Below, one piece after another: positions 1 through 56,170 of a DNA stretch of 56,170 bases. The translations under genes and the position numbers were made by a program. Origin of the DNA: Verrucomicrobiales bacterium. GTDB lineage: Bacteria; Verrucomicrobiota; Verrucomicrobiia; Limisphaerales; UBA1096. How positions within the stretch are numbered: the first letter of the stretch is position 1; each line of letters opens with the position of its first letter. The stretch lies in assembly GCA_002684915.1 (NCBI GenBank), contig NYWG01000003.1, positions 41,965 through 98,134 on the forward strand, given 5' to 3'. The notes under the pieces are model-generated. The model saw nothing but the letters and a program-made list of their open reading frames with translations, did no database searches and was not told where the DNA came from.

Positions 1-77
1 CGTTGAAACAATAATGTCACGATGCCTGCAGCGATCATCACTACAGCTAGATCCTGTAAAAAATTTACTTCGTGCAT
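1..77 (-). CDS. Cation:proton antiporter (CPA2/Kef-like), 5' fragment running off the window
   Basis: Reverse strand reads MHEVNFLQDLAVVMIAAGIVTLLFQR, a typical CPA2 N-terminus. GGAG lies upstream, as does TTGGCC-N17-TAATAT. Confidence 0.7.
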   Translation of the reverse strand, partial: MHEVNFLQDLAVVMIAAGIVTLLFQ

Positions 78-191
78 AACATCAACTCCATAATATTACC
101 CAAGCGCAAGCGCTTGGCCAAGCATCGGATAATTTAAAATTTTACTGTAAACTTGAATGACATGATCTGAGCGCTGACTATCTTGTTTAAC

Positions 192-521
192 ATGGACTAC
201 GAGCGAATGGTTTTTTTTAGAAAACGATTAGAATCGTTGAGAATTGAAATTGAGGAGAATATGTCCGCAAACAAAGGTGACTCTGGAGTAGTTGAGTTGG
301 ATTCATCTATTGGAAGACTATCAAGGATGGATGCCTTACAAAATCAACAGATAGCCCTCGAACTAAAACGAAGACAAGAGAATCAATTATTGCGAATTAA
401 AAACGCAATTAAACGTATGGATAAAGGCCAGTATGGCTTATGTGGCAAATGTAAAAAGCCGATTGAGGAAGATCGGTTAGAAATTTTCCCAGATACTATT
501 ACCTGCATAAACTGTGCCTAG
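192..521 (+). CDS. TraR/DksA family C4 zinc-finger protein
   Basis: GRLSRMDA coiled-coil tip, then YGLCGKC...RL..FP....CINC. ATG 192 preferred over TTG 183. Confidence 0.9.
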   Translation: MDYERMVFFRKRLESLRIEIEENMSANKGDSGVVELDSSIGRLSRMDALQNQQIALELKRRQENQLLRIKNAIKRMDKGQYGLCGKCKKPIEEDRLEIFPDTITCINCA

Positions 522-597
522 TTTAAGTTTAGGACTGGCTACACAACCTTATTATACACTTGGCTTGTAGTACCGGAGACTCCAACATTAATCGCAC

Positions 598-1521
598 ATG
601 ATTTCATTGATCCCTAAATTTAAAATACGCTCAATAAGTTTCCTAGCCATACTCATCTTAACAGTGAGTACGTCTTGGGCTGATGACAAAATCAATGTGC
701 TTGTTTGGGATGAACAACAACCAGTCTCAAAAAAAGTATACCCCAATTACCCAGGTAACTTTATCGCAGAATATCTGAAACAAAACCCCAAACTTAACAT
801 CAGATCAGCCAACATAAATCAATCTCAGCAAGGATTGTCAACAAAGGCACTCAACAAAGCTGATGTGCTTATCTATTGGGGTCATGTGAAGCACCGAGAT
901 ATAAGCGAATCCAAATCTCAAGAGATTGCTGATCTCATCAAGAATGGAAAACTCGATTTCATCGTACTGCACTCAGCTCACTGGGCAGTCCCATTCATGG
1001 TCGCGATGCAAGAAGTGGCTGCACAAGATGCTCTAGAACAACTTCCAGAAGAACTACGTGAGGATGCGATAGTGCAATTCAAAGGCCAGATTCAATGGAA
1101 GAAAGCTCCTGACAATGCCCGACCACACCAACTTCATGAGTTTAGCCAAAATGAAAATGGGCAAATCAAAATATATATAGAACGCCCAAATTGTGTATTT
1201 CCTCGTTGCTGCACCCCAGCTCAACCAAGTAAAATTCGAATCATAAACAAGGAACATCCAATTAATCAAAATATTCCATCCACATTCATCATTCCCAAAA
1301 CAGAAATGTACGATGAACCATTCCATGTACCAACTCCAGATGAAGTGATCCTTGATGAAACATGGGAAGGAGGAGAATACTTCCGATCAGGTGCCATATG
1401 GTCTCTTGGGAAAGGTAAAATCTTTTATTTTCGCCCTGGAGATCAGCAATACGCGGTTTACAAGGTGCAACCCGTGCTCAAGATAATTGAAAATGCCACT
1501 GTATGGCTGGGTGAAAATTAA
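598..1521 (+). CDS. Secreted ThuA-domain (class I glutamine amidotransferase-like fold) protein
   Basis: Signal peptide, VLVWDE, WGH..H, LHSAHW, EMYDEPF.VP.PD, G.GKIFYFRPG motifs. Confidence 0.85.
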   Translation: MISLIPKFKIRSISFLAILILTVSTSWADDKINVLVWDEQQPVSKKVYPNYPGNFIAEYLKQNPKLNIRSANINQSQQGLSTKALNKADVLIYWGHVKHRDISESKSQEIADLIKNGKLDFIVLHSAHWAVPFMVAMQEVAAQDALEQLPEELREDAIVQFKGQIQWKKAPDNARPHQLHEFSQNENGQIKIYIERPNCVFPRCCTPAQPSKIRIINKEHPINQNIPSTFIIPKTEMYDEPFHVPTPDEVILDETWEGGEYFRSGAIWSLGKGKIFYFRPGDQQYAVYKVQPVLKIIENATVWLGEN

Positions 1522-1563
1522 TTATATATATAATAAACACCTACTCTCAAAAAGCGTAAGCGA

Positions 1564-2586
1564 TTAGATCAGTTCAAGTCTACCACTAGTCAAACTACGA
1601 TTAACTGCATCAGTGAATTGCATGTAGTGCAATCCATCAGAAAATGTGGTGTGCGTTATTTTCCGCTCACCTCGAATCGCAGCAACAAAATCCTCCTCAA
1701 CCTGCCATTCACCTCGTTCACACTTTTCGATCTGGATTTCTTTCAACTCGTTTGCATCTTTAGTAGCACCGAATAACCGGTCACTGGTTATTTTCAATGT
1801 ACCATGACTACCAAAAAGATAAATAGCATCATCATCCATAAATGAAGTTACACTTGATTGTTGCAAATGCATTTGCGCCCCACATTCAAGATCAGCAACT
1901 AAATCAAGATGCTCAGGTATATTAACTAACTGAAGTGTTCCATTTTCGCTCCGACGATGCTTAGTAAATGTTTTAGCCTGAGCGATCACTTTAGTTGCCC
2001 GGCTTACCGAACGAACAAGCGCCTCATAATATATGCCCATCGCCATAATATTATTCCCACTGTAGTCAATATTTTGCCGCCAGTGCAATGAAGCTTCTGA
2101 GTCTAAAAACTGACCCCTAATACGACTCTCAACAACTAGTAATCTTCCGAGGTAGCCTTCTGAAATTAAACGCTTGATAGCAGCATCAGCAAACAAAGTA
2201 ATTGGGGAAGGAACAACTTGGGTAACTAATCTAGGATTTGCCTGACTTGCGTTAAACATTTGAAGTGCTTCATCGGCATTCATAGCCATGCGCGCTTCAG
2301 TAAGGACATGTTTACCAGACTCTAGCGCTGCCAATGTTACAGGGCAATGAAGATAAGGCCAGGTACCTACGACAATCGCATTTGTTTCAGGATCGGTAAT
2401 GGCATCCTCCCACTTGTCATAGATTTTCGGAACATCAAAGCTCCGGGCAACATTTATGGATGATTCCTTGCTTCGGTTTACAACCCCAACAATTTCAACT
2501 CCATCAATGGCCTTAAAGAGTGGAATATGTTTAGCCGTTGTATTGGATCCTGCGCCAATAATACCAACTCGAATATCACTGGCCAT
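1564..2586 (-). CDS. Gfo/Idh/MocA family oxidoreductase
   Basis: IRVGIIGAG Rossmann motif and GKHVLTEARMA. Start moved to ATG 2586, overlapping the end of the upstream gene. Confidence 0.9.
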   Translation of the reverse strand: MASDIRVGIIGAGSNTTAKHIPLFKAIDGVEIVGVVNRSKESSINVARSFDVPKIYDKWEDAITDPETNAIVVGTWPYLHCPVTLAALESGKHVLTEARMAMNADEALQMFNASQANPRLVTQVVPSPITLFADAAIKRLISEGYLGRLLVVESRIRGQFLDSEASLHWRQNIDYSGNNIMAMGIYYEALVRSVSRATKVIAQAKTFTKHRRSENGTLQLVNIPEHLDLVADLECGAQMHLQQSSVTSFMDDDAIYLFGSHGTLKITSDRLFGATKDANELKEIQIEKCERGEWQVEEDFVAAIRGERKITHTTFSDGLHYMQFTDAVNRSLTSGRLELI

Positions 2587-2935
2587 CGATTTGATAATCG
2601 GTGTATTTATTTCTCCGACCTTTAGCTTTATCAACCGGATAACGCTTCTCATTGATCGCGAGTTTAGCTTGGATGGCTTGGCCAATATCAACACCCGCAT
2701 CTGACGCCATTAGAAAAAGATATATAGCAATATCGGCCATTTCCTCAGCTACCACGTCGCCGTGCTTACCCAAATGCTCAGCACTCTCTTCATCGTTTTT
2801 CCAGAGAAAATGTTCCTGTAATTCCGCAGCCTCAATCGCTACAGCGGCAGCCATGTCTTTAGCTTTATGGTACTGACTCCAATCTCGCTTATTCCTGAAA
2901 TCGAGTATTTGATCCGTTAATTGCTCAATTGTCAT
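2576..2935 (-). CDS. MazG-like nucleotide pyrophosphohydrolase (dCTP pyrophosphatase-like)
   Basis: RDWSQYH..KD, EAAELQEHFLW, EEMADIAIY, K...NE.RYP motifs. Confidence 0.9.
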   Translation of the reverse strand: MTIEQLTDQILDFRNKRDWSQYHKAKDMAAAVAIEAAELQEHFLWKNDEESAEHLGKHGDVVAEEMADIAIYLFLMASDAGVDIGQAIQAKLAINEKRYPVDKAKGRRNKYTDYQIDGQ

Positions 2936-3541
2936 TTACAATTTTTCTCGGTGTCTTCGAAGAATCTCAATAATAGTTTCATCCTTCGCATAATCGAATA
3001 CATCCTTGCCTTGAAAATCCCGTAGTTTGATATCTGCCCCCTTATTGAGCAAAGCAGTCACTAACTCCGGACGCCCCATACGCACCGCCCAGAATAATGG
3101 GGTGACCTTTTTTTTGTCAGAAATATTTGGATCTGCACCATTATCCAGTAAATAATATACTATTTCATGTTCCTTGCTCCTGATAGCCCAAAGCAGTGGA
3201 GTCTTTCCGGTCTTGTCTTGAGTGTTAAGTGTTACCTGATTAGCTAAATGATATTTCACTGCATCAATATCACCACTACCCGCACTACGAAAGATATCGT
3301 ATTTAGGAGATATATCTGAGGATCCCCCCTCTTTTTTTTGTATTTCATTACTCCCCTTATGATCCGACTCATTAGAAATATTTGATTTTTCAGACAAAAT
3401 AGGAACTTCGGTGTTAGCAGGGGTTAAAGGCATACTCTTTGGCTTAGAATCAGGATTACCCAATTGTTCGCTCTTTTGCGAATCACAACCAACCGTAACC
3501 ATAGCAATTAACAAACAGGAATAAAATATGTGTGCTTTCAC
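2936..3541 (-). CDS. Ankyrin-repeat lipoprotein
   Basis: Lipobox-like VTVGC, low-complexity linker, GKTPLLWA and VTPLFWA...LL..GAD ankyrin repeats. The ORF-track TTG 3577 coincides with a TTGACA -35 box, so GTG 3541 is preferred. Confidence 0.8.
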   Translation of the reverse strand: MKAHIFYSCLLIAMVTVGCDSQKSEQLGNPDSKPKSMPLTPANTEVPILSEKSNISNESDHKGSNEIQKKEGGSSDISPKYDIFRSAGSGDIDAVKYHLANQVTLNTQDKTGKTPLLWAIRSKEHEIVYYLLDNGADPNISDKKKVTPLFWAVRMGRPELVTALLNKGADIKLRDFQGKDVFDYAKDETIIEILRRHREKL

Positions 3542-3718
3542 TGCCTCTTTTATTGGTATAGCTACACGGCATGTCAAGAGCTGGATTACAGCAAAATTGA
3601 TGTATTCATGTAAATACTCTGTAAAGATCGTTTATTTTACACCCTTGCAAAAGGAGCTAATCTAGATAGTATGCGCCGCCTTTTGGCCGAATGGCCAAGT
3701 TTGGTACTATAATACGTT

Positions 3719-4753
3719 ATGCCTATTGCTACACCAAAACAGTATGCCGCTATGCTTGATGCTGCCCAAAAGGGTGACTATGCATATCCAGCTGTAAATG
3801 TCACATCGATCACTACCATCAATGCAGCGCTTAAGGCTTTTGCTGATTCTAAATCTGATGGAATTATTCAGTTTTCTACTGGAGGAGGTCAATTCGCTGC
3901 GGGGCTAAATATAAAAGACGCCGTACATGGTTGTATTGTTTTAGCTGAAGCAGCTCACCGTTTGGCTGAAAAATACGACATTCTAGTCGGCCTCCATACC
4001 GATCACTGTCAACCGGAGAAAGCAGAAGGATTTCTTAAACCACTGATAGAAGAAACTGCACGTCGTCGTGCCAATGGCCAAACTAATTTGTTTCAAAGCC
4101 ATATGCTTGATGCTTCTATACTTCCCCTAGAGGAAAACATCGCGATTTCAAAAGAATACCTTGAGCTATGCGCAAAGAACGAAATTATCCTTGAGGTAGA
4201 AGCTGGCGTAGTTGGCGGCGAAGAAGATGGTGCAGCTGGCCATGAAGATATGCCATCTGAAAAACTATACACAACTCCTGAAGACATGCTTAGCGTTTAT
4301 GAAAGCCTTAACGGTATCGGCCGCTACATGTTTGCGGCTACCTTCGGAAACGTACACGGTTCATATAAACCAGGTTCTGTTCAGCTTCGACCAGACATAT
4401 TAAAAGAAGGTCAGAATGCAGTAATCAGTAAATACGGAGAAGATGCTAAGTTTGATCTCGTCTTTCATGGTGGATCAGGCTCAGAAAAGCATGAGATTAC
4501 GGAAACGCTTAAGTATGGTGTAATTAAAATGAACATCGACACCGACACACAGTATGCCTTTAGCCGACCAATAGTGGATCACGTCCTAAAAAATTACGAT
4601 GGCTTACTTAAAATCGATGGCGAAGTCGGAAACAAGAAAGTTTATGATCCTCGTTCTTATCTTAAGCAAGCCGAAGAATCAATGGCTTCCCGAATGAGTG
4701 AAGCTTGTAACGATTTGGAAAGCACCGGCAAAACCGTCTACGGCAAAGTATAA
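3719..4753 (+). CDS. fbaA: Class II fructose-bisphosphate aldolase
   Basis: LHTDHC, SHMLDAS, GGEEDG, FGNVHG.YKPG, VFHGGSGS, KMNIDTDTQ motifs. Confidence 0.97.
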   Translation: MPIATPKQYAAMLDAAQKGDYAYPAVNVTSITTINAALKAFADSKSDGIIQFSTGGGQFAAGLNIKDAVHGCIVLAEAAHRLAEKYDILVGLHTDHCQPEKAEGFLKPLIEETARRRANGQTNLFQSHMLDASILPLEENIAISKEYLELCAKNEIILEVEAGVVGGEEDGAAGHEDMPSEKLYTTPEDMLSVYESLNGIGRYMFAATFGNVHGSYKPGSVQLRPDILKEGQNAVISKYGEDAKFDLVFHGGSGSEKHEITETLKYGVIKMNIDTDTQYAFSRPIVDHVLKNYDGLLKIDGEVGNKKVYDPRSYLKQAEESMASRMSEACNDLESTGKTVYGKV

Positions 4754-4796
4754 CAGGCAGGCAAAAATTTGGTTTTTATTGAATCCTTAGGTAAGT

Positions 4797-7700
4797 CTAT
4801 TTACCCATTGTAATAACATCGTCTGCGTCGTTATCACCATCATTACCTTCTGAAGATTCTTTAGTAACTTCTTCTTTACTCTTAGCTGCCTTAGAGGATG
4901 AGACACGCGCCTTAACAGGCTTAGTCTCACGACCTCCTGTGGCATCCTCCTCTCGCTCGGTTTTCTGAAATCTTGCTGACACAATCTTACTGACACCGTG
5001 CTCCTGCATAGTCACACCATAAAGAGTATCCGCCATACTGATTGTGCGCTTATTATGAGTTATCACTAAAAATTGGGAATGATTTATAAAACGCTTAAGA
5101 ACACGAATGAAACGATTTATATTGGACTCATCTAATGGAGCATCTAGCTCGTCTAACACACAGAACGGACTAGGGCTCACCTGATATATAGAAAACATTA
5201 AAGATACAGCGGTCATAGTTTGCTCTCCACCAGAGAGAAGTGAAATATTTTGCAACTTCTTACCAGGAGGCCGAGCTACAATCTCAATACCACTGTTTAA
5301 CATGTCTTCTTCATCAACCAAAACCAAGTCTGCTTTACCCCCTTCAAAAACCTCCTTGAATAGCTGACGGAAATTTTCACGAATTTGCTCAAAGGTCACT
5401 TTAAACATTTGGGTGGTTTCATTATTAATCTGCTCAATCACGTCAAGCAGCTGTTCTTTGGCTTTAATTAAATCATCGTGCTGTGTCGTAAGAAATTTAT
5501 AACACTCTTCTGTTTCTTCATATTCCTCAATAGCCACAAGATTAACCGGACCCATTCGTTCAACTCGATCTTGCAATTCACTTACTTTCTTCTCTACACA
5601 TGACCAATCAGTTTCCAATCCTTCAGCCTGCATTTCATCAGCCGTTGAAAAAACGACTTCAACTTCTCCAGAATCTTTTTCTGAAGTTTTAAGATATTCA
5701 GTTTTTACTTCACGCAAATCTATCTGGTATTTTTCCTGCATACGCTCACAGAGATTTTCAACCATCATATTATTTTGCGCCAACTCAACCTCTAATTGCG
5801 AACGTCGTTCCTGAGAAGTACTAAGCTCTGTTCGCACAGAACGTAAAGATTCTTCTCTCTTCTCTACTTTTTGATCGGCCTCAATTTTTTGTTCAAGCAT
5901 TTTAGCAACAGCTTGACTCGATTGCTCACGCTCAACTCGAACCAAATCAATACGTTGAATGGAATTAGAGATTTCGGACTCAGTTTGAGCCTTTTTTTCC
6001 CCTGCTCCGTCAATATCTCTACGCCGCTGATTCACGCGTTGTCTTAATTCATCAAGTCGAAGCTTAAGTGGATCCAATTGGCGCTTGAACGACGCAAGAA
6101 GCTGCTCCTCAGACGCAAGGCCAACCTTAGCATCTGTCAGTTCCGCATTAGCAATATCTCGTTTACCTCTAAGGCCCTCCACCACATTAATAACCTCATC
6201 AACACTCTTCCCAGAGACTCTTTCCCTTTCCTCCAACGAAACCATTTCTGCTGCCAATTGGTCACGTTTACCACTACCTTCAGATTCCTGATCTCCAAGA
6301 CCATTTAATTCAAAAGTGACACTTTCAATTTTTTGCTCAAGCACCCGTTGTGAATTCTGAAGGGCCTTAAGTTCTCCTTCACTTGTAGCAATTGAAACCT
6401 CCTGTTGGCGCAGTTCGTTTTGAACCTGTTGCAATCCTGCCTTGAGAGAAATTTGCTCAGCCTGCAAATCGCCCTTCTCCTTACTTCGCTCACTAACGAT
6501 TCCACCTAATCCATCGAGCTCTTTTTTAAGGTCCGTAATTTCATTTTTTCGAGCCAGCAAAGATGCAGATGCACTACCATTACCTCTTCCTCCACTTAAA
6601 ACTCCATGGCGAGAGAGCAATTCACCCTCTTTTGTAACAAAATCCAAATCACGATTTTTTTCCCAACCAAGAATAGCTGAATTTAAATCCGGTACTATAA
6701 CCAATCGACCCAATAAAAGGTTAAGCAATGGTTTTAGTGAATCATCAGAACTAACACAACTAAACGCACAAACTCCGCCTAATTCCTCAATCTTAATTTG
6801 ATCGATTTTGAATAATTCTTTTTTAGATAAAAAATCAAGAGCAACAATATCAGCACGACCTTTTTTACCTTCAGTCAACAAATGCAAAATGGTTTTAGCA
6901 TCGGTAATCTTACTGGTTATGATCATCTGTAAATGTCTTCCCAGTGCAGTCTCAATAGCGAACACAAGTTCCTCGGGAACATCAATTTGATCCGCTAAAA
7001 GCCCAAGAGCTGACTTTGATTCCTTGAGCGCCGCCTGCACACCTGCACTGACTCCTTCATTTGATGCCTGTAACTGCTCTAGAACATTAAGACGCGAACG
7101 CTTCTCGGCTTGAGTTCGAAGCAAGTTATCTAAATCAGCTGTAATCTTAACCAAGTTCTCCTCCAGCTCAATCAAGCGATGCTGACGCTCCTCAACTGTT
7201 CCTAACCTGTTCTGAGCATTAGATTTTCGAGACTCAACATCACTTGAAAATTCGCCAAGGCGTTCATGAAGTCTTAGCTGTTCTTCCTCAAGTTGAAGTT
7301 TTTCTGCTGAAAGTTTTTCCAACCGCACCATGTTTCCGCGCTTTTGCAGATCAAGATTATTAAGTTCATTGCGCACTCGAGTTAATTCCTGTGCTACACT
7401 AAATGATTCGGTCTGAGCCTGATTTAAAGCCTCCTGACGCTGGTTCAATTCTTGCTCAATCGCCTTACAATCCGTCTGTTTTTCCTCAACGATTCTCCGC
7501 TTGTCCGCAACTGCAATGTCCGCTGTTCCTAACTTATCAGTTATCTCAACCAATTCTTGCTCCGAATTACTGCTACGCTGCTCGGCCTCAGCGATTTCCT
7601 CATGAGCTTTAGATACCTGCTCGTCGAGCTCAATGATGCGCTCACGGCTAAACTGAATTCGACTCTCAAGACGCTCCAGTTCAGCTTGTAAATTTGCTCC

Positions 7701-8585
7701 TTTTTCCTGTGCATCAGAAACCTGCTTTTCGATCGCAGCCCTTTGTTGTCGGGCTTCATTAATCTGGCGTTCACCATCGGCAATCGTCTCGGAGAAATCG
7801 TCTGATTTTCCCTTGAAATCAGAAATAGACTTTTGGCTTTGCTGAACTGAATCCTGCAAATTAACAAGTTGATAACAAGCCAATTGACTCTCAAGACTTT
7901 GAAGTTCGCTCGCTACCTCTTTATATCGTTGTGCTTTTGATGCTTGCCGTTGAAGTGAACCAATTTGTCGCTTCACTTCACGAATAGTATCAGAAACGCG
8001 AAGTAAGTTTTGTTCAGTATAATCAAGTTTACGAAGCGCCTCTTTTTTCTGCCCTTTAAATCTAGTGATTCCGGCAGCCTCCTCAAAAACGGTCCGCCTA
8101 TCGTCTGCTTTACTAGAAATGAGCTGAGTAATGTTTCCTTGGGCCATAATCCCATAGCTTGCTCGACCCATTCCTGTACCCATAAATAATTGCTGAATAT
8201 CTCTCAAACGGCATGATACCTTGTTGATGAAATATTCGCTGCCACCATCTCTAAAAATTCTACGAGTAACAGTAACCTCGTTAAAAGGAAGATCCACACC
8301 GGCAGTCTTAAGTTGATCTACATCAATACCTCCGATTGTCAAAGAGACTTCAGCCATACTGAGAGCCTTACGCTTGTCAGTGCCATTAAAAATGACATCA
8401 GCCATTCCAGAACCTCGTAAAGCCTTTGCCGATTGCTCACCTAAAACCCAGCGAAGCGCATCAGAAACATTCGATTTACCACAACCATTTGGCCCGACGA
8501 TCGCAGTAACACCAGGTTGAAAATCGAGTGATGTTTTATCTGCAAACGATTTAAAGCCTAAAGCAGTAAGATTCTTTAGATACAC
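4797..8585 (-). CDS. smc: Chromosome segregation protein SMC
   Basis: GFKSF, Walker A GPNGCGKSN, long coiled coils, hinge, LSGGE signature, LDELDAPLD, ITH. GTG 8585 is the likely start. Confidence 0.97.
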   Translation of the reverse strand: MYLKNLTALGFKSFADKTSLDFQPGVTAIVGPNGCGKSNVSDALRWVLGEQSAKALRGSGMADVIFNGTDKRKALSMAEVSLTIGGIDVDQLKTAGVDLPFNEVTVTRRIFRDGGSEYFINKVSCRLRDIQQLFMGTGMGRASYGIMAQGNITQLISSKADDRRTVFEEAAGITRFKGQKKEALRKLDYTEQNLLRVSDTIREVKRQIGSLQRQASKAQRYKEVASELQSLESQLACYQLVNLQDSVQQSQKSISDFKGKSDDFSETIADGERQINEARQQRAAIEKQVSDAQEKGANLQAELERLESRIQFSRERIIELDEQVSKAHEEIAEAEQRSSNSEQELVEITDKLGTADIAVADKRRIVEEKQTDCKAIEQELNQRQEALNQAQTESFSVAQELTRVRNELNNLDLQKRGNMVRLEKLSAEKLQLEEEQLRLHERLGEFSSDVESRKSNAQNRLGTVEERQHRLIELEENLVKITADLDNLLRTQAEKRSRLNVLEQLQASNEGVSAGVQAALKESKSALGLLADQIDVPEELVFAIETALGRHLQMIITSKITDAKTILHLLTEGKKGRADIVALDFLSKKELFKIDQIKIEELGGVCAFSCVSSDDSLKPLLNLLLGRLVIVPDLNSAILGWEKNRDLDFVTKEGELLSRHGVLSGGRGNGSASASLLARKNEITDLKKELDGLGGIVSERSKEKGDLQAEQISLKAGLQQVQNELRQQEVSIATSEGELKALQNSQRVLEQKIESVTFELNGLGDQESEGSGKRDQLAAEMVSLEERERVSGKSVDEVINVVEGLRGKRDIANAELTDAKVGLASEEQLLASFKRQLDPLKLRLDELRQRVNQRRRDIDGAGEKKAQTESEISNSIQRIDLVRVEREQSSQAVAKMLEQKIEADQKVEKREESLRSVRTELSTSQERRSQLEVELAQNNMMVENLCERMQEKYQIDLREVKTEYLKTSEKDSGEVEVVFSTADEMQAEGLETDWSCVEKKVSELQDRVERMGPVNLVAIEEYEETEECYKFLTTQHDDLIKAKEQLLDVIEQINNETTQMFKVTFEQIRENFRQLFKEVFEGGKADLVLVDEEDMLNSGIEIVARPPGKKLQNISLLSGGEQTMTAVSLMFSIYQVSPSPFCVLDELDAPLDESNINRFIRVLKRFINHSQFLVITHNKRTISMADTLYGVTMQEHGVSKIVSARFQKTEREEDATGGRETKPVKARVSSSKAAKSKEEVTKESSEGNDGDNDADDVITMGK

Positions 8586-8631
8586 GAAGGACAAATCAGA
8601 CCGGATAAACCCTCACAAGTAAAGCTAGAAA

Positions 8632-8678
8632 ACACAATATACAGTGCCTTATAAAACTCGAACCACAATAGGTTGTGG
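8632..8678. promoter_or_regulatory. Tandem NrdR-like boxes upstream of smc
   Basis: ACACAATATACAGTGC (8632-8647) and CCACAATAGGTTGTGG (8663-8678) resemble acaCwAtATaTwGtgt and are 31 bp apart start to start. Confidence 0.7.
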
Positions 8679-8692
8679 TTATAAAGAGACAA

Positions 8693-8712
8693 TTTGTCAC
8701 ATCTTATTCACA
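8693..8712 (+). promoter_or_regulatory. DnaA-box-like motifs
   Basis: TTATTCACA (8704-8712) fits TTWTNCACA. TTTGTCACA (8693-8701) has one mismatch. Confidence 0.4.
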
Positions 8713-8817
8713 TTTTACTATCTCACAGATACTGAACGAGTTGACCCTTTCACGAGCGACAAGCAATATCCGCCCTTCACTAACCATTAGTTGGTTATAA
8801 GTACTACCTAAATTCGT

Positions 8818-10041
8818 ATGAGTGTTGACTCAATATATTCTGATCTTACTTTAAAAAATGGAGCCAAAATGGCTTTACTCGTAATGGATGGTCTCGGCGA
8901 TATCGCCACAAAAGATACCGATTACAAAACTCCACTTGAAGCAGCCAACACACCAAACTTGGATGCCTTGAGCAAAGATTCCGCAATGGGTCGATTGATA
9001 CCGGCAGCACACGGGATTACACCAGGAAGTGGTCCAGGACATCTTGGCCTCTTTGGATACGACCCGCTTGAAGTAGAAGTTGGAAGAGGCGTGATAGAGG
9101 CGCTTGGATTAGGAATAAAACTCGAACCGGGTGATATTGCAGCTCGCGCCAACTTTTGCTCGCTTGATACTAATGCCTTAGTAACAGATCGAAGAGCAGG
9201 AAGAATAGAAACCGAACTCTGTGAGGAGCGTTGCGCAATACTTTCAGAAAAAATAAAAAGAATTATGGACGCTGAGGTCATTATTAGACCTGGAAAGGGC
9301 CACCGTTTTGTAGTGATTTTTCGCGGAGCTGATTTAGCCGGTCCATTAAGTGATACAGATCCACACCGCGAAGGATTTCCTATTGCTGAGACTCAACCTG
9401 AAAACTCCAATTGCGATAAGTCAAAAAAAGCAGCACAGATTATCGGAGAATTTTACAAAGCTGCACTGCCATTACTTCAAGGAATGGAACCAGCAAACGG
9501 TTTTCTAATGAGGGGAATAGCACATCAACCTGATATACCTACATTTGATGTTAGATACTCAATGCGAGCGGCATGCTTAGCGATTTATCCAATGTACAAA
9601 GGATTAGCCCAGCTTGTAGGTATGACTAAAATCGAGGGCTTACAGGATATCAGTGAACAATTTCAGAAATGTATCGAGCTTTACAATGACTATGAATACT
9701 TTTTTGTTCATCACAAGTATACTGATATGTACGGTGAAGATGGAAATTTTGAAGCTAAAACCAAAGCAATTGAGGATTTTGATGCGGCATTACCAATTCT
9801 GCTTGAAAAAAAACCTGACGTTATTGCCATAACTGGCGACCATTCAACACCCTGCGCACTAAAAGGGCATTCTTGGCATCCGCAACCCGTACTGCTTTAC
9901 TCAGCCAATAGTGGGTCTGACAAGCTGGATCGATTCACTGAAACGAACTGTAATAGTGGATCACTAGGGATCATTGAAGCCAAACATCTTATACGCCTAA
10001 TGCAGGCAAATGCCTTAATGTTCGACAAATTCGGCGCATGA
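8818..10041 (+). CDS. apgM: 2,3-bisphosphoglycerate-independent phosphoglycerate mutase (ApgM type)
   Basis: DGLGD, TPLEAA.TPNLD, PGSGPGH, DRRAGRI, TGDHSTP, HSWHP motifs. Confidence 0.92.
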   Translation: MSVDSIYSDLTLKNGAKMALLVMDGLGDIATKDTDYKTPLEAANTPNLDALSKDSAMGRLIPAAHGITPGSGPGHLGLFGYDPLEVEVGRGVIEALGLGIKLEPGDIAARANFCSLDTNALVTDRRAGRIETELCEERCAILSEKIKRIMDAEVIIRPGKGHRFVVIFRGADLAGPLSDTDPHREGFPIAETQPENSNCDKSKKAAQIIGEFYKAALPLLQGMEPANGFLMRGIAHQPDIPTFDVRYSMRAACLAIYPMYKGLAQLVGMTKIEGLQDISEQFQKCIELYNDYEYFFVHHKYTDMYGEDGNFEAKTKAIEDFDAALPILLEKKPDVIAITGDHSTPCALKGHSWHPQPVLLYSANSGSDKLDRFTETNCNSGSLGIIEAKHLIRLMQANALMFDKFGA

Positions 10042-10781
10042 AGGCCGTCATACTCGCAGCCGGAAAAGGTACGCGCATGGGGACTCTAACTGAGGAGTTA
10101 CCTAAGCCGATGCTACCTGTCCAAGGGATGCCAATACTTGAACATATAATTACAGGTATAGCTGCACAGGGCGTGCGTGAATTTTGTATTATTGTTGGTT
10201 GGAAGGCAGAGGTTATTCGAAAACATTTTGGAGACGGATCATCACTGGGACTTAAAATTAACTATGTCATTCAAAATATACAGGATGGGACAGGTAAAGC
10301 ACCAGAACTAGCCAAAAACTTTGTCGGAAGCGATCCCTTCCTTTTGACCTACGGAGACATACTTGTCCGTCCTGAAACATACAAAAAGATGTTAGCACGT
10401 TTTGCAGAAGATGATTTCTCAGGTCTAATCACCGTAACTCCAGGGGAAGACGTTCGAAAAGGTGGTATCAATTTTTTTAATAATGCTTTTTGTCTAAAAA
10501 AAATTATTGAGAAACCCAATGATGAAGAACTGAATCAGCTCAAAGTCGATGGATGGCTAAAGGATGGAGAACCGATATGGTATAATGCTGGTATTTATAT
10601 TTTTAAATCAGTCTTATTTGATCACACTGCAAAACTCAAAAAATCTTCTCGCGATGAATACGAACTGACCGATGCTATTGGAACTATGATTGACGCCAAT
10701 GAAACAATCGCTGGTAATAAAATTGAAGGCCGGTGGGTCGATGTAAGAGACCCTGATGTACTCAAATCCCTAAGTAAATAG
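10038..10781 (+). CDS. Sugar-phosphate nucleotidyltransferase (NTP_transferase family)
   Basis: KAVILAAGKGTRM...PKPML, YGD, IEKP, YELTD, WVDV. ATGA overlap with apgM. Confidence 0.9.
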   Translation: MKAVILAAGKGTRMGTLTEELPKPMLPVQGMPILEHIITGIAAQGVREFCIIVGWKAEVIRKHFGDGSSLGLKINYVIQNIQDGTGKAPELAKNFVGSDPFLLTYGDILVRPETYKKMLARFAEDDFSGLITVTPGEDVRKGGINFFNNAFCLKKIIEKPNDEELNQLKVDGWLKDGEPIWYNAGIYIFKSVLFDHTAKLKKSSRDEYELTDAIGTMIDANETIAGNKIEGRWVDVRDPDVLKSLSK

Positions 10782-10838
10782 AAAGATTAAACACACTACT
10801 TCTTCATCAAGAGACAAAGAGGGCTATCCCATTCAGAT

Positions 10839-12803
10839 TTAATCTTTACTCAATTGAAAACAGGCGATTTCACTGGGGCCTCGAAGATAAATCCGGTTGC
10901 CTACAATAGCTGGATGTGACATCGAATCAACCTTACCGTCTCCAAAAGGTCGCATTCGGCTAAGAGAACTAAACTTATTCGCGGCAGCATCGAGCAGTAA
11001 CAAATCCCCGCTCTGCGTCCATACCAATACTCGACCATTGCCACCGATCACATTTGAGTGATCATAAAAAATGTCATCTTCCTTCACCCAAACGGTTTTC
11101 AGATTATTCTTCAAGTCGAGACAGTACATCTCGCCGTAAGCAGTAGCAAAAACTCGATCACCTACTATTACTGGCGAACAAGTATCCGGCGCTAAGGCGG
11201 GATTGACTATCGCCGGCTCGTCGACAGGCTGACCATTTTTTGCAAACCGGTGCATCCTCGTGCCGTTATTCTCAGTAGCTAGCAATAGTTGACTACCGTA
11301 AATAAGCGGAGTTGTAACATTGAAGTCGGCCCCCTCGGTTGGCACGTGCTGCCAAAGTCGTTTACCTGTAGCCGGATCCCAACCGCCGAGACTGGCTGAA
11401 TCATAACCAACAATCTGCTGAAGCCCTCCAAACTCACCCTCGACAAATGCAGAATAGGCAGCCGCATGGCCGGATGACTTCCAGATCAGGCTCCCATTTT
11501 TTCGATCAAGTGCAACTAAAGAAGCGCTAGGAGCTCCCGGATTAATAATTAACTTTTCAGCAACGATCAATGGTGGAGCACTCGAACCCCATGGTAATAA
11601 CTTCCCTCCGTACTCTCGGTAATAATTCGTCTTCCACACTACCTCACCCGTTTCAATCCGAAGACAATGCAAATCACCAAGAGCCCCGAGTAGATAAACC
11701 AATCCGTCGTGAACAACCGGTGTCGCACGGGGCGAATTACTGTAGTCCATTTCCCTGTCAGCCTCATACTCCAATCGCCACACCTCGCTTCCATCAGTAA
11801 CATCAAGGCAACGAAATAAATCTTTTGTGCCCTCTCGATTTTTATCGGGAATAATTACCCATTTTTCAGTAACTGCTGGCCCGGCAACAGCTGGCCCAGT
11901 CAATTTGGTTGACCATATCTTTTTCAATGCTTTGGGTAGTTGCTTTGGCAGAGTTAAAGCTTGTCCACGTCGGTCCGGTCCACGCCAGTCCAGCCATCCC
12001 AAATGATCGGGTATTTTCACAAACCCCTTGGCCGACTCAAGTGCGATCAATAAATCCTTTCGCTTATCTAAGCCTGTGACCTCCTCCATCACCCGTTTGA
12101 CCAAAGCATCATCAGCAACGTTAGTTTGAAATAATCGCACTCCAGAGACCGGCGGTGTCTTTGATAATATGCGCACCGAACCCTCACTCAGTTTCTCACA
12201 TCCAACTAACAATGGGGGTAAATACTCAGGCACAACAGCCGAATCAACCTCACCATCTGTCAGCGCCAGCGCACCGGAGTCAACCGCACCTGCAACTTCA
12301 AGGCTGGCTGACTTTGCTAATTGTGCTTTTCGTAACGCAGCCTTTGCAGCTTGATGTGTCTCAGCTTCTTCCTCCGGACCAAGCATAACCTTACGGCCAG
12401 ATAAGTCAGAGAGTCGTCTTGCAGGATCTTTTGTACGAACTATAAACACTCCACGATGTGTCAAGGATCCGGTACGGTCAGTAAGAGCTGCAATCGGTGT
12501 GACTTGCAATTTGAGGCGTTTTGAATCGAAAGAAACCATTGCATCCTTGCCAATGATAAAATCTGGCGTAGCTCTTATACGCCTTAGCGCCAAATCAAGA
12601 CTCTCCTCAAATGTCAAATTAATCGAACGACCAAGAACTTTACTAAGGTGATCACCAAGCTTGTCGTAACGCCTTTGCCCAACTCCTTCAACACAGGAAC
12701 AAGATAACGGCAAAGACAACGGATCCATGACCACCAACTGCACCGGTTTTTCAGCTGCATGACTAAATGCAAACGTAAGAAAAAGTCCGACGTACCGAAT
12801 CAT
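10839..12803 (-). CDS. Secreted PhnD-like substrate-binding domain fused to a PQQ/BamB-like beta-propeller
   Basis: Signal peptide. N-half has LSCSCVEG and GVFIVR..DP...L.DL.GR.V (PhnD-like). C-half starts WLDWRGP with repeated G...W propeller blades. Confidence 0.75.
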   Translation of the reverse strand: MIRYVGLFLTFAFSHAAEKPVQLVVMDPLSLPLSCSCVEGVGQRRYDKLGDHLSKVLGRSINLTFEESLDLALRRIRATPDFIIGKDAMVSFDSKRLKLQVTPIAALTDRTGSLTHRGVFIVRTKDPARRLSDLSGRKVMLGPEEEAETHQAAKAALRKAQLAKSASLEVAGAVDSGALALTDGEVDSAVVPEYLPPLLVGCEKLSEGSVRILSKTPPVSGVRLFQTNVADDALVKRVMEEVTGLDKRKDLLIALESAKGFVKIPDHLGWLDWRGPDRRGQALTLPKQLPKALKKIWSTKLTGPAVAGPAVTEKWVIIPDKNREGTKDLFRCLDVTDGSEVWRLEYEADREMDYSNSPRATPVVHDGLVYLLGALGDLHCLRIETGEVVWKTNYYREYGGKLLPWGSSAPPLIVAEKLIINPGAPSASLVALDRKNGSLIWKSSGHAAAYSAFVEGEFGGLQQIVGYDSASLGGWDPATGKRLWQHVPTEGADFNVTTPLIYGSQLLLATENNGTRMHRFAKNGQPVDEPAIVNPALAPDTCSPVIVGDRVFATAYGEMYCLDLKNNLKTVWVKEDDIFYDHSNVIGGNGRVLVWTQSGDLLLLDAAANKFSSLSRMRPFGDGKVDSMSHPAIVGNRIYLRGPSEIACFQLSKD

Positions 12804-14362
12804 TTTTTCTTTGGCGCAAGAACGCGAATAAGATTGGCACGAACGTCCATTACATAAACACGGCTAGCGTCTTTGTTAACCTCAATCGGAATATAACATG
12901 TCTGTGCGGCAAGCTTCCCCCCACGATCAAATTCAGTAGTGTCTACATAACCCACTACACCGAGAAATTTACCATCGGGCGTATACTTCTTTATGCGACC
13001 AACCCCAGACTCAGCAGTGTAAAGAACATTGTCCGGCCCAATATCAATATTCACCGGATTACAGCAAGCGGCGAATCCCTCTATACCTGTACGATCCCGC
13101 TTCCCCCAACGACCAAGTTTTGTGCCGTCAAGTGAGAACCGATTGACGCGATGCCGTGAGTTCTCGGCTATGAGCAGCTCGCCGTTCATTACCTGCATAT
13201 CGATGTGACTACAACAGCCATACTGTTGCTCAATTATCTTTTTTGGGCTGGTTAGATCACGGTTGAATCGATAGATATCCTCAGTAGCACGCATGCTATT
13301 ACCAGTACCAACCGCAAGAAACACATGCCTATCGCTTACGAACAAACCGGCTGCCAGTGACTTCGAACCACTAATTTGGTCAAAGTCTGCCATCGCGAGC
13401 CGCTTGCCGTTTTTGTCATACGAAGCAATTTTGCCATGGCCGGCGACATACACAGTGCCATCTTCGCAGTTATGAATCATCTTGGGGTGTGGTCCATCAT
13501 CCGGCATCGGCCACTCGGCCTTTATAGAACCATTCGGGCTAACAATGCGGATGCTATAAGTATGACTGAATAGATCATCAACAGAAAGTGGTCCACGATT
13601 CCCCCTTTGCTCTGGACGATCACTACCCCGAGCAGACCTTTCCCTATCGCTCCGACCCCCTCGATCGGATCTTTCCCTGCCTGAACGACGACCCTCCACA
13701 CCTGAACGACGATTGCGAAATTGTTGACGAATTTCATCAGGCAACTCTCCCATTAGTTTCCTGCGATCCTCATATTCCATATCTCGCATTGCTTCAAAAA
13801 ACTGACGTGGCTCAACCTCACGAGCTAATTCGACAATTTCATCCGGGGTTCCAAATTCTAATATTCGATTAATCTCTGCCTGAGGCTTGTCACTGCTACG
13901 TGCCCTCCCACCAGATTGACGTTCAATATCTCGGCCAGAGGGACGAACTTCTGAATCGCTTAATTTACCATCCCCATCAGCATCAAGACTGACTAATGCC
14001 TTCTCAGCGTTCTTAATTTCCTCAGCCGAAATCTCGCCATCCTTGTTTTCATCGAGCGCAACAATAACCGGCAATGAACTTAATCCGCGACCGGAGCGAT
14101 TCGACCGACCACGTCGGCTCTGATCGGCATCACTACTAGGCTCCGCAAACTCCATCTTCCCTTCCCCCCATGAGATTCCGACAAGTAAGTCGTCATTATG
14201 GGTCATAGCTATAGTCTTAATGGTTATTGCATGACCACTTGAGTGTTTACCAAATTTAATCGGTTCAACCTCTGCATGTGTAGCTTCAGAATTAGTCTCG
14301 GTTTGCGCTTGACCAAGCGCAAAAACAAGCCAAAGCATATTCAACAAAGCAAATCGTTTCAT
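12800..14362 (-). CDS. Secreted EF-hand + NHL-type beta-propeller protein with CC motifs
   Basis: Signal peptide from ATG 14362, EF-hands DENKDGEISAEE and DADGDGKLSDSE, R/G-rich linkers, GCCSH and ACCNP motifs in NHL-like blades. Confidence 0.7.
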   Translation of the reverse strand: MKRFALLNMLWLVFALGQAQTETNSEATHAEVEPIKFGKHSSGHAITIKTIAMTHNDDLLVGISWGEGKMEFAEPSSDADQSRRGRSNRSGRGLSSLPVIVALDENKDGEISAEEIKNAEKALVSLDADGDGKLSDSEVRPSGRDIERQSGGRARSSDKPQAEINRILEFGTPDEIVELAREVEPRQFFEAMRDMEYEDRRKLMGELPDEIRQQFRNRRSGVEGRRSGRERSDRGGRSDRERSARGSDRPEQRGNRGPLSVDDLFSHTYSIRIVSPNGSIKAEWPMPDDGPHPKMIHNCEDGTVYVAGHGKIASYDKNGKRLAMADFDQISGSKSLAAGLFVSDRHVFLAVGTGNSMRATEDIYRFNRDLTSPKKIIEQQYGCCSHIDMQVMNGELLIAENSRHRVNRFSLDGTKLGRWGKRDRTGIEGFAACCNPVNIDIGPDNVLYTAESGVGRIKKYTPDGKFLGVVGYVDTTEFDRGGKLAAQTCYIPIEVNKDASRVYVMDVRANLIRVLAPKKK

Positions 14363-14369
14363 AAGAGGT

Positions 14370-15350
14370 TTACGCCAAATCAAATAACCGGAAGGATGCA
14401 ATAGTATGATCAAGAGCAATAACCTGCTCGCCAAGTAGAGCGACTTCAATGCCTCCGTTCTGACAAGTTACCAAATCGGCATCAGTATCCACTCGTTCAT
14501 GCTCTGAGATGTCAAACGCTTCGGGCTCGGCAATCACCGAACGGAGCTTCCCATCATTATCAAAGAGTTTAATACGAGGCTGGCCTCGCTCAGCAGTCAC
14601 GAACTGGCCACTTTCGGTAACTACCACACTCACTGGATTGCAGCAACCTGTGAAACCATCGAGACCGCGAGTACGCCTCCCCCAACGTAATTTCAATTCG
14701 CCATCTGCATCATACTTTTCAACCCGATGCCGACCAGGATGAGCCACAACTAGCGAATCATCAGCCCATGTAATAGGAAAAAACGACTTAGGCACGGCGA
14801 ACCGCCCTCCCTTGCCTCCAGCTAATCGTTCGATAATTTTGCCGTCACTATCTAACTTCCAAATTGCACCAACACCACCATCAGCCGCATAGATTGATCC
14901 GTCGCCAGCTATGGTCAAACTAGTCAAAGCAGCATCCTTGGCTAAGCGCTGGGTCTTGATCTTAGGTTTTCCCGCAAGATCACATAACCACAGCCGGTCA
15001 CGAAACCCAACAACCATCTCACTGCCTTCCACAGCAATACAGCGTGGTGTATAGTCAAAATCCACTCGGCGCACTAACTCTCCACTCGATTTAAATACAG
15101 CAACCGCTGAATCCCCAGCGACATAAATCAATCCATCAGCCACAGTCATGTCACGAGTCTGACCAAAACCCGTCGAAAACCAACCTCCCGGCTTTGGCCG
15201 AGCGTTTGAAGCGCTTGCCCCTGTTTGAACTGCCACCCCAATAGCAGCAATAGATTGAGCACTTCGGCCAAAAAACTGGCGACGCGAGGGTTTGGGCTGA
15301 CAACAGTCAGGAGAGCATTCGGAAGAAGTATTCGAGTGTTTTTTTGACAT
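14370..15350 (-). CDS. Tat-exported NHL-type beta-propeller protein with GCCNP motif
   Basis: CSPDCC precedes the twin-arginine SRRQFF and a hydrophobic region. NHL-like blades include HRVEKY..DG....WG and GFTGCCNP. Confidence 0.7.
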   Translation of the reverse strand: MSKKHSNTSSECSPDCCQPKPSRRQFFGRSAQSIAAIGVAVQTGASASNARPKPGGWFSTGFGQTRDMTVADGLIYVAGDSAVAVFKSSGELVRRVDFDYTPRCIAVEGSEMVVGFRDRLWLCDLAGKPKIKTQRLAKDAALTSLTIAGDGSIYAADGGVGAIWKLDSDGKIIERLAGGKGGRFAVPKSFFPITWADDSLVVAHPGRHRVEKYDADGELKLRWGRRTRGLDGFTGCCNPVSVVVTESGQFVTAERGQPRIKLFDNDGKLRSVIAEPEAFDISEHERVDTDADLVTCQNGGIEVALLGEQVIALDHTIASFRLFDLA

Positions 15351-15513
15351 TGGATCGTAATATATTCCAGCAGTTAAGTGAGACGATGTAATCGTGCAAA
15401 CAGTTACATAGAACGAGATAACCGAAATATTCACATGATTCTAGTATGAACGCAACAGTTGACAATCGGCCGCGTTCATTGTGGCATCGGGACTTAAACT
15501 TCTCTTAAGACTT

Positions 15514-16563
15514 ATGAAGAAATTCAATGTTGGCGTAATCGGTTATGGCTGGGTAGCTGGAGCACATATCGACTCAATTAATGGCACTACTCAAGGACAA
15601 GTCACGGCAGTATATTCCTCACGCAAACTGGATTCAGTTGAGCTCAGCACAAAACACGGCAGCGAAATAGAATGTCATACAAACCTTAAAAAAATGCTTA
15701 ATGATCCGATGATCGACGTGATCTCAATCTGCAGCTATCCACAACATCACACAAAACAGGTAATCGCAGCTGCAGAAGCCGGCAAGCACTTAATCATTGA
15801 AAAACCACTTGCACTTAACCTTAAAGACTTAAAGGCGATGCGGAGCACCTTAGTCAAAACAGGTGTGAAAGCGTGCGTTTGTTTTGAATGCCGCTACTCA
15901 AGTCAGTTCCTAGCCACCAAAGCGGTTATTGATCGAGGATTAATTGGAGAAATTCATTATGGAGAAATCGACTACTACCACGGCATTGGACCTTGGTACG
16001 GACAGTTTCGGTGGAACACAAAACGAAATGCCGGTGGAAGCAGCCTTCTATCCGCCGGATGTCATGCGCTAGACGCACTACTGCTTTGTATGGACGGAGA
16101 AGTAGATAGTGTAAGCAGTTATTCAACCGGATCCAAAAACAAAGACTTTAAAAAATACGAATATAACACAAGTAGTGTCACAATAGTAAAGTTTCAGGAC
16201 GGACGAATAGGGAAGACAGCCTCGATCATCGACTGTTTACAGCCTTATTATTTTCATACACATCTAGTCGGCAGTGAAGGAAGCATATTGGACAACAAAT
16301 TCCACTCTACAAAACTTGGGGGAACTAATAGCTTAGACAAAAATAAATGGAGCAAGCTTTCAATGAAACTACTGGATTCAGGCGATGTCAGCGACCACCC
16401 TTATCAGACTCAATTTGAGGTGTTCTTTAATGCATTAGCAAAAGGAAAAAAAATGCCTTTAACTGATTTCAACACTGCAGCCAGATCTCATGAAGTAATT
16501 TTTGCCGCTGATCTATCCGCCAAAAAAAATAAACCAATTAAACTCTCAACGTTACGTGCTTGA
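15514..16563 (+). CDS. Gfo/Idh/MocA family oxidoreductase
   Basis: VGVIGYGWV, AGKHLIIEKPLA, GG.SLL.AGCH.LD. TTGACA-N17-TGGCAT upstream. Confidence 0.92.
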   Translation: MKKFNVGVIGYGWVAGAHIDSINGTTQGQVTAVYSSRKLDSVELSTKHGSEIECHTNLKKMLNDPMIDVISICSYPQHHTKQVIAAAEAGKHLIIEKPLALNLKDLKAMRSTLVKTGVKACVCFECRYSSQFLATKAVIDRGLIGEIHYGEIDYYHGIGPWYGQFRWNTKRNAGGSSLLSAGCHALDALLLCMDGEVDSVSSYSTGSKNKDFKKYEYNTSSVTIVKFQDGRIGKTASIIDCLQPYYFHTHLVGSEGSILDNKFHSTKLGGTNSLDKNKWSKLSMKLLDSGDVSDHPYQTQFEVFFNALAKGKKMPLTDFNTAARSHEVIFAADLSAKKNKPIKLSTLRA

Positions 16564-17335
16564 ACCTGATGATAATTTAAGGAAGGTTGCAATCGCGATA
16601 GCTGCACACCCAGACGACATTGAATTTATGATGGCAGGAACTCTGTTGTTGCTCAATGAAGTCGGATGGGAAACGCATTATCTTAATATCTCCAGTGGCA
16701 ACTGTGGCAGTATAAATCTCGACTCGACACAAACCGAAACCAAGAGACTAGAAGAAGCCAAAAAGGCTGCAACCATACTTGGAGCGACATTTCATCCTCC
16801 ATTTTCAAGAGATCTTGAAATATTTTATGATTCCTCGCATCTACGTAAGTTGGCATCAGTTATTCGCCTTGTTAAGCCCACTATCGTATTAACTCATTCA
16901 CCTCAAGACTACATGGAGGACCATACCAACACATCGCGTCTTGCAGTCACTGCGGCGTTTTCACGAGGCATGCCTAATTTCGATGTCAAACCACCCCTTA
17001 AACCAATAAAAAATGAGATTGCCTTATATCACGCCATGCCACATGGATTAATGGATGGAATGTGCCAACCTGTGAAGCCTGATCTAGTTATTAACACAAC
17101 AAGTGTTTTTAAAACCAAAAAACAGGCACTCGCAGCACATCAAAGTCAAAAGGAATGGCTCGATATTAGCCAAGGTATGAATTCTTATTTAGAATCAATG
17201 GAATCAATATCACGAAATCTTGGTGAAATTACTGGAAGCACGCATGCCGAAGGTTGGAGACTCCATTCTCACCTAGGTTTTAGCTCTCGCAAAATTGATC
17301 CTCTTAGTAAAGCTCTTGGACTCCCAACAGTTTAA
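16556..17335 (+). CDS. PIG-L/LmbE family deacetylase
   Basis: AHPDDIE, R..EA..AA..LG, DY.EDH, H.SQ. GTG 16556 overlaps the upstream gene's end. Confidence 0.9.
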   Translation: MLEPDDNLRKVAIAIAAHPDDIEFMMAGTLLLLNEVGWETHYLNISSGNCGSINLDSTQTETKRLEEAKKAATILGATFHPPFSRDLEIFYDSSHLRKLASVIRLVKPTIVLTHSPQDYMEDHTNTSRLAVTAAFSRGMPNFDVKPPLKPIKNEIALYHAMPHGLMDGMCQPVKPDLVINTTSVFKTKKQALAAHQSQKEWLDISQGMNSYLESMESISRNLGEITGSTHAEGWRLHSHLGFSSRKIDPLSKALGLPTV

Positions 17336-17423
17336 AAACATTATTACTCAGTTTAAACCTACTAAATAATTGGCAGACTTTCTCAAGTCTTGGCCCTGAG
17401 CCACAGAACGTTAGACTGCCTCT

Positions 17424-18041
17424 GTGCTCAATACAGAATTAATCCCCGCCGAAGAAGCAAACTCAAAATGGCTGATGGTCGTGCTACATGGCCTAGGAGA
17501 CAGCATGGAAGGTTACCGTTGGCTTCCTAACATTATGAAAAACCCAAAACTAAATTACCTGCTTGTCGATGCTCCTGATAGTTATCATGGAGGTTTTTCA
17601 TGGTATGATATTTATAATGACCCCAGCCCTGGAATTGAACGAAGTCGACAATTAATTTTCAACTTAATGGATCAACAACGAAAAGCTGGATTTAATACTG
17701 AAAAAACTTTTTTGTTCGGTTTCTCTCAAGGCTGCCTAATGACGTTTGAAACAGGGCTACGCTATCCTTATCAATTTGCTGGTTTAGTAGGTATAAGTGG
17801 CTACGTACATGAACCAGAAAACCTAATTAAGGAAATATCTCCCCTTGCAAAAGAACAGAAATTTCTAATCACTCACGGAACAATAGATCCGCTTTTGCCA
17901 CTTGAAAAAACAAAGATACATATCGACCAATTGAGCGCCGAAGGTGTAAATATTAAATGGGAGGTATTTGAAAAAGAACACACAATCCAGGGAGAAGCAG
18001 AAATGAGAGTGGTTCGTAATTTTGTCAAAGAAAGCATGTAG
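17424..18041 (+). CDS. Phospholipase/carboxylesterase (alpha/beta hydrolase)
   Basis: LHGLGDS, GFSQG nucleophile elbow, HG..DPL, catalytic His in EHTI. Confidence 0.92.
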   Translation: MLNTELIPAEEANSKWLMVVLHGLGDSMEGYRWLPNIMKNPKLNYLLVDAPDSYHGGFSWYDIYNDPSPGIERSRQLIFNLMDQQRKAGFNTEKTFLFGFSQGCLMTFETGLRYPYQFAGLVGISGYVHEPENLIKEISPLAKEQKFLITHGTIDPLLPLEKTKIHIDQLSAEGVNIKWEVFEKEHTIQGEAEMRVVRNFVKESM

Positions 18042-18061
18042 ATTAGGATGAAAGAATAAAA

Positions 18062-21000
18062 ATGAAAAAAATCCAATATAGAATTTGGATTTACATTGCC
18101 ATTGCAATGTCGCAGCTGAGCCACGCCGATTCAGAGGCTTCAATCAAAGTACAAGACGGATTCACTGCTACCCAATATGCCGGCCCTGATTTGGCGGATG
18201 ATATTTACTCAATGACTCTAGACTCTAAGGGCAGAGTAGTAGTCTCAGGTCGAGGCTACATTCGGACACTCCATGATACCAATCAAGACGGCATAGCAGA
18301 CAAATCAATACAATTCGCTAAAGTCGACCGTGGTACTATGGGAATGCTATTTGACGACCAATATTTGTGGGTTGTTGCCAATCGAGCCCTTCTAAGGTTC
18401 GTAGACTCAGATCATGATGGAAAAGCAGATGGGCCGCCGAGCCAGTTCCTTCGACTGGCAAATGGTGAACATGGAGCACATGCTATACGCAAAGGACCAG
18501 ACGGGTGGCTTTATCTAGTTGGCGGAAATGACACAGGATTTACACCTAACCAGTTCAACTCTTTAAATTCGCCTCTTAAAAAAACTGAAGGTGGAGCTAT
18601 CATTCGATTTTCACCGAATGGAAAAAAATTTGAAGCATTATCCTGCGGATTTCGAAACCCATATGATTTCGACTTCAACTGGCGCGGCGATATATTTACC
18701 TATGACAGTGATACCGAACGAACATTTTTTCTTCCGTGGTATACACCAACAAGACTTTATCATGTAGCCATCGGCGGCCATCACGGATGGAGAATGCCTG
18801 GATTCAAACGAAGTTGGGCAAGACCCAGCTATTACTCAGATACTGTGCCAGATATACATAAGATCGGCCGAGGATCTCCTACTGGCGTTGCAGTTTACAG
18901 TCACCATTTATTACCAAAAGAAATGCAAGATGGAATTTTCATTCTTGATTGGACGTTTGGGAATATTTGGTTTTATCCATTGAAAGCCGCTAATGCTTCT
19001 TATCAATCACTCCCTCAGTTATTCATCTCGCCATTAGGCAACGACGGCTTTGCCCCAAGCGATATCGAGGTTGGGCGGGATGGTGAACTTTTCATCTCGA
19101 CTGGAGGCCGAGGCACCAAAGGCTCAGTCTTTCGAGTGATACCGACTAAGAATAATAGCAAAGAAACAAACAATCCCAAAACAACCAAAAACACTTCGAT
19201 TGAGGCTTTACTGAATGCACCCCAACCAATGGCAGAATGGTCGCGTGCACAATGGAAACCACTAGCCAAAAAATTTGGAGTAATTCATCTCACTGAAGCT
19301 GCACTCAATCCAAATAGAAAGCCAAAACAACGAGTAAGGGCAATTGAAATTCTGACTGATATATTTAGCGGACTCGATGCAGATTCTGCAGAACGGCTTT
19401 CAAAATCATTTTCCTCAGACATTCGTGCTAGAACCGCATGGGCAATCGGACGTTATCCAAGTGTGAATGCCACTCAATTACTAAATCATTTAGCACTCGA
19501 CCAAGAGGACTATGTCCGAGTGAAAGCACTCGAGGCTATGCTTCGCTTGTTACCCTTAGCCCCATCTCAATCAGCAGAATGGATTGATACACTTTACGAT
19601 AACTTCAACCAAACGAGCATCAGAGTAAGACTAATAAGTGCTCGTTTAGCCAGCCGCTTACCAAAATCAATTTGGCAAAAAACAAATCATAATAAACTTA
19701 CTACACAAGGGAAAGTTACAGCAATAACAGCAGAGATTTGGCGGAATTCTGAAAAAGAAATTCATATTCAAGCCATTCAAAATTTACTTCCTCTAATCAA
19801 CAGTAATCAGAAAGCAAACCTCAACCTAGACATTGTCAGAACTATTATTCTCGCATTAGGCGATTACAATCTCGAGCGACCAAGTCATGAATCATTCACC
19901 GGATACGAATCACCATATTCACTCACTCCACACAGATCGTTAACTCAAACTATAGCCATACAGATAACGCCTTTGATGAACACTTCACATCAAGACCTTA
20001 AACGAGAAGCTAGCCGGTTACTTGCAATGGTCAGTGCAGAGCAACCAGAGGTTATCAGGAATCTACTCCACGAGATCACACTAGAAACAAACCCAGTAGA
20101 AGACTTTCACAAGCTTATTGTTATGGCAAAACTACCATCATCTCTTCTCGCTGGTGATCTCCAAAAACTAGCTAATGCTTTAATGCAGCTGGACACTAAA
20201 CTAAAAAGCCAAGGGACAAGACCAAAGCTAAATTGGACAATGAGATTTGCTGATATCGCTCAGGCTCACACGAACAAGCAACCCGGCTTGATAAAAAAAA
20301 TTATCGATCATGAAAACTTCCCAACTGCCAGCCACCTTGAATTCGCACTAATGCTTAAAGGGGATAACCGAATAGCTGCAGCAAAACGATATCTCGAAGC
20401 AACTAAAATAAATCAAAAATTGCCATGGTCTAACGAATTGATTGACCTGCTAGCAATAACACCTCAAAAAAACTTATTACCAATTTTACGTAAACAGTGG
20501 TCAAATCGCGGGCTTCGTCCAGCGATTATAAAACATTTAGTAAAACAACCTAAAGCACAAGACAGAGGACTCCTTCTAGATGCGCTACTCTCACGTGATA
20601 ATAACCTCTCTAAAACTGCATTGGGAGCACTTAAGCAATTACCTACAAGTAATAAACCAAGTGACTTCTCCCCCCTAATACGCAAGCTTAGGCGTGAATG
20701 TGGAACCAAAGGAAAAGCCGAAACCCGAAAAAAAATCTTAGAACTACTAACCTCTTGGAGCGGCCATAAATTCAAAAAAGTTCAGGGAAAAAACAACCTA
20801 ACGATCAATTTACTAGCAACTTGGCAACCAGTTTTCGATTGGTTCAACACTACTTATCCAGATCTAGCAGAATCAGCTTCAGACTCCGGATTAGTCAATT
20901 CCACAAAGTGGGAATCCATATTAGGCATTGTTAATTGGAGCGAAGGTAAATTAATTAGAGGCAAAAAAATATTTGTTAACCGCGCTTGTCAAAATTGTCA

Positions 21001-21340
21001 TTCAGGCGCAGGAGCACTTGGCCCTGACCTAATCGGGGTAGTCAAACGTTTGGCTCCAGAAGATTTGTTTCGAACAATTTTGTTCCCTAATCGAGACATA
21101 TCTCCACTGTATAGATTCAACGAATACCGAATGCATAATGGGGATGTACATTTAGGGCGCGCTGCGTTTTATGCTGCAGATGGAATTGTCTTAAAAACTG
21201 GATCAGGAATTATTCGACTAGATCAAAAAGATATCGCTTCACAACATACCAGCGAACGTTCCATTATGCCTGAAGGTTTACTTGAAGGTTTAAAGGCCAA
21301 CGACCTTGCAGACCTATATCAATATTTAAAATCTTTATGA
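18062..21340 (+). CDS. PVC-type membrane-bound dehydrogenase-like protein (beta-propeller, HEAT repeats, C-terminal cytochrome c)
   Basis: D.N.DG.AD, GPDGWLY, GFRNPYD, GSPTG, HEAT-like helices, CQNCH heme motif, GPDL, SIMPEGL. Confidence 0.88.
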   Translation: MKKIQYRIWIYIAIAMSQLSHADSEASIKVQDGFTATQYAGPDLADDIYSMTLDSKGRVVVSGRGYIRTLHDTNQDGIADKSIQFAKVDRGTMGMLFDDQYLWVVANRALLRFVDSDHDGKADGPPSQFLRLANGEHGAHAIRKGPDGWLYLVGGNDTGFTPNQFNSLNSPLKKTEGGAIIRFSPNGKKFEALSCGFRNPYDFDFNWRGDIFTYDSDTERTFFLPWYTPTRLYHVAIGGHHGWRMPGFKRSWARPSYYSDTVPDIHKIGRGSPTGVAVYSHHLLPKEMQDGIFILDWTFGNIWFYPLKAANASYQSLPQLFISPLGNDGFAPSDIEVGRDGELFISTGGRGTKGSVFRVIPTKNNSKETNNPKTTKNTSIEALLNAPQPMAEWSRAQWKPLAKKFGVIHLTEAALNPNRKPKQRVRAIEILTDIFSGLDADSAERLSKSFSSDIRARTAWAIGRYPSVNATQLLNHLALDQEDYVRVKALEAMLRLLPLAPSQSAEWIDTLYDNFNQTSIRVRLISARLASRLPKSIWQKTNHNKLTTQGKVTAITAEIWRNSEKEIHIQAIQNLLPLINSNQKANLNLDIVRTIILALGDYNLERPSHESFTGYESPYSLTPHRSLTQTIAIQITPLMNTSHQDLKREASRLLAMVSAEQPEVIRNLLHEITLETNPVEDFHKLIVMAKLPSSLLAGDLQKLANALMQLDTKLKSQGTRPKLNWTMRFADIAQAHTNKQPGLIKKIIDHENFPTASHLEFALMLKGDNRIAAAKRYLEATKINQKLPWSNELIDLLAITPQKNLLPILRKQWSNRGLRPAIIKHLVKQPKAQDRGLLLDALLSRDNNLSKTALGALKQLPTSNKPSDFSPLIRKLRRECGTKGKAETRKKILELLTSWSGHKFKKVQGKNNLTINLLATWQPVFDWFNTTYPDLAESASDSGLVNSTKWESILGIVNWSEGKLIRGKKIFVNRACQNCHSGAGALGPDLIGVVKRLAPEDLFRTILFPNRDISPLYRFNEYRMHNGDVHLGRAAFYAADGIVLKTGSGIIRLDQKDIASQHTSERSIMPEGLLEGLKANDLADLYQYLKSL

Positions 21341-23644
21341 TCTAAAGAGTAACCTAGCAATTGCTGGTAACAATACGATGGCACATACCATATTCATCAA
21401 AAACATGAACATTAGTAATATCCCCATATCAGATTGAATCTGCAGTGCGGAAAAAGCCCAAGTTCCGACCCCAACAGATAACGTCAGGCCAGTAAAAACA
21501 ATCGCACTACCAGCCTGTTGCATGGCTGCTTCCATTGCATCTGCAAATGCCACTCCCTTACGACGTTGAGCAACAAAACAACTAAACAAATAAATCCCGT
21601 AATCGACTCCCTCCCCGACACCCAATGCCACCACCGGCAGGGTAGAAGTTTTCAAACCAATCTCCATCCAGAACATCAATGTATGCGCCAGAACTGAAAC
21701 TAAAGCCAATGGCAAAACTATACATATAACTATCTTAATCGAACGAAAACTAGCAAAGCAAAGCAGAATCACTGCCAAAAAAACATAAATCAAAATTGGG
21801 AACTGAGCATTACGAACAACCTCATTAGAAGCCGCCATAATCCCAGCATTACCGCCAGCTAAACTAAAGTGCATTTTTTCGTATCCATAATCAGCTTCAA
21901 ACGACTTTACCGCCGTTACTATCCTCCGAATCGTCTCAGCTTTATGATCTTCAAGGAAAATCATTACAGGCAATACACTGCCATCGAGATTGGTCAAACC
22001 GGTAGAGGTTTCAACTCTACCAACTGATTGGGCTAGCATGTCTCTGTTAAATGGCAAAACCTGCCATTTCAAACTTCCTTCACTGTATCCAGAATTAATT
22101 TTACGTGCCATGCCTGCCAAACCCAAAACACTCTTTACTCCCTCAATATTTTTCAAATTCCACTCAAATCGATCGAGCAGTTCCATTACCTTGTAATCAA
22201 CCGAGCCATCTTTAACAGTCTCTACAAAGGCAATAAGCACATCTACACCAAGATTAAAATTATCCGTAATCGCAGCAGTATCCTGGTTATAACGAGAGTC
22301 GGAACGCAGCTCTGGTACGCCAGCATGTAAATCACCAACCTCAACACGGGTCGCTTGATCAAAAGCAAACACAAATAATAATATCCCAATTATAGCAAGC
22401 ACCTTGGCCACCCTACGCTCTGAGACTACTGACACATGATGCCAGAATTTTTTTGTTTTAATTTTTCTTTTGGCAACTCGCTCCCGATAAGTATGGCTTG
22501 GCTTTTGGTATGACAACAAAAGAGGTAGAAGAATGAGATTCGTGACAATAATTGCAGCAACTCCAACACTCGCCGCAATTGCCAGCTCCCGAATGGTTGG
22601 TACCGGGATTAGAAGAATAGTGATAAAACCAATAGTGTCTGTCAGTAACGCCACTCCACCTGGAATTAAAAGCTCGCTAAATGCCTTACGCGCAGCAATC
22701 AATGCTTCCTCCCCATGAAACAATTGATCTCGAAACACACGCACCATTTGCACGCCATGACTTACCCCAATGGCAAATACAAGGAACGGTACAAGAATTG
22801 ACATAGGGTCAATACCAAAACCCATTAAATGTATTATCCCAAGTTGCCATGCTACTGCAGCCAAAGAACATCCCATCGGGAGCACTGAAAAAATAAACGA
22901 CTGAGAATAAAGCCATACTAATAATGCAGTTACTACAATCGTGACACAGAAGAAAAATATAACATTAAGAGCCCCATCACGAACATCCCCCATAACCTTT
23001 GCAAATCCTATAACATGTACTTTGATAGTTTCCGATTCGTACTTTCCACGAAGTGATTCTAATGCACGTGCTACAGCAAAAGTATCAAGAGGCTTCTTAG
23101 TATCAGGATCTATATCGAGCAAGTTGGCCATAACCATAGCTCCGTTAAAAGAGTCAGTCACAAGTCTCCCCATATAATTGGATTTAAGGACATTCTCTTT
23201 AACCTTAGCCAAGTCTTGCAACGTGTTTGCGAAATCTGCCGGAACTACATTTCCTCCCGTAAAACCATCTTCTACCACCTCTGTAAATCGTACGTTTGGT
23301 GTGAATAAAGATGTAACACTAGCTTGATCAACACCTGACATGGCATAAACATCCTTAGTCAGTGAATCGAGCCTGTTAAAATAATCTTCATTAAATATTT
23401 CTCCCTCCTCAACGATCATCGCCAGGATTACTCGATTAGCACCTCCAAATTCGGACTCGTACTCGCGAAATTTCTGAATGTACTCATGCCCTAGGGGTAA
23501 TTGTTTTTCAAAACGGGCATCTACTTGTGTCTGAGTAGCAAACCCCAAAAAGAGAGCGGTCAAAATCAAGAACAAGACAAGAAACCTTGCTCTATGACGA
23601 AACAACCATTGCTCTACCCAAAAAGAAAATGAACTCTTAATCAT
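21335..23644 (-). CDS. RND/MMPL family transporter
   Basis: Duplicated architecture of one TM helix, a periplasmic domain and a TM bundle. FAIGVSHGVQ and GVDYGIY motifs. Confidence 0.92.
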   Translation of the reverse strand: MIKSSFSFWVEQWLFRHRARFLVLFLILTALFLGFATQTQVDARFEKQLPLGHEYIQKFREYESEFGGANRVILAMIVEEGEIFNEDYFNRLDSLTKDVYAMSGVDQASVTSLFTPNVRFTEVVEDGFTGGNVVPADFANTLQDLAKVKENVLKSNYMGRLVTDSFNGAMVMANLLDIDPDTKKPLDTFAVARALESLRGKYESETIKVHVIGFAKVMGDVRDGALNVIFFFCVTIVVTALLVWLYSQSFIFSVLPMGCSLAAVAWQLGIIHLMGFGIDPMSILVPFLVFAIGVSHGVQMVRVFRDQLFHGEEALIAARKAFSELLIPGGVALLTDTIGFITILLIPVPTIRELAIAASVGVAAIIVTNLILLPLLLSYQKPSHTYRERVAKRKIKTKKFWHHVSVVSERRVAKVLAIIGILLFVFAFDQATRVEVGDLHAGVPELRSDSRYNQDTAAITDNFNLGVDVLIAFVETVKDGSVDYKVMELLDRFEWNLKNIEGVKSVLGLAGMARKINSGYSEGSLKWQVLPFNRDMLAQSVGRVETSTGLTNLDGSVLPVMIFLEDHKAETIRRIVTAVKSFEADYGYEKMHFSLAGGNAGIMAASNEVVRNAQFPILIYVFLAVILLCFASFRSIKIVICIVLPLALVSVLAHTLMFWMEIGLKTSTLPVVALGVGEGVDYGIYLFSCFVAQRRKGVAFADAMEAAMQQAGSAIVFTGLTLSVGVGTWAFSALQIQSDMGILLMFMFLMNMVCAIVLLPAIARLLFRS

Positions 23645-23654
23645 TCAACCTGCT

Positions 23655-24659
23655 TTAGTTCAACTCATCCAGAGTTATACGAAACACACCACGATCGGTA
23701 GTAATCAATAAACTACCATCCTCCGATTGCCAAAAATCAGTTGGCACAGCAGCCTTCTCCAATAAGGGCTCAACTTGAAACAACCGGCCCTCTCCATTGC
23801 CTAACAACAATTCTCCTGCCCCGGATGCGATAACCACCCGTCCATCCTTCAATTGAAGACCTCTGTGCAATATTGCATTCGTTGGTGAATCAATTTTTTC
23901 CCATATTGAACCATTCTTAAATCTAAATATATTACCTTGTAATCCGTGCACAATGATCGAGTCACTCTTAATTAATGGTACCGCACCAAATAAGGTTCCC
24001 TCATATTCAATATCTAGCGACTTCCATGATTTCCCTTGATTATTACTTTTCCACACAGTTCCAAATTCACCAATCAACCAAAGAAACCCATTTGCTGCAG
24101 ATGTAATTTGATAAAAGTGAGGATCGTCCTCCTGTTTATTTTCTATCCATGTGTTTCCACCATCGATGGTCGAAAAGAACTTACCGTAAGAACCAACTAT
24201 AAATCCACGACTTGAATCAACAAACAGCAAATCCAAAAAAGATGTTTCAGGATCATCCAACACCTTAATCTTAGTCCAACTTTCACCACTATCTTGCGAA
24301 CGAAGAACAGTAGATTGATGCCCTACAATCCAAATCGTTTTTTGATCCAAAAGATATACCGAATTTAGCGTGCGACGAGTTGGGGATTGTTTCTGGATCC
24401 AATTTTTACCCTGATTATTAGTTAAAAGTATATGGCCACGCTCCCCAACAGCAATCGCTATTCCTGCTCGACCATGAATACCAAGCAATAAAGATTCTTT
24501 GGCTAAACGCGCCGTTACAGATGGACCATCGATCAACTGAGCAACTGGCGCAATCGAACCAAACAAAAAAAATACAAACACTGAAAGAATAGAACAACGG
24601 GCCGAGGAAAACCTCGGCCCGCCTTTGGGTAGTTTTGATTCTTTAATTAAAAAATACAC
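23655..24659 (-). CDS. YCF48/BNR-repeat beta-propeller protein
   Basis: AVGERGHIL, S.D.G.SW and T.DGG.TW BNR repeats. The start codon is uncertain. Confidence 0.88.
   Translation of the reverse strand: MYFLIKESKLPKGGPRFSSARCSILSVFVFFLFGSIAPVAQLIDGPSVTARLAKESLLLGIHGRAGIAIAVGERGHILLTNNQGKNWIQKQSPTRRTLNSVYLLDQKTIWIVGHQSTVLRSQDSGESWTKIKVLDDPETSFLDLLFVDSSRGFIVGSYGKFFSTIDGGNTWIENKQEDDPHFYQITSAANGFLWLIGEFGTVWKSNNQGKSWKSLDIEYEGTLFGAVPLIKSDSIIVHGLQGNIFRFKNGSIWEKIDSPTNAILHRGLQLKDGRVVIASGAGELLLGNGEGRLFQVEPLLEKAAVPTDFWQSEDGSLLITTDRGVFRITLDELN
24598..24620 (-). terminator. GC-rich intra-operon hairpin (terminator- or stabiliser-like) downstream of the DUF1329 gene
   Basis: Perfect 10-bp stem CGGGCCGAGG-TTT-CCTCGGCCCG, followed on the minus strand by TTGTTCTATTCTTT. 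Confidence 0.6.
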
Positions 24660-24678
24660 CTAAATAGTATACGCTAAC

Positions 24679-26028
24679 TTAGCGACGTCCGCGGCGGCGA
24701 AGTGATGACGGAGTATAATTACCCGGCTTGCTTTCAAACGAAAAATCGTACATTTCATTTTCATTGTCCAAACCGTGTGCAAGATAACGCCCTGAAAGTA
24801 TATCCATATGAACCTCAAGGGTAGACCAGAATGATAGCACTTCATAATAGTTAATACTATGCGCCTCTGAAACCCTCCAAAGCCGGCCCTGCCCATCGTA
24901 CTGATCTACTACAAGAGCACCCCAACTATCTTCATCAATATAAAAACGACGCTTAGAATAAATATGACGCTTACCCTCTTTTAGAGTGGCTTCAACTACC
25001 CAGACTCGGTGCAGCTCATAGCGAGTATGTGTCTGATTAATATGAAGCGGAGTAACAATATCTTTCACCTTTAACTCATCGCTATGCAGTTTATAGGAGT
25101 TATATGGTACATAAAGTTCCTTTTTACCAATAAGCTGCCAGTCGTAACGATCTATCGCTCCATTAAACATATCTAACTGATCACTTGTCCGCATACCATC
25201 AGATGCTGTACCAGGATTGTCATAGGCCACATTTGGAGCACGGCGTACTCGACGTTGACCGGTATTATAAACCCATGCACGTCGTGGGTCTGCAACCTGA
25301 TTCAATGTCTCATGCACCATTAGAATTGTACCGGCCAAACGTGCAGGTGATGTAACCTTCTGTTCCATGTAAGCCATAACATTACCGATATTATCAGAAG
25401 TAGCCCCCTTCTTGTGATAATTCCAAAAAAGCTGCTCCTCCAATTGCACTAGCGTGTAATTACCCGAACGAGTAGGAGCCACTTGTCCCACCTTTCGAAT
25501 ACCACTTAATCCTCGATACCTTAACAAGTGATTCCAAATCACCTCTTGTCCATTCTGAGGTATTGGAAATGGAATGCCACGAGAAGCACCAACGACTCCA
25601 TTACCGTCATCAGCCAACTTGGCTTTACCGACGTTTGCCTTAGTCGCATCATAAATATCTTGAGGAGCTGAAGCACTCCGCTTAGTAGGATAGACTGGCA
25701 TTTTGTAAGTCGAACCATATTTATCGAAAAGCGCCTTGTGGCCTTCACTCAAATTGTTGGAATACTTTTCAGCATTGGCCTCAGTGATGGTAAAAAGTGG
25801 TTTATCATTAGTAAAAGGATCGGGATGATGGTCCCCTACCTTATATCCTGCAGGCGGTGTCGTAATACCACCATCCCAATCAGGTATAGCCGAACCATTG
25901 CCCGCTTTCTGCGCGCCTAAAGGAGTCAGCTTCTCTCCAAGATCATCCGCACTTTGAGAAGATACTGAAACTACGCCCAACACAAAGGTAAAGACGGTTA
26001 TCGAATAAAAATTAAAGTTAAGTTTCAT
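24679..26028 (-). CDS. DUF1329 family periplasmic protein
   Basis: LTPLGA.KAGN..IP.W.GG, PFPIP..G.E..WNH, QRRVRRAP, RYELHRVWVVEA, DEDSW motifs. Confidence 0.92.
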   Translation of the reverse strand: MKLNFNFYSITVFTFVLGVVSVSSQSADDLGEKLTPLGAQKAGNGSAIPDWDGGITTPPAGYKVGDHHPDPFTNDKPLFTITEANAEKYSNNLSEGHKALFDKYGSTYKMPVYPTKRSASAPQDIYDATKANVGKAKLADDGNGVVGASRGIPFPIPQNGQEVIWNHLLRYRGLSGIRKVGQVAPTRSGNYTLVQLEEQLFWNYHKKGATSDNIGNVMAYMEQKVTSPARLAGTILMVHETLNQVADPRRAWVYNTGQRRVRRAPNVAYDNPGTASDGMRTSDQLDMFNGAIDRYDWQLIGKKELYVPYNSYKLHSDELKVKDIVTPLHINQTHTRYELHRVWVVEATLKEGKRHIYSKRRFYIDEDSWGALVVDQYDGQGRLWRVSEAHSINYYEVLSFWSTLEVHMDILSGRYLAHGLDNENEMYDFSFESKPGNYTPSSLRRRGRR

Positions 26029-26047
26029 TTTTTTTAATCAAATTAGT

Positions 26048-28315
26048 TTAAAAGGAGTACTGCACCATCGCTGAAAGAAAGTCTCTATCATGCATAAAAT
26101 TATGAGATTCATTGCCAAAATATTCGGTATACTTAATAGAACCCTGCCAAGAGTTCTGATACGTAGCGGTGACTCCCAGAGTTACCGTTTTACGGTCTCG
26201 TAGAAAATTACCTAAAGGTAGAGGAGTATTTCCATCAACATCATGTGCAAATGCAATGGCAGGAGAAAGATTAACCCCACCATACACATCCATATAATCG
26301 ATTCGAGCAGCCAAACGATAACCCCAAGAAAAATCATCTGCAAAAGAATCAGCCGACTCAAAACGATCAGTTGCATGCCCGTTTGCTGCCAAGATCTGAG
26401 GCGCAAATGCGTTACCACTCAGAACCGTACCCGGACCATCAAAACGAAGCTTATCTTTGCTAGGTAGATCAGGCACAGCAGTCGCACCAACCTCACCTAC
26501 AAGAACCCATTGTTCAGCTCCTATCGTCGGGCCAAAAAGCTTAGTAACAGTAAACTGCGGCTGTAGTACATCAAAGTTTCTGTAACCCTGAACATAACTA
26601 TTAAACCCTTGAGATCCTAACTGGGTCATGCTGACACCATTCCAAGCTGGATTCAATGCCCCAAGATTTCCCAAAACCGGGTTTGAAGGAGTCAATCCAG
26701 CAACTAATAATTCGATATCATCTATCTGTAGCGGGACATCATTACGATAAGAAATCTCACCTTGAACAGAAATACCGGTGGCCCCTATCTCTGTGTTGAA
26801 GCTGATTCCATACAACTGAATATCTTCCGGATATTCAAAAATATATCTAGCTGTACCAGGGTAAAGAGCTGCCAAACTTGGCAATCCAGCAATTAGACTA
26901 TTTAGTTGCGCCTCAGTCCCAGCTAGCTGCGCCTCAGTCCCAGCTAGTTGCGCCTCAGTCCCAGCTAGTTGCGCCTCAGTCCCAGCTAATTGCGCCGTCA
27001 AAGTCGCCTGCTGGGTTTTTAGAGCTACTAACCCATCATTATTGGGGTCATTTGCTTCAAGTTGCGCAATAGATTCATTAACCTGAGCCAAACCAGCCTC
27101 AGCTTGACCGATCCCAGCCTCAAGTTGACCGATCCCAGCCTCAAGTTGACCGATTCCAGTCTTCAATTGGCCGATCCCCGCATTTAAAGGATTAATAGCG
27201 TTAGTTTGAATTTCAGTCTGAATATCTCTACCAGTGATAGCACTAATAAGAGGCAGCCGGCTGTGATAATTCAAAAAGTAAAAACCAAACTCAGTATCGT
27301 TGAGTCCCTCCGCAAAATAATGCGCTGCAAAACCAAATTGCCCGCTATCACTTGCCCTGTTGCTTTTACCACGCGGAATCGCGCCCGCGTTAGAAGGGAG
27401 AAACGGAGCATTTGCAGCACTAGGAGGCAATGTCGGATTGAAGCGTGGATTTGAAAGTGTAGGTAGCTTGGCAGGAACCCCATCTAGGAATGGAGCAAGC
27501 GGATTATCTGTCCAACTCGACATATTAGGATTACTGAGGCTACCAAAACCAAGCATCGCGTATTGACCTCCATCTCCTACAAAATCTTTTGTGCTAAAAT
27601 AACTACCAGCTGGATCGATCTCCATCTCCTCATGCTTAAACTGATAAAATCCCTCAAGAGAAAGATTATCTGTAAGCTGAATCGAAGCTGAAAGTAATGG
27701 AACAGGACGAAGTGCTTCACGTAGTTCAGAGCCGGGGACTCGGAATTTTTTAACATCAATCGGGTTGATAACATTAATTCCATTCTGAATGAATGTGCTC
27801 TCGCCCCAACTTAAAACTTGATTACCTAAGCGAATATTAACCGGAACAGAAAATGGAAGGTCATAAGAAACATAAGCATCTAACAACTCAGTATCACGAC
27901 CTACCTCACGTTTTGCAGAACCACTCAAAGGGCTATCACTACGATTATTTTCAAAATCAATAAAGTAAGTACCGCGAATAAAAATACTCACATCCTGCAG
28001 TTCCTTGAAAGCCAGCTCTAAATCATGCGTTCCTTTGGAAACATGAGAGAAGAGACCCGAGTCATAATTTAAGTTTGCGTCATCGCCATTTACAGAATAC
28101 GCGGTTCCTCCATTAGCTCTGCCAATTGAGCTCAGCTCCGGGTCGTCCACACGAAACGATCCTCCGTAGCTCAAGGTCGAGTCAAAGTTACCCTCAATAA
28201 TATCGTTTTCGAATTCAACTGCTTGCGTCGTGCCAGCTGCCGCGAGAAAAGCGGATAGAATAAATCGTTTAGCCATCTGAGATTCGCCTATGTTTTTGGC
28301 TTTTGAGTTAGTCAT
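26048..28315 (-). CDS. DUF1302 family outer-membrane protein with a coiled-coil insertion
   Basis: D.TLSYG, N.DD.NLNY, R.GNQV.SWGES.F..NGIN, YHSRLP, EYPEDI..YG.SF, DRDF and a terminal Phe. Start is ATG 28315 or 28276. Confidence 0.9.
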   Translation of the reverse strand: MTNSKAKNIGESQMAKRFILSAFLAAAGTTQAVEFENDIIEGNFDSTLSYGGSFRVDDPELSSIGRANGGTAYSVNGDDANLNYDSGLFSHVSKGTHDLELAFKELQDVSIFIRGTYFIDFENNRSDSPLSGSAKREVGRDTELLDAYVSYDLPFSVPVNIRLGNQVLSWGESTFIQNGINVINPIDVKKFRVPGSELREALRPVPLLSASIQLTDNLSLEGFYQFKHEEMEIDPAGSYFSTKDFVGDGGQYAMLGFGSLSNPNMSSWTDNPLAPFLDGVPAKLPTLSNPRFNPTLPPSAANAPFLPSNAGAIPRGKSNRASDSGQFGFAAHYFAEGLNDTEFGFYFLNYHSRLPLISAITGRDIQTEIQTNAINPLNAGIGQLKTGIGQLEAGIGQLEAGIGQAEAGLAQVNESIAQLEANDPNNDGLVALKTQQATLTAQLAGTEAQLAGTEAQLAGTEAQLAGTEAQLNSLIAGLPSLAALYPGTARYIFEYPEDIQLYGISFNTEIGATGISVQGEISYRNDVPLQIDDIELLVAGLTPSNPVLGNLGALNPAWNGVSMTQLGSQGFNSYVQGYRNFDVLQPQFTVTKLFGPTIGAEQWVLVGEVGATAVPDLPSKDKLRFDGPGTVLSGNAFAPQILAANGHATDRFESADSFADDFSWGYRLAARIDYMDVYGGVNLSPAIAFAHDVDGNTPLPLGNFLRDRKTVTLGVTATYQNSWQGSIKYTEYFGNESHNFMHDRDFLSAMVQYSF
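26903..26996. repeat. 21-bp tandem repeat, about 4.5 copies, encoding LAGTEAQ heptads
   Basis: Unit TAGTTGCGCCTCAGTCCCAGC at 26903, 26924 (1 mismatch), 26945 and 26966, with a partial copy at 26987. Confidence 0.95.
27093..27176. repeat. 21-bp tandem repeat, 4 copies, encoding IGQLEAG-like heptads
   Basis: Unit CCAGCCTCAAGTTGACCGATC at 27114 and 27135 (last base differs), with more diverged copies at 27093 and 27156. Confidence 0.9.
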
Positions 28316-28433
28316 GGATCGGCAATTCTTACCATGAATCATTGGCATTTCACATAAAAATTTATTTTATTTTTAATATTTAAACGCAATGCAAAGTTGA
28401 CCCTAAATGACTAAAATCAGAAACTCTCTTTTC

Positions 28434-29867
28434 ATGAACCGCGTATTAGTTCTGATAATCTGGGGCCTGATTTCCCAAGAGGTAGCTGCTTCAGCTAAAC
28501 AACCTAACTTTCTGATTATCATGGCCGACGATTGCACATACAACGACCTAGCATTGTATGGCGGTAAAAATGCAAAAACACCAAATATCGACCGTTTAGC
28601 AAAGCAAGGCCTTACCTTCAATAGAGCATATCTTGCTGAAGCCATGTGCCAACCTTGTCGCGCTGAAATGATGACTGGACAATATCCGCTTCATAATGGG
28701 TGTGCATGGAATCACTCAGCTAGCCGTACCAGTGTTAAAAGCATGCCCCATCACCTAGGCGCTCTAGGCTATCGTGTGGGTATTGCCGGCAAAGTGCATG
28801 TCAAACCAGCCTCAGCATTCCCGTTTGAAAACATCAAAGGTTTTGATCCAAACTGTGTTCGTAATCCAACACAAGACCACAACCTCAAAGGAATACAAAG
28901 TTTCATGCAACGTAACACCAAACAGCCGTTCTGTCTTATTGTTGCTTTAGTCGAACCACATGTGCCATGGGTTATGGGAGACCCCTCCAAATATCCACCA
29001 TCTAAGCTAAAACTACCACCAACAATCGCTGATACTCCTCGCACACGGGAAGACTTCGCTAAGTATCTTGCTGAAATCACCTATATGGATGGTCAAGTAG
29101 GCGAAATTCTAACTACGCTAAAGAAAAGCGGTGGAGAGAAAGAAACCGTGGTGTTGTTTACATCAGAACAAGGTTCGCAATTTCCAGGCAACAAATGGAC
29201 CAACTGGAACACCGGCGTCCATACTGCACTCCTAGCACGTTGGCCTGGCCGCATCCCTTCCGACAAACGTACTGATGCTCTGGTCCAGTATGCTGATATT
29301 CTACCCACTCTTGTTGATCTGGCAGGAGGAAACCCCAAAACTTATCCCTATGATGGAAAAAGTTTTAAGTCCTCACTTTTGAATATAACCACTAAACATC
29401 GTCAATTTGTTTACGGCATACACAACAATATTCCTGAAGGCCCTCCCTATCCCATTCGCTCCGTATCCGACGGCGAATATCATTATATACGAAATCTCCT
29501 TCCAAATGAGATTTACATCGAGAAACACCTAATGGGCTCACGTGGAAACGGTTCGCTTAATAATCCTTATTGGGGCACATGGCTTTGGGATTCATGGAAT
29601 AAACCACGCACCTACAAACTTGTTAAACGATACATGCATCGCCCAGCAGAAGAACTTTACCGCGTCAACGATGACCCCTATGAAATGAACAATTTGGTCG
29701 ATGATAAAAAACACAATAAACAATTGACCAAGCTTAGAGCGGAACTAGACAGATGGATGACCTCCCAAAAAGATCCAGGCGCCTTAGTAGATACTATCAA
29801 CGCAATCCAAGCCTCAAGAAAAAACAAACATCTTCACGGGCAAGCTGCAACAAAGACTATTCGATAG
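28434..29867 (+). CDS. Formylglycine-dependent sulfatase (S1)
   Basis: Signal peptide, PNFLIIMADD, TPNID.LA, CQPCR (CxPxR), GKVH, PHVP, EELY....DPYE.NNL. Confidence 0.93.
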   Translation: MNRVLVLIIWGLISQEVAASAKQPNFLIIMADDCTYNDLALYGGKNAKTPNIDRLAKQGLTFNRAYLAEAMCQPCRAEMMTGQYPLHNGCAWNHSASRTSVKSMPHHLGALGYRVGIAGKVHVKPASAFPFENIKGFDPNCVRNPTQDHNLKGIQSFMQRNTKQPFCLIVALVEPHVPWVMGDPSKYPPSKLKLPPTIADTPRTREDFAKYLAEITYMDGQVGEILTTLKKSGGEKETVVLFTSEQGSQFPGNKWTNWNTGVHTALLARWPGRIPSDKRTDALVQYADILPTLVDLAGGNPKTYPYDGKSFKSSLLNITTKHRQFVYGIHNNIPEGPPYPIRSVSDGEYHYIRNLLPNEIYIEKHLMGSRGNGSLNNPYWGTWLWDSWNKPRTYKLVKRYMHRPAEELYRVNDDPYEMNNLVDDKKHNKQLTKLRAELDRWMTSQKDPGALVDTINAIQASRKNKHLHGQAATKTIR

Positions 29868-31071
29868 CTCCCAATAAAGCTTTACCGAGCCTCTGAATAG
29901 CTGCCTTATCTCCCTGCATATGAATAGTGCGGTGGATATGTGTGGATGACTCATCTGGTTTAAGCTCAAGTGCTGGCGATGAGGATTCCAATTCATAAAA
30001 CGGCCCCAAAGGCTTTGCGCCAGGACTAGGCGGTCCATCATTATAACTGTTAACAACATCACCATTGAAAGGTTCATCCTGCAATTCCCACATCGAGTTA
30101 ACATAATTAGTTGCGCCTTTCGGCTTATTATACTGCACAAGGGTCAATAACTGACGAGTTGCATCATAACTTCCAAGTATCGACTTGGCACGTTTCGGCG
30201 AAAGACCAATTTTACTACGATATTTACCATCAGCAGAAAACCGAATCACACCGTCCTTTACTCTCAACCGTTCAGCCGGCACTTCCCCAAAATAATCAGC
30301 GTTAACAATCGGGCCTAAATCAGCCTCATCGCCCTCAACATATGGCACCAACACCGTCGTATCGGTAGAATGCTTATACATACCAAGTATCCATATTGAC
30401 AACAAACCTCCATGCTTAGTCCAAGCGGCATCTCCAATGTTAGTCAAAATATTCTCAGTCTCATATGCAACTATATCAATAGATGGAGGCAATTTCACAT
30501 CAAGGAGTTCATCAATACTTGAACGATCCAATAAACGCACTGTTCGATCAATTCGGATAAGGAAATGGGTGTCGGAGTAATTTTTTATTTTTGCCTCATG
30601 ACGAAAAGTAACCTCGCGGTCTGTTTTTGTTATTACTTCGTATGGCCGAGTATCAATTAAAGCAGGTGTCTGCCAGTGCTCCAGATCAAAAGGATCACCT
30701 TTCTTGAAAAAAATTGAAAACTGACCTCCTTCAGGCCCTAGCCAAAACCTATCCTCACCTCCATATGCATTAATGTGAGGATCATTCCGACCAGCTTCAA
30801 TAAGCTCACGGTTAATCCACCCATGGCTTGGGCTTTTACTACCTCCAACAGTACTAGTCATCACCCTGCCTTGGTAGGCAGGAACAATTGCTACCTTCGG
30901 CTTTCCAGGGCCCTGACCTAGCGTTATTACTTCAACATGTTTTTCCAGAAAAGCGACGTCTTGAGGGAATGTCATTTCTTTTAAGGGCTTCGATGAATCA
31001 AAACGGCTACAAGCCATTTGATTAAACGTCACCACAATAAATACAATCAGGATCGCTAATTTCGCTTTCAT
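29857..31071 (-). CDS. Conserved exported protein (DUF6786-like), probable lipoprotein
   Basis: QGRVMTST, GGEDRFWLGPEGGQFSIFF, SYNDGP, FYELESSSPA, and a QMAC lipobox-like site. Confidence 0.75.
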   Translation of the reverse strand: MKAKLAILIVFIVVTFNQMACSRFDSSKPLKEMTFPQDVAFLEKHVEVITLGQGPGKPKVAIVPAYQGRVMTSTVGGSKSPSHGWINRELIEAGRNDPHINAYGGEDRFWLGPEGGQFSIFFKKGDPFDLEHWQTPALIDTRPYEVITKTDREVTFRHEAKIKNYSDTHFLIRIDRTVRLLDRSSIDELLDVKLPPSIDIVAYETENILTNIGDAAWTKHGGLLSIWILGMYKHSTDTTVLVPYVEGDEADLGPIVNADYFGEVPAERLRVKDGVIRFSADGKYRSKIGLSPKRAKSILGSYDATRQLLTLVQYNKPKGATNYVNSMWELQDEPFNGDVVNSYNDGPPSPGAKPLGPFYELESSSPALELKPDESSTHIHRTIHMQGDKAAIQRLGKALLGAIE

Positions 31072-31092
31072 TAAACGCAATATAGCAAACTA

Positions 31093-32043
31093 CTATTTGA
31101 TTTTTTTAACGTCTGCAACCGGTTCACGAATAACCGGAATTGGCTTATTTGCAGTTTCAGGCACTATAAGTTTTGGTTTCTCCTTATCATTCTTACGACT
31201 TGGGACATCATCGGGTCGCAGGAGTTTCAAGCCACCTACAACAACAATTTTCCCTTCCCTGAAACCTAGACGCGGACGACTTCCAACAATGTTGTAATGA
31301 TGCCTAATTTTAATTACCCCATCAGGACTTAACACTGAGTAATTATAAGTTCTAGCACCAGACTGGCAAAGGACATGTAAATTACCAGTAGGATCCACTT
31401 GAGCAACAGGCTCATTAAAAGTTACCATCGGGCACACTGGAGAAACTTTATGCACCCGACCACCAGGACCATCATCCACTCTTACATAAAGAGTCATCAT
31501 TCTTAGATTCTTGGCTTTTTGAAGAACATATCTACGACGCTTAAGCTGAGAAGGAAGCTCTCCCTTTTTCAAAGGCACACCAAACATTTGCTGCCAAAGT
31601 ACCGAACCATTTACAATATCAAATTTAACTGGATTAACCGACAGCAACCTACCCCACTGTTTCACATACAGTTTAGCTGTAACCTTATAGCGACCGGCTT
31701 TTTCAAGCGCGTAATAGGAAGACAAATCAATTTGCTTAGTAGCGCGAATGGAAGACTCAACAGTGAAGCGGCCTTCAACATTTGGAGGCTCCGAAATAGG
31801 ATCAATAACCTCCCCGACCTCGTTTTCAATCTGAAATTGCAACCAATTATTATCTTCGCCAAACACTAGCGTTTGGCCGGAAAAATTTACTATTTTTAAA
31901 CGAACGAAGAAGGTTTCACGAGGAAGAAGCTGAGACTTATTGATTTCCAATGTAGCGGTAACTTGCGCATTAGCAGGTAACGGAAACCCAGCCACGAACA
32001 AAATCAAACAAAACAACAAATGATTAAAATTCACACGGTTCAT
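31093..32043 (-). CDS. Secreted hypothetical protein (beta-rich)
   Basis: 316-aa ORF with a signal peptide ending ANA-Q. No family recognised. Confidence 0.75.
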   Translation of the reverse strand: MNRVNFNHLLFCLILFVAGFPLPANAQVTATLEINKSQLLPRETFFVRLKIVNFSGQTLVFGEDNNWLQFQIENEVGEVIDPISEPPNVEGRFTVESSIRATKQIDLSSYYALEKAGRYKVTAKLYVKQWGRLLSVNPVKFDIVNGSVLWQQMFGVPLKKGELPSQLKRRRYVLQKAKNLRMMTLYVRVDDGPGGRVHKVSPVCPMVTFNEPVAQVDPTGNLHVLCQSGARTYNYSVLSPDGVIKIRHHYNIVGSRPRLGFREGKIVVVGGLKLLRPDDVPSRKNDKEKPKLIVPETANKPIPVIREPVADVKKIK

Positions 32044-32090
32044 TCTAATCTTATATATATTGGATTGAAGAAAAGTTTACTCATATAAAC

Positions 32091-33059
32091 TTAGAATGAA
32101 AAAGTCTGGATATGCGCCTTAGCCTCCAGCTTCTTAAACCATTTATCTGCACGCTCCTTACGAGTCTGCTCAATCAAATTATCTTCAATCTCATCTCTAA
32201 CCTCAGAAAGAGATTTAAGTTTGGTTTGGCGAATTTCTTCACACCGCATAATAAAACAGCCATTGGAAATTTGAACTACAGAACTAACCTGCCCTTGCCC
32301 GAGAGTAAATGCCGCCTTCTCTAAGCTAGGGTGAAGGCTGCCACCTTTCTTGTCCCATTGAGCGCGCAATCCTCCGCTGGAATTATTTCGATCACTATGG
32401 ATCTGAGCCATTTGTGTAAAGGATTCAGCGTCCGCTAATTTGGCATGGATCTCATCTGCTAAAATCCGAGTCGATTCTGCTCCTCCATGTTTTGCATTTT
32501 CCAAAACAATCATTCTAAGTTTTATTTCTCTATCTTGACGGTACTGATTCTTATTCGCGATATAATATTCCTCAATTTTGCGAGGTGAAATAACGATCCC
32601 CTTAGTGGATATAAACTCAGATCGCATGATAGAGTGAATCATTTGCTCACGATATTCATTTGCATATTCGTCAAAAGTTTGACCTTGAGATCTCAAATTT
32701 TTTATTAAACTGGAACGAGTGTGGCCCTCTCGTTGGATTGTTTCTTTAATACGCTGCTCGAAAATTGAATCTGGTAAATTATAATTCTTCTCGCGATACT
32801 CATTAAGCATAAGTTCCTTACGAATCAATCCTCTCAGTGCAAGTTGCTTGTATTTTTCCCTTTCACTTATGGGCAACGATGAATAAACCCTAGAAACTTC
32901 CATCGGAAGTTCTCTTAATACCGTTTCCGCAGTAATAACCTTATTGTTAACTATCGCGGCAATACCGTTGTTAAACTCCCTAGAAGACTGTTGCGAGCAC
33001 AGCTCCATTTTGCTGAAGACAACGAATAAGAAAATTAATATGCAATGGCGTCCTATCAC
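32091..33059 (-). CDS. SurA/PrsA-like parvulin peptidyl-prolyl isomerase
   Basis: IAAIVN..VIT SurA-type N-domain, F..MA..HSD...SGG, AF.L..GQVS parvulin domain. Confidence 0.85.
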   Translation of the reverse strand: MIGRHCILIFLFVVFSKMELCSQQSSREFNNGIAAIVNNKVITAETVLRELPMEVSRVYSSLPISEREKYKQLALRGLIRKELMLNEYREKNYNLPDSIFEQRIKETIQREGHTRSSLIKNLRSQGQTFDEYANEYREQMIHSIMRSEFISTKGIVISPRKIEEYYIANKNQYRQDREIKLRMIVLENAKHGGAESTRILADEIHAKLADAESFTQMAQIHSDRNNSSGGLRAQWDKKGGSLHPSLEKAAFTLGQGQVSSVVQISNGCFIMRCEEIRQTKLKSLSEVRDEIEDNLIEQTRKERADKWFKKLEAKAHIQTFSF

Positions 33060-33104
33060 AGTGAGGCAATGCTAATCTTGCAAGGAAAGCGCGGTCAAGC
33101 CGTG

Positions 33105-34427
33105 TCAGGGCTTTTGTATTGTTTTAGGCGATTTATTTTGGACCGGATTTTCAAAGAAAAATGCATCTTCTCCGAACGCTGGCTTCAAATCATCTAACCA
33201 AGTAGCCTTGGAGTCGTACTTGGCAAAGAAAATTCGATTTACCCAACTAGGGTCACGGCCTTGAAGAAATTTGAGAGCAAATACCTTCTCGCCCCCTACC
33301 TCAGTCACACCATCAACTAAGACCTTACCAGGGGAAGCCGACATGGAAGGGCCACGAACGGTACGACACAACCCTGAAACCTGATTATAAGCCTCATTAA
33401 AAACTTTAAAAGCTCTTATCAAAGGGACTTCAAAATAAGCTTTTGCACCAGTATCACGCTCAATAAACATATAGTATGGGATCATTCCCAGTTGCACTTG
33501 TTTACGCCAAAGCTGGGCCCATACATTTGCGTTGTCATTCACCTTTCGTATCAATGGCGCCTGACAGCGAATGACTGCACCAGCACCAATCACTCTCTTT
33601 ACTGCAAGTTGTGCGATATCTGGCTCAAGCTCTCTTGAATGGCTCGAATGCGCCATGATCGCAAGGTGTTTCCCGGCAGCTTTAACATCCTCAATCAATC
33701 GAAGAAATTCGTCTGCATCCTCTCCCTCCACAAAACGATGTGGCCAGTAAGCAAGCGCCTTTGTTCCAATGCGAATGCTATGTAAATTGGGTAAATCCTC
33801 CTTCAATAATGGGTCTATATAACGACGAAGTATAGATGTCTTCATCACCATTGGATCACCACCGGTTATTAACACACTACTAACTTGCGGATTCTCTCGA
33901 ACATATCTAGCAAGGTTATCGGCCTCTTTGCTCGCAAATTTTAAATCAGAATTCCCTACAAACTGCGCCCAACGAAAACAGTAGCTACAATAAGCATGAC
34001 ACGTCTGACCTTGAGACGGAAAAAACAAGACTGTTTCCTGATACTTATGCTGCATACCTTCTACCACTTCGCCCTCAAGTTTGGGTACATTCAATTCCAT
34101 CTGACCTGCTGGATGTGGATTGAGCTTTTCGCGAATCTTATTAGCCGCAATTTTAATATCATTTTGGGATGCTCCACTAACCACTAAATCTCGCATATGC
34201 CTATAATCAACCTCATCTAACATCCCTCGCTGCGGGAATGTAAGCTGAAAAATCGGATCATCCGGGACATCGGTAGGCTCGATCAAGTTCTCGACCACAT
34301 AGTCATTCACTCGGAATGGTAAAACTGCCGAAACTGCCTGCATATCAATAATTTGATCTGCACTCAGATTAAGCTTTTCTGCAATTTGGGGCAGATTAGG
34401 TCGACCAGTTGGTTTAAATTTTGTCAT
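33105..34427 (-). CDS. KamA family radical SAM aminomutase-like protein
   Basis: DPIFQLTFP, HKY..TVLFFP.QGQTCHAYCSYCFRW (CxxxCxxC), ITGGDP, IRIGTK, PYYMF, GPSMSA.PGK. Confidence 0.9.
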   Translation of the reverse strand: MTKFKPTGRPNLPQIAEKLNLSADQIIDMQAVSAVLPFRVNDYVVENLIEPTDVPDDPIFQLTFPQRGMLDEVDYRHMRDLVVSGASQNDIKIAANKIREKLNPHPAGQMELNVPKLEGEVVEGMQHKYQETVLFFPSQGQTCHAYCSYCFRWAQFVGNSDLKFASKEADNLARYVRENPQVSSVLITGGDPMVMKTSILRRYIDPLLKEDLPNLHSIRIGTKALAYWPHRFVEGEDADEFLRLIEDVKAAGKHLAIMAHSSHSRELEPDIAQLAVKRVIGAGAVIRCQAPLIRKVNDNANVWAQLWRKQVQLGMIPYYMFIERDTGAKAYFEVPLIRAFKVFNEAYNQVSGLCRTVRGPSMSASPGKVLVDGVTEVGGEKVFALKFLQGRDPSWVNRIFFAKYDSKATWLDDLKPAFGEDAFFFENPVQNKSPKTIQKP

Positions 34428-34659
34428 ATTCTCTTTATTTTCGTTTATCCTACACCAGAAAACGGAATTTAATTTATGCGAATTCAGCTAAACACCCATC
34501 CTTAAAAAAGCCTAAAAAACATATTACCGTCCAAACCGGTCTCTCATACTATCATAATCTATAAATATTAAAAGCTACGTTTTTTGGCTTTTTTATTGAG
34601 ACTAACTTGTCTTTAGCTTGCCCAATATTGTGTTAGCGTTAAATTTTCGCCCGTTCAAT

Positions 34660-37600
34660 ATGATAAAGCTGCTCACATTACTATGCTTCACTAGTGTTTT
34701 TATAACACCGCAAAACTCTCTTTTAGCTAATATGGAAGATGGGCCTATTCGGGTACTATTTTTGGGACACGAAAGCGAACATCATAACTCAAATGCTTAT
34801 TATCCAATGCTTTCCAAAGCATTAGGGCGAGATGCTATTTATTTTGACTATGTTACTTCGGTTGAAGAAGCACTCGGAGACGAAAAATACCTCGGAAAAT
34901 TTGACGCACTATTACTTTATGCAAACCACGGAAAAATTGAACCTCACCAATGGAAAAATCTTAAAAACTTCGTCGAAAACGGAGGAGGCTTTTTACCAAT
35001 CCATTGTGCAAGCTGGTGTTTCTCAAATGAACCTGGCTTTGATAAACTTGTAGGTGGCAGGTTCAAAAGTCATCAAGGGGCTGATTTCAAAGCGAAAATA
35101 ATAAAGCCTAATCATCCCGCAATGAATGGTGTAAAAGAATTTACTGCATGGGATGAAACCTATTTTCATTCAAATCACAATACCAAAAATCGGACCGTTC
35201 TAATGGTCCGAGATGCTATGAAGGGAGATCCACATACCGAGCCTGAACCTTGGACATGGATACGCACGCAAGGTCGTGGACGCGTCTTTTACACTGCATC
35301 CGGTCATGATCATCGAGTGTGGAATAACACCGCTTTTCATCAGCTAATAAAAAGCGGTATCATCTGGGTAATTGGTGACAAGGCAAGGAAGCGCTACGAA
35401 AATTTTCTTACCAAACGCGCGCCACTAAAATACGAGAAACGTAATAACATTCCAAACTACGAACGACGTAAAGAACCACTCCAATACCAACTACCCCTCT
35501 CTCCCGAAGAGAGCATAAAATACACGCAAGTACCAATAGGATTCCGCATGGAGCTTTTTGCATCAGAACCGGAAATCATCAATCCAATCTACATGACTTG
35601 GGACGAACGCGGACGACTTTGGGTAGTTGAAACAGTTGATTATCCGAATGAATTTAAGGATGGCCGAAAAGGAAATGATCGAATCAAGATTTGTGAAGAT
35701 ACAAATGGTGATGGTAAAGCTGACAAGTTCACTGTGTTTGCCGAAGGCTTTAATATTCCTACTTCAATGACTTTTGCTCGTGGAGGAGTTATTCTTGCCC
35801 ACGCTCCAGAATTCTATTTCCTTAAAGATACAAATGGTGACGATAAAGCGGATATTAAAGAGGTACTTTTTTCCGGCTGGGGTGTAGGAGATACTCACGC
35901 AGGCCCAAGTAATTTGCGATACGGATTTGATAATTGGATTTACGGAACCGTCGGCTATGCTCGCTTTAATGGCTCATTAGGCGGAAAGCAGCATAATTTT
36001 GGAATGGGCGTATTCCGGTTTAAATCTGATGCGACTGATATTGAGTTCCTCCATCAATTCAACAACAACACATGGGGACTAGGTTTCAATACATCCGGCG
36101 ACGTCTTTGGTTCCACCGCAAATAATAACCCAACCTTTTATGGCGGCATCCCTGCAACTGTTTACAATGGAGAGCGTAAGATGAGCGCCAAAATGATTGC
36201 TGATACGCCAGCCTTTCATCCTATCACACCTAACATAAGACAAGTGGACGCATTTAATGCATACACAGCAGGCTGCGGCCACGCTTTTGCTACTTCAGAT
36301 GCCTTTCCAAAAAAATACCGTGACCGTGCAGCATTCGTCTGTGGACCAACTGGCAACCTAGTTGGCACATATAATATCATAAAAAAAGGTGCCGGCTATA
36401 CCGCAAAGAATGCATTCAGCTTTGTAGCCAGCGCGGATGAATGGTTCTCTCCTATCGTTGCCGAGGTAGGACCAGATGGCCACCTCTGGATCGCCGATTG
36501 GTACAATTTTATTATACAACACAATCCGACCCCAAGCGTAGGCCGAGGCGGTTATGCCGCCAAAAACGGTCGAGGTAACGCTCACATTAATCCAAACCGT
36601 GATCGCCAGCACGGCCGAATCTATCGAGTAATCTGGGAAGAAGCACCAAAATCAACAATTACGTCTCTAGCTCAGGCAAGCCCAGATGAGCTCACCAAGG
36701 CCTTAGATAATGATAATCTTTTTTGGCGACAAACTGCACAGCGAATGATTGTTGATAGGGGAATTAAGAAAGCTGAGAAATCTCTACGTAAAAGAGTATC
36801 GGGCCGTGGAGTAGGCGCCATCCACGCTCTTTGGGCACTCGAAGGAATTGGAGCTCTTGATAATAAAATAAAACGCAGCGCTCTAATAAACGGGGATCCT
36901 CAGGTGAAGCTCAACGCTATACGCGCACTTGGAAAAACCAAAGAAGATGAACAATTGCTCTATGACAGTGCCGCACTTACCGACAAAGATTTACACGTTC
37001 GCTTAGCTGCCATGGTGAAACTCGCTCAGTTCCCAGAATCCAATACACATAAGCAAGCAGCTAGTATTTTAGCTACCGATGAAACTAACACAAAAGACGA
37101 ATGGCTTAAACAAGCACTTCAAGCTGCTGGCGCTGAAAAGACTAATATTGCCGGTTATAAACGCGGTCCAAATCTACTTAAAAACGCCTCTTTTGAAACA
37201 AATGACGGCAAGCTTCCTGCTAACTGGAAAGTTCGCACTTACAGTGCGAAAGGTAAGGATGTCGAACACGCCATCGAAACACGCGCAAGCCATATCAAAA
37301 GCGGTAAAGCCTCGATTAAAATCAGATCCGGTAGTGGCCATGACACAAGTATTTATTCTAATGTTGAACTAAAATCAGGCACTACCTACGCACTAAGTGC
37401 ATGGATTAAAACCGAAGGTGTCAATGGGGGGTACGGTGCACTCCTTAATATTCATGAACTACAACACGAAGGAAAAACTAAAGCCCTGAAAGGAAACAAT
37501 AATTGGGAAAAAATAGAACTAATCTTTGAAAGCAAACAAACTGGCAAGCTTACCGTTAATTGCCTTTTTGGAGGCTGGGGACAAGCCAAGGGAACAGCAT

Positions 37601-38130
37601 GGTACGATGATGTCTCTCTACAAGAAGTTTTACCCATCTATAAAAACGTTAATAAAGAAAGCTCAAAACAAAGTATTGCTAAACGCGTTAAAGATATATT
37701 TTCAAGTGACAAATCTGATTTAAGAGGAACTAATTTTAAGGAACCTCTTAAAATTACCATTAATACTGTTAAAGACAGGATGATGTACGATTTAAATGAA
37801 TTTCAAGTAGAGACTGGACGTTTGGTCTCAATAAAATTTATTAATAAAGACTTCGCACCACATAATCTTTTGATAGTAAAATCAGGAAAAGCTGATGAAG
37901 TTTCAAATCTTGCTATTGCTTTAACTAATGATGGACCAAATAAAGACTGGCGACCCGACTCATCACTAATCTTGTGGGGATCAAAAATGATTAATCAAAA
38001 TGAAGAAGAAATTATAACTTTTAACGCCCCAGTTCCAGGAAGCTATCCATACATATGCACATTTCCAGGGCACTCACAAATGATGAGAGGAATTATGAAA
38101 GTTATACCTATAAAAGAAGATAAAAAATAA
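34660..38130 (+). CDS. Multidomain PVC-type dehydrogenase-like protein: ThuA + beta-propeller + HEAT + CBM-like + cupredoxin
   Basis: ThuA motifs (HCAS, DETY, GRVFYTASGH), LSPEES..FASEP, DTHAGP, N.LKN.SFE CBM-like domain, C-terminal PHN...CTFPGH..MM type-1 copper site. Confidence 0.85.
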   Translation: MIKLLTLLCFTSVFITPQNSLLANMEDGPIRVLFLGHESEHHNSNAYYPMLSKALGRDAIYFDYVTSVEEALGDEKYLGKFDALLLYANHGKIEPHQWKNLKNFVENGGGFLPIHCASWCFSNEPGFDKLVGGRFKSHQGADFKAKIIKPNHPAMNGVKEFTAWDETYFHSNHNTKNRTVLMVRDAMKGDPHTEPEPWTWIRTQGRGRVFYTASGHDHRVWNNTAFHQLIKSGIIWVIGDKARKRYENFLTKRAPLKYEKRNNIPNYERRKEPLQYQLPLSPEESIKYTQVPIGFRMELFASEPEIINPIYMTWDERGRLWVVETVDYPNEFKDGRKGNDRIKICEDTNGDGKADKFTVFAEGFNIPTSMTFARGGVILAHAPEFYFLKDTNGDDKADIKEVLFSGWGVGDTHAGPSNLRYGFDNWIYGTVGYARFNGSLGGKQHNFGMGVFRFKSDATDIEFLHQFNNNTWGLGFNTSGDVFGSTANNNPTFYGGIPATVYNGERKMSAKMIADTPAFHPITPNIRQVDAFNAYTAGCGHAFATSDAFPKKYRDRAAFVCGPTGNLVGTYNIIKKGAGYTAKNAFSFVASADEWFSPIVAEVGPDGHLWIADWYNFIIQHNPTPSVGRGGYAAKNGRGNAHINPNRDRQHGRIYRVIWEEAPKSTITSLAQASPDELTKALDNDNLFWRQTAQRMIVDRGIKKAEKSLRKRVSGRGVGAIHALWALEGIGALDNKIKRSALINGDPQVKLNAIRALGKTKEDEQLLYDSAALTDKDLHVRLAAMVKLAQFPESNTHKQAASILATDETNTKDEWLKQALQAAGAEKTNIAGYKRGPNLLKNASFETNDGKLPANWKVRTYSAKGKDVEHAIETRASHIKSGKASIKIRSGSGHDTSIYSNVELKSGTTYALSAWIKTEGVNGGYGALLNIHELQHEGKTKALKGNNNWEKIELIFESKQTGKLTVNCLFGGWGQAKGTAWYDDVSLQEVLPIYKNVNKESSKQSIAKRVKDIFSSDKSDLRGTNFKEPLKITINTVKDRMMYDLNEFQVETGRLVSIKFINKDFAPHNLLIVKSGKADEVSNLAIALTNDGPNKDWRPDSSLILWGSKMINQNEEEIITFNAPVPGSYPYICTFPGHSQMMRGIMKVIPIKEDKK

Positions 38131-38136
38131 AGTGTA

Positions 38137-39192
38137 ATGAAAAATCAAAATGATCTAATCCCAAAACTAGTTGCCCCTTGGGGTAACACTGAGCAATCTG
38201 TTAAATCATTTTCACGACGGTCCGCCTTCAAAATGGCGATTGGCGCCACTGGATTAGCAACCGTTGGCACAAATAACACAACTGCTAAGGAAAAATTAGA
38301 CCCTCTCAAATCATCGCCCAAAAAATTCGCAATGAAGAAATCAATTAATCTTTGGGCGTTTCCTTATCCAGATAAAATGAATCTTAGAGAGTGTTTGCAG
38401 TTAGCTAAAGACGCGGGATTTGACGGCATTGAGTTGAACTACGATCTCGAAAGCGACTTGTCCCCTAAATCAGGCCCAAAAGACTTCCAAGAAATCCGAA
38501 AAATGGCCGAAGAAATAGGTATAGCCATAAGTGGATTGTGCTCATTTCTTTTTTGGCCCTACCCGTTGACAAGTAACAATCCTACTGAACGCAAGCGTGG
38601 AATGGAATTAGCAGGGCTAATGACAGAGGCCGCTCATCATTTGGGCACAGAAAACCTTCTCGTCGTTCCAGGTGCAGTACATATGCCATGGCGAGAAGAT
38701 CATGAGCCAACTCCGAATGACATCTGTGATCAACGTGCTAAGGAGGCAATTGGAAAGCTTATCCCAAAAGCCGAAAAACTTAATGTACATCTCAATATGG
38801 AAAATATTTTCTTCAATGGCTATCTCCTATCGCCAGATGAGATGATACGTTTCGTCGATGGTTTTAACAGTGAACATGTTCACGTGCATTTTGATACTGG
38901 AAATATTATGTTGTTTCAGTTCCCTGAACACTGGATACGCATACTAGGCAATCGCATTCGAAATGTGCATTTAAAGGAATTCACCAAGAAAGGAACTGAT
39001 CACTCACTTGAGTCATTTCGGCCACTACTTGACGGAACAACCAACTGGCCATCAGTTATGGAAGCTTTCAATGAAATCGATTACAACGGCTACCTAACCT
39101 TTGAATACTTTCACCCATATCCGCACTATCCTGAAGCGCTAATTTATCAGACTGCAGACTCCCTGAACAGGATGCTAGGAACAAAAAATTAA
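38137..39192 (+). CDS. Tat-exported sugar phosphate isomerase/epimerase family (xylose isomerase-like TIM barrel) protein
   Basis: SRRSAFK twin-arginine signal, AGFDGIEL, MEN, FDTGN, HLKE, Y.G.LTFE. Confidence 0.88.
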   Translation: MKNQNDLIPKLVAPWGNTEQSVKSFSRRSAFKMAIGATGLATVGTNNTTAKEKLDPLKSSPKKFAMKKSINLWAFPYPDKMNLRECLQLAKDAGFDGIELNYDLESDLSPKSGPKDFQEIRKMAEEIGIAISGLCSFLFWPYPLTSNNPTERKRGMELAGLMTEAAHHLGTENLLVVPGAVHMPWREDHEPTPNDICDQRAKEAIGKLIPKAEKLNVHLNMENIFFNGYLLSPDEMIRFVDGFNSEHVHVHFDTGNIMLFQFPEHWIRILGNRIRNVHLKEFTKKGTDHSLESFRPLLDGTTNWPSVMEAFNEIDYNGYLTFEYFHPYPHYPEALIYQTADSLNRMLGTKN

Positions 39193-39261
39193 ACTGTTTA
39201 AAACACTTCATTCACAACAACTGTCATTGAGATGATTAGCTTAATCCTTAAAGCGTTAATC

Positions 39262-40509
39262 ATGGAAAAAAAATCTTTTCTCTTAATTCTATCAGCCTTG
39301 ATTCCATGTTTTATGAAAGCAGATTGGCCTCAATTCCGAGGTCCCGATGGACAAGGGCATTCCAAGGAAAAAAATGTTCCTCTTGAATGGAGTGATGAGA
39401 AAAATGTGAAATGGAAAATGGCTGTTCCAGGAAAAGGATTTTCCTCCCCAGTAATTTTCAATAAGCAGATCTGGATGACTAGTGCCGAAAACGAAGGTAA
39501 ATCTTTACATGCAATTTGCCTTGATAAGACTAGTGGAAAACTAATTCACAATATTAAAGTAATAACAACCGATAACCCAGGCCCCCTGCATCGACTAAAC
39601 GGTTACGCATCACCTACTCCAGCGATAGATAAAGAACATGTCTTTGTGCATTTCGGCCCCAGGGGAACAGCCTGTCTCAATAAAAAAGGTGAAGTAATAT
39701 GGAAAAATACAAATTTAGATTACAACGTAATACAAGGTGGAGCTAGTTCGCCTATCCTCCACAATGACGTTTTATTTCTAACATGTGACGGTATTGATTT
39801 TCAGTTCTTAGTCGCCTTAGAAAAACAAACGGGCAAGGTAATTTGGAAACAAGATCGAGGTCATTTGGAAGCTGCAGCTCAAAAGCGAGCTATTGCAAAA
39901 ATGTCTTATTCAACCCCTCTTATTCAATCTGTTGGAGGAACAAATCAACTAGTTTGCTCAGGTGCAGATCATGTCGCATCCTATAATATTAATGACGGCA
40001 AGGAAATTTGGTGGATGCCTTACAACGGGTTTTCAATTGTAGGCCGGCCTTCCTACGGCAACAGCCTATTCTATGTTGTTGGCTCAATTCGGCAGGATCA
40101 TTTTTGTATTTATGCAATTCAACCCGGTAAAGGCCAATTGAAAAACAAACAAATTAAATGGAAATATTCAAAAGGAGTTCCCCATGTCTCGTCACCTATT
40201 CTAGTTGACACCGAAATCTACTTTGTTCACGACGGCGGAGTCGCTTCTTGTCTTAACGCAATTACAGGAGAATTAATTTGGAATGAAAGACTAGGTGGCA
40301 ATTACGACGCATCTCCTATTGAAATACAAAATCGATTATATTTTTTGAATCGCGAAGGCAAAACCACAGTCTTATCTGCAGGAAAAAAATTTGATAAACT
40401 GGCAACAAACCAGCTTAAGGGAACATTCAAAGCGTCACCAGCTGTCGCAGATGAAGCGCTATTCTTAAGAAGCGACACACATTTATTCCGTATAGAAAAA
40501 AAACTATAA
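39262..40509 (+). CDS. PQQ/BamB-like beta-propeller protein
   Basis: Signal peptide, DWPQFRGP, repeated SSP/STP...G...W blades. Confidence 0.88.
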   Translation: MEKKSFLLILSALIPCFMKADWPQFRGPDGQGHSKEKNVPLEWSDEKNVKWKMAVPGKGFSSPVIFNKQIWMTSAENEGKSLHAICLDKTSGKLIHNIKVITTDNPGPLHRLNGYASPTPAIDKEHVFVHFGPRGTACLNKKGEVIWKNTNLDYNVIQGGASSPILHNDVLFLTCDGIDFQFLVALEKQTGKVIWKQDRGHLEAAAQKRAIAKMSYSTPLIQSVGGTNQLVCSGADHVASYNINDGKEIWWMPYNGFSIVGRPSYGNSLFYVVGSIRQDHFCIYAIQPGKGQLKNKQIKWKYSKGVPHVSSPILVDTEIYFVHDGGVASCLNAITGELIWNERLGGNYDASPIEIQNRLYFLNREGKTTVLSAGKKFDKLATNQLKGTFKASPAVADEALFLRSDTHLFRIEKKL

Positions 40510-40543
40510 ATTAATCAAAATTCCGTTTTTTATTCATTCAAAC

Positions 40544-40576
40544 AAAAGACCCAACCATTTTACTGGTCGGGTCTTT
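40544..40576 (-). terminator. Rho-independent terminator of amtB (possibly bidirectional)
   Basis: Minus strand AAAGACCCGACCA-GTAAAA-TGGTTGGGTCTTTTGTTT, between convergent genes. Confidence 0.8.
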
Positions 40577-40619
40577 AATTTTTAATACTAAATACTCGAT
40601 CAACTAAGCCAAAACAGAT

Positions 40620-41981
40620 TTAATTATAACCAGATTCACCATGAGCGGCAAGATCCAGACCTTCCTGTTCTTCGCTCTCGGAAACTCGGAGACCTCCACA
40701 AACCGCCTTTACAAGATACAGGATAATTACCGATACAATTAAAGTATATACGATGGTTATCGCCGAGGCCTTAAGCTGTACAAAAAATTGTGCCCCCATA
40801 CTATAAGCCTCTGCATCCGGGATAGATATAACACCCTTACCCCCCAATGCCTCAGCAGCAAAAAACGCCACCAACAATGTGCCAACTAAACCTCCTACAC
40901 CATGAACACCCACAACATCAAGTGAGTCATCATAACCAAACTTAGACTTGACGGTCGTTGAAGCAAACCAACAAATGAAGCCAGATGCAGCACCGATTAC
41001 TAAAGCCCCCATCGGACCCACATCTCCAGATGCCGGAGTGATCGCTGCCAATCCAGCAATCGAACCAGTAACAGCACCAAGGACACTAGCCTTACCATGT
41101 TTGATTTTTTCAGCGAGAGACCAGACAATTGTAGCAGTTGCAGCTGATAGGTGTGTAACAACCAATGTTTGAGCAGCACCTCCATCCGCCGCCAATCCAC
41201 TACCTGCATTGAAACCAAACCAACCAACCCATAGCATCCCTGTGCCGGTAACACACAATGGTAAATTATGCGGTTGAAATTGAGCTGTTGGATATCCTTT
41301 GCGAGGCCCCACCATGATACAGGCAGCCAAAGCACCAATGCCAGCTGTGATGTGAACTACAATGCCACCTGCTAAATCCTTGGTGCCCCATCCATACATA
41401 AAGCCATTTTCAGTCCAAACCCAATGACATACTGGTGCATAGACTAGAACAGCCCAAAGTGAGGTAAAAAGAATCATAGCTGAAAATTTCATACGTTCAA
41501 CAAACGCACCCACCATCAAGGCTGGAGTAATAATGAAAAAAGTCATCTGAAATGCGAAGACTAGGAAGGTTGGTAAACCACCACTTAAATCAGAAGCACT
41601 CATACCCTTAGCAAAGATGTCGTTTAAACCGCCCCATAAAGAATTCCCTTCACCTAAAGCTATAGAGTAACCACATATAACCCAAATCACCGACATAATA
41701 GCCGTGATCATGAAACAATGCATCAATACTGAGAGTACATTTTTACGACCTACCAAGCCTGCGTAAAACAGAGATAGACCGGGTATAGTCATAAATAAGA
41801 CCAATGCAGTTGCAGTGAGAATCCACGCAGTGTTTGCACCATTTAATTCAGCCGCTGGTTCAGAGGATTCCTCGGCGGCGGCTGCAGCGCTTGCAGACTC
41901 CGCAGCTTCTTGTGCTAAAACGGGGAAAGAGATCAGGCAAATGCCTGCCAGCAACGATAGAATACAAGCGATTCGTTTCAT
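40620..41981 (-). CDS. amtB: Ammonium transporter
   Basis: PGL.LFY.G, FQMTF, DLAGG.VVH, GWFGFNAGS, DDSLDV.GVHG motifs. Confidence 0.97.
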   Translation of the reverse strand: MKRIACILSLLAGICLISFPVLAQEAAESASAAAAAEESSEPAAELNGANTAWILTATALVLFMTIPGLSLFYAGLVGRKNVLSVLMHCFMITAIMSVIWVICGYSIALGEGNSLWGGLNDIFAKGMSASDLSGGLPTFLVFAFQMTFFIITPALMVGAFVERMKFSAMILFTSLWAVLVYAPVCHWVWTENGFMYGWGTKDLAGGIVVHITAGIGALAACIMVGPRKGYPTAQFQPHNLPLCVTGTGMLWVGWFGFNAGSGLAADGGAAQTLVVTHLSAATATIVWSLAEKIKHGKASVLGAVTGSIAGLAAITPASGDVGPMGALVIGAASGFICWFASTTVKSKFGYDDSLDVVGVHGVGGLVGTLLVAFFAAEALGGKGVISIPDAEAYSMGAQFFVQLKASAITIVYTLIVSVIILYLVKAVCGGLRVSESEEQEGLDLAAHGESGYN

Positions 41982-42082
41982 ATAAGCTCAGTAGTTTGGT
42001 TTAATCCTAAAAGCTATTTAAGATTCTATCCTGTAAGGATCTGAATTCCATAAACTAAACAGCTCAAAGACAGCAAATTATA

Positions 42083-42098
42083 AGCAAAATCGATGCCA
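42083..42098 (-). promoter_or_regulatory. Sigma-54 (-24/-12) promoter of amtB
   Basis: Minus strand TGGCATCGATTTTGCT fits TGGCAY-N5-TTGCW. Confidence 0.85.
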
Positions 42099-42368
42099 TT
42101 ATCTTTTTAATTATTTTTTATTAATTGACTTAATTCACAGATGGACAACAGTTTAGCTTAATTATTTTTAAAATAGTAGGCACCTGAATTAGATTAATGA
42201 AACTGTATTTTTTTGTTCACTTTGTCGTTTTACAATCAAATCAATCAAATACATTCATCTAAAATTATAAACCAAAAACTAAACTTAATACCTAAAATAC
42301 ATTTAATTTAGTTTTAATAGACTATTAACAGTCTTAATTTAAGCATTCGTTCATTAGGCTAAGTTGGT

Positions 42369-42384
42369 TGGCATCAAAATTGCA
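42369..42384 (+). promoter_or_regulatory. Sigma-54 (-24/-12) promoter of glnA
   Basis: TGGCATCAAAATTGCA fits TGGCAY-N5-TTGCW. Confidence 0.85.
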
Positions 42385-42596
42385 TACATAATTTTGGGTT
42401 AGACTAGTTAAAAAGCATGATTTTGGATTTGAGGGACGTTTTTATTCCAAGCCAAGTTACTAACAACTAGCAAAAAAATCTTGATTACCGAGTGCAATCA
42501 AACCCAAATGCCTCGGGCCAAAAGCCTGAGGCAAACTGCAGAATTCTTTTTTGCTGCCGCAGATTGATTTTTTAAACCTATAGATAACGAGATATT

Positions 42597-43610
42597 ATGA
42601 GCAAAGCTAAACTCGAATACATCTGGCTGGACGGCTATAAGCCGACTCAAAGCCTTCGAAGCAAGACCATGGTCGTATCTGACTTTGGTGGAACAGTAGA
42701 AGACTGCAAAATGTGGTCGTTTGACGGCTCCTCAACCGAGCAAGCCGCAGGTAACGATTCTGACTGTCTACTCAAACCAGTAGCGCTGTTCCCAGATCCC
42801 GACAAAATCGGAACCGACAATTGGTTAGTCATGTGTGAGGTTCTCAACGCTGATGGCACACCTCACGAATCAAATGGCCGTGCCACTATCGATGATGACG
42901 ATGATGACTTTTGGTTTGGATTTGAGCAGGAATATGTTTTGTGGGATAACGAAACCGACCTCCCTATTGGATTCCCTAAATCAGGATTCCCTGGGCCCCA
43001 AGGACCATACTATACCTCTGTTGGAGCCGCCAACGCAGTAGGCCGCGACATTGTCGACGAACATTTACAAATCTGTCTTGATGCAGGTCTTAATGTCGAA
43101 GGGATTAACGCTGAAGTTATGCTAGGGCAGTGGGAATTCCAGATCTTCGCTAAAGGTGCTGGTAACGCTGGCGATCAAATGTGGGTTGCCCGCTATCTAC
43201 TAGAGCGTATAGGTGAGCGCTATGGCATATCTGTAAATTATCATCCAAAACCGGTAAAAGGTGACTGGAATGGATCCGGCATGCATGCAAACTTCTCTTG
43301 TGGAAAAATGCGTGATGAAGGCGGTGAAAAACTAATGAATGCAATATGCGAAGAGTTCGGAAAAAACATTAGTGAGCATATCGATGTATATGGTGCAGAA
43401 AACAATCAGCGCCTGACAGGTCTTCACGAGACTCAATCGATTGATAAATTCTCCTACGGAGTTTCTGACCGTGGTGCATCAATCCGAATACCTGTTGGAA
43501 CGATCGAGGATGGATGGAAAGGCCGCTTGGAGGATCGGCGTCCTGCATCTAATGGTGACCCTTATCAGATTGGGGCAGTCATCATCAAAACCACAAAAAA
43601 GGCCTTGTAA
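42597..43610 (+). CDS. glnA: Glutamine synthetase, type II
   Basis: 337 aa. EYIWLDG, LRSKT, W.FDGSST.QA, GFEQEY, INAEVM.GQWEFQ, GDWNGSG.H.NFS, RLTG.HET, LEDRRP.SN.DPY. Confidence 0.96.
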   Translation: MSKAKLEYIWLDGYKPTQSLRSKTMVVSDFGGTVEDCKMWSFDGSSTEQAAGNDSDCLLKPVALFPDPDKIGTDNWLVMCEVLNADGTPHESNGRATIDDDDDDFWFGFEQEYVLWDNETDLPIGFPKSGFPGPQGPYYTSVGAANAVGRDIVDEHLQICLDAGLNVEGINAEVMLGQWEFQIFAKGAGNAGDQMWVARYLLERIGERYGISVNYHPKPVKGDWNGSGMHANFSCGKMRDEGGEKLMNAICEEFGKNISEHIDVYGAENNQRLTGLHETQSIDKFSYGVSDRGASIRIPVGTIEDGWKGRLEDRRPASNGDPYQIGAVIIKTTKKAL

Positions 43611-43634
43611 ATAAACGCCTCTAAAAGATTCAAT

Positions 43635-43668
43635 AAAAGATCGGCATTCAAGTGCCGGTCTTTTTTTT
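43635..43668 (+). terminator. Rho-independent terminator after glnA
   Basis: AAAAGATCGGCA-TTCAAG-TGCCGGTC followed by eight T. Confidence 0.9.
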
Positions 43669-43771
43669 GTTTAACATAGAAAAACCTAACAAGGCTAATG
43701 CCCCAGCCTGATTCTTTTAAGGATTCCTTATATTTAGACATCTGATCTTAATTAGATAAGTTATTTGAAAC

Positions 43772-46700
43772 TTACTTACCGGGACTCCCTCCCACTTCCG
43801 AACTCGGTTTCCAATTAGTGGGATTATTAGCATTAACTGAAGGTTTGATTATTTGTAATGAGTGACCTTGAAGATCATCAATCATTGGCCATGGTGCTTG
43901 ATTATTATATTTAAATTTTAACACTTCTAATCCTTCAGCATTTTCAAGAGCTAACTTTTCTCCACTATTAGCCAAGCTACCATTATACCATCCGTATACA
44001 TCCAAACGTGGATAACGGCTAATAAAAGCTTCAGGATTACTATCACTTGCTAAAACAATTAATTGCCCAGGATCAAGTTTTGACTGAAGTTTAAAAATAA
44101 AGTTTACACCCTTCATCTTATACCAACTTAAATCAACCTCAGTCTGACTGATGTTCTTCAACTCAATGAACTCGTAATCACTTCCTCCAATAGGATTATA
44201 CATAACCTCATTGAACTTTACCGGAAATCCAAATTTATCCGGACTGAAAGAAGCCTCTGCAAGAGCACTCCATCGTCCATCTATCAGCGTACGCGCCTTA
44301 ACAATTGTATACCGTCTTAAGGCAATCTGATCTTCATATTTTTTTGCATTAGCCCCACTAGGGTCAGTGCTATCAATTGTGTAATAAATCGTACCCGACG
44401 GCGCTGTGATCGCTAGTTTAAATCCGGCCTTAATAATGCCGCCGTGCTGGCTAAAACTGGGAGCATTTAAAGACCGCTGTAAATCGATGCTAGCCATTTG
44501 TTCCATAACAATCTTTCGCCGCTGAGGAATCCAGACCTTCCCAATATATGGTCTCATATCAGGCAAAACATGTTTCATTTCATTTTTAAGCTCCTGGTGA
44601 CGAAGTGCTATATGCTCATCTGTAAACACTCCATCATTAAAGAAGTGCTTTTGAACTCGATCAGCAAAACGAAGCCGAAATTCTGAATTAGCAGAAAAAG
44701 ACTGAAATATGAGCGCAATATCAGCCCGACTAGCAAGTGCTCCTTGAGTAAGATTGTTCGATGTCACAACTCGCCGTTGCCGGCCAAGCATTTGTTTTCC
44801 ATCGGTCCCAAAGGACCTCTCTGCATCCCAAAGATAAAAGCGCCACTTGGCATCCGCACGTCGTTCGCGACCCGCACGCCAATTATTATAAGGCCAATCA
44901 TCCATATCGACGTAAATACAAAGCATAATATAATCGATGAAATTATTGAGATCGATTAACGAAACCGCTTTCTTGTAGTTTCTAGGAATAGTTAGATCGC
45001 GATTGATAGTAAGATTTTTAAAACGGTTCCACTCGATATCGTCACCCTCTCGAATCTCACCAAATTGCGCAATAAGATCCCATTCAGAACCACCACCATG
45101 CCGTGAACGCAAAAAGTTAATATCTATCCTCTCCGTAGGATTGTAATAGGCCTGGCTTTTACCATTAAGTAAAAGGTTCACAAGCATACCTCGGCTAGAA
45201 GCATGCCCAAGATCGCGGTACAATCTTCTACAAAGCTCGTCGCAAATAAACGGATTGATCGAGTCGTTCATACCTGCCCTGAGAACAATATGTTCAAACT
45301 CATCGATTGGCAGTTTAGAAAATAAAGGGTATTTCAAACGGCTCTCTCCATACTTACCGCGAAAATAAAGACGAAATGAATATTTGCTCCACGGCACTGG
45401 CTTATAGGGAGTATGTCTACCTCTAATGAAATCTCCTCCTTGAAGCCTAAATCCACTATCAACTTGAAAACCATCTCTACCATATTGAAATAAAAGTTCA
45501 GATGAAACTGGACGTTCCCAAGCAATGCCTCTCTTATTTGTATTACGCGGATCTATTTCTAGAATTCCAGTTTCTCCCCAAATATTTTTTTTATCCGTAA
45601 CAAGTGAAATAATAGGAAGCGAAGTAACAGCTTTTGAATCCCCCAGAACAAAGGTATGCGTAGCCGATCTGGAAGACCACGAACCCCGTCGAAATGTTGC
45701 AGCTCTAATAATAGTAGTATTGGTAATCGGTATTGGATTACTATACAATTGTCCATTAGTTGATGTTGGTAATGAGTAATCGGTTGTGTAGCGAATTTGG
45801 GCCTGATCTTCTTTTGTACTCAAAATAAGATCAAATGGCTCAATAAACACTCCTCTTTCCCGACTAAACTTAGGCTTGTTCAAAATATTCTTAAAACTGC
45901 CTGTTCCATTAACAGCACCGGGCGTTGGCTTAACGAAATACTCCCATTGATCAGTTCCCGAAAGACCATATGAAATATTACTGCGCTGCTCAGGATACTT
46001 TGGAGAAACTTTATCAATAACCTTTCGAGGTAATTCAGGACTAAAAATCCCTATATACCCACCACTACTCCCAAGCTTAAAATTAGTATGCATCGGTTTA
46101 CCAATAACCCGTCGATTTTTTCCTGATGCAAACACTACTAGAAAACTATTGGGCGCAATACTAATATCAGGAAATATCCACTTTCCAGGGATCTTCTTAT
46201 CATCTGACATTGACCAACCACTTAAATTAACAGCATTACGCCCCGAATTCACCAACTCGATCCAATCAACTGCCTGATTATCCTCATCCCTTATGTTGGA
46301 CTGATTGGAAGCCATGAATTCATTAATTACAACTACTCCAGGCCAATGATTCGGATCTACATTATAAGACCAATCTGAGCTAATAAAAGAATTTGGCTTA
46401 GCTGCTTTATCAATAATACCGATCTTATTTGACCAAGTAATTTTAACCGGACCGCGTTTAATTTTCTTAAATTCAACCTCCCAAGGTCCATCAGCAAAAC
46501 CAATTACACTTTTGGGAACTTGGCCATTAATAAGAATATCATCAGCTTCAAAATTCATCACAGGTTCATTAAAGAATAATCGTATTCGCTTAAGCTCACG
46601 AACAGTCATCCCTGGTCTAGGCAAAATATCAACCAGCTCGGGAGCAATATCATCAACCACGTGATAGCGGGCTAATTCATTAGATTCAGGTATGAATTTA

Positions 46701-47515
46701 TTTGGAGGTCGGCCAAAATCTTCAATCGCTTGTTCTATATCCCAAGACAAAACAAAATCACCATAGTCGGCCTCGGCGAAATTAAATGTCCAAGAAAGAC
46801 CCTCGCCATCGATAGATTGTGGCAATCGTCCGTTTAACTTGAGATTACTAAGATCGATATTTTTAACCGGTTCACTAAACTGCAATTGAACACTGTTTAA
46901 CTTTTGTATCCGACCTGATTCCGGCAAGAAACCACTCAATACTGGTGGCTTATTATCATTAAGTATCCCTATTAGCTCGGCATCGATCAAAAAGTCGCTA
47001 CTTGAAAGACTAAAATTGAATGCTTGAATCGCGATTTTATTAGTGCCGTTTTTCAAAAACGAACCAAGCTCTCCAATCTCAAACTGCTCGAATTTACCAG
47101 ACTCATGCGAATTCGAAGCTAACTTTGAAAGCGGTGTTCTTGGCGGATTCTGCGCAATAAGACGATGACCATTAATCCAAACTATGAAGCCATCATCGAA
47201 GTTGACCAATAAATCGAGTACACTGTATTTACTGACATCCTGAACCTCAAAATTTCTGCAAAGATAAACTACAGAATATAGCCTTGGCATATCGCTCAAC
47301 AATGTACCGGACAGTCCATCACCGTAACGAAATGGAGCATTGCCACTTGGCCAGTCTAAACTACTACAGTCCACAGTCAGCCAATCACCAGATGATTCGT
47401 TGCCCTTAAGATATTTCCAAGTTGAACCTCGCTCCAATAAAACCTCCGCATGACTAAAGGAAAACAGACTAGTCATTTCAAAGAATAAAATAAAAATAGA
47501 ACAAAGCCTGTTCAT
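43772..47515 (-). CDS. Large secreted CotH kinase-like protein with lamin-tail, Ig-like and FN3-associated domains
   Basis: VVINEFMASN..DWIEL.N and FNEVMYNP..EFIELKN (lamin-tail), IRYTTD.S.P, DWPYNNW and WDAE.SFG (CotH). Confidence 0.85.
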   Translation of the reverse strand: MNRLCSIFILFFEMTSLFSFSHAEVLLERGSTWKYLKGNESSGDWLTVDCSSLDWPSGNAPFRYGDGLSGTLLSDMPRLYSVVYLCRNFEVQDVSKYSVLDLLVNFDDGFIVWINGHRLIAQNPPRTPLSKLASNSHESGKFEQFEIGELGSFLKNGTNKIAIQAFNFSLSSSDFLIDAELIGILNDNKPPVLSGFLPESGRIQKLNSVQLQFSEPVKNIDLSNLKLNGRLPQSIDGEGLSWTFNFAEADYGDFVLSWDIEQAIEDFGRPPNKFIPESNELARYHVVDDIAPELVDILPRPGMTVRELKRIRLFFNEPVMNFEADDILINGQVPKSVIGFADGPWEVEFKKIKRGPVKITWSNKIGIIDKAAKPNSFISSDWSYNVDPNHWPGVVVINEFMASNQSNIRDEDNQAVDWIELVNSGRNAVNLSGWSMSDDKKIPGKWIFPDISIAPNSFLVVFASGKNRRVIGKPMHTNFKLGSSGGYIGIFSPELPRKVIDKVSPKYPEQRSNISYGLSGTDQWEYFVKPTPGAVNGTGSFKNILNKPKFSRERGVFIEPFDLILSTKEDQAQIRYTTDYSLPTSTNGQLYSNPIPITNTTIIRAATFRRGSWSSRSATHTFVLGDSKAVTSLPIISLVTDKKNIWGETGILEIDPRNTNKRGIAWERPVSSELLFQYGRDGFQVDSGFRLQGGDFIRGRHTPYKPVPWSKYSFRLYFRGKYGESRLKYPLFSKLPIDEFEHIVLRAGMNDSINPFICDELCRRLYRDLGHASSRGMLVNLLLNGKSQAYYNPTERIDINFLRSRHGGGSEWDLIAQFGEIREGDDIEWNRFKNLTINRDLTIPRNYKKAVSLIDLNNFIDYIMLCIYVDMDDWPYNNWRAGRERRADAKWRFYLWDAERSFGTDGKQMLGRQRRVVTSNNLTQGALASRADIALIFQSFSANSEFRLRFADRVQKHFFNDGVFTDEHIALRHQELKNEMKHVLPDMRPYIGKVWIPQRRKIVMEQMASIDLQRSLNAPSFSQHGGIIKAGFKLAITAPSGTIYYTIDSTDPSGANAKKYEDQIALRRYTIVKARTLIDGRWSALAEASFSPDKFGFPVKFNEVMYNPIGGSDYEFIELKNISQTEVDLSWYKMKGVNFIFKLQSKLDPGQLIVLASDSNPEAFISRYPRLDVYGWYNGSLANSGEKLALENAEGLEVLKFKYNNQAPWPMIDDLQGHSLQIIKPSVNANNPTNWKPSSEVGGSPGK

Positions 47516-47585
47516 TTTAATCAGGTAAAAACGCGAAAAGGTCATTCGATCACCTTCTAAATGAGCAACTGAAATTCAGAGTTAA

Positions 47586-48128
47586 CTAATTAGCAGAAGG
47601 ATTATTAGTAGAAGGAAGATTCACTGGGACTGGAGGCAATGGAAGCTCTAAATTCATCATATTTCGTATAGGCTCATATTTAGTTTCAGGAAGTTTGTCG
47701 GCCCAATCACCACGCTGCAACTCCTCACTCTGTGTCTGTTTAATATTAACTACAAAAAGAACGAATCCAGCGATACTAATAAATACAATCAGTGGCAGCC
47801 AGATGCTCCAATTGAGCCTAGATAGAAAAAGGGTTAACCCATCTAAAAATCCCTTTTTACCTGGAAGTGCGGGATCAGAAGCTAAAGATTTCGTACCACC
47901 CAACTCCTGGTTTAGTTGCACAATAAGCGCGTTATGATCAAGTTTAAGAAACCGACAGTACGTTCGGACAAAACCACGAATAAAAATTGGCGCATCAAAC
48001 TTACTAAAATCGCCTTCTTCGAGTGCAGTAACATGATCAGCACGAATCTTCAATTCGCCACCGACATCCTCCAAAGACTTACCCTGTGATTCACGGGCGT
48101 TCTTTAACTGCTGTCCAACGGATTGCAT
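47586..48128 (-). CDS. RodZ-like helix-turn-helix membrane protein
   Basis: GQQLK.ARE, L.IR....ALEEG, FIRGFVR.Y..FL.LD, one TM helix, short C-terminus. Confidence 0.85.
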   Translation of the reverse strand: MQSVGQQLKNARESQGKSLEDVGGELKIRADHVTALEEGDFSKFDAPIFIRGFVRTYCRFLKLDHNALIVQLNQELGGTKSLASDPALPGKKGFLDGLTLFLSRLNWSIWLPLIVFISIAGFVLFVVNIKQTQSEELQRGDWADKLPETKYEPIRNMMNLELPLPPVPVNLPSTNNPSAN

Positions 48129-48209
48129 CCACACAAGTTCTAACGGGAAAAACGGCTCCAATCAATCCCCTAGAAACGTTTTTAATGTAACGTAAAAATA
48201 AACAAACAA

Positions 48210-49454
48210 TCAGTTTTTCCCTATGGCATAGAGGAATTCCTGCCGTTCATCCCCTGTAAAAGCCACCCGTAAATAAAGCCGATCCCCGCTTACTATAGGA
48301 GATGCGTAAACTTCATTGCCGAGTTGATTGGCTGCAATAAGTTTAAACTCATTGGGATTAGCTTCAAAAACAAAAGTTTTACCGGAGAGATTAGTGCCAT
48401 AAATACGATTCCCAACCATAACTGGGGAAGTATAAAATGTACCACCAAGCCGTTCCTTCCATTGTTCCTCACCAGACTTAGCGTTCCAGCAAATCGCAAA
48501 ACCAGCATCCATTGTAACATAAAGAAAATCATTTCGAATTAGCATTGATGGAACGTAAACACGGGCTGAATTCTTCCAAGCCACGCGCCCTGATCCATCG
48601 GCCACAATGGCAGCAGTATGATTTTTTGGCCAACCTCCACTCACAAATACATGTATTCCGTCCGTCACAAGCGTTGAAACACACTCCTGTGTTGAGCCAG
48701 CCACTTCCCATAATTTTTTCCCCGTCAAGGGATCAAGACTAGTGATTAATTCGCAACCACAAAATACCATCTGCTGTTTACCTGCCGAATCAATGACCAC
48801 AGGGGTAGTGTAATTGGGAATCTTTGGACGATCATGTCGCCAAATTTCACGACCAGTCTTTTTATCTAAACCACAAATAACTCCACCAATTTTCGTGTCA
48901 GCCTTAACCACGACAATGTTACCAAACACCATCGGTGAACTGCCGTATCCTTGGTGAACCTTATATTTACAAATCGGCTGCTGCCAAATCAGTTTACCAT
49001 CAAGGCTCAACGCCGAAGCATACGCCTGTAAACCTATAACAAAGTTAACATATAAACGTTCACCATCATGAATGACAGTTGTGCTAGCATGTGATGCGTG
49101 CTTATTTAGCCCTATTGCAAACTGACCTTCATGCACCTTTGTTTGCCATATTATTTTACCATCCATACTATTTAGACAAACAACTGACTGAAACATTTCA
49201 TCCTCATCCGCCGTAGCAAGATAGATACGATTTCCCACCAGCGTTGGCGTACTATGACCTCGCCCAGGAATAAACGTTTTCCAAACAATATTTTTTGTCT
49301 GACTCCATTTTGTCGGCAAACCATCAACAAGCTTAGCCTGCCCGTCAGAAGTCAAACCTCGCCAATTCGGCCAATCAGTTGGAGTAAACTGGCTTTCCGC
49401 AGACAAGCAGTTAAATAAACAAAATAAAATCAATAGAGAATAAGATCTATACAT
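48210..49454 (-). CDS. PQQ/BamB-like beta-propeller protein
   Basis: Signal peptide, DWPNWRG, GRGHSTP, HQGYGSSP, repeated G...W blades. Confidence 0.88.
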   Translation of the reverse strand: MYRSYSLLILFCLFNCLSAESQFTPTDWPNWRGLTSDGQAKLVDGLPTKWSQTKNIVWKTFIPGRGHSTPTLVGNRIYLATADEDEMFQSVVCLNSMDGKIIWQTKVHEGQFAIGLNKHASHASTTVIHDGERLYVNFVIGLQAYASALSLDGKLIWQQPICKYKVHQGYGSSPMVFGNIVVVKADTKIGGVICGLDKKTGREIWRHDRPKIPNYTTPVVIDSAGKQQMVFCGCELITSLDPLTGKKLWEVAGSTQECVSTLVTDGIHVFVSGGWPKNHTAAIVADGSGRVAWKNSARVYVPSMLIRNDFLYVTMDAGFAICWNAKSGEEQWKERLGGTFYTSPVMVGNRIYGTNLSGKTFVFEANPNEFKLIAANQLGNEVYASPIVSGDRLYLRVAFTGDERQEFLYAIGKN

Positions 49455-49539
49455 GATATGTTGCAGAGCACAGAAATCGTTGCTGAATCAACTTAGGCCG
49501 GCAAGACGAATTACCCAAATTAATAAAAGAGAATATTTC

Positions 49540-51180
49540 TTATTTGAAAAAAACTTCCCCCATTAGCCTTCCAAGCTGAATTACCCCAGCCGCATCAAGA
49601 ACAAGCTTCTTTTTTTGAGGAGGTAAACTGAACGCTTTTAAATGAATTAAGTTTGGGTCGTTTTTTGCTATTTTTTCAAAATCTGCCACAACATCAATAC
49701 GGTTGACACCTTTTTCATCCGTGGGCGACTGTTGACTAACATACCACTTAAGATCTGGCATTCTTAGGTCATCTCTACTTTTAGCAATGATATCCTGAAT
49801 TCGCTCAGCAGCCATTTTTCGGTAGGGATAAAACGACATATCGTTTTCGCTTAAATGATAAAATATACCCGCTAAACTCACTTGATGCCCCTTGGCCTTT
49901 AAGTCACTGACCGTTTCTTCAACAAACCTTATAAAGTCAGGATAAATATGACGAGATTTAGCCATGCTACCTTTAGGGGTCCAGTCGATAATTTGAGAAC
50001 CACTTTGGACAAACTTTCCAATGGCAACATTCGGCACATTATTGCTTACCAGTGATTGAGCAAAACTTAGTTCCGGCCCAAATGTATCATAAAAACCCAC
50101 TTGCCCAAGCGGCTCCCAATCAGTCGATTTCCTGTAACCACCACCAAGATTATATTTGTAGGCGATATTAGAGTTGTCCTTTAAAATATTGCCCTCACCC
50201 AACTTGACGGCATCCTGAATAAAAGCGCGTTCACCTTCCATATTGCGATGTCCAGCAAGAATGAAAAGATTAACTACTTCACCCTTTTTGTAAGGCCAGC
50301 TTTTAAGATTTCGAACTTGATTTTGTTTACGGCCAACCTCACGAAGGTAGGCATCAGCATAATTAATTCCATGTTGCAGTTGACCTAGCGTTCCATAGTG
50401 ATAATGCAACCCGACAGGCTCCCCAACCTCGACTCCAATATGAGACGTTGGAATATACTCTGCCAATAGATCCGTCTTGGTAACTTCTCGCTGCCCTTGA
50501 CTTATAGCGTACATCCGAGGGCGTAAATCCATCCCCCAAATTGTTTTCGTACACAATTCACCAATATAAAATTTTAGTTTCGGCGAGTTCAGATCGCTTC
50601 TCCATTTAGCAATAAAGTTTTTTAAATTATTTCCATAATTAGACATATAATTTTCCTCAAACATATCATTTTCCCCCTGATGCCACATAAAACCTTCGAT
50701 TCGGTAGCGAATACCATTACGATCCAATTCAGCAAGTGAATCACGGATCAATTTAAGAGCTAGCGGATACATTTTAAAACCAATCGGCTGCTCTGGATTC
50801 CAGTCACCACCAAGATGAGTTCCTCCAGCTGCACACTTGATAATTGCAATTGGATCTTTAACGGTTTCCGAAACTTTACGAGCAAAACTCAACTCTGGGC
50901 CAACGATATTATTTACTGGCTGTAAACCTACCCAGCCATTACTAGCGGTCTTATTCTCACGTCCAATTAGATAGGAAAATTTAATGTTTTTTTGAACCTT
51001 CTCAAGGCCAAGAAACGGCGGGAAATTTTTGATATCTTGAACCTTAGAATCAGACCCAACCATGTTAGATTGACCTGCAAAAATAAATACACGGAGAGTG
51101 GTATCCTCTTCTACCGTGTAGCCAATCGGAAGACAGAAAAGCATTAATGAGAAAAAAAGAATAATTGAAATTCTTATCAT
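49540..51180 (-). CDS. Tandem SASA/CE6-like (SGNH) acetylesterase-domain protein
   Basis: Domain 1 has FAGQSNM, GPELSF and WHQGEND. Domain 2 has LAGHRNM, GPELSF and YHLSEND. Confidence 0.85.
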   Translation of the reverse strand: MIRISIILFFSLMLFCLPIGYTVEEDTTLRVFIFAGQSNMVGSDSKVQDIKNFPPFLGLEKVQKNIKFSYLIGRENKTASNGWVGLQPVNNIVGPELSFARKVSETVKDPIAIIKCAAGGTHLGGDWNPEQPIGFKMYPLALKLIRDSLAELDRNGIRYRIEGFMWHQGENDMFEENYMSNYGNNLKNFIAKWRSDLNSPKLKFYIGELCTKTIWGMDLRPRMYAISQGQREVTKTDLLAEYIPTSHIGVEVGEPVGLHYHYGTLGQLQHGINYADAYLREVGRKQNQVRNLKSWPYKKGEVVNLFILAGHRNMEGERAFIQDAVKLGEGNILKDNSNIAYKYNLGGGYRKSTDWEPLGQVGFYDTFGPELSFAQSLVSNNVPNVAIGKFVQSGSQIIDWTPKGSMAKSRHIYPDFIRFVEETVSDLKAKGHQVSLAGIFYHLSENDMSFYPYRKMAAERIQDIIAKSRDDLRMPDLKWYVSQQSPTDEKGVNRIDVVADFEKIAKNDPNLIHLKAFSLPPQKKKLVLDAAGVIQLGRLMGEVFFK

Positions 51181-51273
51181 AAAATATTCAACTTAGAGCA
51201 CAAAAAACTAAAGTACAATAATCTAAAATTTAATTTAACATAACGAAACACTTATCTTGAAATTATAAAATAA

Positions 51274-53409
51274 TCATTTAATGCGAGGTTCAACGCCAAG
51301 AAGGTGACGAACAAAAAAATCCATCCTCCTTCTGGCGGCGTACTTAGACTCTCCTACCCCATGACCCGCACCTGGCACCATTAGAAATTCAAAATCCTTG
51401 TCAGCTTTTATTAGTGCATCAACAACCTGATAAGTAGAAGAAGGATCAACATTGGTATCCAACTCTCCAACTGTTAACAAAAGCTTGCCTTCCAACCGAT
51501 GTGCATTGGTTACATTAGACTGTTCGTCGTAATGAGGCCCAACGGGATAATCCATCCACTGTTCATTCCACCACATTTTATCCATACGATTGTCGTGGCA
51601 ACCGCAGTCGGCGGCTGCGGCTTTATAAAAATCACCATGCCAAAGTAAGGCTGCCATAGCATTTTGCCCTCCAGCTGATCCCCCATAAATACCAACTCTT
51701 GAAATATCCATATATGGGTATTTCTTGGCCGCCTCTCTAATCCACTTCTTTCGATCAGGAAATCCAGCATCGTTGATATTTTTGTAAGCAAAATGTTGAA
51801 ATTCACGTCCCCGGTTTGAAGTGCCTTTACCGTCAATCTGAACTGTAATAAATCCCAATTCAGCCAATTCCTCCCTCCACATTCCATAACGAGATCGCCA
51901 GTTTTTTGGCACAAAAGAGCCATGCGGACCTGCATAAATCACCTCTACAACCGGATAGTTTTTATTAGGGTCAAAATTAATGGGACGACAAATGATGCCA
52001 TGAATATCGAACTTTCCATCTCTATCCTTAGTCACAAAACGCTCTGGTGCATTAAAACCAACGGCAAACAAATCAGCCGCATCTGATTGTTCTAACTCAC
52101 AAAGAAATGATCCATCTTCAGTATTTCGAAGCATATGACGCGGAGGCAAGTCAACTCGTGACCAGGTATCTATAAATACCGTTTTATCGGGGGAAAATCT
52201 TACAGAATGCGTACCGTCTCCTTCGGTCAACTTCAACAATTCGGTCCCATCAAAATTCACCCTATAGTAGTGGTAATAATACGGATCCACACCTGCTTCT
52301 CGACCAGAAGCTTTGAAGATGATCTCCCTTTTCTCTTTGTTAACCTCAACAATCTCTCTTACAACCCACTCGCCCTTTGTAATTTGAGATTTTACTTTTC
52401 CACTACGACCATCATAGAGATAAAGATGATTCCAGCCATCACGTTCAGAGCGCCAGATAATCTCTTCAATACCGTTTAAGTCCTTTCTGTACCCCTTTTG
52501 AAATACATTAACAAAAGTCTTAGCAGTCTCGTCTATCAGCGCACGCGTTTTTCCGGAAGGAATTTGAATTTCAATAACGCGGTGAGCTCCAAAACCACGC
52601 TCAATATGCTCAAAGATAAAAGCACTGGAATCTGGACGCCATATGGGTCTACGAGTTGAAAATGGATCCTTAACTAGTAATGCGTCAGGCGTAAATTGGC
52701 GACTATTCCAGCCTGCTAAAAACACGTGGACAGTCTGGGTAGGCATAGGGTCTCCCGGCTTACTATAACTTCGTTTGAAATGCTTTGGTTGAAGCTGATC
52801 ATCAGGCGCTGAATCTACATAATGAACCTCGCGAGTTTTAACTTCTCTTCGTTTCATGAGAGCAACGTATTTTGAGTCTGGCGACCAAAAAAAAGGCTGC
52901 TGATATGCCTCCTCTTTTACGCCATCTTTTGACAACTGAATATCTGCACCGTCCATGATATCGTGAACAAACAGATTATTATCCTTGATGAAGGCACGCC
53001 AACGACCATCAGGGGAAACCGGCCCACTCTTGCTAACATTGGATTTACTTTCGACTAAAACCCCAATGAGACTATCTCGTTTTTTTTCTAGCTGCTTCTT
53101 AGCCAGCTTAGCTGCCCTTGATTTGCGATGGTTTAAAGCTATATCAAATTTTTCCTTGTCAGAAAACGCACGACGTTTTCCCTTATGACCATTTACAAGC
53201 ACATACTCACGCACCCCGCGAACCTTAGTTTCGTACCAAAAATGGTGCCCTCCAAACCATTGAGGATTAATTGTCTCTTTGTAAACCTTTCCAGAAAAAA
53301 GCTGTCTTATTTTAGCTGAACGCTCGTAATCAGCCTTAGTCCCCTGACTAATCACTGAAACACAAGTAAACACAAATCCAACATATATAATAATTATTCG
53401 ATAAATCAT
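51274..53409 (-). CDS. S9B dipeptidyl peptidase IV-like protein
   Basis: WSPDS, SERDGWNHLY, IYAGP, GGSAGG nucleophile, D.NV, catalytic His in GAGHG. Confidence 0.93.
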   Translation of the reverse strand: MIYRIIIIYVGFVFTCVSVISQGTKADYERSAKIRQLFSGKVYKETINPQWFGGHHFWYETKVRGVREYVLVNGHKGKRRAFSDKEKFDIALNHRKSRAAKLAKKQLEKKRDSLIGVLVESKSNVSKSGPVSPDGRWRAFIKDNNLFVHDIMDGADIQLSKDGVKEEAYQQPFFWSPDSKYVALMKRREVKTREVHYVDSAPDDQLQPKHFKRSYSKPGDPMPTQTVHVFLAGWNSRQFTPDALLVKDPFSTRRPIWRPDSSAFIFEHIERGFGAHRVIEIQIPSGKTRALIDETAKTFVNVFQKGYRKDLNGIEEIIWRSERDGWNHLYLYDGRSGKVKSQITKGEWVVREIVEVNKEKREIIFKASGREAGVDPYYYHYYRVNFDGTELLKLTEGDGTHSVRFSPDKTVFIDTWSRVDLPPRHMLRNTEDGSFLCELEQSDAADLFAVGFNAPERFVTKDRDGKFDIHGIICRPINFDPNKNYPVVEVIYAGPHGSFVPKNWRSRYGMWREELAELGFITVQIDGKGTSNRGREFQHFAYKNINDAGFPDRKKWIREAAKKYPYMDISRVGIYGGSAGGQNAMAALLWHGDFYKAAAADCGCHDNRMDKMWWNEQWMDYPVGPHYDEQSNVTNAHRLEGKLLLTVGELDTNVDPSSTYQVVDALIKADKDFEFLMVPGAGHGVGESKYAARRRMDFFVRHLLGVEPRIK

Positions 53410-53523
53410 TTTTAATGTCACACCAATTAGGCTAAAAACTCCTAGCGCTTGATCAAAGCGAAAACGCATTTTTTAAGCGAATTTCCCTTGGGAAAAACAT
53501 ACAGATGTGCCTAGAATTTGTTT

Positions 53524-54168
53524 ATGAAATATCAATTTTATACCATAGTATTTGCTAGTTTGATGACTAGTTGTGGGGTGAATCATAATATTACAACTGA
53601 ACCAGTCACTACCGATGAAAATTCGATTAAAGCCAACACTGTCACTAAATCCGAAAATGAACAGGCACCTAATAACACCGCAATTCCAGTATCTAAAATT
53701 AAACCTCAGCCCCAATTCGAACCTATTACAAAATCCCAAGATTCAAAAAAAATTGTGAAAACCGATGCAGAATGGAAAGCAATACTAACACCCGCGGAAT
53801 ACCAAATTCTTCGACAAAAGGGAACCGAACGCGCCTTCACTGGCAAGTTTGACAAGCACTATAAAGAAGGAACCTATACTTGTAAGGGCTGTGGAACAGC
53901 ACTATTTGACTCCACCACCAAGTACGATTCCGGCTGTGGATGGCCAGCATTTTTTAAAGCAAAAGAAAACACAATTGCTGAAACAATTGACCGCAGCTAC
54001 GGTATGATTCGCACTGAAATAACCTGTAAAAAATGTGACGGACACTTAGGTCATATATTTGATGACGGACCTAACCCAACCGGGGTCAGATATTGTGTAA
54101 ACTCTGCTTCAATGGGATTTATTCCTGCAGATAAGGATAAACAAGCAAAGCCCGCGCAAAAAAAATAA
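53524..54168 (+). CDS. msrB: Peptide-methionine (R)-S-oxide reductase with lipoprotein signal
   Basis: GTERAF.G, two CxxC motifs, GCGWPAF, HLGHIF.DGP, RYCVNS. LMTSC lipobox-like site followed by a linker. Confidence 0.95.
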   Translation: MKYQFYTIVFASLMTSCGVNHNITTEPVTTDENSIKANTVTKSENEQAPNNTAIPVSKIKPQPQFEPITKSQDSKKIVKTDAEWKAILTPAEYQILRQKGTERAFTGKFDKHYKEGTYTCKGCGTALFDSTTKYDSGCGWPAFFKAKENTIAETIDRSYGMIRTEITCKKCDGHLGHIFDDGPNPTGVRYCVNSASMGFIPADKDKQAKPAQKK

Positions 54169-54187
54169 CTTTCATCTAGTGAAATAA

Positions 54188-55186
54188 ATGACAGCACCTT
54201 TGATTTCCGTGGTGTTGCCAGTTCGTGATGCGGCTAAAACTGTCGAACGTGCAGCTCGCTCCATACTTCAATCCAGCTTTAAAGAAATCGAATTAGTCGT
54301 TATCGACGATGGCTCCACCGATGGCAGTCCGGAAATAATTCGAAAAATAACTGATTCTCGCCTACGTTTATTCCAGCAAGAAAAGGAAGGGATTTGTGCC
54401 GCTGCGAACCGTGGGACTGCCGAAGCACATGCCCCTATAATTGCCCGTATGGATGCAGATGATTTTTCTCATCCCACACGACTGGAAAAGGAATTCGAGC
54501 TGCTCCATCGAAATAATTTTGACATTGTAGGGTGTCAGGCAAAAATAATCGGTATACATGGCAAATCTGTAGAATCCATGCAGCGATATGAAAGCTGGAG
54601 CAACTCACTAACCGAAACGGATCAAATTGCCGCTATGCGTTTTGTTGAATTACCAATAATTAATCCTACACTCATGGCAAAACGTGAATTTTTCGAACTA
54701 GGTTACCGTCAAGGAGATTGGCCAGAAGACTACGACTTATGCCTTCGCGCTCTTAACAAAAACCTACGTGCAGCAAAAGTTAAAGAAGTCCTTTTAGATT
54801 GGATTGATTCAAACAATAGGCTAACCAGAAAAGATGCACGCTATTCAGCCAAAGCCTTCGATCATTGTCGACGGACACACTTAATCAAGGGACCTCTCAA
54901 AGGTGTAAAAGAAGTCGATTTATGGGGAGCCGGCCAAGCCGGAAAGCCATGGCTTCGATGGTTACAAGATAAAGGTTTTCAAGTTCGGCGCATAATCGAA
55001 GTATCACCAAAAAAAATCGGCACAAAAATTCATGAAGTTCCTGTGATTTCCTCAAACGATTTACCAGCCCCAGAAGGGGCTCCGCTGATCATAGCTGTAG
55101 GGGCTGCCGGTGCTAGAGAACTAATCGAAGCCGAGCTAATTAAAAAAGGTTATGATCTAGGAGAAAATGCATGGTTTGTTTGCTAA
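54188..55186 (+). CDS. Glycosyltransferase family 2 with C-terminal Rossmann-like domain
   Basis: SVVLP, DDGSTD, ARMDADD, EDYDL, WGAG..GK. Confidence 0.92.
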   Translation: MTAPLISVVLPVRDAAKTVERAARSILQSSFKEIELVVIDDGSTDGSPEIIRKITDSRLRLFQQEKEGICAAANRGTAEAHAPIIARMDADDFSHPTRLEKEFELLHRNNFDIVGCQAKIIGIHGKSVESMQRYESWSNSLTETDQIAAMRFVELPIINPTLMAKREFFELGYRQGDWPEDYDLCLRALNKNLRAAKVKEVLLDWIDSNNRLTRKDARYSAKAFDHCRRTHLIKGPLKGVKEVDLWGAGQAGKPWLRWLQDKGFQVRRIIEVSPKKIGTKIHEVPVISSNDLPAPEGAPLIIAVGAAGARELIEAELIKKGYDLGENAWFVC

Positions 55187-55195
55187 ATTCCGAAA

Positions 55196-55444
55196 CTATT
55201 GATCAATCAAGATGCCTTGTTCAATAAGTAAGGCAGGAATACTTTGCCGAACAGGATAAAGAATTTTACCATCCTCTCGAATTAAACCTTCATCGATTTT
55301 TTCCTCTAACTTCACACCTCCCCGATTAACCAAAAAACCTGATTCAATACGCTGATTCAGCTCTGCAACTAAATCAGTATGAACTAACTGTAAAGGCTGA
55401 TGAGTTTCAGGGCAGCAAATAATTTCGAGTAATCTTTCATCCAT
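55196..55444 (-). CDS. Trm112-like protein
   Basis: LLEIICCP...YPV...IP.LL pattern. Confidence 0.8.
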   Translation of the reverse strand: MDERLLEIICCPETHQPLQLVHTDLVAELNQRIESGFLVNRGGVKLEEKIDEGLIREDGKILYPVRQSIPALLIEQGILIDQ

Positions 55445-55454
55445 AATTTTGTAA

Positions 55455-56170
55455 TCAATATTCAACCGCTTTTTGCGCAGCTACATAAACATCTTTAAGA
55501 GTAACACCTTTCTTCAAAGCAAGTTCGCGACATGACTCATACTCTGGGGAAGCCTGAACAATCTTTCCATTGAGCCTCCCTAACTTGACCTGAACTTGCC
55601 CCATCGATGTATCCAACGTGCACATCTCACGCTGGAGCTTACGACGATCAACATTACTATGCCGCACTCCAAAAGCACTAGTTTCACGCAGTATCTTCTC
55701 GCTAAAACGATCAGCATCCGCCTTGTTACAAAGTATAGTCAACAACACTCCTGGACGATTCTTCTTCATCTGTATTGGAATGTAAAAAACATCCAGCGCA
55801 CCATCCTTAAGAGCCTCTTCAACAAAGTAACCAAGATGCTCTGAATTTACATCATCAAGATTAGTTTCAATCACTGCAACAGTATCAGAATGCCAATCAA
55901 GTGATCCTCTTTGTTTAGCAACGGAATCCAATTTTCCAAGTACTCCACGAAGAACATTGGGGCGAGTATGCATATCTCGCGTACCCAATCCATATCCAAT
56001 TCGCTCTGGAATCACACCATTCATTAATTCAAAACGCTCGGCAAATTCAGCGAGAATTGCGGCTCCAGTCGGAGTCACTAATTCATGAGGTTCGTCGCAT
56101 TGGTTCACTGTCACTCCACGGGCGGTAAGGATTTCAAGTGTCGCAGCTGTCGGCACTGGAAATCGTCCAT
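55455..56170 (-). CDS. larC: Nickel-pincer cofactor biosynthesis protein LarC, 3' part (5' end outside the window)
   Basis: GRFPVPTAAT at the window edge, ELVTPTGAA, GYG.G, ETNLDD, MKKNRPG, ETS.FGVR, PEYE.C. Confidence 0.93.
   Translation of the reverse strand, partial: GRFPVPTAATLEILTARGVTVNQCDEPHELVTPTGAAILAEFAERFELMNGVIPERIGYGLGTRDMHTRPNVLRGVLGKLDSVAKQRGSLDWHSDTVAVIETNLDDVNSEHLGYFVEEALKDGALDVFYIPIQMKKNRPGVLLTILCNKADADRFSEKILRETSAFGVRHSNVDRRKLQREMCTLDTSMGQVQVKLGRLNGKIVQASPEYESCRELALKKGVTLKDVYVAAQKAVEY

Follow-up and report, generated by a model that had tools for sequence, protein, structure and literature searches.

The gene examined here encodes an outer-membrane channel protein of the DUF1302 family in an uncultured marine bacterium, and lies in a stretch of 56,170 bases (the window). 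Two different in-frame arrays of 21-bp units were found in it, one in each arm of a predicted helical hairpin, and the two arms are of equal length. This raises the question of how two separate arrays come to match, and of what a hairpin of this kind may do on a barrel protein. The preliminary description of the locus had read it as an antiparallel stalk on a barrel loop, with its length tuned by coordinated repeat slippage in both arms.

Genetic context of the DUF1302 gene

The DUF1302 gene is the first gene of a DUF1302-DUF1329-BNR-RND operon (Table 1). The match of its product to PF06980 scored 552.6 bits against a gathering score of 23.2 (Pfam; E=1.6e-165) and covers the full length of the protein (residues 28-766 aligned with profile positions 5-541 of 541), which bears out the family assignment made previously. 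DUF1302 alone passed in a Pfam scan of the protein, the match to MscS_porin being sub-threshold. From the sequence, the true start is likely Met25 at position 28276, and it is likely followed by a signal peptide, read by eye, that ends between TTQA and VEF. An 82-aa ORF on the + strand (27206-27454) that overlaps the DUF1302 gene in antisense was rejected, being without support.

The order of the four genes is conserved in both of the two relatives checked, one with seven heptads in each arm of the hairpin (7+7, L084) and one with five (5+5, L090). The three partner proteins measure 450/346/769 aa with the 7+7 hairpin and 450/358/774 aa with the 5+5 hairpin, and their lengths do not track that of the hairpin. 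DUF1302 proteins occur widely among Gram-negative bacteria, and in Pseudomonas, one of these, the family has been tied to growth on fatty esters. Published descriptions of the DUF1302-DUF1329-BNR-RND system in Pseudomonas and Shewanella link it with the way hydrophobic or envelope compounds are handled, and the DUF1302 members named there with their partners include PP_0765/PP_0766 and PP_2018/PP_2019 of P. putida, Sama_1588-1591 of Shewanella and PA3923 of P. aeruginosa. PA3923 is described as a laminin receptor (PMC6890786), indicating surface exposure of one family member.

Table 1. Location of the DUF1302 gene, its partner genes and the parts of the hairpin in the window
Feature	Position	Strand	Basis
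DUF1302 outer-membrane beta-barrel gene	26048..28348	-	766-aa ORF; PF06980, AlphaFold2
DUF1329 (LolA-like) partner gene, directly downstream	24679..26028	-	PF07044, E=3.8e-158
BNR / Ycf48-like beta-propeller gene	23655..24659	-	PF14870, E=4.1e-19
RND-superfamily transporter gene (MMPL / Patched-SSD type)	21335..23644	-	PF03176, E=1.3e-25
Loop L5 insert (residues 367-504), strand 9 to strand 10	26837..27250	-	DUF1302 alignment, AlphaFold2 secondary structure
Arm 1 helix (residues 376-433), predicted	27050..27223	-	AlphaFold2
Turn DPNND (residues 434-438), predicted	27035..27049	-	Helix break in AlphaFold2 model
Arm 2 helix (residues 439-493), predicted	26870..27034	-	AlphaFold2
Arm 1 repeat units IGQLKTG, IGQLEAG x2, IGQAEAG (residues 392-419)	27092..27175	-	In TRF array 27093-27178
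Arm 2 repeat units LAGTEAQ x4 (residues 454-481)	26906..26989	-	In TRF array 26903-26996

Two 21-bp arrays and the heptads they encode

Tandem Repeats Finder (TRF) identified two arrays of period 21, one of 4.5 copies at 26903-26996 (95% matches) and one of 4.1 copies at 27093-27178 (87% matches), and no other tandem array with a score of at least 50 was found in the window. Both are in frame, and they are separate and represent distinct direct-repeat families; an inverted repeat or DNA palindrome linking one array to the other was looked for and none was found. The region at 26885-27196 (- strand) encodes residues 385-488 of the protein, in which arm 1 consists of the heptads INPLNAG, IGQLKTG, IGQLEAG (twice), IGQAEAG, LAQVNES and IAQLEAN, and arm 2 of LVALKTQ, QATLTAQ, LAGTEAQ (four times) and LNSLIAG. 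The turn between them reads DPNNDG in the ORF translation. The only differences among the arm-2 units are silent, one site in each unit (CAATTA.., CAACTA.. twice and CAGCTA..).

Column composition of 21 species-level sequences gave the Gly-rich heptad consensus [L/I][A/G/T]Q[V/L][E/N/D][G/A][G/A] for arm 1, and arm 2 was found to be Gln/Ala-rich with a single Leu per heptad. The hairpin carries a net charge of -10 and zero aromatic residues. The xxxLxxG model TIGR03057 (NCBIfam) matched residues 388-412, in arm 1 only, with 23.3 bits (cut-off 18.6), and in a six-frame search this was the sole match in the 4.5-Mb assembly (28 bits). When the insert alone was compared with Pfam, only generic coiled-coil families were returned, all sub-threshold, and a PF25994 domain is precomputed on 7 close alleles.

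The protein sequence and the two differing arrays quoted in the preliminary description thus agree exactly with the ORF and with the TRF arrays, and its figure of 49 aa per arm is correct under a 7+7 heptad delimitation, the AlphaFold2 helices being 58 and 55 residues long. Its x-x-x-L-x-x-G heptads were recovered in arm 1, which passes TIGR03057, but arm 2 does not match that model.

Predicted structure and sidedness of the hairpin

The AlphaFold2 model (150-sequence alignment; mean pLDDT 93.6, pTM 0.85) is a prediction only, and consists of an 18-strand barrel with a C-terminal YSF; strand counts of 18 or 16 appear for DUF1302 in published papers. An antiparallel helical hairpin of ~118 residues, as had been proposed, is predicted with pLDDT 95-98 in the hairpin blocks. 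AlphaFold2 tends toward high confidence for any regular heptad sequence. The ESM Atlas has its own model of the protein (pTM 0.80), in which residues 367-505 align structurally to helical segments elsewhere with TM 0.70-0.90 by query, and the barrel resembles the 16-18-strand porins MOMP (5ldt), OccAB3 (5dl7) and AlgE (8pz4) with TM 0.48-0.57 by target. A sequence search of the PDB returned no DUF1302 structure, only coiled-coil noise (reovirus sigma-1, designed coils), and according to PMC13499233 none has been solved.

At 0.15 nm per residue, the 58 residues of the longer helix give the rod a predicted height of ~8.5 nm. The model has two long helices with a tight turn between them, and together with a/d heptads in both helices and co-varying arms this points to a two-helix coiled coil. 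As the helix boundaries in the AlphaFold2 model pair residues 454-481 with residues 391-418 (i+j about 872), the two arrays would encode facing segments in the middle of the stalk.

In the modelled barrel, eight short connections of 2-7 residues alternate with nine long ones of 12-148 residues. The hairpin is in one of the nine, and both termini are on the side of the short turns. Given this alternation and the position of the termini, the usual rule of porin topology would place the hairpin loop, which is the fifth long loop, outside the cell. Barrel proteins can also bear long periplasmic helical hairpins, as in TolC.

Distribution of the hairpin and conservation of its tip

The hairpin was found in all 87 full-length proteins of one marine Verrucomicrobiota clade, counted as the members in which both loop anchors could be located, and also in shorter fragments. 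A second homologue search, with P0083 as the query, again yielded this clade and zero new hairpin-bearing sequences. The hairpin was absent from the 170 other DUF1302 representatives sampled, in which the corresponding loop is 11-325 aa long (median 45.5), in line with the earlier view that it is an insertion relative to most DUF1302 proteins. This loop is 30 aa or shorter in 58 of the 170. A short loop at this site suffices for most DUF1302 proteins, so the core function does not depend on the hairpin. Unrelated inserts of at least 80 aa were found in a further 56, and in these long inserts from outside the clade the hydrophobic power at period 3.5 was 0.4 or lower. In the clade it was 1.2-2.3 in 9 of 11 rows tested, the exceptions being the 4+4 form P0088 (0.38) and the 5+5 form P0081 (0.02). 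Among the sequences compared, regular heptad periodicity in the loop was confined to the clade. The protein resembles the known DUF1302 systems with DUF1329, BNR and RND partners in its full-length Pfam match, its predicted 18 strands and its four-gene neighbourhood; however, a regular heptad hairpin in L5 sets the clade apart, being absent from both the described DUF1302 members and the sampled representatives. The top structural row in the ESM Atlas was a 754-aa DUF1302 cluster, labelled mostly Pseudomonadota, for which the phylum is known for only 79 of 352 members, and a feature-based search of the Atlas yielded no usable match.

The hairpin and its heptad register are kept in clade members down to 66% identity, and in relatives at 66-90% identity the heptads are diverged and non-repetitive. 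Hence the recent expansion proposed earlier holds for the near-identical units of the window's species but not for the hairpin, which is old. Conservation within the hairpin is highest at the arm-1 tip and the turn, with a mean column identity of 0.89 at the arm-1 tip and 0.82 in the turn against 0.54-0.79 in the stalk. The needs of a tight turn alone may account for the conservation of the tip.

Variation in arm length within the window's species

Among sequences at 97-100% identity, 18 allele clusters of the window's species were distinguished, 17 of them from databases, and these were 7+7 (5 clusters), 7+6 (6), 6+6 (3), 6+5 (2), 7+5 (1) and 6+8 (1). At this level of database sequences, 10 of the 18 clusters are mismatched, so it appears that slippage is independent in each arm. 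The matching of the arms would thus reflect selection rather than a coordinating mechanism. In the AlphaFold2 model of the 6+8 allele (P0009) the turn is still DPNN, and the end of arm 2 is unpaired and kinked (hairpin pLDDT 70-92).

Mismatch within this species is either tolerated or an assembly error, and the reliability of the copy numbers was therefore considered. The stretch is present in 20 marine runs from 10 studies. In the Logan contigs (k=31) of 4 runs the arm-2 array was broken in all 4 and the arm-1 array in 2, and singleton alleles such as 6+8 and 7+5 are each present on one contig. That assembly artefacts account for the arrays, or for the number of copies in them, is nevertheless scarcely credible, though individual mismatched alleles may be errors of this kind. 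An independent metagenome contig (L002) is identical in DNA sequence across the whole insert, and the arm-1 array was bridged with 0 differences by Logan contigs of the other two runs (X7, X8). The longest exact 21-shifted repeat, counted on the sequence, is 40 bp, which is below the k-mers usual in metagenome assemblers. In the 7+6 locus L003, units a-b-b are present and unit c is missing, whereas a collapse of identical b units would not give a-b-b. Finally, the states 7+7, 7+6 and 6+6 were each found on several different backgrounds.

Matching of arm length between lineages

In the clade as a whole, 75 of the 87 proteins have matched arms (7+7 in 63, 6+6 in 8, 5+5 in 2, and 4+4 and 8+8 in 1 each) and 12 are mismatched. 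All of the diverged length variants (P0085, P0088, P0080, P0074, P0081, P0067/68, P0019 and P0021) are matched, and a stalk of 4 to 8 heptads corresponds to roughly 5.5 to 9.7 nm. In 9 independent pairs, taken from a FastTree tree with SH-like support, arm 2 had changed in the same direction as arm 1 in 7, in the opposite direction in 0, and was unchanged in 2 (sign test with the window's species left out, p=0.0156; median p 0.0078 for all rows including that species). The paired indels all fall in the middle of the stalk, at a distance of 12-44 residues from the turn, and none is at the tip.

The matched arm lengths of the preliminary description therefore find support across the clade, but coordinated slippage is not borne out, since the two arrays vary independently among strains. 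Such independence had been named beforehand as evidence against that proposal, and it was seen among strains but not between lineages, where the arms co-vary. It looks from the sequences as though independent slippage, followed by selection or compensation, explains the matching between diverged lineages.

Proposed role of the hairpin and alternative explanations

The reading that we favour is that the insert, in long loop five of the 18-strand DUF1302 barrel, folds into an antiparallel coiled coil of two helices, a hairpin which would stand about 8.5 nm off the long-loop face, i.e. the cell surface by the standard rule for outer-membrane proteins. The Gly-rich arm 1, of the xxxLxxG type, would pack on the Gln/Ala-rich arm 2 through the array-encoded mid-stalk. 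In-frame gain and loss of 21-bp units would shift the length of the stalk, each array would slip alone to produce mismatched alleles within a species, and as only equal-arm alleles appear to persist between species, selection for a fully zipped hairpin is suggested. The stalk may then hold the conserved tip at a set height for contact with substrate, a surface layer or a partner. The preliminary description had suggested reach through a capsule, capture of substrate or a variable phage-receptor shield as possible roles. Because the tip is best conserved while the stalk varies in sequence and length, our best guess for the function is a surface spacer with a conserved tip, at which binding may occur. 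Taken whole, as an inserted surface stalk with independent slippage, selection for equal arms and a spacer role, this account is considered to have a little better than an even chance of being correct. A bolder version, which is possible but rather unlikely, is that the clade has made one loop of an outer-membrane channel for lipid or hydrophobic compounds into an adjustable extracellular mast, with the tip docking at a fixed distance from the membrane on something such as a surface layer, a capsule, a particle or a droplet of substrate, the length in the window's species switching rapidly as a population trait via the freshly homogenised 21-bp units, and mismatched alleles being short-lived compensatory intermediates. 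If so, the length might be switched under pressure from phage or grazers, for example, and the intermediates could be watched in metagenomes.

Alternatively, the hairpin might have no function in its own right and simply be tolerated, L5 being a permissive site at which low-complexity sequence builds up and, with a coiled coil once in place, the matching and the turn following from folding and protease resistance alone. The wide range of loop lengths and unrelated inserts in the 170 other representatives, the common strain-level length polymorphism and the constancy of the partner proteins as the hairpin changes in length are consistent with this, but it is judged unlikely given that the hairpin and its register are retained throughout the clade, that the arm-1 tip is conserved above the stalk and that exactly 7+7 occurs in most members. 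Bundling of the hairpins of neighbouring barrels into a dimer or trimer, as an oligomerisation or lattice-forming module, would be favoured by Gly/Ala at two heptad positions, which suits close multi-helix packing, and general porins of similar fold are trimers. However, AlgE and the Occ family, which are among the closest structural matches, are monomeric barrels, and the negative charge and absence of aromatic residues are unfavourable to self-association; bundling thus seems distinctly unlikely, even though EsaA/PIP-type stalks are reported to be homodimeric (bioRxiv 10.1101/2020.08.17.254201) and the hairpins of periplasmic adaptor proteins (PAP) to hexamerise (PMC8277102). It is less probable still that the hairpin is periplasmic and docks tip-first on the inner-membrane RND/BNR complex or on DUF1329, in the manner of TolC and the adaptor hairpins of tripartite pumps, with a length fitted to the periplasmic width. 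The operon does encode an RND transporter and periplasmic partners, and pump adaptor hairpins share the layout of conserved tip and variable stalk (PMC8277102), but the hairpin is on the long-loop face, away from the eight short turns and the two termini, is missing in most family members and does not co-vary in length with the partners.

If the favoured reading of a surface spacer is correct, the predicted rod on the long-loop face would provide a handle on the outward face of the DUF1302 barrel and on its contacts.

Comparison with known systems

In-frame VNTRs alter the length of bacterial surface structures between strains, and the coiled-coil stalks of trimeric autotransporter adhesins are among these. 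The clade hairpin differs from VNTR surface proteins in that two arrays would have to change together for it to stay zipped, and from the adhesins in that the stalk is a barrel loop and not a passenger domain.

The closest parallel for the length changes is the signalling hairpin of chemoreceptors (Alexander and Zhulin classes), described as having a conserved tip and symmetric seven-residue indels in both arms (PMC5907407). That hairpin is cytoplasmic, whereas the one in the DUF1302 clade is in an outer-membrane barrel loop and is predicted to be two-helix, and no MCP signalling domain was found at its tip by Pfam or NCBIfam matches in the protein. Unlike in chemoreceptors, the indels in the clade are visibly driven by 21-bp arrays, and the population contains candidate intermediates with mismatched arms. 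The locus may thus offer a plain case of compensatory hairpin evolution, in which two unlinked arrays must change together, with matched forms from 4+4 to 8+8 fixed between species and the candidate intermediates within one species. The rule is known from chemoreceptor hairpins, but at this locus its mechanism in the DNA, slippage of 21-bp units, and the candidate intermediates are visible, and they could be genotyped directly in ocean metagenomes.

Periplasmic adaptor hairpins and the helical domain of TolC are likewise long antiparallel hairpins on envelope transport machinery that contains RND proteins, but are on the side opposite to that predicted for the clade hairpin. The adaptor hairpin is described as carrying a conserved motif at its tip and as varying in size, or being absent as in BesA (PMC8277102). 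In the DUF1302 protein, the HlyD-family model TIGR01843 scored 12.3 bits against a cut-off of 208.65, and the Pfam scan found no OEP/TolC domains.

The stalks of YhgE/Pip/EsaA proteins have TIGR03057 heptads, which arm 1 shares, but these proteins are located in the inner membrane of monoderms (and of D. radiodurans), and no YhgE/Pip-type domains flanking the heptad stalk were found by the Pfam scan of the protein. EsaA is described as having an extracellular stalk of elongated, 'there and back again' form, the exposed tip of which is a phage receptor in some species (bioRxiv 10.1101/2020.08.17.254201). TIGR03057 matches were obtained in the control genomes of B. subtilis, L. lactis, C. glutamicum and D. 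radiodurans.

Genetic context of the DUF1302 gene

The protein sequence given in the preliminary description was an exact match to the translation of the DUF1302 ORF, and the protein was identified as DUF1302 over its full length (PF06980, E=1.6e-165). It is the only DUF1302 copy in the 4.5-Mb assembly. Genes for DUF1329/LolA-like, BNR/Ycf48-like and MMPL-type RND transporter proteins adjoin it at the 3' side on the same strand, and this four-gene order was conserved in both relatives examined. Co-fitness of the same four-gene set has been reported in Shewanella, Kangiella and Pseudomonas (bioRxiv 10.1101/072470), and the set is reportedly required for growth of P. putida on Tween 20. The nearest genomes were marine Verrucomicrobiota MAGs with Verrucomicrobiales, Pedosphaera or Limisphaerales labels.

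Database copies of the protein carry three start calls, giving 766, 764 and 755/748 aa. A typical signal peptide (KRFILSAFLAAAGTTQA, then VEF) follows Met25, which lies 24 codons inside the ORF start (window 28276-28348, minus strand) and is probably the true start.

Features of the DUF1302 region, in window or protein coordinates
Feature	Position	Strand	Details
DUF7133 protein, very large	window 18062-21340	+	
DUF1302 ORF	window 26048..28348	-	766 codons
Heptad region of the hairpin	window 26885-27196	-	residues 385-488
Arm 2 array, period 21	window 26903-26996		4.5 copies, 95% matches (Tandem Repeats Finder)
Arm 1 array, period 21	window 27093-27178		4.1 copies, 87% matches (Tandem Repeats Finder)
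Sulfatase gene	window 28407-29867	+	divergent neighbour of the DUF1302 operon
DUF6786 gene	window 29857-31080	-	beyond the sulfatase gene
DUF7133 protein, very large	window 34618-38130	+	
Strand 9	residues 352-361, extension 367-371		AlphaFold2
Arm 1 helix	residues 376-433		AlphaFold2, pLDDT 95-98
Helix break DPNND	residues 434-438		AlphaFold2, pLDDT 95-98
Arm 2 helix	residues 439-493		AlphaFold2, pLDDT 95-98
Strand 10	residues 501-505, 510-521		AlphaFold2

Predicted structure of the hairpin

An AlphaFold2 model built with a 150-sequence alignment (mean pLDDT 93.6, pTM 0.85) contained 18 barrel strands, in line with published DUF1302 predictions, and the insert was predicted to form an antiparallel hairpin of two helices, ~8.5 nm in length. 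Eight barrel connections of 2-7 residues alternated with nine of 12-148 residues, and both termini, including the C-terminal YSF, were on the short-turn face. The termini and short turns of outer-membrane proteins are usually periplasmic, a topology rule that would place the hairpin in extracellular L5, the fifth long loop. An antiparallel stalk with equal arms in a barrel loop, as first proposed from the sequence, was borne out by the modelled helices and by the arm lengths across the clade.

The nearest barrels found by Foldseek were 16-18-strand porins (MOMP, Occ channels, AlgE and chitoporin; TM 0.48-0.57 by target). ESM Atlas has its own model of the protein (pTM 0.80), in which residues 367-505 align to helical segments in other proteins. 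The model for an ESM Atlas DUF1302 cluster of 352 members (754-aa representative) also aligns with hairpin residues 367-505 (TM 0.90). This cluster is mostly labelled Pseudomonadota, with phylum known for 79 members only; the hairpin may be present outside the clade of marine Verrucomicrobiota defined here, or the cluster may merely contain that clade.

As residues pair across the hairpin at i+j ~ 872 (from the helix boundaries), the arm 1 units (392-419) face residues 453-480, a near-exact overlap with the arm 2 units (454-481), and in the model the two arrays code for facing sides of one stalk stretch.

Repeat arrays

No tandem arrays other than these two were detected in the 56-kb window (Tandem Repeats Finder, default score). 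They are separate direct-repeat families, and a search for an inverted repeat joining them found none. The four arm 2 units differ by one silent site each, and the arm 1 units are somewhat more diverged. Insert DNA in L002, an independent metagenome contig, was identical to the window along the full insert. Logan contigs (k=31) spanned the arm 1 array with no differences in two of four runs and ended within the arm 2 array in all four. At window 26774 (third codon position of residue 525, minus strand), the window has A and the contigs of all four runs have C, so the window's MAG departs from the majority in those samples.

Arm lengths in the clade

Homologue searches of a 5.8-billion-protein collection led to one and the same clade, and 87 full-length members were scored by heptads in arm 1 + arm 2. 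Arms were matched in 75 (7+7 in 63, 6+6 in 8, 5+5 in 2, 4+4 and 8+8 in 1 each) and mismatched in 12 (7+6 in 6, 6+5 and 6+7 in 2 each, 7+5 and 6+8 in 1 each). On a FastTree tree of barrel residues only, with the insert excluded, length variants on diverged branches were all matched (P0085, P0067/68, P0019 and P0021, 6+6; P0074 and P0081, 5+5; P0088, 4+4; P0080, 8+8), and all 12 mismatched rows were tips with near-zero branch length. With the window's species excluded, arm 2 changed in the same direction as arm 1 in seven of nine phylogenetically independent pairs with different arm 1, in the opposite direction in none and not at all in two (sign test p=0.0156; median p 0.0078 with all rows included). 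The paired indels were located mid-stalk, 12-44 residues from the turn and at similar distances in both arms, with none at the tip.

Within the window's species, 18 allele clusters with 97-100% identity (the window and 17 database clusters) included eight that were matched (7+7 in five, 6+6 in three) and ten that were mismatched (7+6 in six, 6+5 in two, 7+5 and 6+8 in one each). Coordinated slippage in both arms, the earlier proposal, therefore did not hold as worded. L003 (7+6), the only mismatched allele compared at the DNA level, kept units a-b-b and lacked unit c, and because it is unit c that is missing, its state is not explained by collapse of identical b units; some of the other mismatched alleles may be assembly errors. 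When the 6+8 allele was modelled with AlphaFold2, the turn stayed at DPNN, the surplus part of arm 2 was left without a partner, a kink appeared at 487-489, and confidence across the hairpin fell to 70-92, weakly consistent with arm mismatch being structurally unfavourable.

Sister lineages (88-94% identity) were 6+6 with diverged units RAGLTAQ, LAGTEAQ and LTGTEAQ, and a lineage at 90% identity was 7+7 with non-repetitive heptads, indicating that the near-identical units reflect recent homogenisation in the window's species on an old hairpin. We propose that the two arrays slip independently, with no coordination, and that arm equality would be re-established by selection. Symmetric heptad indels are reported for chemoreceptor hairpins (PMC5907407), and the equal arms of the DUF1302 hairpin may likewise arise via selection.

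Heptads and the insertion site

Among 170 other DUF1302 representatives with both loop flanks aligned, L5 ranged from 11 to 325 residues (median 45.5; <=30 in 58, >=80 in 56), a spread that identifies L5 as a family-wide hot spot for inserts or appendages. The 904 aa representative P0168 has a 325-residue Ala/Gly-rich insert in the loop equivalent to residues 367-504, with long internal repeats and recurring motifs ..HPDGAAAGAQAA.. and ..EVAGPAAIAAVP.., and further representatives carry unrelated L5 inserts of 90-210 residues. Period-3.5 hydrophobic power was 1.2-2.3 in 9 of 11 clade rows tested and <=0.4 in others, the two low clade rows being P0088 (4+4, 0.38) and P0081 (5+5, 0.02); the regular heptad signal appears to be limited to the Verrucomicrobiota clade.

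Arm 1 scored 23.3 bits with the NCBIfam xxxLxxG repeat model, above the 18.6 cut-off, and was its sole match in the genome; arm 2 did not reach the cut-off. In 21 species-level sequences, the arm 1 consensus was [L/I][A/G/T]Q[V/L][E/N/D][G/A][G/A], and the arm 2 heptad had a single Leu with Ala/Gly and Gln on its flanks. The hairpin is acidic (net -10 in the window protein) and has no aromatic residues. A precomputed Pfam match to PF25994.1 was found on seven close alleles (P0002-P0004, P0006, P0008, P0009 and P0015), which are alleles with longer arrays, and probably covers the hairpin.

Possible role of the stalk

Conservation within the hairpin peaked at the arm 1 tip (0.89) and the turn (0.82) and was lowest at the arm 2 base (0.54), with 0.95 in the barrel flanks. 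Given a conserved tip on a stalk that ranges from 4 to 8 heptads, and given that a DUF1302 protein of P. aeruginosa is reported to be a surface laminin receptor (PMC6890786), the favoured reading is that the stalk would act as a surface spacer bearing a conserved tip. Alternatively, the hairpin could be a bundling module, a TolC-like docking arm in the periplasm, or an appendage without function that is under structural constraint. No description of such a hairpin in DUF1302 was found in the accessible DUF1302/DUF1329 literature, and matches in that on helical hairpins, extracellular loops and outer-membrane proteins were limited to TolC, OmpM, adaptor and autotransporter work.

The sulfatase and DUF6786 neighbours fit a polysaccharide-degrading lifestyle in a marine Verrucomicrobiota bacterium. 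One of the two DUF7133 proteins also has cytochrome c and HEAT repeats, and the other combines ThuA with a carbohydrate-binding module and a plastocyanin-like domain.
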